From positions 30,876,001-30,940,000 of the forward strand of contig NW_026262637.1 of NCBI RefSeq assembly GCF_021869535.1: DNA of 64,000 nt, read 5' to 3'. Shown one piece after another: positions 1 through 64,000 of this stretch. The notes under the pieces were generated by a model that was given only the letters and a program-made list of their open reading frames with translations, searched no databases and was not told where the DNA came from. This DNA is from Mytilus californianus. Lineage: Eukaryota. A program made the position numbers and the translations under genes. Position 1 is the stretch's first letter, and every line of letters starts with the position of its first letter.

Positions 1-157
1 TGAATTTGCCTTGGAGTTCAGTATTTTTGTTATACTTTTATTCTGATACAGAACAGACAGATGGACCCACATACCTGAAACCATAATGCCCCTTAATATG
101 GTAGTCATGTCATAAAAATACAGTCATAAATAAATGAAAAAGAACTTTTTTATTTAC

Positions 158-228
158 CTTCAAATCTTTAGGTTTATGTGGCCCAAATGATGATCCATTT
201 TGTGAGACGGTTTCAATAATTGGTGGTC
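158..228 (-). CDS. TMEM181: TMEM181 coding exon 3 (GPPIIETVSQNGSSFGPHKPKDLK); gene continues beyond window start
   Basis: Acceptor gtatttag|, donor AAG|gtaaat; phase 1 matches exon 2; GP-x-(V/I)-I motif follows TM1 as in TMEM181. Confidence 0.75.
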
Positions 229-2416
229 CTAAATACAAAGCAGTCAACTATTGAAACACTTTGTTTAAAATATAAGGTAAAATAGCATTATACATGTTAT
301 TATGATTTAATTTTTTTTCATATACAATATTGTCCTATTTATGTGTGCAATGTTTATAAATTATTTTTTCTTTCTTTTAAATGTACCTGGATGGTGTAAG
401 TGAATACTGGTACAATATGTCAAAGACTCAAATAGCCAGGTTGCAATATTTGCGGTTTGAAATTTGAAGAGCTATGAATTTTTTTGAAAATGGGGATGGT
501 AGTAGTACACATATTTGATATACATCAGGGAACATATTTGAATTCTAGTAAGGAAAGTTGGATACATCTTCTAATTTCTAAAATTAGAAAAACTAAAATA
601 TAGCCTAAGAGACATAAGTTGAAACAGACAAAATTTCACCAAAACCAGACACAAAGGGAGGGGCCAGTCCGAAGGGCACTTCTTTAATGTACATGTATAA
701 GCCAACATTCTTTGGAAATCTACAAAGGTTCTCTACATTTGTGTATGATATGGTCAATGCTAATAAAAAGATTCTACACAGTGGCATGAGTGGTGAGTCT
801 CTGGTTTGAAAACTATATGACTCAAAATCAATACTGTAAATTTTGTGTGATTTTTGAAGAAAGGACAAGACATGATATTAATCATTGTAATTTCAGTAAA
901 TGATGCAATCAAATAATGTTATAAAAATTTAAAATGCCAGTTAATATTTTTTGCCTTAATTATTGATTTGCAATTTGCCCATAATAAAAACAATAATTTC
1001 TGAATTAAAAATGCTGCTGAAAGATAGCAATGTTTTGCTAGCTTGAAAATCTGCAAACTTTCTTTAAATCATAAAATGTGTATGTAACTTAAGGTATATA
1101 TCTTCAATTTGTTTATTATATACAGACATTTTACAAAGTTTGAAGGCTCTAACTGAAAGCACTTAAAAGTTGATAGCACAAAATTGGTACCCACTCTGCC
1201 CCCATCCCCCCAAGCCTGCATCTTATTCTCCACACTATAACAGGTCTTTACAGGATTCCCAGTTCAACTTAGGAGTTTTAAAGGCAAATCAAGGGGTTCA
1301 CCAGTTTTGCCCATGGCAAGTTTAACAGTGAGAAGAAAAACAATGAAAATGCTGTTATTTATTATATAAGTCTCCATGTGACAAAACAGAGAATGGGAGA
1401 TAAATCACATTTAGATTAACTTTTAAACTTTTGCTTTGAAATGATGACAGCTGGTCTCAGCTGATACAACAATGTACAATCTACTTCCATTTTTGGACTC
1501 AATTCAGATATTGATGAGTCCAAACAGATTTTCATGAGTCTAGGACTCATGGAGTTGTCTTAGTAAAACCTTACCTGCAACCTGGTACACAGTGAAGTTC
1601 AAGATAAGGTTATATGTCAGTGAGACAAGAACACAAGGACAAAAAATCAAGTCATTTTGGGGTGAACATAAAGTTGTCAACAATAGACAAGTGTCTACAC
1701 AACATGTAAATCGCTCGTCTACAAAAGTTTTCAATAATTAAATGACAGATGAAATAAGGCCTTCAGCAATTTTAAGAGCAAAAATCCTCAAAATTAATTT
1801 AAATTTTGTTCCTGGCAATTGCATGTTATGATAAACAGAAAACAGCAAATAAATCTACACAGCACAACAGCCTGGGAGAAAATTACAAAAATATGACATT
1901 ATATGTGTATTTTTGCTGTGCATGTACTGATTTTGTGTCATGGATGGATACCCCATATCCTTTGTTTTTCTATTAACATCCTTTCTTAATTTTCTGCCAT
2001 ACATGTATGATGTAGGTTAACCTAATATAACTGCATACCAAATATTAAGATGCTATGATTTGTAGCTGATGAAAAATTGAAAGAAATGAAGAAAATTTGG
2101 GGAACACATACATGGCAGGGTGGTAAGACTCAATCCTTTCATCATTGTAACTTCTCCCCATATAACATGTATAAATGATACATTAGATGTAGAGGGAAGA
2201 TTGTCACAACAGGAAAATCATGCACTTCAAAAGGATAATAAAATACTTAAAATTTGACAATACACAAGTGTATATATCAAGAGTATGCCTTTTGTGATTG
2301 TTGGTTTAACTTTTAACTTCCAGTAGCAAAAATCGATTGAATATTACAAAAGTAACTAGCTGCATCTCAAATTAATATACCAGTACTTAAACCAAAATAT
2401 ATGGAGAATAACTCAC

Positions 2417-2520
2417 CTGCGACTCCAATCAATAAACTAATACCAAAACATATGAAGAAAGTAACAAAAACCAGTACAAATTGTCTTTTGTTCAATGCAT
2501 ACAATCTCATCTGGACTGAC
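2417..2520 (-). CDS. TMEM181: TMEM181 coding exon 2 (SVQMRLYALNKRQFVLVFVTFFICFGISLLIGVA, first TM helix)
   Basis: Acceptor ttttatag|, donor GCAG|gtgagt. Translation closely matches human TMEM181 MRLYTLSKRHFVLVFVVFFICFGLTIFVG. Not in the ORF track. Confidence 0.92.
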
Positions 2521-2869
2521 CTATAAAATAAATTCACAATAGTGTTAATTTTCAGATTGTTTGAGAAATTAAGAATGAATGCATCACTTTGAAGTTCATT
2601 TGTAAATAAGAATCACATGGTCAGTTCATCCTCCCCTATTGCCAACTTGTCATAATATGTGTTGCAACTTTTTAAAGCCTGTTAGGATCTATGCTATATT
2701 TTCATGTCATATAGCCCATGGGATGGAATCAATAAGACATTTATTCTGAATCAGAGTTCTGTTGGAGCTGTAGAGCAGTCTGAGACCCCTGCATTCAGTT
2801 CAGGTGCCAGAAGGGGAATCAGATATATCAGAGGCACCCATGGGAGTACAATGTAGGTAAAAAACAAGG

Positions 2870-3075
2870 ACATGGTCCCTTGTCAGGAAAGGTGGATTCC
2901 CAAACACATGGTCTCCACATTGTTTGGTCTTGATGGGAGGCCCTGTTTAACAAGTCTGAATCATTCCTATTTCCCTGTAGAAACAAACTCCAAGATGGAG
3001 GGTCTACATTTACTGAGGATGAGGAGCACATCTTGAAAGAGGAAGATGATTTTATGCTGAAAGTTGGGAGAGGGC
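2870..3075 (+). pseudogene. Highly decayed DIRS1-like reverse transcriptase fragment
   Basis: KMEGLHLL (2992-3015) followed after a frameshift by DFMLKV (3048-3065) resembles the DIRS1 RT motif FKMEGLxxLxxxxxxGD(W/F)MxKxDLKDAY; locally GC-richer than the flanks. Confidence 0.45.
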
Positions 3076-4055
3076 CTTGGTTTGGTGTCATCAAGGACAT
3101 ACATGGAGATCATGTATGGAATCTATAGACCTGGGCAGAGAGAGTTTAAAAACAGTCACAGCAATGGGACCCTGCTATTATGTATACACTCATTCAACAG
3201 TTGTTCACAGCCGATCATCCACGGGTAGAAAACAATGAGAAAGGGCGGGGGTATCCTAATTAAGTCTTTTGTACAGGAAAGGTCTAATCTGATATTTGTA
3301 CAAGTAATGAGGTGAAATACATATGATTTATATTGGATCTCTAAGTAGATTAATGTCAATGGTTTTAGAAAAGGTATCACTCAAATGGATTGAAATTATA
3401 CTTTGGACACAATTTTGGGGACATTTGTGACATTATCACCACTGCCCCCCTTTCTTGCAATATTTCATATCAAATAAATGCAGATTGATGTCATGGTTAC
3501 ACCATAAACATGATAAAGAGATTACATTTCACCAGTTTAACTATTGGATATCAAATCTATGGAAGATGCTGTTTCCATACATGACACAACATTAAGCAAG
3601 GGAAAGAGGGTGGTTAATTATTGAGTGTTCTTCCTAACTGTGTATTGCTACTTAAGATGCTAGCCCATCAATGCAGGACGCGACATCCATGTACCTTGAA
3701 AAGATGTATCGACCATGGGACAACATCATCCATACTTTGTGAAGTCCATAGCTTTTTTTTTCGGAAATATTTTATTTATAAAAAGTATTGTGATATTATA
3801 CATGTAGATGGTTATTATATATATATATATGCTGTATTTACATTATTTGTTATGTTTTTATATGTTATTCACTTGGAATACACATTATATATATCATATA
3901 TAAATGTGCTTTATTTGCTGCAGACTAGGTATCTACCACATGTACTAATGGAAGCGGTCTCGTCTTACTTCCCCCACCTCAGGAGTCATCATATCATTAT
4001 GGCTCTCATAATGCATACCCTAGGCCTAGCTAAAAATCCTATCTAACCACCATGG

Positions 4056-4278
4056 TATTTTTTAGTTGGGCGCCAAATGCATCCGGAGAGCATGATTTTC
4101 ATGGCAAAGTCATTTTGTTTCCTCAGGGACTCAATCCCGGGACCTCTGTGGCGCTGGGCAGTGCTTTGGCCGACTGACCTTAGCTCGCTAAGGTCAGTCG
4201 GTTGGGGCGCTGCCTTGTGGCATAGGGGTCCTGTGTTCGATTCTGTAGAATCATGCTCTTCAGTTACACTAAAAAGTA
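4056..4278 (+). other. Long fold-back with many G.U pairs (candidate structured RNA or ssDNA element), identity unknown
   Basis: Manual pairing: 4138-4184 with 4187-4233 (45 of 47 paired, 11 G.U), 4085-4099 with 4247-4261, 4056-4066 with 4268-4278, and side hairpin 4103-4119. Confidence 0.75.
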
Positions 4279-4756
4279 TGGACGTCGTGGATATGTGGCC
4301 GTCGCATCTCGAAAGCTAGCCCACATGGTGACAGTCCAGAGGATAAATATCACCCTACCCAGACCCAATAACCTTATCAAATATAAATACTATGGAAATT
4401 ATAGCGAGGTCTATAAAATGACGTCGAACCCTCTGCGTTCAAATTAGATCAATACGGGCGAGATCAAATCTTCTAGCCATTTCTGGATATAGACTCGGGT
4501 CATTGGAAATGATTGCAATGTTTTTTTTATGATGGAAATTAGCTTACGACTCAATTTCTCTTGCCATGTTGGCAAGTCAATATTCGTGTTTGTCAAGCAA
4601 CAACAAGATCGAGATCTAAGATTCTAAAAAGAAAATAGAATCAGTATTTCAGAATTACGCAATTTTTTATAGATTGCTTTGACTGTTGACAACGTCGGTT
4701 TCCCCAAGTTTTGACTTCAGTCCAAGCAACGAGAAACGACTCCATTATGTTTCTTA

Positions 4757-5008
4757 GGGAGCTACCATTTGATTTTTATGGGGGGGGGGCTCTAGGATGA
4801 AATTTTAAAAAAATAGGCAGGACAGTTTTGAGTAAAAAAAAAGGCAGGATGAGCAACTTGGTAAAAAATAAAGGCAGGATGACAATTTGTGTAAAAAATT
4901 CAGGATAAACTAGTAAAAAAAATGCAGGACAGAGATTGCAACTAAAAAAAAATGCAGGACACAATTTTTCATCCTGCCCCCCCCCCCTAAAAATCAATGG
5001 TAGCTCCC
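4757..5008. mobile_element. PIF/Harbinger-type MITE, copy 1
   Basis: TIR GGGAGCTACCATT(T)GATTTTTA at both ends, TTA target duplication, internal A-run/GGCAGGA repeats; second copy at 39706-39992. Confidence 0.85.
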
Positions 5009-5120
5009 TTATGAAAAAGGTATGATATCGTTTTATGCCGTTTACCTGAATAAATATTACTAGTTATTATCAATATTGTATTGTTATTTTTTATAAATTT
5101 TACTACTGTAAATATAATAT

Positions 5121-5410
5121 AGAAGAAGAAGATGCTTTATTTCCATCAAATGGGCTCACAAGGAGCATAATATAATATCATTATAATATTATTTTTACAA
5201 ATATAACAAACAATACAGTATACATAGTTACAAACACAAATAAGAAACAACAGTTTTCACATATTCGTATATATAAAACCTTCGTCTCATATAGAGAGCA
5301 TCCGAGCTGAGCATGTTAATATGGTTAAATGACCAATGGTGGAAGGAGTAACAGCACCTGTTCTACATATGAAAATATGGTTCCTCTACAAGGGGGGTTT
5401 AAAGATAAGT
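5121..5410 (-). mobile_element. 3' end fragment of a CR1/L2-like LINE
   Basis: Minus strand ends GCTCCTTGTGAGCCCATTTGATGGAAATAAAGCA followed by a (TCT)n tail, a LINE-type 3' terminus; no intact ORF. Confidence 0.45.
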
Positions 5411-5815
5411 TAGATAGAAAGACTAACTACTAATTAAAAAAAAAATGTGTGCTCAACCCTTACATTTACTCTGGGACATAATATACTGACAGTATTAATA
5501 GTCCCAGATTTATTTCATCCATCATTTCAAACCTTTCAAACAGTCACTTTTCCTTATGGAAATTATTCTCAAACCTATGTGTATTTTGTTCGTCGAGGAC
5601 ATCGTGAGTAATCGATGACCGACATGCAAACCATTTGTCGTCATTTTCTCCGCACAATCGGCCAAAGGGGTGAAGAGTCGCCAACTTTCTGCTGTTTAAC
5701 ATCGTCCTGTAAGGTGTTGTTGTGTACTTTTTTTTTTGCGAGCAATATCTACATCTGCATTATTAGTGTTTCAACCTTTGTTGTGTGAAAAAAAATGACA
5801 ATGACTCTAACTCAC

Positions 5816-5952
5816 CTTTCACATCGATCATGATGATATGTCGGTGCTATGTGTTTAGAAAATGCACTAAACATATCGGAAAATTGAGACAAAAATGCGC
5901 GTGCATTGTTAGTCCAAGACGGCGTAGAAAACGAATATGTATAAGAATCCAT
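5816..5952 (-). CDS. TMEM181: TMEM181 coding exon 1 (MDSYTYSFSTPSWTNNARAFLSQFSDMFSAFSKHIAPTYHHDRCER)
   Basis: ATG at 5952; donor AG|gtgag at 5816/5815 (phase 2) joins exon 2 to give YHHDRCERSVQMRLY, the N-terminal motif of invertebrate TMEM181. Confidence 0.85.
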
Positions 5953-8233
5953 TTTGTCAACAAGGTCCGTTTTCTGCTGGAACTGCTTACGATCAGATTT
6001 CAAGAGATACACATCAAAATAACAATCTCAATTAAGAAAGTTACGTTGCCATATAAGTATTTTCATATCCATGTTTTTTATATAACTAATTTCATTTCCA
6101 TACAAATGCCTGGAACCGATAATGGTTTATTTCCATTTATGATAGAAAATCGATTACAGTGACTACAGACGATAGCGGAAGTGTAAAATCTCCATGAGAA
6201 TTAATCGATAACCATTCTGTTTTCTGCATGTCATTATCGTTTACGTCAACCTTGGCATAACAGTTGTTAATCGATGAAAATCAATTATTAAGATACTATC
6301 TTAATTATGAAAACTTTTAATTGTGAATTTTGAATAAACAAAACAAGACAAGACAATATCTTTTTTACACTAAATAAGTTGACAGGTGTTCCCATCGTTA
6401 ATTTCAGGTAAAAATTCCTTTTGGAAGTAAAACAGTTTATTTAATTAATATAGAAATAGACTGTTTATATATAAATATAAAACTATACTATATAAAACAT
6501 GATAACATAAGAAAGCTGTATAGTAAAAGGTATTAATATAAATCAAAGTACTGAAGTACTGAACATCGGATGACCTTAAGTTCTTGTGGATGGTCACAAG
6601 CACTTGTATCAGAAAAAAAATCACATCTCTATACCTGAAAGTGAGGTTAAGGTACATAGATATGTTTTTTTTAGAGACAAGTTAGTGCGTGGATGATGAA
6701 TAAATGACGGGGAATTCAACCTCACCGTAATAACTATTATATTGTAGTGATACTAATACGGCGTTTGTACTAATACCAACAGACCCATGATTTTGGTTGT
6801 GTTCCCTTTCATGTCTGATTGGGAAATTTTTGATCCGCTGTTTTCTTCCAAGCTATTGGATTTCTAGAATTCCAAAGTTCGTCAAATTTGATGAGATTGT
6901 TCCTTTACACACAAACATCATTAATCAACAAATCAAAGTGATCTAAAATCACTAATGGAAAGATTGAAGAATTGTGTGTATAATTTCAATCATATTTTAC
7001 ACTTCCATAGCATTGGTGGTGGACAATAAAAACTTGCTATAGCACTATTGCATATTTGTTAGTTATATTACTGCAGATTTTTAGAATGATAAGCAATTTT
7101 TCAGCGAATAAAGTAGCTTGAGAGAGTTATGTCAGTGGGTCACTAAATTTGCATAATAACTTCTTTATGATTGCAACTTAATAGATATAAAAAGATGTGG
7201 TATGAGTGCCAATGAGACAACTCTCCATCCAAGTCAAAATTTATAAAAGTAAACCATTATAGGTCAAAGTACGGTCTTTAATGTTTATAGTTTTTTTAAA
7301 CAGAAGAAATTACATAATAAAGAAAATTATCATTTTCGTTTTTCAGTAAACCTGGGATCAATGGTTAAAGAGACTTGAAACTTAATGTCAATTTTTCATC
7401 TCCCAAAATTAACATGTGAATGGTTGTTTTGTGGGCATGTCTGTTACTCATACAGATTTTCATTTTGGTCTTTTCTCAAAAAAGTGCATTATGTATTAAT
7501 CCTTAATTAATCATCTTTCAAACATTATTTACAGATCATTTAGTGTAAATCAAAAGATATGTATAGCCATAATAGGTAAAGGAAAAAAATCTATCATCTG
7601 TTTATAATTTTATTAAAGAAATCTCCATTTAGTATTTGTTAGTTTCAATTTAACATGAAGACAGAGCCTGACATATATAGATCAAATTATATCAGATATT
7701 AATGAGGTCAAAGTTTGTGTATTGAGTGGTCTGCCATGTTATGTATAAAATTAAGTTATGACATTTGGTCAATTATGATAGGCATTAAGGGGGAGGAGTC
7801 TGTGTAGAATTCAAATAATTGTCCCACCCGTTGTGTTTAATTGTACCTTGATCATGACAGTTGTCAATCATTCTGTTAATGTATAAATACACTTTAAGTA
7901 AAAAGATAAAAATTGAAAAAAGTAATGACTATTATTTTTGAAAAAATACTCAAAATCAAGATGTAACCAAATTTCTTACCAGTTCATTTGTGTGCATATG
8001 TACACAGACATGAGAACAATTGGGAATATATGTCAGTGTGTATAGATTTAGTAGCTATTCTGTCCACTTTCTGTTTGGAGGCCGGTGCCTTAGGAAAGAA
8101 TTGGAACACATTCCAATCTTTCCAAAAAATTAAAACATTTACGCTCGTAAAGATGTTTTCCATTTCTACATTTTATATCAATTGATTCAAAACACAGTGA
8201 ACTGTATTTATCACCTACAAGTATCATTACATA

Positions 8234-10013
8234 TGTAAGTGATAAATTTGTCCTGGTAATATATGTCCATGGTTACAGAATTTACTAGTATTTTTAGTCC
8301 GATGTTAGTAATTTATGTCCCCAGACTAATTTTCCTAGGAATTCAAGTCCATGTCATTAATATTCCTAGGTAAAAACGTCCATGTTCTTTTTTTAATAAG
8401 AAAAATATTAATGAATCAATTCATTTACATTTATACAATATTGGAAATTTAAATATTACGTTTTAATATTGTTTAAGAGTTGTGTATTTATATTTTTAAT
8501 AAAATTCATGTCCCCAAAATAATTTTCCTAGGAAATCATGTCCATGTCATTAATATTCCTAGGCAAAAACGTCCATGCCCTTTATTTTAAAAGGTAAATA
8601 TAAATGTTATGTTTTAATATTGTTTAAGAGTTGTGTATCAATTTTTTTAATATAATGTTTGTCCCCAAAATAATTTTCCTAGGAAATCATGTCCATGTCA
8701 TTAATATTCCTAGGTAAAAACGTCCATGCCATTTATTTTAAAAGGAAAATTTTAATGAAACAAATTATTTACATGTAAACAATGGAAATTCAATTTTTAT
8801 GTTTTGATATTGTTTAAGAGTTGTGCATTAATATTTTAATAAAATTCATCTCCCCAGACTAATTTTCCTAGGAAATCATGTCCATGTCATTAATATTCCT
8901 AGGTAAAAGCGTCCATTCCCTTTATTTTGAAAGTTAAATTTAAATGTTATGTTTTAATATTGTTTTAAAGTTGTGTATTAATATTTTAATAAAATTTATG
9001 TCCCCAGACTAATTTTCCTAGCACATCATGTCCATGTCACTAACATGCCTAGGTTATAATGTCCGGCCATGTCCTTTATTTTAATAGGAAAAAGTAATGG
9101 AACTTTCCAATCTTAATTAAGAAAATATGTTGTTTTTTTATTTGCAATAATTTTTGAAATATAATAAAAACTACTAGAAAAACAAGTCTTAGGACAATTT
9201 TTCCTAGGAAAATAAGTGCCAGACATATTTTACTAGCTATGGACTTATTTTCCTAGGAAAATTTGTCCTGGGACTTAAATTCCTAGTAAAATAATGGTCA
9301 TGGACTTGATTAACTAGGAAAACAAGAGGCTCTCAAGAGCCTGAATCGCTGTATTTCAGAGGAGAAGATTTTTAAATGTTAGCAAACTTGATGAACAAAT
9401 TGTGTAAAATTGTCTTTAAAGGGCAATAACTCCTTAAGGGGTCAATTTTGGTCAGATTAACTTTTTTGTAGATCTTACTTTGCTGAACATTATTGCTGTT
9501 TACAGTTTATATCTATCTATAATAATATTCAAGACAACAAAAAACTGCAAAATGTCCTTAAAACTACCAATTTAGTGGCAGCAACCCAACAATGGGTTGT
9601 TCGATTCGTCTGAAAATTTCAGGGCTGATAGATCTTGACCAATTGAACAATTATACCCCATGTCAGATTTGCTCTAAAAGCTTTAGTTTTTAAGATATAA
9701 GCCAAAAACTGCATTTGACCCCTATGTTCTATTTTTAGCCATGGTGGCCATGTTTGTCGATGGATCAAAACTTGGGATACAATTTATAAACTAGATACCC
9801 TAAGGAACATTTAGTTAAAGTTTGAAGGTATTTGGCCTAGTAGTTTCAGAGGAGAAGATTTTTGAAATAGTTTACGACGACAGACGACGACGACAGACGA
9901 CGGACGACGACGGACGCCAAGTGATGGCATAAGCTCACATGGGGCCCTTCGGCCCCGGTGAGCAAAAAAGTCTGGCGGACAAATTTTACTACCGGACCAA
10001 ATTTACTGTGGCA
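8234..10013. repeat. Foldback-like modular repeat element with internal 150/190 bp tandem units
   Basis: AATTTTCCTAGG anchor at 8328, 8521, 8672, 8861 and 9011; inverted modules (GGACAAATTT versus AAATTTGTCC) at 9180-9320 and 9965-10013; imperfect TG...CA ends. Confidence 0.6.
9321..9968 (-). mobile_element. Helentron-associated non-autonomous element (HINE-like) nested in the foldback element
   Basis: Terminal palindrome AGGCTC-TCAA-GAGCCT, (GAC)n microsatellite, GCTCAC...GTGAGC subterminal inverted repeat, inserted in an A-run without TSD; related copy at 42230-43094. Confidence 0.7.
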
Positions 10014-10116
10014 TATGTATATACCTATATACCTGTATACCGGTAGTCAATGGATAGTGATATGAGTACTTTTTGTCATTCGCCTGGTGATCTAATATAT
10101 ACTGAACTACAAAACT

Positions 10117-11152
10117 GTGCGTTACAGCCAATGCCCATCACACGAATGTTTTTCAAATAACTTGATCAGTCAAGATTCGCAATCTAGGCTAATAAATGAA
10201 TCGCAACAGTTAGCGAAATACTTTCTTAACGACGCAAGTGATACAAACGTAGTCTCAATCCCAGAGCCGTCTCAAATCATAACTGATCGCATTGATTCAG
10301 AATGTAATGGTCTACCCAAAGATTCGTTTGTTGCTTCTTTACTAGAAATATGCCAAAATGACACTGATAAGCTTGAACAACTTAGATTATACTATTTCAA
10401 AGTTGCAAAATGTAAAGAAGACTTCTCCATTCAATGCGCAGTATTGAAACGGAGAGTTAATCCGAAAAAGAAAACTGGTGAACCACTCATAAATAAACTT
10501 GGGCGCGATTGTTACGCACTTCGGCTAGCATCAAGGGGTGAATTTTGCGATGATCTTAAAGAAACTTTTAGCTCTAGATCCGTTTCGACCAATTTGTCAA
10601 ATATCGACGCTGATGTCACTACTTCGGCGCCAAATTTCGACACCATTCTGCGTGGAAAACTTATCAAATTAGAAAGTGCTGTCCTCGAACTAAAAGCATC
10701 TAACTCTAAAACTGTCTCAAACTTAACTAACAAAATAGACGGATTGTACACTGAGAATAAAAAGCTACATACTGAGTTGAATAAGCAAAAGGAACGTCAC
10801 ATAAACATTCAAAGTCAGCTAAATATAATTCGCTCAAAAAAACATTATGTTGAATGACGCCGTTGCGAATTTTGAAAAGACGCAGAAAACGAATATTGAT
10901 AATCTAACAGAACTATCCCAATATCATAAAAACAACGAAGGTACTATGCGTGGCACCATCGAGTCAATGAACAATCTTACGTCAGTTGTTCGTCAAAATG
11001 AAAATAAGATCAACAACATAAAAACCAAATTAGATAAGACTACAACATTATCGAATGAAACAAAATTTAGACTTGATTCTGAAATCATCAGAATCAGAAA
11101 GATTAGCGACAGTCGTGCATCTGGATTGTGTAACCTCCGATTTATTAGATGA
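10117..11152 (+). pseudogene. LINE ORF1 (coiled-coil rich), split into ORFs 10117-10857 and 10847-11152
   Basis: Two overlapping ORFs immediately upstream of the APE domain; heptad-like LxxLExxVxxL stretches. Confidence 0.6.
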
Positions 11153-14100
11153 ATACAAAGTTAACATTTGTGCTATTTCCGAACATTGGTTACGTACATA
11201 CCAGCTTCATGTACTTAACACTATAGATAATAACTTTGTCTCCATAGCAAAAGGTGTGGACATACATACTCCTGAATCAATGTCATGCAACAGTCGGTGT
11301 GGTGTAGCCTTTTTAGTGTCAAAAGACATTGTTCCATTTGTTACTGAAATAGACATTGACAGAATCATCGGCATCCAAGTTAACTTACCTAATGTACAAA
11401 CTCTTATTATTCTATCGATTTATTTACCAGCTACAACACAGCCTCATCAATTGTACCAGTATAATGTCGAACTTTTGCATGAAATTTGTTCTGTATATAA
11501 AGATGTGGGATCTGTCATACTAATGGGCGACTTCAATACAAAGATTCAAGGCCCGCGGTATAAATTTAATCCCGATGAAAGAAGTAGGCTTATGTATTCC
11601 TTAATACTAGAGTACGAATTGTTTTCAGTAAATACGCAAATGTTTTGCCATGGACCAGTAACAATGTTTCAATCACACGACGGTGGTCCGTCCACTGGTA
11701 TCGATCATATTCCTATGCCACTATCAGAAATTAGAAAGGGATTAAATGCAAAAGTTATAGACAGTCAACCTTTTTCAGTATCAGACCATCGACCAATATT
11801 AAGGTCAATAACATTAGAAAACTCAGTTTTAACTTACACTGAAGTGACCAATCAACTCGTTCCGTTTCGTGGGATCGTGCACGCAAGTATGGTTACATAC
11901 ATGATTATTTGTTCGCATTATCACAACACTTGTGGACGGCTGAATTTCCAAGACACGAAATTAATCAATTCATTATTGAGGAGTACTACAACAAGATAGT
12001 GCAATTAAGCAAGCCGAACAAGAGGCATTGCCGTATTCTATATTCAAACCTAATCTACAGCCATACTGGAATAAAAGTCTCACACATTTGCGCGACATAA
12101 TGCGTTTGAACAGATCGAATGGTTAAATAACTGTAACTGCCATGATATAAAATGCCGCGGATGTGTTTAATCATTACAAGCAGGCGAAAAGGGCTTTTCG
12201 TGACGCTCAGAGATCCGCTATTGACGAATACGAAAGTTATATTGCGCAGAAAATTGAAAATGACATTGACGTTGACCAAAAATCCGTATGGATCATTCTT
12301 AATAAGCGAAAACAGAAGCCACACACCTGTACAGCTTTAAAGAAAGATGGCACTTTATTTACGGATAGTAACGATCTAATGAGTATATGGTATGACCATT
12401 TTCAAAACGTTTTTTCACAATCAGTGTACAGTGAACCAGACCGTGAAACCTACATATCTGACCGCGTATCAACCATTCGTGAAAAAAAATAGAACAATCA
12501 ACGAGGAGGATGATGTACAATTTAGTTACTCTGATGTCATTCACATTTGTTCGCATTTGAAAAACAACAAAGCGTGTGGCCATGATCGTATTGCATACGA
12601 ACACATCAAATACGGGGGAAAACTACTCTTGAAACATTTACATCACTTGTTCAACATGATAAAACAATGCGGATATATACCTGGTGAGTGGCGAAAAAGC
12701 ATTTTTTTCCTTCTTTTTAAAGGTGGAAATAAACCTCGCACTGATACTAACTCATACCGTGGGATATCTCTAGTGCCAATTAAGTATCGCAAAAATATTT
12801 GAAAAATTGCTTGAGAACGAACTTACAAAATTGAGACCTGATTTTCCGAATCACCAGCAAGTTGCTTACCAAAAACAATTAAGTAGCAAGAATGCATCAT
12901 ATAATTTACAAGAAGTTACATTTCATCACATTGATAAAAGTGGACCCGTCAACATCGTCCTATTAGACAGTACTAATGCGTTTGACACTGTCCCACACGA
13001 CGGTTTGCGCATCAAACTCTACGAATATGGCATTTCGGCAAAATTATGGTGTCTACTTGATAATATGTATTCTGATCTCACGAGTGCGGTATTCTCTGGT
13101 GGAAAGTTGTCAAATTGGTTCAAATTGCATCGTGGTGTTAGGCAAGGAAGTATACTTTCAGCGAAACTGTACCTAATTTTTATCAACGACCTTATAGAGA
13201 AATTAGAGTCTTGTCAACAAGGTGCTTTTATACATGATCAAAACGCTAGCTCGCCTATTCAAGCTGACGATATTTCAATAATTGCAACTGATCGCCAATC
13301 TTCACAAGTTATGGTCAAAATTTGCGAGGAGTACAGCATCCGTTGGAGCTTTGCGTTCTCAGCAGGGAAAAGTCAGCTCTTACATTTTGGTAAACGTACA
13401 ACTGGAACTGATGTGCTACTATATAATGAACCAATATCGACAGTTAAGACAGCAAAAAATTGTAGAGTTAAGCTATATACGTGCCTTAAGTCGATGGATC
13501 GTACAATAGACGTTTGCAGAACCCTGCGTGCAACCGTTATATCTTTAATTCGTCTAGATGTTCATCCAGCTATTTTAAACCCTATTGTATGTTCAAAATT
13601 TGTAAAACAAGTGTGTTATCCGAAGGCGTTGTACGGATGTGAACTATGGGGCAAACTTACTTCAACTGAATGGTTAATGTTAGAAAGAACTCAACACTAC
13701 ATTTACAAAAATATTCAAGGTTTACCGAGACGCATACGAAGTGATATGTGCCTTCCGATGATCGGTTGGTTCAGCATTGAAAGCTATGTGGACGAGAAGA
13801 AACTTCTATTCTTAGGACGGACATGTAATCTTCTGTGCGAATCTGTATCTTTCCGTATATTGATTCGTAGAGTTAACGACTTAAAATACAATGACAGAAG
13901 CCATCCAAATTTGGGATTTACTGTTGACATTATGAACATTTTTCAGAAATATGATTTATCGACATATTTTGATAATTTCTGTGAAACCGGACTTTTTCCA
14001 ACACCTCTAGTATGGAAGCGTATTGTGAAAACAGCAGTGGCCGCTTTCGAGATTGTTAATTGGACAAGACGTATAAACTTTGATGATGACTTTGTTGTTT

Positions 14101-14530
14101 TTAAAACGATCAAAAAGCATATGTACCTCACTCTGCATGGACTGTAGCATTGAAGCATCCAAACCTACGAAAACAAGCACATTATTTGATTTCTGTTTGC
14201 TGTTTAGTAAGAGACAATGCCAATGGGCAATACATTCTCTGTGACAGATGTGGTAAAATGTTTTGGGATCCATTACTAAAAAGTAGTTCACGCTATTGCT
14301 TCATGTGACTATCTCGACGAAACACGTGATAACTTTTGGTGTGAAATTATAGATATCAATCCAATAACTTTCAGTATCTTCCTAGCAAACATGTCTGATG
14401 AAGAACTTTTTTATTACTTACTATCCGGCAATTCGGACAATTTCCCACTAGAAACTGACCAATTAGAGACATTCCAAGCCATATGCGTTCGATTTATCTA
14501 TAAATTTGGAACTTTACTACGAGATTAAAA
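11055..14530 (+). pseudogene. LINE ORF2 (apurinic endonuclease plus reverse transcriptase), several frameshifts
   Basis: Motifs are spread over ORFs 11055-11999, 12163-12492, 12392-12802, 12807-14147 and a downstream knuckle. Confidence 0.88.
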
Positions 14531-15472
14531 TAACTGTAATATTACTGACACTTACTTATTTCAACTGATCATGACATTCTGATTTAACTTGCCTATTTTG
14601 TTCAATTGTTTAATTTTGTGTTTATTTTGTTTATTATTTACACTCTCCTTCTGGAGGCAATAAAGAATATATATATTGTGTTTAAGCAGACACGATCTTT
14701 TGACCCAGACTATATGAATTTTTATATTACAAATCTCATATTTTTTCCATATTTACGGAATAATCTATGATCATCTATAACTAAAAGAACTTGTTTTTTT
14801 TTCTCACTTTCTTGTTCCTTTTATAATGTTATTGTTCATGTAGTTTAATTCAATCCTATTATCATATTGAGGAACTTATCAGGCGCGGTTTCAAGCGGGA
14901 AAACAATCTTATAGTGGAAGAATAAATGTAATATTATGATTTTTTATATGAACACGACAATTTAATTGAAAAGAAATCTGAGTTTCCTTCATTTACAAAT
15001 TCAAGCTTTTATAAAAAGTCATCTTGGAACGCACGTTATATATAAATGAATTTAAATAATCCTGAAATTCCTAGTGCGTATTTAGTCGACATTTTTATCT
15101 GATATAAATTTGAACATGTTGAAAACCAATTGTTCGAGGTCTGATTTTCTAGAGTTGTTTTATTTTTAACTATTGATTCATTTCCTAACTCAGCTTTACG
15201 CATTAAATTTAGTAGATAGTAACCAGTACATTCGGGTTTTCTTCAAATATTATAAAAAAAGAAACAAAAACAAAAACAAAGAAAACAAAATATTCTTCCT
15301 TTCTTTTTTTTAACTCGAAATAGTATTTTCAATTTATTGTGATATGCTTGTTTTAGGACCTCTGCGTTTCCTCCATGAATGAACTCTTGCGTTCCAACCT
15401 TATTCTGTTGCAAGTGCTCCTCTATAAAACGCCAATTGAGTATTTTATACTGCGATGTACACACAATTTTGA

Positions 15473-16327
15473 CTACACATTATCGTCTGTAAATAAGTGG
15501 GTGAATACATCCAGTTCACTTGCAGTCTGTTGTGTTTCGGCACTACGGTCCCCGTTTCCGTGGGACGATGAGGACGAGCTGGGAACAGCTGCCAGTTTAG
15601 TGCACATTGCAGGTTCGCTTGAGGAATCACCAACCCACGTACAAGAAGTCGGGATAACATTGTGAACTTCTGCGTTATGGTCTACAGAACTATGAGTCGG
15701 TTTTTCTGGTACAAAATGTTTTCCTGTCACACCAGTCGTTTTTTCTGTCCTTGGGACTGGTATTTCTGGTATTGGTTGTAGTTTAGGTGGCGAAGATATA
15801 TAACAGGGAGATACACATGTATTATGAACATAATTGTTTTCAAAAGGAGACTCCTGTCCTGACGCAGTAGATTCTGTCTGTGATTTTGATGCCTCTTTAT
15901 CATGTATCATGCTTGGACTCACCAGAGAAGTTATAATCCTGGACATTTGATTAGAAATGGTTTTATCATAAGGTGAGGTGGCGGGGGTGCTGCTGTCCTC
16001 GACATGAGTGGGTACATTTTGCTTTTCCTCTGTACCATCTGGTGACAGAAAATGGTGAATTTGATACACTTTGCTAGATGTCGGACTAATTACATCTGAA
16101 GCGACTCGATATGGGTCGTCAAATGTCCTCGACCGTTGTGATGTTGCATCAGAAGGCTGTGTTTGTGTTCGCTGGCTGTTTGGATTGATAAAAATGTTGG
16201 AACTTGAAGACTCTGACGGATTCTGCGCAATGTTTCCACCAAACGTTCCAATAGCCACACCTCCGGGGACCGACATTATGCTAATTACATTATGAGGCGT
16301 TGGTCCACAGGTTCCCATTGACATATT
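15473..16327 (-). CDS. SLC16/MCT gene, probable last coding exon (S/T/P-rich cytoplasmic tail)
   Basis: 283 aa ORF; acceptor cttgtag| at 16328 is phase 0 and matches donor CAG|gtaagt at 18094. No family motif, so it is assigned by splice phase only. Confidence 0.6.
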   Translation of the reverse strand, partial: NMSMGTCGPTPHNVISIMSVPGGVAIGTFGGNIAQNPSESSSSNIFINPNSQRTQTQPSDATSQRSRTFDDPYRVASDVISPTSSKVYQIHHFLSPDGTEEKQNVPTHVEDSSTPATSPYDKTISNQMSRIITSLVSPSMIHDKEASKSQTESTASGQESPFENNYVHNTCVSPCYISSPPKLQPIPEIPVPRTEKTTGVTGKHFVPEKPTHSSVDHNAEVHNVIPTSCTWVGDSSSEPAMCTKLAAVPSSSSSSHGNGDRSAETQQTASELDVFTHLFTDDNV

Positions 16328-18093
16328 CTACAAGTTTATAGTAAACATTTTCAACAGTCACAATTTAAACAAATGTTACAAGAACAATAAATAGATGTTT
16401 TTGGCTAGAGGTATAGGGGGAGGGTTGAGATCTCACAAAACATGTTTAACCCCGCCGCATTTTTGCGCCTGTCCCAAGTCAGGCCTTTGTTAGTCTTGTA
16501 TGTTTTTTTAATTTTAGTTCATTTATATGTTTTGGAGTTTAGTATGACGTCCATTTTTACTGAACTAGTACACAATTTTATTTAGGGGCCAGCTGAGAAC
16601 CACCTCCGGGTGCGGGATTTCTCGCTGCGTTGAAGACCCATTGGTGGCCTTCGGTTGGTTTCTACTCTATGGTCGGGTTGTTGTCTCTTTGACATATTCC
16701 CCATTTCCATTCTCAATTTTATTTATCTCTGAGATAATATGTTATCCTCAATTGACAAAGACATGCATATTTGTTTTCGTCTATTGTTTTGTCAGAAATC
16801 AGACTGTTGGATTTTTTATTTGAATTTTTTCACATTTTGTCATGTCGAGCCTTTTATAACTGACTATACGGTACGGGTTTTCCTCATTTTTGTAAACCGA
16901 GACATTTGATTAAATCCGCTGCTTTTGGGTTTTGTTGGAAAGTTGTCTAATCAGCAATTATACCGCCATCTCCTATTTTTTTTTTTTTTATAGTTTACAA
17001 TAAAGCATATGGTTTAACAGTGGATCACGAACGAAAGCCGGAATAGGAAGTAAAGAATTTATCGTCCACCATGTTTTTTACTCGATTCATTATCTTTCTT
17101 AGTGAATAAGCTCAGTGACGAGAACATATGTATGATGGAACTGGTATTGAAGTCCATCTTCCCGTACGATAAAGAATAAAATTTAACCAAAAAAGTGAAT
17201 CCATGATTTAGTGGTAAAGAGTTAAGAAAATGCATATTTTGCAACCTCGACAAAAGATTGAGTACAATTAATACAAATAATAAAAGGGTAATTTAGGTGT
17301 GGACTAAAGTTAAAACCAAGCACTAGTCTATTTGTTCTACAAATGGACTAAACATGAAAGAAATCCAGTTTTTATCACTACACGCGAATAATTTTTCACA
17401 TGTGCTTTGATTATGAGGAAAAGCTGACATTCAAATACAACTGTATGTTTGTTTAAGGGTCATGTTTTGTATAAATCTGTACAAATAATTGTATGAAATG
17501 AGAAAATCGGGTTACTTTTTAGAGTTATCACCCCACCCCCTACCTGAACTAACAAAATGTGTTTGACTTGCAGTGATTTCAAGATTGACTAGCACCCCCG
17601 AATTAAATGTTTCAAGCAGTCGAATTTCTCAAAAAAGGGGTATAAATTTTCGGTTTATCATAGCGTTTGTGACGGTCAAAATATATGGTTGATTGGTTGT
17701 TATTTGTTTAACGTCAAGTGGTAGGTATTGAAGAATATTTAGACTGAAAACAATAAACCCAGTACGTAGATTTTGCAAAGTTGGTCATAATGTCACTGGA
17801 AAAAGAGGATATTTCTTAGGACACATACGGACACCATATGAGTTGTTGTAAAGATTCTTTAATGTGCAGAGAGCTCTACACTCTCCTTGCAAGAAGACGG
17901 TTTGAATTAACATCTCCCGCATTCCGGACTGACGAGTTTGGAAGAGCATTTTACATCCATCTCAGTCAAACATTGTCAAACGAATGCCCCTTTGTAGTGC
18001 AATTGAATATTTTGATTTTCTATTCTTTAAAATCAAACTATTGAAATCCGTTAGGAATATTTGTGGCATTTGCCTTTCGAAAATTGAACTTAC

Positions 18094-18581
18094 CTGTATC
18101 ATATCACTTCTGGACTTTTCTGAACTTTTAGCAGACGTTTGGGAAATAAGGTGACCTGAAGAAGTTTTCAGGAGTGTTGCTATCATCTGTGCATTTTCAT
18201 GGAACATAGCTAGGGCTTCGTTAATATCAATTGGAACATGAATAGATGCTGGCGATGTTGATGTTTCTTGGTCTTTGTATCGTTTTGTTTTAAACCTTGT
18301 TTGGCCTTTATTCTTAAGATCTTTAGAGCAACCCAGATCGGTAAGCGTTGCTGACGAAGCATTTTCACGATTTCCAAGCGCCCGTGACTCTAGAATAACG
18401 TCGTCTCCAAAATCATAGTCATCTGCCACGTTGTACTCACTAACAGCTATCATGACATTGTCAGTTTGGGACGTACGCTGTGCCCAAGGTATCAGGAACA
18501 AAACCAACGCTCCGCAAATGATTGGAAGACCAGCCAAGTGGAATGCAAGGTCATATGACCCCATCATGTCGTATAAAGCTC
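18094..18581 (-). CDS. SLC16/MCT exon (TM12 and start of C-tail)
   Basis: GALYDMMGSYDLAFHLAG is a typical MCT TM11-12 motif; acceptor cgacag|, donor CAG|gtaagt. Confidence 0.85.
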
Positions 18582-19264
18582 CTGTCGAAATGTAAAACTA
18601 AGATAAGTATCTTTAATTATTTTATAAGAAGGATTCTATATACTTGGTAGATAGATCACCTGGCCAAAGGTAACATCAAATGATATGAAAGTGTGGCATG
18701 AGAAATCCAACAACATTACAACAGACCTATATGTTACTGTACTAAATTAATACCCGAAGGGTGAAAATCTCTATGATGTAGCAAGGTCACTGCAAGTATG
18801 TCATTTATGAATAAAGAAGTCAGAGTGGTTAAGTACACGTCAATGAGACAGCAATCCAACAACACAATTTTTAGCAAAGGAAGACTAGTGTGCATTTATA
18901 TACAAATGATTAAATCAACGTAGGCGACCAAAAAATTGACATGAACGCCATTACGGTCGTATCCTGGATCAGAAAAAACTCGCAGATATTCTTGACTTTG
19001 GCAGAGTTTGAGTGGTGTTGTGATATCAGTGGATGATAGGTAGCAATCGTATGTGTAGGTATGGTCAATATGAAGTTTCATACCTGCAAAATTACCCATA
19101 AATATGATCATAAATTATCAATGCAGTTTCGTTTCCACACCGTGATATCGGCAAGATGCATAACATAACATAAACTTGTGCGTTATTTAAACTCCCTCTT
19201 CAAAAACACTTACTGGAGTCATTAATATATAAACCTCAGTGAACAACGTATATAATTAACTTAC

Positions 19265-19634
19265 CTGCTAGGGGTGGTCCTGCGGTAAATGTTACTGAAC
19301 TGGTACCAACCAAGAAACCCCAGGCCAACACTGTATTGTCTACGCCAACCAATGTTGTAGTAAGGACAGGCAGTAAGACAACATAGCACCCATCCACTAG
19401 TCCAACACAGATTACATAAGCTGCAATTCCAGTGAAGGATTTCAAAAGAGGTAATAACATTACCCCGGTCCCAGTTACAACCATCGAAAACTGGTGCATG
19501 TGTAGACGATTCAAATAGCCATGCTGGATAATTTTCCCAAACACTATCCGACCAAATGCTGTACAAGCTCCAAGCATCATGACAAATATGGCCCCCTTTT
19601 CTGGAGGAATGCCACAGTCTTCTGCATACGCAAC
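19265..19634 (-). CDS. SLC16/MCT exon (TM8-TM11)
   Basis: Contains the conserved TM8 Arg (AFGRIVFGKI) and AGPPLAG; acceptor tttcag|, donor GCAG|gtaa; phases are consistent. Confidence 0.92.
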
Positions 19635-19988
19635 CTGAAATTAAGTTGCATTAGCCTGTGGCATATTATTCCGACGGTTGTCGTTTATATTATGTAAAAT
19701 GTTTGGATGTTTGGTTTTAATTTGATTTAACCAGATGGTAATACATGCTTTTATTTCTTTACAGTTTTTTTGTTGTTTTTTTTTTTTTTGCTTTTGAGAT
19801 TGTGCTCGCAGCTTTTAAAAATTTTAAATGATAAAATGAAAACTGATATCACATTTTTTTTTTAGATACCAACTAAAGACGTTTGCAATGCACCCAAACT
19901 TGAATTAAGTAAGTAAGAGATCACATGTGTATTTCTATTTTAGGGGTAAGTGAGTATGGTCAATATTAAAAAAAGATAGTATACTTAC

Positions 19989-20563
19989 TAAATGAACGTA
20001 CGGAATGTAGAACCCAAACATAACTAGAGTAATGGCTATTGTCCAAATTACAAACACACGATTCTTCCAGAGTTTTAGATCCTGAATAATCAGACGAATT
20101 GGTGATTGTTTCAACTTCTGCTCGTCAGTTTTCTTTTGGTTTGAAATCGGCTTGATGAACAACGAACAAATAGCACTAACCGAACACAGTCCGGCATAGC
20201 ACCGGAATGTACTTCTCCAACCATAGGCATCAATGAAGGCTTGAGACATTGGTGCGTAAATGAGGGTTCCAAAGCTACTTCCAGCAGTCATGATACCGAC
20301 TGCAATTGTCAGGTACTTGTCGAAGTATTGCGTGGCAATAGTCATAATCGGAGTTATACATAGGCATGTCCCAATTCCGTAGAAGACGGAAAATGTAACA
20401 AACATCATCTCTATTGAATGGACAAACGATGCCGCTAAGATTGATGCCGAACAAAGAAATGCTCCCAATACCATTACAATTCTGTTTCCAAATCTGTTTA
20501 CCAACATCGAAGCTATAGGTCCAAATGTCATAGACAGTCCATATGCTAAAGAACCGACCCAGG
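19989..20563 (-). CDS. SLC16/MCT exon (TM2-TM7)
   Basis: AWVGSL, GPIASMLVNRFGNR, QYFDKY..IAVG, YGWRSTFR and FYIPYVHL are MCT10-like motifs; acceptor atttcag|, donor TTA|gtaagt. Confidence 0.93.
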
Positions 20564-21047
20564 CTGAAATATAATCAAACTTGCCTTAATGTCGTGTTCC
20601 GCTTAATTTCAATATTTTTTAAAGGTTTTATAATAAGTGACAGAGACGAAAGCATGAGTAACGTGAAAGTTTCCCGGCATTGAAACAGTATGTAAGGTTG
20701 CTTTATTATTCATTTTATTATTGTTTTTGTTTGTTTTAACTACAGATTAATTAATAAACTACAGATTAATGTGGTTTGGGAAGGAGACAGATTTGAAAGT
20801 ATTTTTAAAATGCAACAGTATTTATTCTTTCATAAAGTGTAGATGTAATATTAGTCATTTCAGATATATATGGTATATTTCTTAACCTTCAAAAACCAGG
20901 GCCCTGACGATCTAACTTATGTATTGGATGACACGATGGACATTAGAGGGTTAACCCTCGGGTGATAAATTACGGTCATTTGGATCTGTCATTAGAATGA
21001 TAACAATATGATTATATAAGAGCAATGACTTAATATTTAAATACCAG

Positions 21048-21154
21048 GAGTCGGTTTCACAAAAAAACTTACGACTAAAATTGATCGTAAGTCATGAACA
21101 ATTCAATATACTTACGATCAATCTTAGTCGTAAGTTTTTTTGTGAAACCGACTC
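21048..21154. mobile_element. 107 bp palindromic MITE (Harbinger-like, CAG target duplication)
   Basis: 45 bp arms with one mismatch, 17 nt spacer, flanked by CAG on both sides. Confidence 0.8.
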
Positions 21155-21309
21155 CAGACCCTTTGACGTACGTTTGGAGTATTATCCCGTTGTATATTAA
21201 CTCTTATATTCAACTGAGTACACTGTTTGTAGATATTTTTGTTGTTGGTTTGCTGTCTCGTTGACGTTTACCCCACATATTCTATCTGCTATTGACAGTA
21301 AAAATGTAC

Positions 21310-21514
21310 CTGATTTTTCCTTTGTTATTTTGAATTCTTCAATAAATGCAATAAAGAAAGCTCCGAATCCATGCAAAACACCAACAATAATGACCCTGGC
21401 AATGAATCCACATGCACAAACAACCCACGAATAATACGAATCTTTTTTATCATTTTCTTTATCAAGTAGATTATTTGAGGATGAAAATTTCAAAGATGAT
21501 TCGGAGTCCGTCAT
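21310..21514 (-). CDS. SLC16/MCT first coding exon B (N-terminus plus TM1)
   Basis: KKDSYYSWVVC matches the MCT signature [D/E]G[G/S][W/F][G/A]W region; donor TCAG|gtacat, phase 1. Confidence 0.85.
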
Positions 21515-21702
21515 GACCGTATGGAGTCGTTGTTGAAGGAATTCCTATGGGAACAATAAAGCTACTATTATGACATCATTGCTTTTTGTGCACACAAAAT
21601 AACAACTTCCGTATTTTTAGATACCTGAACTATTTTTGCAATCCTCGTAATCTGCGTGCTTTTTAAGTACGTAAAAATAGGTGGGTCATGCAGAAAACTT
21701 AC

Positions 21703-21904
21703 CAGCTTTAGATTTTGAAGATTTGAAATCCTTGGTAAATTCCACAAAGAACACACCGAATCCATGCAAGACACCCAAAATCAAGATTTGGGTCAACCAC
21801 CCATTGAAACAAATAAACCAAGAGAGTTTAGAATCTTTCTTGGCAGTCTCAGAACTATTCACTGTACACTCAGTCTGAATGAGAGATTTTTCCACCGAAG
21901 ACAT
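21703..21904 (-). CDS. SLC16/MCT alternative first coding exon A (paralogous N-terminus plus TM1)
   Basis: KKDSKLSWFICFNG...GVLHGFGVFF is homologous to exon B; donor GCTG|gtaagt, phase 1. Confidence 0.82.
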
Positions 21905-22214
21905 CTTACAAATTTACAAATTATCTATGTGAATGATGCATTTACAACGCTCTTGAACTCTTTAACTTTCCTGCCTTTTCCATCACTGATAGTTTCGAAG
22001 GACGACGTTAACGTCATAAGCATGTGACGTTTGTAATGTAAAGGCAATGAGATTCGTGTAGACAAGGGAATCCAAACTCGTCTCCAATTAAAACACTATA
22101 ATGTAGGGGTGATTTGCACGGTTTAGTCACGCAATTTCAAGGGAAATATCCATTCGAGGAGAAACATTTTGTTTATATTTGAAGTGTTTCCCAAAAAGGA
22201 AACAAACTTTTTTA

Positions 22215-24712
22215 TGTATTGCTCATTGTCATTTTCCTTCATATGCTTTAAGTGACCACTACCCTGTATGCTTAAATCGAAAAATCAATACAAAGGTAAA
22301 GAAAGAAAATCATATCGAAATAAAATATAGGCGTTTCAAAAACTTTAATGAGGATGCCTTTTGTGCAGACTTACATCAAACCCCTTTTCATATTGTTGAA
22401 ATGGAAGAAGATATTGATATTTCTGTCAACAAATGGTATGAACTTTTTAATCAAGTTATTAACAAGCACGCACCAATGAAAACTAAAAGAGTAAAAATAT
22501 TTAAACAAGCCGAATGGTTCAATAAAGAAATTAAAAATTCCATTCAATACAGAAATATGTATCATTCAAAAAAAGATTGAGTAAACTTTAAAAAGTGGCG
22601 TAATAAAACAACGTCGTTAATATTTAATGCACAAAAGGAATATTATCAAAACGCTATATCTAGTTCCAAAAATAGTAAAGAACTTTGGATTCACATTAAA
22701 GAGTTAAATCAAAAAATGGATAATATTTTTCCACCTAAAATGCAGTATGAAAATCAAACTGTTTATAACCCCCAAGATATTGTTAATACACTAAATGTTC
22801 ATTTTTCTTCCGTAGCTGAAAAACTTATTTGAAATAATACTTCAGATATGGATTTTTCTAAGCTACAGACTTTTACTAGTAAAAAATTAAAGGAAACTGA
22901 AAATTTTAAATTAAAACTCATTTCTGTTGGAGAGGTGTGTTCACAACTAAAACACCTTGATATTAATAAATCCGCAGGTTTAGATGGAATTGGTCCCAAA
23001 TTTTTAAAGCTAAGTGCAGAGATAATATCGCCATCACTAACTTTTCTAATAAACAAAAGTATAACGTCGAATCGTTTTCCGCAAAAACTAAAACTTGCAA
23101 GAGTAACTGCTATACATAAAGGAGGACCAACAGATATTCCCTCCAATTATCGTCCAATTTCTATTTTAAATACCATATCTAAAATTTTTGAGAGACATGT
23201 ATGTACACAGTTATATGCATTCTTAAATAATAAAAAAATGTTACATATCGCTTAGTCAGGTTTCAGGCAAGGTCATTCATGTCAAACAGCGCTGACTATA
23301 CTAATTGATGAATGGTTAAAATATTTAGACAATGGAGAAATAGTTGGTACTGTATTTTTAGATTTCAGTAAGGCCTTATTAACCATGCCATACTTTTAGA
23401 AAAGTTAAAATTTTATCATATCGGAGGACATACGATAGATTGGATAAAATCATATTTGTCTGAGAGACAACAAGAAGTTCAATACGCTAACATTAAATCT
23501 GATAAATCGTTTGTAAAATATGGAGTGCCTCAAGGTTCTATTTTAGGTCCTCTGTTATTTTTAATTTATATAAATGATTTACCACTTCATGTTAAACAAT
23601 CCGACATGGATTTATATGCTGATGATTCAACATTGCATTTTCATAATAAAAACATTGAGAAAAATAAACAGCATATTGCAAAATGATTTAAATGCTATAT
23701 TACAATCTTGGTGTAACAATAACAGTATGAAAATTAATGCACAAAAAACAAAGTGTATGAAATTGGGTTCAAAACAAAAACTTACACAGCTATCAGAATT
23801 ATGTATTACCGTCAATGAAACATGTATTGAAAATGTCAATTCTTTCAAATTACTTGGAATTGACATTGATGAAAATTTAAGCTGGGAAGATCATGTTGAT
23901 CGTATATGCAAGATTATCTCATCTAAAATATCACTTTTGTTTAAAATTAAAGTATATTTGCCTATACACACAAGACAACTATTTCATAATGCATATATTC
24001 TACCATATATAGACTATTGTAGTTCAGTTTGGGGAAATTAATTACAAAAAGATTCAGATAGAATCATAAAACTTCAAAAAAGAGTAGCAAGAATTATATA
24101 TTTCTGTTCCATCTAATTTTATGTTTTCATCTTTAAAATGGCTATCTTTTACAAAAAGAATAAAATACCAACAATCAATTCTAATGTATAAAATTGTAAA
24201 TGGACTAACACCTGATTACTTAGCAATGCTAAATATTAATTATGTGCAACACCACAACTTACGATCTGTCTCTAATAATGATCTATTTGTCCAAGACCAA
24301 ATACAAATTTTTATAAAAAATCTTTTCATTATTCTGCAACAAAGGTATGGAATAATTTACCACTCAAAATAAAAAAATGTCGAAATGTGGAATTATTTAA
24401 GAAACATTGTTATAATCATTTTCTTGAAAATTCTATGCAAGTCTAATAAATTGTTTTCTTTCGTTTGTTGTAAGAATAATAAAATTTAATCAAAACTTTA
24501 CCAATTATTGCCATTTATTGCCATTTGTATGTTTGAATTATTGAATTGTGTATATACTAGTAACATATATACTAGTAATACTAGTAATATATATTGTATT
24601 TTAATGTATGAATGTATGAATGTTAACTGTATACATGTATTTTGTTTGAGAGCCTCAATGAAAATTAGACTACTTCTAATTGAGTTACCCTCTTTAAATA
24701 AAGAATTTATTA
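22215..24712 (+). mobile_element. 5'-truncated L2/CR1 (Crack-like) LINE with broken ORF2
   Basis: APE end LSDHYPVC; RT motifs NYRPISIL, GVPQGSILGPLLFLIYINDLP, YADD; 3' end GAGAGCCTC...GAGTTACCCTCTTTAAATAAAG. Confidence 0.9.
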
Positions 24713-24774
24713 AGTCTCCCAAACGAAGTTTGGGAAGACTTATTGTTTTTGCTCAGTTCTTATTATTATTATTA

Positions 24775-24852
24775 TTCTTCTTCTTCTTCTTCTTCTTCTT
24801 CTTCTTCTTCTTCTTCTTCTTCTTCTTCTTCTTCTTCTTCTTCTTCTTCTTC
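24775..24852 (+). repeat. (TTC)26 microsatellite preceded by short (TTA)n
   Basis: Direct reading. Confidence 0.97.
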
Positions 24853-25139
24853 CGCCGCTTTATAATTTGAACTTGTCCGCACCCGTTCTCCAAAACCGCT
24901 TGTCAGATTAACTTAGGGTTTCACAATATGCTAGACTAACATGTCTAGTGGTGCAATCAGGGTTTTGTTTGTGCATTGGGGTTTATAAAGGGGTACTTTG
25001 AGGGGCAAAAAGAAAGGAGGGTTTTACTATAGAACCCTATGGGATTTTATTTTTTAAAATTTTCAAATGATTATAAATAAAAAACCGTTTGTGATAGACA
25101 CAATCTTTTAAATTGAAAATGTTCTAAATGATAAAGCAC

Positions 25140-26485
25140 ATTCAATGAAATACAGGGTTAGTCCCCAGGGGTCATCCCCATCCCCTGCCATTTAAGAAAG
25201 TTCTAATATCTTGTAAATGGTCGAGATCCCCACCCCTAAACCATATATATTCTGGTTTGTCATGCTAAGATGATTTGAATGATATACAGGGTTAGTCCCC
25301 AGGGGTCATCCCGACCCCCTGCCATTTGAGAAAGTTTTAATATCTTGTAAATGGTTGAGATCCCCACCCCTAAACCATATATTCTGGTTTGTCATGCTAA
25401 GATGGTTTGAATGATATACAGGGTTAGTCCCCAGGGGTCATCCTGACCCCCTGCCATTTGAGAAAGTTCTAATATCTTGTAAATGGTCAAGATCCCCACC
25501 CCTAAACCATATATATTCTGGTTTGTCATGATAAAGCACATCAAATGAAATACAGGGTTAGTCCCCAGGGGTCACCCCCACCCCCTGCCATTTAAGAAAG
25601 TTCTAATATCTTGTAAATGGTTGAGATCCCCACCCCTAAACCATATATATTCTGGTTTGTCATGCTAAGATGGTTTGAATGATATACAGGGTTAGTCCCC
25701 AGGGGTCATCCTGACCCCCTGCCATTTGAGAAAGTTCTAATATCTTGTAAATGGTCGAGATCCCCACCCCTAAACCATATATTCTGGTTTGTCATGATGA
25801 AGCACATCAAATGAAATACAGGGTTAGTCCCCAGGGGGTCACCCCCACCCCCTGCCATTTAAGAAAGTTCTAATATCTTGTTAATGGTCAAGATCCCCAC
25901 CCCTAAACCATATATATTCTGGTTTGTCATGCGAAGATGGTTTGAATGATATACAGGGTTAGTCCCCAGAGGTCATCCCGACCCCCTGCCATTTGAGAAA
26001 GTTCTAATATCTTGTAAATGGTCGAGATCCCCACCCCTAAACCATATATATTCTGGTTTGTCATACCAAGATGGTTTGAATGATATACAGGGTTAGTCCC
26101 CAGAGGTCGTCCCGACCCCCTGCCATTTGAAAAAGTTCTAATATCTTGTAAATGGTCGAGATCCCCACCCCTAAACCATATATATTCCTGTTCATCATGT
26201 CTCCAACATTTGAATGACGTATACGGTCAGTCCCCAGGGGTTCCCCCCACCCCCAATGTTCTAATATCTTGTAAATGGTCGAGATCCCCACCCCTAAACC
26301 ATATATATTCCTGTTCGTTGTGTCTCAAACATTTGAATGATGTATAGGGTCAGTCCCCAGGGGTTCCCCCCACCCCAATGTTCTAGTATCTTGTAAATGG
26401 TCGAGATCCCCACCCCTAAACCATATATATTCTGGTTTGTCATGCCAAGATGATTTGAATGATATACAGGGTTAGTCCCCAGGCA
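25140..26485 (+). repeat. About 10 tandem units of 121-136 bp inside the HINE
   Basis: TACAGGGTTAGTCCCC anchor at 25151, 25285, 25417, 25551, 25685, 25817, 25952 and 26086, with variant units to 26465. Confidence 0.95.
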
Positions 26486-26621
26486 TCACTAATGCATATA
26501 ACTTTCCTGGACCAAACCAATTTTCACTGAACTATGTCCTATGTCAGGCGACTCTGGGAATTACGACTTATGGGAGCTTCGTTTGGGAGACTTCGTAACA
26601 GCATCCTGTTACAATCATTTC

Positions 26622-26677
<56 letters not shown>

Positions 26678-26889
26678 CAAATTGTAAAGATTTGGGATTG
26701 AAAGTGCTCGTGTTCATAAATCTTAATAATGATTTGTAAGGTTTATATAATGAATAACATGGCAACATTATCACTCAAGTGTAAGCAAGATGCCCAATCA
26801 CTTTGATTGAAGATATTTAGAATGCAAAGACGAAACGATGCAAGACATAGCATGTTCAGATATAATATGGCATAAACAATCCAGCATTG

Positions 26890-27015
26890 ATTCATCATTG
26901 CATTTTCATCATAATAAATTGAAAAAATAACAGCATTTTGCAAAATGGTTTAAATGCTGTAGAAACCTGGTATAACAATAACAGTATGATAATTAAAGCA
27001 TAAGAAAAGGTGTAC
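26890..27015 (+). mobile_element. Short diverged relic of the same L2 family RT region
   Basis: Similar to 23620-23760 (TCAACATTGCATTTTCAT...AACAGCAT(A/T)TTGCAAAATG...AACAATAACAGTATG). Confidence 0.7.
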
Positions 27016-28036
27016 TTAAACGAAAGCTTTATTTAGATTCTGTATAGTTACAAACTACAAAACATAAGCTCTATAGAGCTTGTAACCGAACACAATCATA
27101 CAAGCAAACTAAAAATAGAGAAGCATACATAAAAGTAAGCACAACACAAACATGGCAAAGAAAATTACACGTGCTAGCATAACTATAAGAATTGTTCCCC
27201 TGCTATAAAAAGAGGTCAGAATTTCAACAAAGCCTTTTTCGTTAATCGTTGCCTCTCGACCTAGTTTTAATGAGCACGATTCAAATGTAGTCTTTCTGAA
27301 TTGTGAAATTACTCGAGGCAACCAAAAACTGCCATAAATGAGCTTATCTTTATACTCCTTGTTCTAGAAACATTCATCAAGTTGTGAATTAAAATTATGC
27401 ACAAATCTTTAGAATATTTAAAATCTACTGGTCTGGTGATATAAATGATAAACCTTTACTATTATAAGAAGAGTTAAAACCCATAATTTCTTATATAATA
27501 AAATTATCTTAATTCTAAATTGCTCACTGATTATAGCGGGAAAAACATGGTAAACATGAATTATAACATTACAAAATTCATTAGTATAAAACATCAATAT
27601 CTTAATTTCACCAGCAAACAGTCACTAGATAATTATGAAAAATATTTGCTTAAAATCAATGTGCTTCTGCGCCTTGCTTTTCCTCCTAAAACGAGAATGA
27701 AATAATTAGAAAATAAACAACAATAATTATGATATCATTTTGTTTGCAACAATAACCATAACGAAGATAAAGTTTATAGGCTATCCTCCAGCCGCCTTGT
27801 AGTTGAATTGGACCCGATAGTATACCAAAGACCACGTGCAACCGGACTAAACATGCATCACAAGATACAAACTGATTTAGCTCTGTCCATTCTTCCAGGC
27901 TTAAAATGGAAAAAAAACATTAAAAATCAGTAAGAATTCCGACCACCAGAAATTAGAAATAATTAAAAACACACAAAACAATATTCCATTTCAAACAAAG
28001 TAATACTGCTATGAAACTGTGACATGGTCATTTGTC

Positions 28037-28797
28037 TTAATTGGAACATTTGTCTGAACATTCCGGATGAGCCTGTTGTGTCCCATCTTTCTGCAAACAA
28101 GTTGCACAAATGTGGTGAACAATCCTGACTTCACCACGAATAGTGTCCGAATGAGATAAGATTTTCTCTTCAAATTTGTTTCTTTGAAATTTATAACAAA
28201 ACCATATACTAGTATCTGATTTAGAAGAGTGTTCATTTAGAGAAGTTTTCGAACTGGATCTAAATTCTGGTGGTAAAATATTGCCGGTTAAAACAGCAGA
28301 TTCTAACACTTGAGGGTCATCTTTCCACGTTTTCTTACCAATTTCAATCTGTCGTAACCAAGCAGCATAAAAATCGAGAATAGCTGACCACTGATAAATG
28401 GATGAAAAATAGGCAACTTTTTGTAAAAGATTTAATCTATCTTCTTTTTCTGCTTTGTTTTTGAAAAAAAATTGAAATAATTTCTAATTCACCTGCGACA
28501 AACTGTTCAAAATTCAACTGCTTAAATTTCAAATCTTTATTAACATATTCAAACTGAAAATGATTGTGCGGGAAAGACTGTGTTTTTTTTAACCCTATCA
28601 GTAGATTTACTGACGAATCCAGATCTTTTCTTTTTCGCATTTTTTCTGACCTTTCTTTTCTGAGAAAACCCATCACTACTAGTAACACAACTAGAACCTG
28701 AATCAGAATCTGAACCGCTACTTGTTGAATCAGAATCAGACACAGCCGTGACAATCTTTTTCTTTTTAGAGCTCTTTATATATTTAGTTAATTTCAA
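28037..28797 (-). pseudogene. Gag-like ORF1 of a DIRS-order (Ngaro-like) tyrosine-recombinase retrotransposon, frameshifted, RT not retained
   Basis: Joined frames read FPHNHFQFEYVNK...FVAGELEIIS...FYAAWLRQIEIG...WFCYKFQRNK...HICATC...HPEC, a pattern I recall from invertebrate Ngaro/DIRS ORF1; preceded by a Ser/Asp- and Lys-rich tract. Confidence 0.65.
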
Positions 28798-29245
28798 ATG
28801 TAAATATGTAATACAAATTGTGTGTAGTTTTTAATGGAAGAAAATTTCATTTTTTTTAAATAACAATAATAAAAATAATACATGTAATAATAATTCTTTA
28901 TTTAAAGAGGGTTACACAGATAGCTGTAAAACTACTCTTCCCTGAGGCCCTCATGAAATGCATTGAAATATAACAAACAAAGAATTACAAAAATCATACA
29001 AATACACACATTAGCTAATGCATATGTAATTAATACATCACAAACTTTCCTTATTCATTTTAATATTTAATTTCCATGATTACTTATAAAAATGTGAAAC
29101 TGGACATAATTAACAATAATAAACATCTGTTTGTTAAGTAATATTATCTGTCCCTTTATCAGCATGAGATGACAGATTTACTACTCTACTTCACCATTTT
29201 ATACTCTAATAATGAAGTTACAGTAAATTTCAAACTATATGATAC

Positions 29246-30559
29246 TGTAACAAAATTGGCGTCCATCTATTAAAGTTGTATAGGATTTTACGGATTTTCG
29301 CGTATGTCTCATCAAGGGGATATAAGTAGCGCCTTTCATGAATTTATAAGTCAACTGCGATTGTCGGTTCCCTTTAAGGAAACTTGTCCCCCCCCCCAAA
29401 TTTGTGTATTGATATTGCTTTAATGGTATCGATACATTACTTTTGTTGTTATGTAGTTATTGTGTAAAGTATGGATAATTATGCTTTCAGATGTTGCTGA
29501 ATTTACCTTTATTTTGCATGCTCATGTGTGAAAATCCCAGTTCAAACATGGTTAACTGTTAAACTTTTATTATTCTTGCCTTTGTTTTTATATTCGGAAC
29601 ACCTCTCTTTTGTTCATTTCAATTGAAGTACACAAACGTTTTACCAAACACCCCGAACATAATTTTGGTAATCACCAGTTCCGGTTTTGGTAATTTAGGT
29701 ATTTTCCTAAATGGTAAATGGTAAACCAAAATGGTAAATGGTAAACCAATTCGGTAATTGGTTTACCTAAGTATAAATACAGCGGAACATTCACTAAGTC
29801 TTCAGCTCATATTTTACCCTGGGCAAGTAACTTTCGCTAATTCCAAGCGTTATAATAAAATTAAGTACCAGTTACCAGACCAAGTCGGTAGAACCAGTTA
29901 CCAAGCAGACGACAGATAACCATGTCTGAGGAGAATAGGTCCGTACATATTTTGGTTTGTTAATTCCTTTACGAGTTACACACGGAAATAACTTATTAAG
30001 TTAAACTTTATCTTTTGGCATTGAATTTGATTTACCATTTGCCGATTACCCAACTATAATAGTAAACTTTCTGGGTATATTTTTCCGCTATCCATTTTCT
30101 TTCATTTCACGATAGAAGGTTAATAATATATTTATCTATAAGATTATGATATAGTTAAGTTATTTAATATTTATCTGTATTGTTGATAATTAATGCATCT
30201 TAAAGTTAATATAAGTTGATTTTTATTTAACGAGTCTGTTATTCCTACAAACACAAATACGGAGAGTTACATACAAAACACACAAACACTTCCACAGGCC
30301 AAAAACATATTTCCAGATACACCCTTTTTTTTTTATCCAAGTCTTCACCTTACCAGAGTAACCAACCTAACCAGGGTGTGGAAAGAAACCAGAGTACCAC
30401 GAAACCAGGGTACCACGCTACCAAAGAAGGGTCTCCCGTCATAACTTTTATTTCATATATATAATTATGCATTCTTACAAGAACATTCTTATAGCAACAC
30501 ACTAAGGGATAAACATTTATAGTTTAACACTAAGGCCCGACCGCTCGGTTTTCGTTACA
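29246..30559 (+). repeat. 5' LTR (1314 bp)
   Basis: Begins TGTAACAAAATTGG, ends TTTCGTTACA; reads the same as 37271-38584. Confidence 0.97.
29772..29779 (+). promoter_or_regulatory. Candidate LTR TATA box (TATAAATA); AATAAA at 29854-29859
   Basis: Consensus match with an Inr-like TTCAGC about 30 nt downstream; position is inferred, not mapped. Confidence 0.55.
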
Positions 30560-30560
30560 G

Positions 30561-30572
30561 TGGTGGCAGCGG
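30561..30572 (+). promoter_or_regulatory. Primer binding site complementary to tRNA-Leu(AAG/UAG) 3' end
   Basis: TGGTGGCAGCGG one nt after the LTR is the reverse complement of CCGCTGCCA-CCA. Confidence 0.85.
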
Positions 30573-30650
30573 AGGCACGTACCTACATTTTTATATTCTT
30601 TAAATGAGTGTAATTATATTTAAGATAAGACATAAATAAAAATAAGTAAA

Positions 30651-32150
30651 ATGGATAGCGCGGAAAATAAATTTGAAACACCTAGGTTAACTGCCCAGGG
30701 TAGACCAGTGCTCCCCCGATCTCGGTCCTGTGAAATTTTCCATGATCTGACGCCGACCGGAGAGATAGGCATAAGAGTGAACCAAGATCAATGGCCCTCA
30801 CAAGAGAATACGAATAGATACGAAAAGGATGGTATACATCATGCTGACAATAGGCCATTGTCAGGGGATCTATCACCATCAAGGAAAGTGGCCATTGACC
30901 AAGCGAAAAACCCGGAAGTTTCAAATAGGGCAACGGTTGTGCATTTGGAAAAAAATGCAGCGCATACGGTAAAACAGAATTTTGGTGAAGAGTCAAGGAC
31001 TCTTTTGGACCATGCTGCCAGAGGGTCTAGGTATGGGTTTTGGAGTCAGAAAGCAGGGGGTTCTGCTGAGGGAGACTCCGGGAATACAAGACGAGTCGCG
31101 ACGTCTTGTGAATCCGATGCCCGACGGGGTAGATGGGATTCGGGAGATTTACCTAGGACTTTGGACCGGGGCGTACCCCATAATCAGGGGGCAACGTACC
31201 AAGCATTACCTTTGACGTCCCGCGGACGATTCAGAGTGGGGGTTAACGGGACCGACCATGAACACCGAACTGATGAAATGACCAGTAATATAAATTATGC
31301 TGGCATTAGCAATGAACCAAATTATGAGCGTGATTATGATATAAACTTACAAAATACAAAATACCACAAAAAGAAACCAGCACTTTATGATGGGGAGGGT
31401 AATTGGGAAGACTATTTAGTTCAGTTTGAATTAATTGCAGCAATTAACAAATGGTCTGACATAGAGAAAGCTTTAGAACTAGCTACTAGCTTAAGAGGTA
31501 CCGCCCAAAGTATTTTAACTGATTTAAGACCAGAGATGCGGACCAATTTTATCCAACTGACAGCCGCCTTAGCTTCTCGTTTTCAACCAGAAAACCAAGC
31601 AGAAATGTACAGGGCGCAAATGAAAAGTAAAATACGCGGACGCACAGAACAAATACCTGTGTTAGGCCAAGACATAAAACGTCTAGTAAGATTGGCGTAT
31701 CCATCAGCTCCAATGGAGGTTAGGGAACATTTAGCACGAGATTGTTTTATTGATTCCTTAAATGATGCTGACATGGAATGGGCTATCTTCCAGGCCAAAG
31801 CAAAAAATATTGATAACGCCATTCAAGTAGCTCTTGAATATGAAGCATTCCAAAATGGCAGACGTAAACACGGCACTAAGCCAGTACGTGCTGTAAATGA
31901 TAATTTTGATTTAAATAGGGAAATTTATTTGTCTGAACAAGTTGATGACATTTCAGGTCGTCTTGCAAAAATAGAAAATGATGAAAAAAATAAGAAAACT
32001 TTTTCTTGTTACCATTGTGGGGTTTCCGGTCATTTTAAAAGGGAATGTCCCCTATTGAATAACCGATCCCAACGGTTTGAAGGTAACAGACCTAACAACT
32101 CATTTCCAAGAAAAGTGGCAGACCAAATGACTGGTCGGGGAAACTATTAG
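30651..32150 (+). CDS. gag: Gypsy Gag (499 aa) with CCHC zinc knuckle
   Basis: YDGEGNWEDYL...W....KA..LA..LRG.A capsid-like region; CYHCGVSGHFKREC knuckle. Confidence 0.95.
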   Translation: MDSAENKFETPRLTAQGRPVLPRSRSCEIFHDLTPTGEIGIRVNQDQWPSQENTNRYEKDGIHHADNRPLSGDLSPSRKVAIDQAKNPEVSNRATVVHLEKNAAHTVKQNFGEESRTLLDHAARGSRYGFWSQKAGGSAEGDSGNTRRVATSCESDARRGRWDSGDLPRTLDRGVPHNQGATYQALPLTSRGRFRVGVNGTDHEHRTDEMTSNINYAGISNEPNYERDYDINLQNTKYHKKKPALYDGEGNWEDYLVQFELIAAINKWSDIEKALELATSLRGTAQSILTDLRPEMRTNFIQLTAALASRFQPENQAEMYRAQMKSKIRGRTEQIPVLGQDIKRLVRLAYPSAPMEVREHLARDCFIDSLNDADMEWAIFQAKAKNIDNAIQVALEYEAFQNGRRKHGTKPVRAVNDNFDLNREIYLSEQVDDISGRLAKIENDEKNKKTFSCYHCGVSGHFKRECPLLNNRSQRFEGNRPNNSFPRKVADQMTGRGNY

Positions 32151-35100
32151 TGGCTGAAACTGAGGACCAAGTTTTAGCTGAGACTAATTATGATTTTGAA
32201 GAGTCCAAAAATTTTGAAAAATTGAGTCAGATAAAATCAACCAGTTCTGATAGCTTATATGTAATTGCCAGTGTTTTTGACATGAAATTAAATTGTTTGA
32301 TTGATACCGGGTCCACTGTAAGTGTCCTTAACTCATCCATGTATAATACCATGTCCAAGAATGTAAAGCCAGAGCTATCCAATGCATGTACTGGTTTACG
32401 CATGGCTAATGGAAGTGTAGTTATGCCGATGGGGACTGCTGTATTTCCAGTACAGCTGAATAAAAAAATTGTTTATCACCGTCTCATTGTTGCAGACATA
32501 GATATACCAATGATAATTGGATTTGATTTTTTATATAAAAATAGTTGTATATTAGATATGGGAAGGAGAACCGTAGAAATTGACGGACAATTTATTACCT
32601 GTCAAAGAGAACATTGTTTAAATTCTATTTTTAAAATTTCGTCTGTTGAAGATGTAGAAATTCCACCCACTTGTGAAATGATTGTCCAGGGAACAATATT
32701 ACAGGGTACACCACATAAAGTAACTGGGTTAATTGAACCGGCAGGCCCTTTTCTCACCGAAAATGGCTGTCTTATTGCCAAGGCAGTGGTAAATCCTAGT
32801 CAGCAGTACTTACCTGTCCGCATTATCAATCTTAGTGAACAACCAGTTCAGTTATATAGGGAAGCAATTATTGGTCAATGTGAATTAATCAACAGTGATA
32901 CAATAGAAATAAATGTACTGTCTAAACAATTAAATGCTAGGGATACACTGTATCAAATAAGCAACCAAGAAGATGTTCTTCCTGAATATTTACAAAACTT
33001 ATATGAGAGGTCCATTTCACACTTAGAAAAAGAACAACAAGTCAAGGTTTTTAAACTTTTATCAAAATACAAAACTGCCTTTTCCAGGTGTAAATCAGAT
33101 TTAGGTAGAACTGATATTGTTAAACACAAGATTGATACTGGGGATACACCACCTTTTAAGATGCAACCCAGGCGTCTACCTATGGCCAAACGAGAAGTTG
33201 CATCCAAAGAAATAAAACGCTTACTTGATGACGGAATCATTGAACCATCTAATGGACCATATGCCTCACCTATTGTGTTGGTCACCAAGCCTGACCAGTC
33301 CACGAGACTGTGCATTGATTACAGAAAAATTAATCAAGTAACAAAACGTGATTGTTACCCCCTACCGTTAATAAATGACTCCCTTGACGCCCTGGGGGGC
33401 TCCTCTTGGTTCAGTAGTATGGACCTAAGCTCTGGATATTATCAGGTCGAGATGGACCCCATTGACAAGGAAAAAACTGCCTTTACCAGCCACGAAGGAT
33501 TATACCAATTTAAAGTTATGAGTTTTGGCTTATGTAATGCCGTTGCAACTTTCGAAAGGTTAATGGAAACTGTTTTAAGAGGTTTACATTGGAAAACCTG
33601 TATCTTGTATATTGATGATATAATCGTGTTTGCTAAAGATTTTGATTCCCATATCCAAAGACTGGATACAGTCTTGGAAAGAATATCCAATGCTGGTCTC
33701 AAAATATCACCAAACAAATGTAACCTTTTTCAGAAAAAGGTTAAGTTCTTAGGACACATAGTTTCTGAGGAGGGAGTTTCTACCGACCCACGGAAAATTG
33801 AATGTGTTAAAAATTGGCCACCATTAAAAAATGTCCATGATGTCAGAAGTTTTTTAGGAACATGTTCCTACTACCGTAGATTTATTCCTTCTTTTTCCGA
33901 CATTGCCAGACCTTTGAATAAATTAACTGAAAAAACCGCCAAATTCCTTTGGACAGAGGACTGTGAAACCTCTTTTCAAACGTTAAAAGAAAAGTTAACA
34001 CAAACTCCTATATTAGTTTACCCCTGTATGAACAGACCTTTTATCTTAGACACCGATGCCAGTGGATATGGTATAGGAGCCGTTCTTTCCCAAGTATATG
34101 ATGGCATTGAAAAACCTGTTGCATATTATAGTCGTTCTCTCAATAAACAAGAACGCAACTATTGTGTTACTAGACGAGAACTGCTTGCAGTTGTAGAAAG
34201 TGTCAAACACTTCCATCATTATTTGTATGGTACTTGTTTCAAAGTCCGTACAGACCATGGAGCCCTTAATTGGCTCTGTAAATTTAAAAATCCAGAGGGT
34301 CAAATGGCTAGGTGGATAGAAGTGCTTGAAACTTATAACTACAAAATTGAACATCGCCCAGGGAAACAGCATGGAAACGCTGACGGACTTTCACGCCAAT
34401 GTTTCCCATGCAATCATTGTTTTCGCCAAGAAACCAAAGATAAGGAATATCAAGAACAATACATCAGAGCTATCCAGTGTAATGAAGTACCAAGTACCAG
34501 TTTCCAGGAACCAGTAGATTACTGGTTGTCTCCCAGATCTGAAAAAGAAATCAGAGAGGCACAATTAGCAGACAAAGATTTAAATATTATAATGAAATGG
34601 TTGGAAACAAATTCTGGCCAACCTGAGTGGTCCGAAGTTTTAGTTCATAACACAAGTGTAAAAATTTTAAGGACAAAATGGAAACAGTTAATAATAAACA
34701 ACGGTGTTCTTTACATAAATTACCTTGATGTAGATTCAAATAAGATACTAAAACGGTTACTTATACCTAAAATATGGAGAGATGAAGTGCTCCAAATGTT
34801 GCACAATGATCCAGGATCTGGTCACCTCGGAGTCGGTAGGACTCTGGCTCGCACCAAAAGCAGAGTATATTGGCCTGATATTTCTAGAGATGTTAATCTG
34901 TGGTGTCAAAAGTGTTTGGTTTGCCAATCCCGCAAACGACCTGCTAGGAACGCTAGAGGTGGCCTTGGTCAATATGCTGTTGGTGCACCTATGGAACGCA
35001 TAGGTATGGACCTACTTGGTCCCTTACCCCAGTCTCGACAAGGAAATAAATTTATACTTATAGTGTCGGATTATTTTACGCGCTGGATAGAAGCGTACCC

Positions 35101-35833
35101 CATACCTGATATCCAGGCCCATACCATATGTAGAGTATTCATTGCTGAATTTATTTCTCGGTACGGAATTCCAAGACAAATTCACACTGACCGTGGTGCT
35201 CAGTTCACCTCACAACTGTTTAAAGAAATCTGTGATGCTTTTCGCATTGACAAGACTTTCACTACTGCTTTACACCCCCAAAGTGATGGTCTTGTTGAGC
35301 GATTTAATCGTACTGTAGAAGATATGCTAAGTAAAGTTGTTTCTCGTGACCAGAAAAACTGGGACGAAGTATTGCCAATGGTGATGCTAGCATACCGCAC
35401 GTCTGAACATGACAGTACTGGTCAAACTCCGAGCATGATGATGTTCGGTCGTGAAGCAGAATTACCAATTGATCTACTTTTAGGTCTACCACCCCATGTG
35501 ACACCAAGCACACATTCAGATTATGTAGCAAAGCTGATAAACAGACTCGATCGAATCCATACGGTAGCCTCCAAGAAAATGGAAGGTGCCCGTGACCGAC
35601 AGAAAAGGAACTATAACATTAAAATAAATAAAACACAATATTCGGTGGGTGCACTGGTTTGGTTACACGATACCACACGGAAAAAGGGACTGTGTCCAAA
35701 ATTACAAAACCCATGGGTTGGGCCCTACCAAATAGTAGAAATCATTTCGGACCTCGTCTATGTAATAAAACAATCACCACAATCCAAACCTAAAGTTATT
35801 CACCATGACAGACTCAAACCATATATTTGTTAA
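32096..35833 (+). CDS. pol: Gypsy Pol (protease, RT, RNase H, integrase), -1 frame relative to gag
   Basis: LIDTGS protease; LCIDYR and YIDDI RT; DTDASG RNase H; HHCC plus D,D,E integrase; WVGPY (GPY/F). Frame is open from 32096; the ORF-track start at 32150 is an alternative codon. Confidence 0.97.
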   Translation, partial: QLISKKSGRPNDWSGKLLVAETEDQVLAETNYDFEESKNFEKLSQIKSTSSDSLYVIASVFDMKLNCLIDTGSTVSVLNSSMYNTMSKNVKPELSNACTGLRMANGSVVMPMGTAVFPVQLNKKIVYHRLIVADIDIPMIIGFDFLYKNSCILDMGRRTVEIDGQFITCQREHCLNSIFKISSVEDVEIPPTCEMIVQGTILQGTPHKVTGLIEPAGPFLTENGCLIAKAVVNPSQQYLPVRIINLSEQPVQLYREAIIGQCELINSDTIEINVLSKQLNARDTLYQISNQEDVLPEYLQNLYERSISHLEKEQQVKVFKLLSKYKTAFSRCKSDLGRTDIVKHKIDTGDTPPFKMQPRRLPMAKREVASKEIKRLLDDGIIEPSNGPYASPIVLVTKPDQSTRLCIDYRKINQVTKRDCYPLPLINDSLDALGGSSWFSSMDLSSGYYQVEMDPIDKEKTAFTSHEGLYQFKVMSFGLCNAVATFERLMETVLRGLHWKTCILYIDDIIVFAKDFDSHIQRLDTVLERISNAGLKISPNKCNLFQKKVKFLGHIVSEEGVSTDPRKIECVKNWPPLKNVHDVRSFLGTCSYYRRFIPSFSDIARPLNKLTEKTAKFLWTEDCETSFQTLKEKLTQTPILVYPCMNRPFILDTDASGYGIGAVLSQVYDGIEKPVAYYSRSLNKQERNYCVTRRELLAVVESVKHFHHYLYGTCFKVRTDHGALNWLCKFKNPEGQMARWIEVLETYNYKIEHRPGKQHGNADGLSRQCFPCNHCFRQETKDKEYQEQYIRAIQCNEVPSTSFQEPVDYWLSPRSEKEIREAQLADKDLNIIMKWLETNSGQPEWSEVLVHNTSVKILRTKWKQLIINNGVLYINYLDVDSNKILKRLLIPKIWRDEVLQMLHNDPGSGHLGVGRTLARTKSRVYWPDISRDVNLWCQKCLVCQSRKRPARNARGGLGQYAVGAPMERIGMDLLGPLPQSRQGNKFILIVSDYFTRWIEAYPIPDIQAHTICRVFIAEFISRYGIPRQIHTDRGAQFTSQLFKEICDAFRIDKTFTTALHPQSDGLVERFNRTVEDMLSKVVSRDQKNWDEVLPMVMLAYRTSEHDSTGQTPSMMMFGREAELPIDLLLGLPPHVTPSTHSDYVAKLINRLDRIHTVASKKMEGARDRQKRNYNIKINKTQYSVGALVWLHDTTRKKGLCPKLQNPWVGPYQIVEIISDLVYVIKQSPQSKPKVIHHDRLKPYIC

Positions 35834-35891
35834 TGAAGGTTGAATGATATTATATTTTATCCCAAATTAATTATTGCTTTTCGCTTTTCAG

Positions 35892-36675
35892 TGAGAAAAA
35901 GAAAACCTATGACTGCCCCAAGTGTGACCAAAGCTACGACCTTATCAGTCAGCTGAAAAGACACCATTCTGATCGCCATGGGCCCAGATTGAAATGTAAT
36001 ACTGATGGGTGTATTTTCACATGTCCAGAAAGTAGAAGGTACATGCTGAGAAATCACATGTCAGAACAGCATGCCCAATACATCACAGCACCCATGGTAA
36101 ATTCAGAAAAATATCCGTTGTCACCATTGAGATCACCAACTCCGATTTCCTTATATGAACCAACTGATATAAATGGTAATGAGTTTGATTTCCTTTATAA
36201 TGCTTGCCAGGAAAGTGGTATTAACCTAGATTTCCCACCTCCCCGTAAGGTTTTAATACAGGAACAGCTGAATGAAAAGGGAGATGCTAATAATAACACC
36301 ATTCTTACACCTGTCAGTCTCAAACCAAGAGATTTGACCTCCGAATATTTGATGTGTCCGATCTCACCGGAAATACCAACTTATTTTACCTGTTCATCAT
36401 CATCAACCCGACCTAGGAATTCCGAGTCCAATCCACCAACCACCACATCGGCTCTACCAGTTACCGCACCTATTTCTCCAACACCTACTTTTTCAGCCAG
36501 TTTTCAGTTACCAGATGGAAGTAAGTATACCTGTACTACTTCCCTGGTACCTGATCCCAGCAACCCGAAAGAAACGGAAAAAAAGGACGCCGAAACACAG
36601 TGTGAGATTATGGATTTGGCAAATTACCAGAAGTATCTAAAATTTGTAGAAATTATGAACTTGTTTAAAAATTAA
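35892..36675 (+). CDS. Gypsy ORF3: two C2H2 zinc fingers plus P/S/T-rich tail, probably spliced
   Basis: Reading frame open from 35848 with no ATG before the fingers. CPKC-x12-H-x4-H (35914-35979) and C-x4-C-x14-H-x4-H (35995-36072); acceptor cttttcgcttttcag| at 35891. Confidence 0.75.
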
Positions 36676-36829
36676 TTTGGTGCCTTTGTCATTAATGGGG
36701 GTTGGATTTAGATTATAGTGTTATTGTGTATATATTTATTGGATGTAGGGGGGTGGACTTTAACTTTATATTGATATTGTGTTCATTTCATGATTGTTTA
36801 ACCTGTTTAAATATGTAACTTGTTTTTAG

Positions 36830-37020
36830 GAACATTCGTCTTGCGAAGAAGATATGTTGGTGTTATATAAACATTCGTTAAAATACACGGAAAACAATGT
36901 ATTAAAGAACATTCGTCTTGCGAAGAGGATATGTTGGTGTTATATAACATTCGTTAAAATACACAGAATTAGTTGCGATTAAGGAACATTCGTCTTGCAA
37001 AGAAGATATATTGGTGCTCT
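36830..37020 (+). repeat. ~77 bp tandem repeat (x2.5) in the Gypsy 3' non-coding region
   Basis: GAACATTCGTCTTGC at 36830, 36907 and 36984. Confidence 0.9.
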
Positions 37021-37256
37021 ATGAACTTTTAGCGGTAATAAAAGATCTGAAAAGACTGGGATATCAGGCTTCGCTTGAAGCCCCGTAAATTATGAACAAT
37101 GAACATTTCAAAGACTGTAATATATATAGATATTGTTATATATTGTTGTATATGTATGTTACAAAAATATTTCATATTATTGATGTTGAACCTTTATTTT
37201 TCTAATATTCAATGAATACTTATGTAAACTATGTTTGAGGACAAACATTATTTTTC

Positions 37257-37270
37257 AAAGGTGGGGAAAG
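37257..37270 (+). promoter_or_regulatory. Polypurine tract
   Basis: AAAGGTGGGGAAAG immediately 5' of the 3' LTR. Confidence 0.9.
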
Positions 37271-38584
37271 TGTAACAAAATTGGCGTCCATCTATTAAAG
37301 TTGTATAGGATTTTACGGATTTTCGCGTATGTCTCATCAAGGGGATATAAGTAGCGCCTTTCATGAATTTATAAGTCAACTGCGATTGTCGGTTCCCTTT
37401 AAGGAAACTTGTCCCCCCCCCCAAATTTGTGTATTGATATTGCTTTAATGGTATCGATACATTACTTTTGTTGTTATGTAGTTATTGTGTAAAGTATGGA
37501 TAATTATGCTTTCAGATGTTGCTGAATTTACCTTTATTTTGCATGCTCATGTGTGAAAATCCCAGTTCAAACATGGTTAACTGTTAAACTTTTATTATTC
37601 TTGCCTTTGTTTTTATATTCGGAACACCTCTCTTTTGTTCATTTCAATTGAAGTACACAAACGTTTTACCAAACACCCCGAACATAATTTTGGTAATCAC
37701 CAGTTCCGGTTTTGGTAATTTAGGTATTTTCCTAAATGGTAAATGGTAAACCAAAATGGTAAATGGTAAACCAATTCGGTAATTGGTTTACCTAAGTATA
37801 AATACAGCGGAACATTCACTAAGTCTTCAGCTCATATTTTACCCTGGGCAAGTAACTTTCGCTAATTCCAAGCGTTATAATAAAATTAAGTACCAGTTAC
37901 CAGACCAAGTCGGTAGAACCAGTTACCAAGCAGACGACAGATAACCATGTCTGAGGAGAATAGGTCCGTACATATTTTGGTTTGTTAATTCCTTTACGAG
38001 TTACACACGGAAATAACTTATTAAGTTAAACTTTATCTTTTGGCATTGAATTTGATTTACCATTTGCCGATTACCCAACTATAATAGTAAACTTTCTGGG
38101 TATATTTTTCCGCTATCCATTTTCTTTCATTTCACGATAGAAGGTTAATAATATATTTATCTATAAGATTATGATATAGTTAAGTTATTTAATATTTATC
38201 TGTATTGTTGATAATTAATGCATCTTAAAGTTAATATAAGTTGATTTTTATTTAACGAGTCTGTTATTCCTACAAACACAAATACGGAGAGTTACATACA
38301 AAACACACAAACACTTCCACAGGCCAAAAACATATTTCCAGATACACCCTTTTTTTTTTATCCAAGTCTTCACCTTACCAGAGTAACCAACCTAACCAGG
38401 GTGTGGAAAGAAACCAGAGTACCACGAAACCAGGGTACCACGCTACCAAAGAAGGGTCTCCCGTCATAACTTTTATTTCATATATATAATTATGCATTCT
38501 TACAAGAACATTCTTATAGCAACACACTAAGGGATAAACATTTATAGTTTAACACTAAGGCCCGACCGCTCGGTTTTCGTTACA
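37271..38584 (+). repeat. 3' LTR (1314 bp)
   Basis: Copy of the 5' LTR at offset 8025. Confidence 0.97.
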
Positions 38585-38604
38585 ATACTATATCTATTTT
38601 TGAT

Positions 38605-39612
38605 AAAATGCTTTGCTGAGCTCAGCTGGATACGACCGCAGAGGTCCAACCCTGAACAGTTGGGGCGAAAATGGACACAATATTCGCGCTTGATACAGGT
38701 CTGAATTTGGATTGTAATTTAATATTTGACACATAATAGGTTTCTGACACCGAGTAACTGTAGTCTAAGAACTTAGAATTGGTTATATGATTTGAATTTA
38801 TATTCAATTTTTTGTTTTTGTGAAATACACTATGCTGTTGCGTATTGACCCCCCCCCCCCCAAAAAAAAATTTGTTTTACCCCCCCCCCCCCCCCTTTTT
38901 TTTTGCAAACAAAAAAAATATTTGAAGAAATTTTCTTTTTAATTTCTGAAATCTGAAATGAAAAAAAAAATTGCCTCCCACAATTTATTTTTTACCCCCT
39001 CCCCCCCTTTTCCCAAAAAAAAAAATCTTTTCCTCAAGACATGGGCATAATTTCAATTCAAATTTCCATTGGAGTTTGCAACCATAATTACCAATTTAAA
39101 TACATCATAAAAGTCTTAAATAGATAATTTAAAAGCAGTGTAAGGGAGGAAATCCAACATTGTACAACATTGTACAATTTGGTTTTGGATTACCTCCCTT
39201 TCACTGCTTTTAAATTGTCCATTAACCAGGAAACCCTTGTTTTTTCCCCTTTTTGCCCCTTATTCCTAAATGGTTTGAGCCATAACCCCCCATAGCCAAT
39301 CCTAACCATCCCTTTGTGGTATGGAAACTTGTGGTATAATTTCAGAGAGATCCATACACTTAAACACAAGTTATTGTCTGGAAGTTACAAAAATGTTTAT
39401 TTTTGGCCCCTAATTCCTTAACTGTTGGTACCATAACCCCAAAATCAATCCCAACCTTCCTTTTGTGGTATTGAACCTTATGGTAAAATTTCATAGAGAT
39501 CCATTCACTTAAACTAAAGTTATTGTACGAAAACCAATGTGTCTTTGGACGACGACGACGCCAACGTCATACCAATATACGCCTGCAAAAATTTTTTGCG
39601 GTCGTATAAAAA
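38605..39612 (-). mobile_element. HINE-like element family A, compact ~1 kb copy
   Basis: Head GCTGGATACGACCGCAGAGGTCCAACCCTG shared with copies at 43292, 51038, 59632 and 60888; (GAC)n and terminal hairpin TATACG...CGTATAAAAA. Confidence 0.75.
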
Positions 39613-39649
39613 TGACTCTACTTATAATTTCTATTAATTGTGCCATACA

Positions 39650-42228
39650 GCTCTGATTAAATATTTGATATAGCATAGTTTCTGACATAGAATGAATGTG
39701 GTTTAGGGAGCTACCATTTGATTTTTTATGGGGGGGGGGGGGCTAGGAAGAAAAATTATGTCCTGCATTTTTATTTTAGTTGTAATCTCGGTCCTGCCTT
39801 TTTATTTTTCACTCTATTCGGTCCTGCCTTTTTTTTTATTAGTTTATCCTGACTTTTTTTACATAATTTGTCATCCTGCCTTTTTTTTTTTGCCAAGTTG
39901 CTCATCCTGCCTTTTTTTTTACTCAAAACTCCTGTCCTGCCTTTTTTTGAAATTTCATCCTAGCCCCCCATAAAAATCAAATGGTAGCTCCCTTAAGTAC
40001 TTAAAAAATTTGAAATTGGACATTTACCAATTATGTTCCAATATTCAACATCTAAATACATGGTTGGAATCAAACAAAGTTTCATTTTAGACCCTTTGGA
40101 CCTCAATGTATACCAATTTGATAACAGGACCCAAAATCAAAAATCTAAATACACGGTTAGATTCAGCATATCAAAGATCCCCATATATTCATTTTTTGTT
40201 GAAATCAAACAAAGTTTCATTTGTGACCCCAATTTTAACCAACTTGAAAACTGAGCCTAAATCAAAAATCTTAATACACCTTTAGATTGGGCATATCATA
40301 GAACACCAATAATTCATTTTTTTTAAATCAAAATATGGACCAATTCAAATACAGGGCCCAAAATCTAAATTCTAAATACTTGGTTAATAAATAATGGTTA
40401 GATTCAGCATATTAAGGAACCCCAAGAATGCAAGACTTTGAATTAAACCCCACTGAAATTGGTCAAGAAATAAGCAATTTATACAAAATATTACAAAAGT
40501 ATTGTTTTTGGCCCCTTTTTCCTTAACCCTTAAGGTCATAACCCCAAAAATCAATCCCAACCTTCCTTTTTTGGTATAAAACCTTCTGGTACAGATATAT
40601 AGCAATCCAAAGATTCATTTTTTTTAAATCAAACAAAGTTTAATAATTTTTTACCCTTTGGACCTGAATGTGGACCAATTTGATAATGGGAATAACAATC
40701 CAAAATCTAAATACATGATTAGATTCAGCATATCAAAGAACCCATATATTCAATTCAATTTTTTTTTTAAATCAAACAAAGTTTAATTTGGACCAACTTG
40801 AAAACTGTGCCCAAATCAAAAATCTAAATACATGCTTAGATTCAGCATATCAAAAAACCCCAAGAATTCATTTTTTTTCAAATCAAACAAAGTTTAATTT
40901 TGGACCCTTCAGACCTTAATGTGGACCAAATCAAAAACAGGGCCCAGAATCCATATTCTTAATACCTAGATTCGGCATATTAAAGAACCCTAAGAATAAA
41001 AGACTTGGAATTAAACCCCATTGAAATGGTCAAGAAAAAAGCAATTTATACAAAGTATTACAAAAGTTTTTTTTGGCCCCTTTTTCCTAAACCGTTAGGG
41101 TCATAACCCCCAAAATCAATCCCAACCTTCCTTTTATGGTATAAACCCTTGTGGTACAATTAAATAGCAATCCATGGACTACATATACTCAAGTTATTGT
41201 CCAGAAACCAGAAAATCCCAGCTTTTTTGTCCCTTTTTGGCCCTAATTCCTAAACGAACTTGGGCCATGACCCCCAAAATCAATCCAAACCTTCTTTTTG
41301 AGGAATGGAACCTTGTGGTAAAATTTCATAAGATCCATACACTTATGCACAAGTTATTGTCCTGAAACAAGAAAAATACTTGTTTTTGGCCCCATTATAG
41401 CCCCTTATTACTAAACAGCTACGACAATAACCCTCAAAATCAATCCCAACCTTTCTTTTGTGGTATGGAACCTTGTGCTAAAATTTCATAGAGATCCATA
41501 CACCTTTACTCAAGTAATTGTCTGCGAACCAGAAAAAATGCTTGTTTTTGGTCCCTTTTCGCCACTTAATTACTAAACTGCTAAGACAATAACCCCCAAA
41601 ATCAATCCCAACCTTCCTATTGTAGTATGGAACCTAGTGCTAAAATTTCATAAAGATCCATACACTTATACTCAAGTTATTGTCTGTGAACCAAAATGTC
41701 TTCAGCCCCTTTTCGGTTACTTATTCCTAAACAATTTGGGCCATGACCCGAAAATCAATCCCAACCTTCCTTTTGAGGTATGGAACCTTGTGGTAAAATT
41801 TCATAGAGATCTATACACTTAAACACAAGTTATTGTCCTGAGACAAGAAAAATACTTGTTTTATGCCTATTTATAGCCCCTAATTACTAAACAGCTACGA
41901 TAATAACCCTCAAAATCAATCCCAGCCTTTCTTTAGTGTTATGGAACCTTGTGCTAAAATTTCAAAGAGATCCATGTTTATACTCAAGTTATTGTCTGTG
42001 AACCAGAAAAAATGCTTGTTTTTCGTCCTTAATTACTCAACAGCTACGACCATAACCCCCAAAATCAATCCCAACATTCCTATTGTGGTATGGAACCTAG
42101 TGCTAAAATTTCATAGAGATCCATACACTTATACTCATGTTATTGTCTGCAAACCAAAATGTCTTTGGACAACAACGCAGACATAGCCATAGCATAATAC
42201 GAACACAAAAAGTTTGCGGTCCTATAAA
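39650..42228 (-). mobile_element. HINE-like family A copy with two internal satellite arrays (~100 bp and ~160 bp units)
   Basis: Repeated TTAGATTCAGCATATC (40030-41030) and AAAATCAATCCCAACCTT (41100-42170); degenerate terminal hairpin. Confidence 0.7.
39706..39992. mobile_element. PIF/Harbinger-type MITE, copy 2 (opposite orientation), inserted in a HINE head
   Basis: Same TIR and TTA TSD as 4757-5008; splits GAATGTGGTT-TA-AGTACTTAAA. Confidence 0.88.
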
Positions 42229-42229
42229 C

Positions 42230-43094
42230 ACTGCAAAAAAATTGTAAAAATATTCATTACAGGGCAAAAACTCCAATAAGTCAACAAAAGATTTAGGCCA
42301 TGATGGCTTCTATGTAGAACTTAGCTTGCGGATCATTTTTGCTATTTAAGTTCCAATCCATCTTTTATAGTTTTCAAGATAATAAAATTTTAAAAATCGT
42401 TATTAAAGGGAAATAACCTCAATAAGGAATCGATTAACAAATTCGGTCATGTTGACTTATTTGTAGATATTGTCTTACTGATCATTTTTACTATATAAAG
42501 TTTCTGTCCATCTATTATCGTTTTCAAGATAATAGGCAAAAATGCAAAATATTCGAGAACATTGTCATTATAGGGAAATAATTTTAATAAAGTGTCGACT
42601 GAGGATTATGATCATGTTTGACTTATTTGTACATCTTGTCTTGCTGATCATTTTTTTTTCTCTAAAGTTTCTGTCTATCTATTACAGTCATAAATGAAAA
42701 AATATTTAAATTCATCATTTAAGGGCAAAAACTTCAATAAGAAGTCATCTGACAATTTTGATGTTAATGAACAGTTGATAGATCTTTAATTCTAAACATT
42801 TTTGCCCCATCAGTTTTTTTCTATCTACAGAGGTTTTCATGATAATAGACAAAACTTGCATTTTACCCCTATGATCTTTTTTTAGCCATGTCGCCCATGT
42901 TGGTGGGCAAGCAATATCATCAGACACATTTTTAAACTAGATACCCTATGATGATAGTAGCTAAGTTGGTTCCAATTGGCCCAGTAGTTTCAGAGGAGAA
43001 GATTTTTGTAAAAAACGAACGGATGACGACAGACAACGGATGCCAAGTGCTAGGAAAATCTCATAAGTGGCATTCTGACCAAGTGAGCTAAAAA
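42230..43094 (-). mobile_element. HINE-like family B copy with ~180 bp diverged tandem units
   Basis: Ends GACAACGGATGCCAAGTG...GTGAGCTAAAAA like 9321-9968; shares TAGTTTCAGAGGAGAAGATTTTT. Confidence 0.7.
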
Positions 43095-43291
43095 CTAATT
43101 TACCCTACACCATCATGTTCTTGTGCCAGCCAAATTCTTGTCTTTTGTCTCATATTTTAATGTGTTTTTTTGTCATGTTGGGGAATTTGATGTTGATAGC
43201 AGATATTTCTCTAGATGTTTTCGGTTTTTTTGTATTGTTGGGTAGCTGTATCATTGATGTATACCAAGAATCTGCTTTTATTAATATAAAT

Positions 43292-45472
43292 AAAATGCTC
43301 CGCTGGGGCGCAGCTTGATACGACCGCAGAGGTCGAACCCTGAACAGTAGGGGCAAGTATGGACACAACATTCAAGCTTGATACAGCACTGAATTTGGAT
43401 TGTAATTAAATATTTGACACAGAATGAAAGTGGTCTAAGAACTTAAAAATTTTCAATTTACCTATTCATACATGTGATGGACTGTGAAACTCAGATCAGG
43501 AGATTGGGAAATTTTGGTCAGGAGATTAGGACTCAGATCAGGAGGTTTTTAATCGACATTAATTTTGTTGTAAATGTAACCGTGTGCTGTAAAAATGGTC
43601 TTTTAAAGTGTGTTTTCTTCAACTTTCCATCCAATTTATTATGTTTATAGTACCCTTGTACTTATAAAGTTTCTCCATCTTTATATTCTACATGTTCAAT
43701 CTAACATTGTATTTTTCCAGTATGTTCTTTAAATTTTTTACTTCATATTCTATAAAACAATCATTGCAACCAGAACATTTGTTTAGCTATCTGCAAATAG
43801 TTTTTATTTTTTTTTTTTCTCTTGCAAATAGTTTTTATTTGCAAACTCAGAAAATCATTTTATCTGTAAAATTAGGGTCATAGTTATTATATAAATTTCA
43901 ATTTAAGCCTGTAAAGGAAGTCTAGAATCCTCAAATAATTTTCAAATTATTATTTTTTTATTTGTCCTAAGACATTTAAAATCATTTAATAACCATCCTT
44001 TTATAAATATTTGTTCAATTTATATTTTATTTATATTCTTTTAAAAATTTTCATTATTAAAAGGAAAGTAACTTAAAACAGGATAAATCAAGGGAAGTAA
44101 CCCAATAAATACACAGTTTTTGTTACACAACGGCAGTTAGCCTGAGGTAAAAATCGTTGATTACCTGTATGTTTGACACCCAAGCTGACAAGTGAAGCCA
44201 TATAATTATGCATGTTAATTGATTTACAGGTAAAATATAACTTCAGGTAATGTCAGTTACACCAGATGCCTGAGATGATATGTTGGGCAGAAATTTTTCA
44301 TTCATGAAAAATTTCATACACGGGATTTTTTCCTCTTCAACGGGAGGTCGGGAGGAGACCCCTGAAAACGGGATTATTGTACTCCCGTCGGGAGGTTCAC
44401 ATGTATGCCTATTCAAACCATATCATTATTATTTGCTTTTATATATAAATCAGAAATAACCAATTTAAAATGGAAAATGTTAAAGAAAAAAAAGGAAAAA
44501 AAAATCCCCCCCCCAATTTTTTGAACCCCCTTATGATTCATCACCCCCAAACTCAATCCCAGCTTTCCCTTTGTGGTATGGTACCTTGCAGTACAATTTC
44601 AGAGAGATTCATACACTTGAACACAAGTTATTGTCTGAAAACTAGAAAAATGCTTGTTTTTTGGCCCCTTTTTGGCCCAAATTCCTAAACCTTTAGGGCA
44701 ATTACCCCCAAACTCAATTCCAGCTTTCCCTTTGTGATATGGAACCTTGCAGTACAATTTCATAAAGATCCATACACTTACACACAAGTTATTGTCCTGA
44801 AACTAGAAAAATGCATGTTTTTTTTGCCCTTTTATGGCCCCTAATTACTAAAATTTTGAGGGAAAACCCCCAAAATCAATCCCAGCCTTCCCTTTGTGAT
44901 ATGGAACCTTGTAGTACAATTTCATAAAGATCCATACACTTACAAACAAGTTATTGTCATGAAACTAGAAAAATGCTTGTTTTTTGCCCCTTTTTGGCCC
45001 CTAATTCCTAAAATTTGGAGGAAATTACCCCAAAAATCAATCCCAGTATTCCTTTTGTGATATGGAACCTTGTAGTACAATTTCATAAAGATCCATACAC
45101 TTACAAACAAGATATTGTCATGGTCGTATAAAAATGCCTGTTTTTTGCCCCTTTTTGGCCCCCAATTCCTAAAATTTGGAGGCAATTACCCCCAAAATCA
45201 ATCCCAGCATTCCCTTTGTGATATGGAACCTTGTGGTACAATGTCAGACAGATCCATACACTTACACACAAGATATGTCTGGAAGTTACAAAAATGCTTA
45301 TTTTTGGCCCCTTTTGGCCCCTAATTCCTTAACTGTTAGTACCATAACCCCCAAAATCAATCCCCACCTTCCTTTTGTGGTATTGAACCTTATGGTAAAA
45401 TTTCATTGAGATCCATTCACTTAAACTAAAGTTAGAGTGCGAAAACTAATGTGTATTCGGACGACGACGCCG

Positions 45473-45504
<32 letters not shown>

Positions 45505-45556
45505 CAACGTCATACCAATATACGACCACAAAAATTTTTTTGCGGTCGTATAAAAA
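43292..45556 (-). mobile_element. HINE-like family A copy with ~160 bp array, interrupted by a TIR element
   Basis: Family head, array 44530-45420, (GAC)n, hairpin TATACGACCACAAAA...TGCGGTCGTATA. Confidence 0.8.
43467..44407. mobile_element. 941 bp non-autonomous TIR DNA transposon
   Basis: Perfect 11 bp TIR CATACATGTGA; CCTATT duplicated; the empty site ACCTATTCAAACC is visible in the sister copy near 51225-51237. Confidence 0.85.
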
Positions 45557-48500
45557 GTAAAGAAAGGAATAGTGATTGAATTCTACATCACAAGATGCCC
45601 CCTAGTGCATACTGTTTTGGGCAGAATAATTTACTAGATATCTTATATTCTACATGTGTCATTTCAACACTACTAGAAACACTGTGAACTCCATTTTTCT
45701 AAGACTTGCCTTCACAAGTTGACAGGCATTAAACATCAATTGCAAGGGCATTAAATTCAGAAACTTCTTAATCACTTATTCCCAACTGTAGACAAAATTT
45801 CCTCAATAAATTATTTAGAAAATCTGTTGTATAAGTATTAAAATAATTTTATTCTAAAATGTGAAAGCAATGATATAAAACAACCTAATTCCCTGATTTT
45901 TCTTCATACATACTTTCTACTCATGATTTAACAATAAAAAACTCACACAGAAATCTCTTTTCCAATATCTCAAACACACATTCTCTTATATTCAATAATA
46001 ATAATGTAATGTATTTTTTTTTATTATAAACCTAAATTTTCCTTTTGTAAACTTGAATAGATTTATTGTTACATGTCTTACTAGTACTCATATGGTTATA
46101 CAAAGCAAAACATTTAAGACTGATATATAGAAACCAATTTGTTTTGTGCACCTGGATTTTTTATACAGCTTGATCTTGAAGTCAGTGTAAAAAGGTGTAT
46201 AATCCCCCAATATTAAAATATAGTCATATTTCTGTAAGCTCATTAATCTTTGTTCGACTCCTATTTTCTTTGACTGATTAGGGGCAAGGACATCATACAA
46301 TGGAGACCTTACACACTGGTGCCAAATGCACACACCATAGAATCAGCCACATTTGGTACTGAACTGACCATATACATATACATATGCCGGTATCTAAAAT
46401 AGATTAACAAAATGCATGTCTTCCTTTGAATGTGATACCCCAAACAAACTAAATAAAGCTTACTGGATGGTTCACTGGAAATTCAGTCTAGTGATCAATC
46501 ATTATATACAGATAAGAAAAATCATTGACTATAATTAATGATAGATCTTAGAATTCAACAATGCAATGAAGCCACATAATTTCAAAAGATATTTTTCAAA
46601 CTTTACAAAAAAATAGTTGTAAACAAAACTTAATAATATTTGCTTGCCATACAAAGTTACATTTGTAAATGCTTTCAAATAGAATTTATAATTTATAATG
46701 CAAGGTGAATGGTGCTTGCATTATCTCATAACCAGTAGTGCAAAATGAAATTTGCACAATAGTATTTTTTACATACCGTAATAAAGAATGGTAGTAACAG
46801 TAACTTGTAGCCCATGAGGTTGCATTTATAGAGGGATAATAAAGCCAGAAGAACCTATAGGATATAAGTCATTGGGGTTTTATTTCTGTGCCCAACTAAC
46901 ATGTATGCTTCATCCACAAATAAAAATGTAAGACTATATAAAATGAACAGATGTGGTATGATTCTATGATTATTTCATTTAAAAATTATATGTGTGGTCT
47001 GGGTGCAGACATCAACAAATTTTATATAATTTTTAGTGATTTCATTAATTTATAAATCTAAAATCCTCAAAATCTTTAATATAGATACTTTACAGACAGC
47101 CATCTTATGTGCTATTCATTTTGAAGATTGCTTTACACCTTTTTCATGAAAGGGCCTTCATTGGTCAAAAATTAAAAAAACATACTTGACTAGTAATAGA
47201 GACAGCAACCCACCACATTTAACATTACATAAAGATAAATGTTTAATAACTACATTTTTTGTACTTTATTACAATTAGCAATGAGCAATAGCCAAACACC
47301 AAAATATATTGTATAAAGCTCTAGTCCTGATCGAAAGATGATTTTTCTTTTTGAAGAAAACAAAACAACCTTATTATGCACTTAAGATTAAAATATGGAA
47401 CTGATATATAATATAAAATGAAAAGATACATGAAGATCAAAACTGCTGTATAATTCCTGTACATACCAAAATGTATAAAAATGTTGATAACTGTGCATTA
47501 AAAGTCTACATTATTTAGAATAATGAACAATATACAATGTAACAAAGACATAAAGTTTGATTAGGGAAACTTTGATTACACTATATTGTTGTAAGTAGCA
47601 GAATACAGATATTAAGGATGCATATGTATATGGTGGCAACTAAATACAATTTGGATTAGAAAAGCTAAAATCAAATTGCCAACTTTTTAGCACCATTATT
47701 CTAAAACATTAACAGAACATGGATATACATATGTACATATCATCACATTTTATCAGTATATGCTATGTGCAACATTTGTGCTATAGATATTAAAGTATAT
47801 TTTAGGCCAAAAAAAATCAAAGACTTGTTTCCTGCCTCCTGGGACAAAAAATAAAGTTGTTAGGTATTAAAAATTATTTTATATTTTAAAACATATTTTA
47901 CTTAGACTATATAGGGGTAAATTCAGTAAATAAATATACGTCATCAAGGACTGCCCATTTGGGGGAGAGCTTCCTGGATAACACTGAAGTCCTGTGCTCT
48001 TCTGATTGGTAGATAATGTTTGTAATAAATATTCTTGATAAGATGGACCCAAACTGGGTTTAAAAAAAAATAAAAAATTAATGCTGAATGCACTTAATTT
48101 TTTTACTACAGGGTTGAAAAGAAATGGGGTCAGTGTAGGAATTTAGACGATTCTATTGTGTTTTTAAACAAGGCCATGTGAAAGGCCCATAAATGCTGCA
48201 TGATCCTTATATTTTGATTATTGCAAAAGATGGGGCTACATTAATTTTGTACTTTAATGAACATGATGAATGATATATGAAAGCTTGTGATTTTTAAAGG
48301 TAAACCGGGTATAAATCTAATTCAAGAAATAGGTTTGCATTCAAGTCAGTGAGAGATTTTTTTAACTGAATTTACCCCTATAAGGGAAATGTTCTAAACT
48401 TTAAACAGTGCTTAACCCAAAATGTCCATAAAAGTGTCTTAAGTGTTGACATGGAAACTACATATTTATTTGGTGTTACTAATGGCAGTAATTTCATTTT

Positions 48501-49894
48501 TATCAGTATATCTTATGTGCAGCATTAACTTTACAAATACTATGGATTCATTATGATTCATGAGGTGCTTAGTATTATGGAGGTCGTGGCTTTAGGTCAA
48601 AACAAAAATCAAATGATCAACAAGGTATAAATTTCCTACAGTACAGGTTTGTATGCATAATTTGCTAAAACCATAAAAGAAAGAATCCAAGATTTTTTTT
48701 CTCCGCAATCCACAAAATTAGTACCTATAATAATAAATGAATCAACAGTACTCATATATTTTGTATCCAATATCATTTGTTTACAATCATTATAATACAG
48801 TAGATGGGGCTTGTAAAATCTTCTGATCAGTACAAAATTATCTCTAATTTTAAACCCTGATTTTATATATCTAATCTATACAAAATCTGCAAATTTGTTC
48901 ACAATTTCAAGACTCACAACACAATAATCTGAAAACCAAACAGTATTATCATGTTGAAAATGGTTCCCATAATTTCACAACCATAAAATCTAATTAAAAA
49001 GTAAATAAAATCAACAATCATAGCAATTAATATGGTATATTCTACACATCTCTTTTCAAGAATTAACATTAATTCTGCACATAAGTATTGGTATAATGTA
49101 TTCAGAGGCAGCATTGTCTACCTTTTTCACTTTATATAAGAATACTGCAGTACAAAATGTATAAACTAAAATACACATAGAGCTATAATCCATAGACCAC
49201 TATCCAGATAAACAGAAAACCAAAACCTAGTGTGATCTTAGACAAATTCTTTTTACTGAATCTCTTTAACCTGATGAAAATTTTGATAATATGACAGATT
49301 ATCAGATAATGTTGTTTTTATTTAAGAATCAAGATATTATTAGATTATGTGCCAAAACCTTTAATTCTATTCTGAAAAGAGGCAAAGAAGTTTTATATTG
49401 TATTTAATATCACAATTATGCTGTTTATTTTTATCGTTCATGTTTAATTTTTAATGTATATACATGTTGTTTTAGCTGTTATCGTCTCTCAATAATCTGT
49501 ACTGATTGGCTTATGTATAAAACAAAATGTATCTTTAAATGTTGTATAATACATGTATATTTGTATGCATAAGGTGAGATGTAAATAAAATATTAAATTA
49601 AATTGAATTGTCTAAATTCTAACTTTAAAAAAATCATTGTATTAGAAATATATTGCTTCAAATAGAACCAAAATATAGCGCTGTGGACCAGCCTCTAAAT
49701 TTCATACTTAACATTTTGTTAATAATTGGAATGTTAAAACTTCATATTTTTTAATGTAATCTTTACCACTTTTCATGTAAATGGTACTCTTTTTTAGTTA
49801 TTTTTCTCCTTTTTATAAAAACTGGTAAAAATACAAAAATCATTAAAATCAAACCTATAACCAAAGACTTTGTAGAATAGTAACTAAAATTTAT

Positions 49895-50409
49895 CTAATA
49901 TACAGGTACAGACACTAAGTCCAACTGGTGCTGCATCAGTATTTGTACATCAACAACCTTTGAATTTCCATTCTCCTTAGCACCATCAAGTAGATTAACA
50001 TATAACATGTCTGTTTGGAAACCGGTTTCATCATCAGTTTTAAAACAATACATTACGTTATTGCATATAGTTATACCAAATACATATCCTCCAATTTCTT
50101 CATTATTTTTCTTGGTAAAATGTGTATATGTATTTGTTACTTCAAGAGATTTATCGTCAGAGTGTTCCAATACATGAACCAAGTCTCGACTGGCTCTCAC
50201 ATATATTGCATCATTGTAAGTACATGCTCCCAGAAATGCCAGTCCACTTTGTATATCACTAGACATGATTAACTTTGTCCATGTATCTTGCACCGGCGAA
50301 TAACAAAACATTGCACTACTACAGAACAAAGCATATATTTTGTTGTGTAAAACTGTCAAAGCTTTGTGGTACCCATGTGTTGGTGATGGGGCCAATGAAC
50401 ACCACTTGT
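49895..50409 (-). CDS. BTB-BACK-Kelch (KLHL-like) gene, last coding exon 6
   Basis: DKWCSLAP...LHNKIYA...YSPVQDTW kelch repeats; acceptor ttttacag|, phase 1. Confidence 0.85.
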
Positions 50410-51037
50410 CTGTAAAAAATAATAGAGATATCAGACTAAAAATGTTTTTCTAACTTATTGTAATTATAAAGCACAAAATAATTGAAAAGTAACTGAGCAT
50501 GTAAAAAACATTTGCACTGCTGATGAAGAGCAGCAATAAAAACGCTGTTTCTTTGATATTTGGTTTTTTTCTGAGAATTTGAAAATTTTTTGTCCTAAGT
50601 GGATTTATCCTATATTATCTCTTTCCAAGCTTGAGTTTGACAAGTCATTTTATGAAATGCTATGAAGATTTAAAAAAGTCATACCAGTAATATCAATGTA
50701 AAATTTTAAACCTCATAGAATTTATATGACATTGAGTAATAATTTTTGAAAATTTTGGTAAAAGGCTATATCGGTTAACACCTGGATCCATAACTCTGAT
50801 GGACAGATAGTCATTTGCAAACTATATTTATTACATGGAATTATTTTATATATTTATGTCTTGAACGACAGGTTATACAATGTATTTCTGAAATAAGACC
50901 ATGTATGGACTATACTTATTTGCACAGAGTGCTAAATAGCTACTTAAAAAGAAGTTTTAAAATCACTTTTCTTTCTCTAATGTTTCTTAATTAAAGAAAT
51001 CGTTTTTATATTGATGAGTGAGATAGTAACTTTCAAT

Positions 51038-53343
51038 AAAATGCTCCACTGAGCGCAGCTTGATACGACCGCAGAGGTCGAACCCTGAACAGTTGGGGCA
51101 AGTATGGACACAACATTCAAGCTTGATACAGCACTGAATTTGGATTGTGATTAAATATTTGACACAGCATAGGTTTCTGACACAGAATGAATGTGGTTTA
51201 AGAACTTAAAATTTTTTTAATTTACCTATTCAAACCATATCATTATTATTTGCTTTCATATATAAATCAGAAATAACCAATTTAAAATGGAAAATTTTAA
51301 AGGAAAAAAAGGACAAAAAAATCCCCCCCACCCGAAATTTTTTGAACCCCCTTATGATTCATCACCCCCAAACTCAATCCCAGCCTTCCCTTTGTGGTAT
51401 TGTGGTATGGTACCTTGAAGTACAATTTCAGAGAGATCCATACACTTGAACACTAGTTATTGTCTGGAAACTAGAAAAATGCTTGTTTTTTGGCCCCTTT
51501 TTGACCCCAAATTCCTAAACGTTTAGGGCAATTACCCCCAAAATCAAACCCAGCTTTCCCTTTTTGATATGGAACCTTGCAGTACAATTTCATAAAGATC
51601 CATACACTAACACACAAGTTATTTTCCTGAAACTAGAAAAATGCTTGTTTTTTGCCCCTTTTTGGCCCCTTATTCCTAAAATTTTGAGGCAATTATCCCC
51701 AAAATCAATCCCAGCCTTCCCTTTGTGATATAGTACCTTGCAGTACAATTTCAGAGAGATCCATCCACTTGAACACAAGTTATTGTCTGGAATCTAGAAT
51801 AAACAGCTGCGCCATGAGCGCATGATACGCCCGTCGTCTTGTGTGTGAATTTTTATGCAATAAGCATAAATAGTTTCTGACATACGTCGTGACATGCGAA
51901 AACCCCCTTTTTTTTTTTACAAAAAACTCAATATCTCTAAAATAAAATTTTGAATCAAAACCAAAAAGTATACAGATCTTTAGATTAATATAACTAAGAA
52001 GTGTGTAAAATTTTAAGCAATAATCATAAATTGTTTTTGAGATAAGGCGCAACATGTGAAAATCCCCCTTTAAAAAAAAAAAAAATCAATATCTCAAAAA
52101 TAAAATTTTGAATCAAAACCAAAAAGTATACAGGTCTTTAGATTAATATAACTAAGAAGTGTGTAAAATTTGAAGCAATAATCATAAATCGTTTTTGAGA
52201 TACGGCGCGACATGTGAAAAACCCCTCCCCCTTTTTTTACAAAATACTCAATAACTCAAAAATTAAATTTTGAATCATCACCAAAAAGTATACAGATCTT
52301 GAGGTTAATATAACTAAGAAGTGTGTAAAGTTTTAAGCAATAATCATAAACTGTTTTTGAGATACGGCGCGACATGTGAAAAACCCCTCCCCCTTTTTTA
52401 ACAAAATACTCAATATCTCTAAAATAAAATTTTGAATCATCACCAAAAAGTATACAGATCTTAAGATTAATATAACTAAGAAGTGTGTACAGTTTTAAGC
52501 AATAATCATAAATTGTTTTTGAGATACGGCGCGACATGTGAAAAAAAACACACACCTGTTTTAGTTACTAAGTCCCGTAACTCAAAAAGTTTTAATCTTG
52601 TTTTCACCAAAAAGTATACAGATCGTTTGACCATCATAAGAAACAACTATCTTAAGTTTCATGAAATTTGGATAAGTCATTCTCAAGTTACGGTGCGACA
52701 TGTTTACGCCGGACAGACAGACGGACAGACAGACGGAGGGACACCGGACATTTGAATACCATAATACGTCCCGTCAAAAATTGACGGGCGTATAAAAATG
52801 CTTATTTTTGGCCCCTTTTTGGCCCCTTATTCCTAAATGTTTTGGGCAATTACCCCCAAACTCAATTCCAGCATTCCCTTTGTGATATGGAACCTTGTAG
52901 TACAATTTCAGAAAGATCCATACACTTACACACAAGTTATTGTCATGAAACTAGAAAAATGCTTGTTTTTTGCCCCTTTTTTGGCCCCTAATTCCTAAAA
53001 TTTTGAGGCAATTACCCCCAAAATCAATCCCAGCATTCCCTTTGTGATATGGAACCTTGTGGTACAATGTCAGAGAGATCCATACACTAACACACAAGTT
53101 ATGTCTGGAAGTTACCAAAAAGCTTATTTTTGGCCCCTAATTCCTTAACTGTTGGTACCATAACCCCCAAAATAAATCCCAACCTTCCTTTTGTGGTATT
53201 GAACCTTATGGTAAAATTTCATAGAGATCCATTCACTTAAACTTAAGTTAGAGTGCGAAAACCAATGTGTCTTCGGACGACAACGACGACGCCAACGTCA
53301 TACCAATATACGACCGCAAAATTTTTTTGCGGTCATATAAAAA
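51038..53343 (-). mobile_element. HINE-like family A copy in KLHL intron 5, with a nested family C element
   Basis: Near-identical to 43292-45556 outside the insertions. Confidence 0.8.
51801..52798 (-). mobile_element. Nested HINE-like family C element with ~160 bp tandem units
   Basis: ATACGCCCGTC subterminal repeat, terminal hairpin CCCGTCAA-AAA-TTGACGGG, (GACA)n, inserted in an A-run. Confidence 0.75.
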
Positions 53344-53656
53344 GGAGGATTTTATAATGCAAATATTAAGACCAATCATATTCTTAAATTTCACAGGAAA
53401 AGACCAAATTATTCATTTATTAACCAATTCACAGAAGCCATGTCAGGCTGACCAACAAGGTCTTTGAGAATCATTTTGAACAACAGTGCCATCAGTGTCA
53501 TTCAACACAAGTTGGTTAGATATAGTTAGCTATCCCAGGGCTCAGAGGCATATATTTCAATAAAAGTACTAAAATCCAGATTGATGTTTGGATATTGATG
53601 GACACTAGACAATGATAATAGCTGTTATGTGACTTTATTGTAATACTTTAACTTGC

Positions 53657-53887
53657 CTTCATCACAATCATACTTTTCCATAGAATTAAGTTTAACTCTA
53701 AATCGTCCATATCCCCCTATAACATATAGGCAATTATTTATAGCACACGATGCATGGTGTCGCCTCGGACTCTGTAATTCTGTCAACTTTCGCCACTTTT
53801 TCGTGAAGGTATTATAGCAATAAACACCAAGGTTCCATGTATTTTTACCTAACTTTGGTTCTCCACCTGACACTATTATGTCTTGAC
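53657..53887 (-). CDS. KLHL-like exon 5 (kelch repeats), GC donor
   Basis: QDIIVSGG...W..L..L..PRRHHAS......LYVIGG....MEKYD; acceptor ctttacag|, donor GAAG|gcaagt. Confidence 0.88.
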
Positions 53888-54310
53888 CTGTAAAGTACCA
53901 CTTGATTATTTATTTTCATTTTGAACACACTGTAAAACCTAATATCTGTTTAATATTTTTACATTTACAATGCACGATTAGAAAATCATATTATTTGACA
54001 GTAAATGACAACAAAACTTTTTTGTGAATTGCATTTTAAAATTGACATTGATTCTTCAAATGTATTCAAAGGAATGCAATATTTCTCCAATGGTTGAAGT
54101 TTAAATCTTACATGTAAATATTTGAGAATTTAACATTTGAGAGTGAGAAATGTCATGAACCGAGTGGTAGGACTGGTTTCTCTAGTACTGAGCTAAGATG
54201 ATATAAAAGCAAACTTTAGCCTTCCTCTATTGATCTGCTCAAATTTTAAATCGTTATGCATAATAATCTCATTGTCATCTTTTTACTGACTGTCTCAGTG
54301 AAAAACGAGT

Positions 54311-54985
54311 ATGACCTTACCATTAACACAGACACTATACCCACCATGACCTTACCATTAACACAGACACTATACCCACCATGACCTTACCATTAACACA
54401 GACACTATAACCAGCATAAACAGACACTATAACCAGCATAACCTTACCATTATGACCTTACCATTAACACAGACACTATACCAACCATGACCTTACCATT
54501 AACACACACACTATACCAACCATGACCTTACCATTAACACAGACTCTATAACCACTATGACCTTACCATTAACACACACTATACCCACCATGACCTTACC
54601 ATTAACACAGACACTATACCCACCATGACCTTACCATTAACACAGACACTATACCAACCATGACATTACCATTAATACAGACACTATACCCACCATGACC
54701 TTACCATTAACACAGACACTATACCCACCATGACATTACCAGTAACACAGACACTATAACCACCATAACCTTACCATTAACACAGACACTATACCCACCA
54801 TGACATTACCATTAACACAGACACTATAACCACCATAACCTTACCATTAACATTGACACTTTAACCAGCATAACCTTGCCATTACAACGGACACTATAAC
54901 CAGCATAACCTTACCATTAACACAGACACTTTAACCAGCATAACCTTACCATTAACACAGACACTATAACCACCATGACCTTCCA
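54311..54985 (-). repeat. 35 bp minisatellite (about 19 units) derived from the exon 4/intron 4 junction
   Basis: Plus-strand unit ATGACCTTACCATTAACACAGACACTATACCCACC; the terminal unit is the coding end of exon 4. Confidence 0.93.
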
Positions 54986-55151
54986 CATTAGGTAAAACAT
55001 CTTCCATTGTAGTTATAACATTATCTTTCAGTATACCACATTCCTTTGTCATATCAATCTTGTAGATCTCAGGATCAAACCAGAAACTCTGGGAAGATTC
55101 ATCAAATCTCTGTAACCCTACACAAAACAGGTCTTCAGGGACTTGTCGATA
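54950..55151 (-). CDS. KLHL-like exon 4 (YRQVPEDLFCVG...EGHGGYSVCVN)
   Basis: Acceptor atttcag|, donor AATG|gtaagg; phases 0 to 1 fit the neighbours and give GYSVCVNGQDIIVSGG, a kelch-1 motif. Not in the ORF track. Confidence 0.8.
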
Positions 55152-55542
55152 CTGAAATTAGAAACATTAAAAGCCTTTTTTTATATGCTGAAATATTGAA
55201 AATACGAAGTTTGTGTTATAATAATAAAAGGTAACTACAAGTAATTGAGATAAAACTTTTATAATACAATCATTGGTCAATACAATTGTTCTGAATACCA
55301 GAGAGTCATATGATACAACTTAATTTATACACAGTCAAATTGATACTTTGTAACAGAAATCTGGAAAACCATTTCTTAGGCTGGGCCATAATAAAGAACT
55401 GTCTCAAGTCTGTACACACTTGTCATTGAAATAAATCTACATTGTAACTCAACCAGGTATTTGTTTTTCGGGTACATTTTTGTAATATAATTGATTTACA
55501 TATAACAAATAGAAGGAAAAAAAGAGAAACTTAAAATAATAC

Positions 55543-55842
55543 CTTTCTTCTTATTTGATCTTTGTTATTTTCAAGTCTTTGCAAAATGCCATTTTTTGTT
55601 ATGTGAAGATATTTGAATTCTGGCAGCATGTTAAGTTCTATGGAAGGATTAATTATATCTTCAATGTGTATGTATTTCGACAGTTCATTTATATACTGTT
55701 GTCTATTCTCTACATCGGCATCTATCCATCGTTCAAATGCATAATAAACATCTATTTCTGATTGCACGTTCAAGGCTTTCTCCTGTAATAAGCTTCTTAA
55801 TGTTGCAACTTGTATGGAGAGAAAATCCTCAGTCTGACAAAC
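55543..55842 (-). CDS. KLHL-like exon 3 (BACK domain)
   Basis: VCQTEDFL...LNVQSEIDVYYAFERWI BACK motif; exactly 100 codons, phase 0/0. Confidence 0.9.
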
Positions 55843-57040
55843 CTACAAAATGTACATTTAAAATCAGTCATTTCTATATTTCTTTTTATATGACACAAAT
55901 TTAAAGTGCCTGAGACATTAAAATCATATAAAATTTTCAGAATTTTTTTTTAATTTTCTAAAATAACTGTAATCAAATGCCTTTCGTTAGTAAGTGAATA
56001 AATTTTGAATGTCTTTTTTTACAGAAATACTAGTATTACATTTTCCCTTCAAAGCGCATTAATAATATATTGCATATAATGTCAAATTAGTGCATGTAGG
56101 AAAGTAATTTCAATCCGATAAACCACAAGCTTATGGCCCATGCCAGTTAAAATGTATTAAGCCAGTAACAAGATTTGAAAAGAGAAGTTACATAGATTTA
56201 TAGTAATTTTCTGTAAAAAAATATAATTTACAGGCTAGTAAGTAAAATTTTTCTCGTAAAGATTTAAAAAATTTAATTTGACATTTGGTTGAACAATTAA
56301 ATATCAATATTCCCATTTGTTGTGCCACGATTATTTACAGTAACATTTTTAGCATTCATTTCATTCGTATTTCCCGGCGTATATTTTCCGCGAAACTGGG
56401 TAATACTTATTTTCACTTTTGCACACTTGCTTGTTATGCGGAATAATCTTTCATAGTTACAACATAATTACCTTATTCAGAAGTTATTAATGCATCCTAT
56501 TTAATCCATATTTATCCTTTTATAATGTTAGAATTATCCAAAATCATACTTGTCAACTAGGACGTCACTTTGGTTTACTTTCATATTAGTGTACACATGT
56601 ACTATTTTTAGCGTGTATTGAGTGACGTCGTAAAACAAACGTTTTCAGAAAGTATAGGCAGTTTCAAATTATAGCCGCTGGCGAACAGCTGATTTTTAGA
56701 CAGTGACCCAGATTTATTTATTCAGGTATTTTGGCACACACTGCAATTCTATTCACATATATTGTAATTTATTAATAACTATTATTAATGATATTAACTT
56801 TTAATAAAGCTGCTTTTATTTATTTAAACAAATCTTATTCCTTGATTATCCAAAGTTTGGACTTCAAAACAGTTTTATTACTTTGACTTTATAATTGATA
56901 TTTGTATAATATCTGCCAAACATTTACAATAATGATTGGCGTTTCACCATTCAGTGTAATTTTTGATACAATATGATAAATAATTCACTTTAAATTCAAC
57001 ATATAAATGAAATAACACTCTATTGTAACAGTTGACTTAC

Positions 57041-57190
57041 TTTTGTGAAGTAATGCTGCATGTGCCTTTTAGCTAATTTTAGCACACTTTTAAGATGATA
57101 CAAAGTCGAACACTCCAAGGTACTTGGACAGGTATTATGGCACATATTATCTCTTAAAAATTCACAACACAATTCTATGGCACTTGATAT
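57041..57190 (-). CDS. KLHL-like exon 2 (BTB end, BACK start)
   Basis: ISSAIELCCEFLRDNMCHNTC...; acceptor tttacag|, donor AAA|gtaagt; 50 codons. Not in the ORF track. Confidence 0.85.
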
Positions 57191-57580
57191 CTGTAAAAAA
57201 ACATGACCTATAAGTTATAAGGAGCAAAAACAATACATAGATACCAAATAAGGGGTTGAAATAAACTAAAACTTACAGTTGATGCAAAATCTTTATAACA
57301 ATTGTTCTCCAGTTTAAGAACTGCTGATATTTCATTTCACAATTAAAATATTTTTAACTGATGCTTGGTCTCTTGTTTAATATTGTGAAATGTTAATTCA
57401 AAGTGCTGTTTTGAGTAGCCTTATGTCTTACTGGGAATTATTGATTGACTGTGCTTGCTTAACATCCATTACATACAATTTGAAGTTTTATTAAAGATGT
57501 ATTTTATATACATGTTATGTAGTACTACATGTACCTATATTGTCACCACTTGATTTTTTCAAATCAATGAATATGCATAC

Positions 57581-57859
57581 CTGAAACCTACAAGCCCCAG
57601 CCGTGATACAATACACAGATTCCTTTGTTAGGTGTAGTACATCAGATGAGATATAGCTGATCAGCTCTCTCATGACATCAGCTTCCACATCTTTAATTTC
57701 TACCATATTATAATGACTTTCTATCATACCAGAGGAAAACATGGCATTAAAGTAATCACTTTTCTTCATCAGAAGACATTTAGAACAGTTAATTTTTTCT
57801 TCATCTCCAAATGTTATGGTAACATTCTCATCCTCTGGATTATCAGAATCATCCTCCAT
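57581..57859 (-). CDS. KLHL-like coding exon 1 (BTB domain)
   Basis: KSDYFNAMFSSGMIES is the BTB signature; donor CAG|gtatgc. The six exons total 1677 nt, giving 558 aa. Confidence 0.92.
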
Positions 57860-59631
57860 GTTTGTTTCCCTATTAAAATGAAATTAAACTTTTATTTTAC
57901 CACTAGACAGACCAGTCCAACTTCCACATCAGCTAGACAATAAATTGGACATGACCTCTATACTTCAATGAATAGTTTGACAATCTTGTGCTATTTTGAT
58001 ACGAAATGACTTAGTTGGCCAGTATGTCTTCATTGCGACACATATTGATAATGCTACATTTGTACATTAAAGAACACAGATGTAGTGTAATATTTATTTC
58101 TTTTAAATTACAGACTACCAAAGAGACTCGACAAATACTGTTATAATACTCATGATTTGCCAAACTTAACCGAAAAAATGTATTGAGAGTGCAATTCATT
58201 GGTATGGATAACAAAACAATTTCAATAAACAATCAGCATAATTTAACTGAACAAGAATTGAAGTAGCACACAAAAGACAGATTACCTGAAAAATTAATAT
58301 GCCACAACTAAAACACCCTAAATATGTTTTCCAACAATGGAATATCAGAAATGTTTTCGAACAGTTTAACTTTTCTATATTGTTGGGTTACTGCCTTATT
58401 GACCTGTCAATGTACAGTACTACATGAATATACACATCTCCATTTATCATGTTTATTCATATTATAAGGTTAATTAATGTCTTAAATAAGTTGTATACCT
58501 CAGTTTACAAACTTCATCTAGAGTTGATCAAACTTCTATGCAACAGTGAAAATCAATGTTGCTTATTAGCCTCAAATTACATGATGAAATAATCTGCCTA
58601 TAATAAATATAATACAATGCGTTTATTGGTACATTTAAAAAAAACACACTTTTCCAGAAATTAACAATTTAGCAAATAAATAGGAAAGTACTAATCCAAA
58701 TTAATCACATAACTTATCATGTTACAAAATATGAGATTTTTAGCCAGAGTGTCTTTTTACCACAGAACTACAAACAAATACAATGAAAAGACTACATGAT
58801 AGATTTACCACAGAACATTTAAATTACTCTACAAAATGCAAAACTATTAATTCAGTGGTTGTAAATAAACTCATCATAGATACCAAGATTAATATTTGAT
58901 ACACCAGACATAGGTTTCGTCTAAAAAAGACTCTTCAGCGACGCTCAAATCGAAATAGTGCAAAAGTCCCAATAAATTAAGAAGTTGAAGAGCATGAAGA
59001 ATCAAAAACTCCGTAAGGTTTTGCCAAATACAGCTAAGGTAATTTATTATACCTCATTATGTATTTTCTTTATATAATTATAAACGAATAAATTTACTAT
59101 TTTTATGAAATTGTCTGAAAAAGACTATTTGACAGTAAATAGTTTCAGTAACTATTTACTGGATATGAATTATCAAATAATTGTTGTAACAACTCTTAAT
59201 GTCAGCTTAACAAATTACTTTGATCACTTTAATAAAGGGGGTACAGAAAACCTAAGGAAGATAACTCTTTAAAAATCAGCTCAAGATTTTAATATTACAA
59301 AATATAAGTAAAGAGAAATCAAGCTTCTCAATGATCAAAATAAGTGTTTGTCAAACTGATATATCCAATGAAATTATTCCTACAAATTGTGTGGTTCAAG
59401 TTTCTTGAAATTTTTATGTTTTTGTCAACAGGTCGCAGTTAAAATTTTGTCAAAATTTTATGAAAATTAAACGAGCCAAATCTATCTTAGTCAAAGTGTT
59501 GGGTACCCCTTAAGTTAAATTATTTGTTAACAACTACTCTATCATGCTTATATTTAATTAATAAATTTTGATTATTTATTGTAACAACTCTAAACATGAA
59601 AGTAATAAAAAATTGTAAAAAAAAACCAAAA

Positions 59632-59820
59632 TAAACTGCTTCCTCGAGCGCAGCAGGATACGACCGCAGAGGTCCAACCCTGAACAGTTGGGGAAAAAAT
59701 GGACACAATATTCAAGCTTGATACAGGTCTGAATTTGGATTGTAATTAAATATTTGACACATTATAGGTTTTGACATAGAATAAATGTAGTCAAAGAACT
59801 TGAAATTGGTTGTATGATTA
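59632..59820 (-). mobile_element. HINE-like family A, head fragment only
   Basis: Matches 38605-38810. Confidence 0.75.
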
Positions 59821-60887
59821 CCGTCTCCTCAGAGACGGTATTAAGAGTTGAACGATGGACAGTCTGCGGGCTGAAGGCTTTCTTACTACCTGATTGGAAG
59901 ATATTACTGACGCTGTCATAATTAAAGTTCGTTGATTGGTTGGGACAATTCAAACCTAGTAAATGTCTTTTAATCCCATAGAGTGTCGGATCTGAACTCT
60001 TTGCTTTAGTAAATAGATTTGCCTGGTTACCAATCATACATATCGGTACACAGGTAACACATATCTATAAATAGCCGAATCTCCTGAAGATTTGTAAACA
60101 CACACGTGATTATTTCAAGTTACATACATTTTATACGTGAAAACATAAGAAAAACTTTTAGGAAAATGCCTTTTTCTTAGGTTATATTTATTTATACTCA
60201 GTAAGATAATCTAAAGGCAACACAAACATTTTAAAACGGAGATATCAAATAATTTCTGTTCGATTAATATCAATTTACACGAGAATTTTTATCTCAGGGG
60301 GCGGGGGCGGCGGCACTTCGACCTTTCTATGGCAGGGGTGAGCAGCTGAGACATCCAATACCCCACCCTTTATATATATATATATATATATATTGAATGA
60401 TAAAAGAACATACATGTAATTACCCTAGCTATCATATATTTTTTACAATAAGTATATATACCTGCACATAGCTATCCTTGTTACGCTATTTCATGGGGAG
60501 ATACTAGTTAAAATAGATTTGACAAATATCTTAAACATTTACGAAAGTGACTTTAGAGACATATATACACAATCTCTGGTGATTTTAATTGCATCTGTAA
60601 AAAAAATATCGACATCTGATTAGTTTCAGATTCAATCATCAACCTTGTCTTATATATCACCTAAATTTCTCGACCTCATGCTATATCATAAAGCTTCAAA
60701 TAGTGACCTATCCCAGCGAATCATCCCTTCCACTCATTACATAATAAGTGCCCCCACACACACCCCAAGATCGTTGGGCTGAGTTGGATGTTGTCTAGAT
60801 CTACCTAGCTAGCTCTTCCTAGCAAGATAGCAGACGTTGAAGAACAGAAGACTAAAAAATATATCTAAAAGGGAATATAAGAACAAA

Positions 60888-63800
60888 TAAAATGCTTCGC
60901 TGGGCGCAGCTTGATACGACCGCAGAGGTCGAACCCTGAACAGTTGGGGCAAGTATGGACACAACATTCAAGCTTGATACAGCTCTGAATTTGGATTGTG
61001 ATTAAATATTTGACACAGCAAAGGTTTCTGACACAGAAAGAATGTGGTCAAAGAACTTGAATTTTTTTAATTTACCTATTATGGTCCAATGTCCAAAATC
61101 AAAATACATGGTTAGATTCAGCATATCAAAGAACCCCATATATTCAATTTTTGTTGAAATCAAACAAAGTTTAATTTTGGACCCTTTGGACCAACTTGAA
61201 AACTGGGCCCATAATCAAAAATCTAAACACATGTTTAGATTCAGCATATCAAAGAACCCCAAGAATTCAATTTTTGTTAAAATCAAACTAAGTTTAATTT
61301 TGGACCCTTTGGACCTTAATGTAGACCAATTTAAATAAAAACGGGACCCAAAATTAAAAATCTAAATACACGGTTAGATTTGGAATATAAAAGAACCCCA
61401 ATAATTCAATTTTTGATGAAATCAAACAAAGTTTAATTTTGGACCCTTTTGACCTCAATATGAACCAATTTGATAGCAGGGCCCACAAATAAAAAATCTA
61501 AAATCATGGTTAGATTCAGCATATCAAAGAACCCCATATATTCAATTTTTGTTGAAATCAAAAAAAGTTTAATTTTGGACCCCAACTTGGACAAACTTGA
61601 AAACTGGGCCCATAATCAAAAATCCAAACACATGTTTAGATTCAGCATATCAAAGAACCCCAAGAATTCAATTTTTGTTAAAATCAAACTAAGTTTAATT
61701 TTGGACCCTTTGGACCTTAATGTAGACCAATTTAAAAAACAGGACCATAAATTAAAAATCTAAAAACACGGTTAGATTTGTCATATCAAAGAACCCTAAT
61801 AATTCAATTTTTGATGAAATCAAACAAAGTTTAATTTTGGACCCTTTTGACCTCAATATGAACCAATTTGATAGCGCGCCCACAAATAAAAAATCTAAAT
61901 ACATGGTTAGATTCAGCATATCAAAGAACCCCATATATTCAATTTTTGTTGAAATCAAACAAAGTTTAATTTTGGACCCCAATTTGGACCAACTTGAAAA
62001 CTGGGCCAAAAATCTAAAATCTAAATACATGTTTAGATTCAGCATATCAAAGAACCCCATGTATTCAATTTTTGTTGAAATCAAACAAAGTTTAATTTTG
62101 GACCCCAACTTGGACCAACTTGAAAACTGGGCCCATAATCAAAAATCTAAACACATGTTTAGATTCAGCATATCAAAGAACCCCAAGAATTCAATTTTTG
62201 TTAAAATCAAACTAAGTTAAATTTTGGACCCTTTGGACCTTAATGTAGACCAATTTAAAAAACAGGACCATAAATTAAAAATCTAAAAACACGGTTAGAT
62301 TTGTCATATCAAAGAACCCTAATAATTCAATTTTTGATGAAATCAAACAAAGTTTAATTTTGGACCCTTTTGACCTCAATATGAACCAATTTGATAGCGC
62401 GCCCACAAATAAAAAATCTAAATACATGGTTAGATTCAGCATATCAAAGAACCCCATATATTCAATTTTTGTTGAAATCAAACAAAGTTTAATTTTGGAC
62501 CCCAATTTGGACCAACTTGAAAACTGGGCCAAAAATCTAAAATCTAAATACATGTTTAGATTCAGCATATCAAAGAACCCCATGTATTCAATTTTTGTTG
62601 AAATCAAACAAAGTTTAATTTTGGACCCCAACTTGGACCAACTTGAAAACTGGGCCCATAATCAAAAATCTAAACACATGTTTAGATTCAGCATATCAAA
62701 GAACCCCAAGAATTCAATTTTTGTTAAAATCAAACTAAGTTAAATTTTGGACCCTTTGGACCTTAATGTAGACCAATTTAAAAAACAGGACCCAAAATTA
62801 AAAATCTAAATACACGGTTAGATTTGGCATATCAAAGAACCCCAATAATTTAATTTTTGATGAAATCAAATGAAGTTTAATTTTGGACCCTTTTGACCTC
62901 AATATGAACCAATTTGATAGCAGGGTCCACAAATAAAAAATCTAAATACATGGTTAGATTCAGCATATCAAAGAACCCCATATATTCAATTTTTGTTGAA
63001 ATCAAACAAAGTTTAATTTTGGACCCCAATTTGGACCAACTTGAAAACTGGGCCAAAAATCAAAAATCTAAATATATGTTTAGATTCAGCATATCAAAGA
63101 ACCCCATATATTCAATTTTTGTTAAAATCAAACAAAGTTTAATTTTGGACCCTTTGGACCTTAATGTAGACCAATTTATAAAACTGGACCCAAAATTAAA
63201 AATCTAAATACACGGTTAGATTCGGCATAACAAATAAAAAAATGTGGTCAAAGATTTTACAAATCCAATGCACCATACTGTGCAATTAAAGATTACTTCT
63301 TGAAATTTTTCAATATTTGAAAGTTGAAAAAAAAACAATATTTGAAGAATAATTCTTTTTAATTTCTGAAATCTGAAATGAGAAAAAATTGACCCCCTGC
63401 AATTTCTTTTTACCCCCCCCCCCCTTTTTTTCCCCAAAAAATTCTTTCCCTCAAGATATGGTCATAATCTCATTTCATATTTCCAATGGAGTTTGCAACC
63501 ATAACTACCCATTTAAATTTACCATAGTGCTAACTTAATCTATTTTATAATAGAATTTAAAATATAGTGTCAAATCTTTCATATGGATTTTTTTTTTTTA
63601 AAAAAGATGCAACATTTGCAGATATTTTTACTGGTCTTCCTTTATAAATATGCATTTCTTTAAACATAATTTAAAAGCAGTGTAAGGGAAGTAACCAAAA
63701 CGTTGTATTTGGATTACCTCCCTTACACTGTTTTAAATTATCTTAATTGTTCATTAACCATTACTTTATACATAATTTAAAAGCAGTGTAAGGGAGATAA

Positions 63801-64000
63801 TTTCAATGATGTATTTGATTTATCTCCCTTATACTGCTTTAAATTATGTTTTGTACTAAAGTATTTGTCCATTAACCAGGACAACCTTGTTTTTCCCCTT
63901 TTTTGCCCCTTATTCCTAAACGGTTTGAGCCATAACCCCCCAAAGCAAATCCTAACCATCCCTTAGTGGTATGGAAACTTGTAGTATAATTTCAGAGAGA
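60888..64000 (-). mobile_element. HINE-like family A copy with a greatly expanded internal satellite; runs off the window
   Basis: Family head at 60888, array 61085-63230, then sequence homologous to 38930-39350. Confidence 0.8.
61085..63230 (+). repeat. ~95-120 bp satellite array (about 20 units) with a 523 bp higher-order repeat
   Basis: TTAGATT(C/T)(A/G)GCATATCAAAGAACCC anchor; identical ORF translations at 61837/62360 and 61752/62275, offset 523. Confidence 0.95.

Follow-up and report, generated by a model that had tools for sequence, protein, structure and literature searches.

LTR retrotransposons generally rely on host transcription factors, and DNA-binding activators of their own are a mark of the complex retroviruses. 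In foamy virus, a retrovirus with an env gene, a DNA-binding transactivator, Tas/Bel1, is encoded by the element near its 3' end and acts on the element's own LTR; to our knowledge Tas is not a C2H2 protein. Tas/Bel1 would be the functional analogue of the gene described here, ORF3 of a Ty3/Gypsy element, if ORF3 is read as a DNA-binding regulator. Among host proteins, ASCIZ/ATMIN resembles the predicted ORF3 product, being a transcription factor that has zinc fingers and, in a disordered region, motifs for LC8 binding, but it is a host gene and has many such motifs (PMC5963919; here and below, statements on published systems refer to the available parts of the cited texts). Descent from ASCIZ is not supported by the Pfam searches, in which one weak match (C2HC_ASCIZ, E 0.046, on the relative P0003) fell below the cut-off.

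Among invertebrate LTR retrotransposons, Cer1 of C. elegans encodes CERV, a nuclear regulator that is made from a spliced mRNA and acts in RNA export (PMC10309623). ORF3 resembles CERV as a probable non-env regulator of an invertebrate LTR retrotransposon, CERV being spliced and, in models, multimer-forming. It differs in that CERV has a C4-type cysteine loop, shares exons with gag and has no homologues outside nematodes; moreover, neither C2H2 fingers nor an LC8 motif were found in the available description of CERV (PMC10309623). Errantiviruses carry env-F as their third ORF (PMC12992720, PMC13524379), from which ORF3 differs by having zinc fingers and neither a TM segment nor an env domain; a glycoprotein with a transmembrane anchor, as in env-carrying errantiviruses, is not what ORF3 encodes. 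The rotifer ORF3s (GDSL esterase, DEDDy nuclease) are likewise family-specific non-env cargo in the ORF3 slot, but they are enzymes or TM/coiled-coil proteins, and neither "zinc" nor "C2H2" occurs in the main text of their description (PMC5408684). Non-env third ORFs are also present in plant elements (PMC7264820, PMC6431247), where the additional ORF gene23 of Grande is antisense and has its own promoter, zinc fingers not being mentioned in the available part of its description (PMC7264820).

Because rotifer and plant elements have non-env ORF3s and Cer1 has a spliced nuclear regulator, a complex-retrovirus-like retrotransposon in an invertebrate is not new as a concept, and the original prediction, made from the DNA letters, overstated its novelty (PMC10309623, PMC5408684). 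Among the literature matches listed, with Repbase, Dfam, GyDB and most subscription journals lying outside the search, there was no description of a C2H2 third ORF of Gypsy elements, nor did term searches show one in the available passages of PMC6238403, PMC13524379, PMC2774666, PMC11952523 and PMC10294476. ORF3 apparently represents an undescribed type of Gypsy accessory gene, real and conserved, with the anatomy of a transcription factor; new here are its C-terminal LC8-type motif, a near-invariant Arg pair, a TGGTAA array in the LTR and in-phase splice donor candidates.

The full-length LTR retrotransposon occupies positions 29246-38584 of the window, i.e. the whole stretch of 64,000 nt that was analysed (Table 1). 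It has the TG...CA LTRs, target-site duplication, primer-binding site (PBS), polypurine tract, gag, pol domain order and Ty3-closest RT of Ty3/Gypsy elements (Metaviridae), and the best PDB match of pol was Ty3 Gag-Pol (E 9e-120). The identification as a Gypsy retrotransposon therefore holds, and the copy is intact, with identical 1,314-nt LTRs and a 4-bp duplication. The insertion is recent since every frame in the element is open, and the identical LTRs indicate that the element was recently active; its integrase is 98% identical to an M. coruscus integrase. As, in addition, every match that bears a species name (four in all) is a Mytilus gene model, the host is very probably a mussel. The PBS is, we assume, of the tRNA-Leu type, and no tRNA genes were found in the window. 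The gag/pol overlap (32096-32150, -1 frame) has a GGGAAAC slippery-type heptamer at 32138. The only AATAAA of the LTR lies approximately 80 nt past the TATA box with donor-like sites on either side (29827, 29939), and its closeness to the TATA box implies a short R and a U5 of about 680 nt; presumably the 5' poly(A) site may be suppressed by U1, as in retroviruses. The 3' UTR of the element folds somewhat better than shuffled sequences (z -2.3) and might harbour an RNA element; Rfam gave no match anywhere in the element.

Table 1. Positions of the element's features in the window.
Feature	Position	Strand	Remark
Target-site duplication, 4 bp	left 29242..29245, right 38585-38588	+	flanks both LTRs
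5' LTR, 1,314 nt, TG...CA	29246..30559	+	identical to 3' LTR
TGGTAA-type array, candidate binding sites	29641..29765	.	just upstream of TATA box
TATA box candidate	29772..29779	+	in 5' LTR
AATAAA poly(A) signal candidate	29854..29859	+	presumed role; 3' LTR copy (37879-37884) would act
Candidate coding mini-exon in LTR, then GT donor 29939	29922..29938	+	five codons and two bases
Primer-binding site	30561..30572	+	read from sequence
gag, one CCHC knuckle	30651..32150	+	
Alternative phase-2 donor candidate	31031	+	in gag frame, after 126 codons
pol, PR-RT-RNaseH-IN	32096..35833	+	-1 frame relative to gag, overlapping
Polypyrimidine tract and AG acceptor, phase 2	35872..35891	+	
ORF3 main exon, 260 codons	35892..36675	+	env slot, after pol
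C2H2 finger 1, C-x2-C-x3-Y-x5-L-x2-H-x4-H	35914..35979	+	
C2H2 finger 2, C-x4-C-x14-H-x4-H	35995..36072	+	
Acidic-aromatic short helix, conserved	36181..36213	+	candidate activation motif, presumed role
S/T/P-rich linker	36373..36492	+	sequence and length variable among relatives
Predicted beta-hairpin, conserved	36490..36543	+	model confidence low
LC8/DYNLL-type linear motif, D-x-x-T-Q-C-E	36586..36606	+	directly before terminal helix
Amphipathic C-terminal helix	36616..36669	+	
77-nt tandem repeat, 2.4 copies, 38-nt sub-period	36830..37016	+	3' untranslated stretch
Polypurine tract	37257..37270	+	
3' LTR, 1,314 nt	37271..38584	+	

The ORF3 exon begins at 35892, 58 nt beyond the end of the pol stop (35833). 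An exon of roughly 260 codons behind a clean polypyrimidine acceptor had been predicted at this distance from pol, and both parts were recovered: the acceptor AG (35890-35891, pyrimidines at 12/14 nt) ranks first among the 244 YAG sites of the element, and an open run of 260 codons occurred in 0/2,000 dinucleotide shuffles, the longest shuffled run being 165. The frame is free of stops from 35848 to 36675, and the feature start given in the original prediction, 35848, is the stop-to-stop start and has to be replaced by the exon start, 35892. Of the two fingers said to precede any ATG, finger 1 does so and finger 2 does not, the first in-frame ATG (36043) lying inside the latter. With this ATG inside finger 2 and a stop closing the frame at 35845, ORF3 requires either a different start or an exon further upstream. 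Two other routes were considered and rejected, i.e. readthrough or frameshifting from pol into ORF3, which is ruled out by the stops at 35831-35836 and 35845-35847, and use of the first in-frame ATG as main start, which would cost the protein its most conserved part (all of finger 1 and half of finger 2). The predicted need for splicing thus follows from the anatomy (stops after pol, internal ATG, acceptor and phase), and ORF3 is probably made by splicing of a sub-genomic mRNA.

Two candidate donors match the phase 2 of the acceptor at no fewer than 6/9 consensus positions, one in the LTR and one in gag, and both types have precedent in Drosophila env mRNAs (PMC12992720). The ATG of the LTR mini-exon is the first one past the TATA box and has an A at -3. 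Its donor, 29939, matches the consensus at only 6/9 positions, and the mini-exon is suggestive only because the same test was passed by 8% of 2,000 shuffles. A further donor-like site, 29827 (7/9), is non-coding and supplies no ATG; it was set aside as possible only with a non-AUG start.

The spacings of the two C2H2 fingers, one canonical and one a C-x4-C variant, are as predicted, finger 2 having a 14-residue spacer. As in classical C2H2 fingers there are two Cys and two His ligands and, in the model, a beta-beta-alpha fold, while in Pfam the fingers matched zf-C2H2 only weakly, with an E of 0.045 that falls below the cut-off of that family. AlphaFold (25 sequences) gave a confident finger pair with 43 residues at pLDDT of at least 90, which overlays DNA-binding tandem fingers, best those of YY1 (Z 6.1, rmsd 1.8 over 51 residues); with Z under 8 this match is generic and does not tell DNA, RNA and protein binding apart. 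Foldseek with the model returned no match at E ≤0.001, and the Atlas returned generic C2H2 clusters only, with recognition below threshold, and no usable match for P0001. Kruppel-type arrays have a TGEKP-type linker that puts seven residues between His and Cys; here the linker between the fingers is five residues in 28/28 family members, which sets the family apart from that class. Position +6 of the finger 1 helix is Arg in 27/28 family members and position -1 of finger 2 is Arg in all rows of a 25-row alignment. The finger table leaves out P0012 and the fragments P0011, P0013-P0015 and P0021, with P0032 standing for P0033-P0040, and the family alignments leave out P0020, P0022, P0026, P0028, P0029 and P0049, which are generic zinc-finger matches.

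The LTR site array that had been postulated is present as an enrichment of TGGTAA upstream of the TATA box, where seven exact copies lie within 142 nt. Each LTR has 11 copies against 1.85 expected, and any 6-mer was as extreme in 2/1,000 shuffles; the copy number is inflated by a 20-nt tandem duplication inside the array that the shuffles do not model, and four copies also lie inside ORF3 itself. LTR arrays usually serve host factors. On the recognition code as we understand it, the +6 Arg of finger 1 and the -1 Arg of finger 2 would read adjacent GG, which occurs in TGGTAA and counts for a DNA-binding reading. The weakness of this match is that the predicted readout covers two bases only; moreover, the +3 Gln of finger 1 would, on the same assumption, prefer A where the LTR motif has T. 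A second cluster, of ACC-type repeats with a period of 8-16 nt, lies in the downstream LTR (30350-30425) and, on the opposite strand, shows a relationship to the TGGTAA array.

Beyond the fingers, the region predicted to be acidic and Pro-rich proved to be mildly acidic (8 D/E vs 4 K/R, residues 61-125), its conserved part being the short acidic-aromatic helix. The predicted S/T/P tract (62% S/T/P across residues 161-200) and amphipathic C-terminal helix (pLDDT about 70) were both found. The model of full-length ORF3 is uninformative (pLDDT 44.7), with the bulk of the chain modelled as disordered. No TM segment had been predicted, in agreement with a highest 19-residue hydropathy of 0.62; on this value, and with no env Pfam family, env identity was rejected, while the presence of a signal peptide would depend on the upstream exon. 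Domain searches found no chromatin-enzyme domain in ORF3 or its relatives.

The LC8-type motif fits the published one at positions -4, -1, 0 and +2, with a small residue at -3 and a Cys at +1 that deviates from the consensus as given in the available texts (PMC3078936, PMC6607443), and lies in a low-confidence region of the structure model. An anchor of this type is present in the last 35 residues of 16/26 family proteins, representing about 8 independent groups, and in ≤1.1% of shuffles for each protein, the pattern having been fixed only after the alignment had been viewed. Among the 10/26 proteins in which it is absent, several look truncated, while P0043 and P0046 look full-length. The distant tier of relatives (see below) has a canonical TQTD instead of TQC.

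The first search for ORF3 relatives gave 10 matches among 308 candidates, a representative library gave 25 at E ≤0.001, and of 8,000 longer proteins scored in two profile searches, 1 and 21 matched. A scan of bacterial and archaeal contigs yielded 0 loci and one stretch that matched without a locus. Four Mytilus gene models are among the relatives, one of them starting at the internal Met, and in P0002, P0031 and P0041 the integrase is joined to the ORF3 exon 7 residues ahead of the position of the first Cys. These models are automated predictions of unknown support and hence speak for linkage and a recognisable acceptor, not for expression. Constraint differs by domain: relative to P0041, 52/53 residues of the fingers are identical (98%), 266/296 of the integrase (90%), 82/100 of the middle part and 17/31 of the linker (55%; fingers against linker, p = 1e-6).

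Relatives at 37-42% identity retain the fingers, a PLRSP motif, the acidic-aromatic helix, the hairpin and the terminal helix, while their linkers vary in length. Their predicted leaders end L-F-S or L-S-S, matching the place of the translated acceptor, as a pyrimidine tract would give. One close subfamily, P0003, P0004 and P0006-P0008, has a Met of its own 15 residues before finger 1 and may therefore need no coding first exon. Taken with the Mytilus models, these relatives speak against a recent host capture confined to one copy, and the same integrase junction in three of the models bears out the original prediction of an accessory gene that is real, conserved and not an env, and that moves along with the element. 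A distant tier (P0030, P0032-P0048; many near-identical variants, mostly on contigs of 0.1-5 Mb) has the finger pair in common (profile match 99%, 62 columns), and showed no alignment with the close tier past the fingers. Behind the finger pair its proteins have a basic stretch of the KRRR type, then an S/P linker that is long and variable, and after this a helix and either one or two motifs of the TQT type; the tier could represent the same cargo in other hosts or in other transposon types.

We propose, at roughly even chances, that ORF3, made by splicing, binds DNA, probably as a dimer, and regulates the LTR of its own element, most likely as an activator. Specifically, a sub-genomic mRNA from the 5' LTR would join a short ATG-bearing exon, ending at donor 29939 or 31031, to the acceptor at 35891. 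The product would begin with the two fingers, continue with an activation-type acidic-aromatic helix and a disordered linker, and end in the LC8 motif and a helix; host LC8 would pair two such chains into a four-finger dimer, and this dimer would bind the repeated TGGTAA upstream of the TATA box in the LTR and most likely raise transcription of the element. Since two fingers read only about six bases, LC8 dimerisation together with a repeated LTR site makes a coherent design. An extension of this proposal to a wider invertebrate Ty3/Gypsy lineage that includes the Mytilus and distant tiers, with an LC8-dimerised transcription factor in the env slot that binds a co-evolving LTR array, is more tentative, and we consider it possible rather than probable.

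The strong internal acceptor means that intron-containing RNA must be exported, a task that CERV performs for Cer1 from a spliced mRNA (PMC10309623), and ORF3 could be a Rev/CERV-like RNA exporter in which the fingers bind genomic RNA that is unspliced, multimers form through LC8, and the hydrophobic helix at the C-terminus is an export signal. RNA binding is within the reach of C2H2 fingers, the fold matches include a complex of TFIIIA with RNA (Z 4.6), and weak zf-C2H2_jaz matches, below cut-off, were seen in distant members. A response element could be sought in the 77-nt repeat and the 3' UTR, which is moderately structured (z -2.3), but the retrotransposon has no Rfam match. We nevertheless regard an exporter as unlikely, because the conserved Arg occupy canonical DNA base-contact positions, the acidic-aromatic helix is conserved, and TGGTAA is concentrated upstream of the TATA box, so that most copies would fall outside the transcript's 5' end.

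Distinctly unlikely, in our view, is an anti-silencing factor that binds element DNA and either blocks heterochromatin or competes for the LC8 of the piRNA co-transcriptional silencing complex. LC8 dimerises the Drosophila PICTS silencing complex via TQT motifs, but a Panoramix equivalent outside insects is not known from the available part of that source (PMC7861614). Distant ORF3 members have one canonical TQT and a second TQ-like site, and the identical LTRs show that the element has recently been active. As LC8 is an abundant hub, however, a single motif would presumably be a poor decoy, and ORF3 has no detected chromatin-enzyme domain.

There is a slim chance that ORF3 instead helps particles or integration, possibly as a fusion to the gag N-terminus via 31031, by tethering the complex to chromatin or particles to dynein. 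The phase-2 donor candidate in the gag frame and the LC8-type motif would suit such a role, whereas readthrough fusion to the integrase is blocked by the stops at 35831-35836 and 35845, and LC8 is mostly a dynein-independent dimerisation hub (PMC6607443, PMC7861614). Finally, although some copies are decayed (with late frameshifts in P0031 and P0041, and no first Cys in P0002), a non-functional passenger, be it an ORF that arose by chance or an exon recently captured from the host, is highly improbable given that such an ORF arose in 0/2,000 shuffles, that constraint differs between domains, that relatives at 37-42% identity have the full architecture and that no named host gene among the matches has the finger signature.

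If ORF3 is the LTR-binding activator that we propose, the element would contain a compact autoregulatory circuit that can be tested, and the ORF3 slot would gain a new function. C2H2 proteins, which usually serve the host in repressing transposons, would here have the opposite role. On the wider-lineage reading, Tas-like positive feedback would exist in env-less retrotransposons, which would spread a factor together with its binding sites through host genomes. Apart from function, the Mytilus gene models fuse these exons to integrase or to host genes, which is a warning for annotation. P0031, P0002 and P0041 are chimeras of the element family, P0031 additionally having gag joined to a set of EGF-like/TM exons from the host.

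Elsewhere in the window, a LINE-like element lies in fragments (coiled-coil ORF, endonuclease and RT) at 10096-14147, and additional RT remnants lie at 22113-24041. The minus strand at 17962-20585 carries exons of a gene for a major facilitator superfamily transporter, and an S/T/P-rich open frame at 15473-16327 may be a further exon of that gene. A dispersed repeat of approximately 190 nt (38602-38789) starts 18 nt past the 3' LTR and has four more copies, at 43290, 51035, 59630 and 60886, and the region from 39 to 64 kb is filled with several satellite-like arrays.
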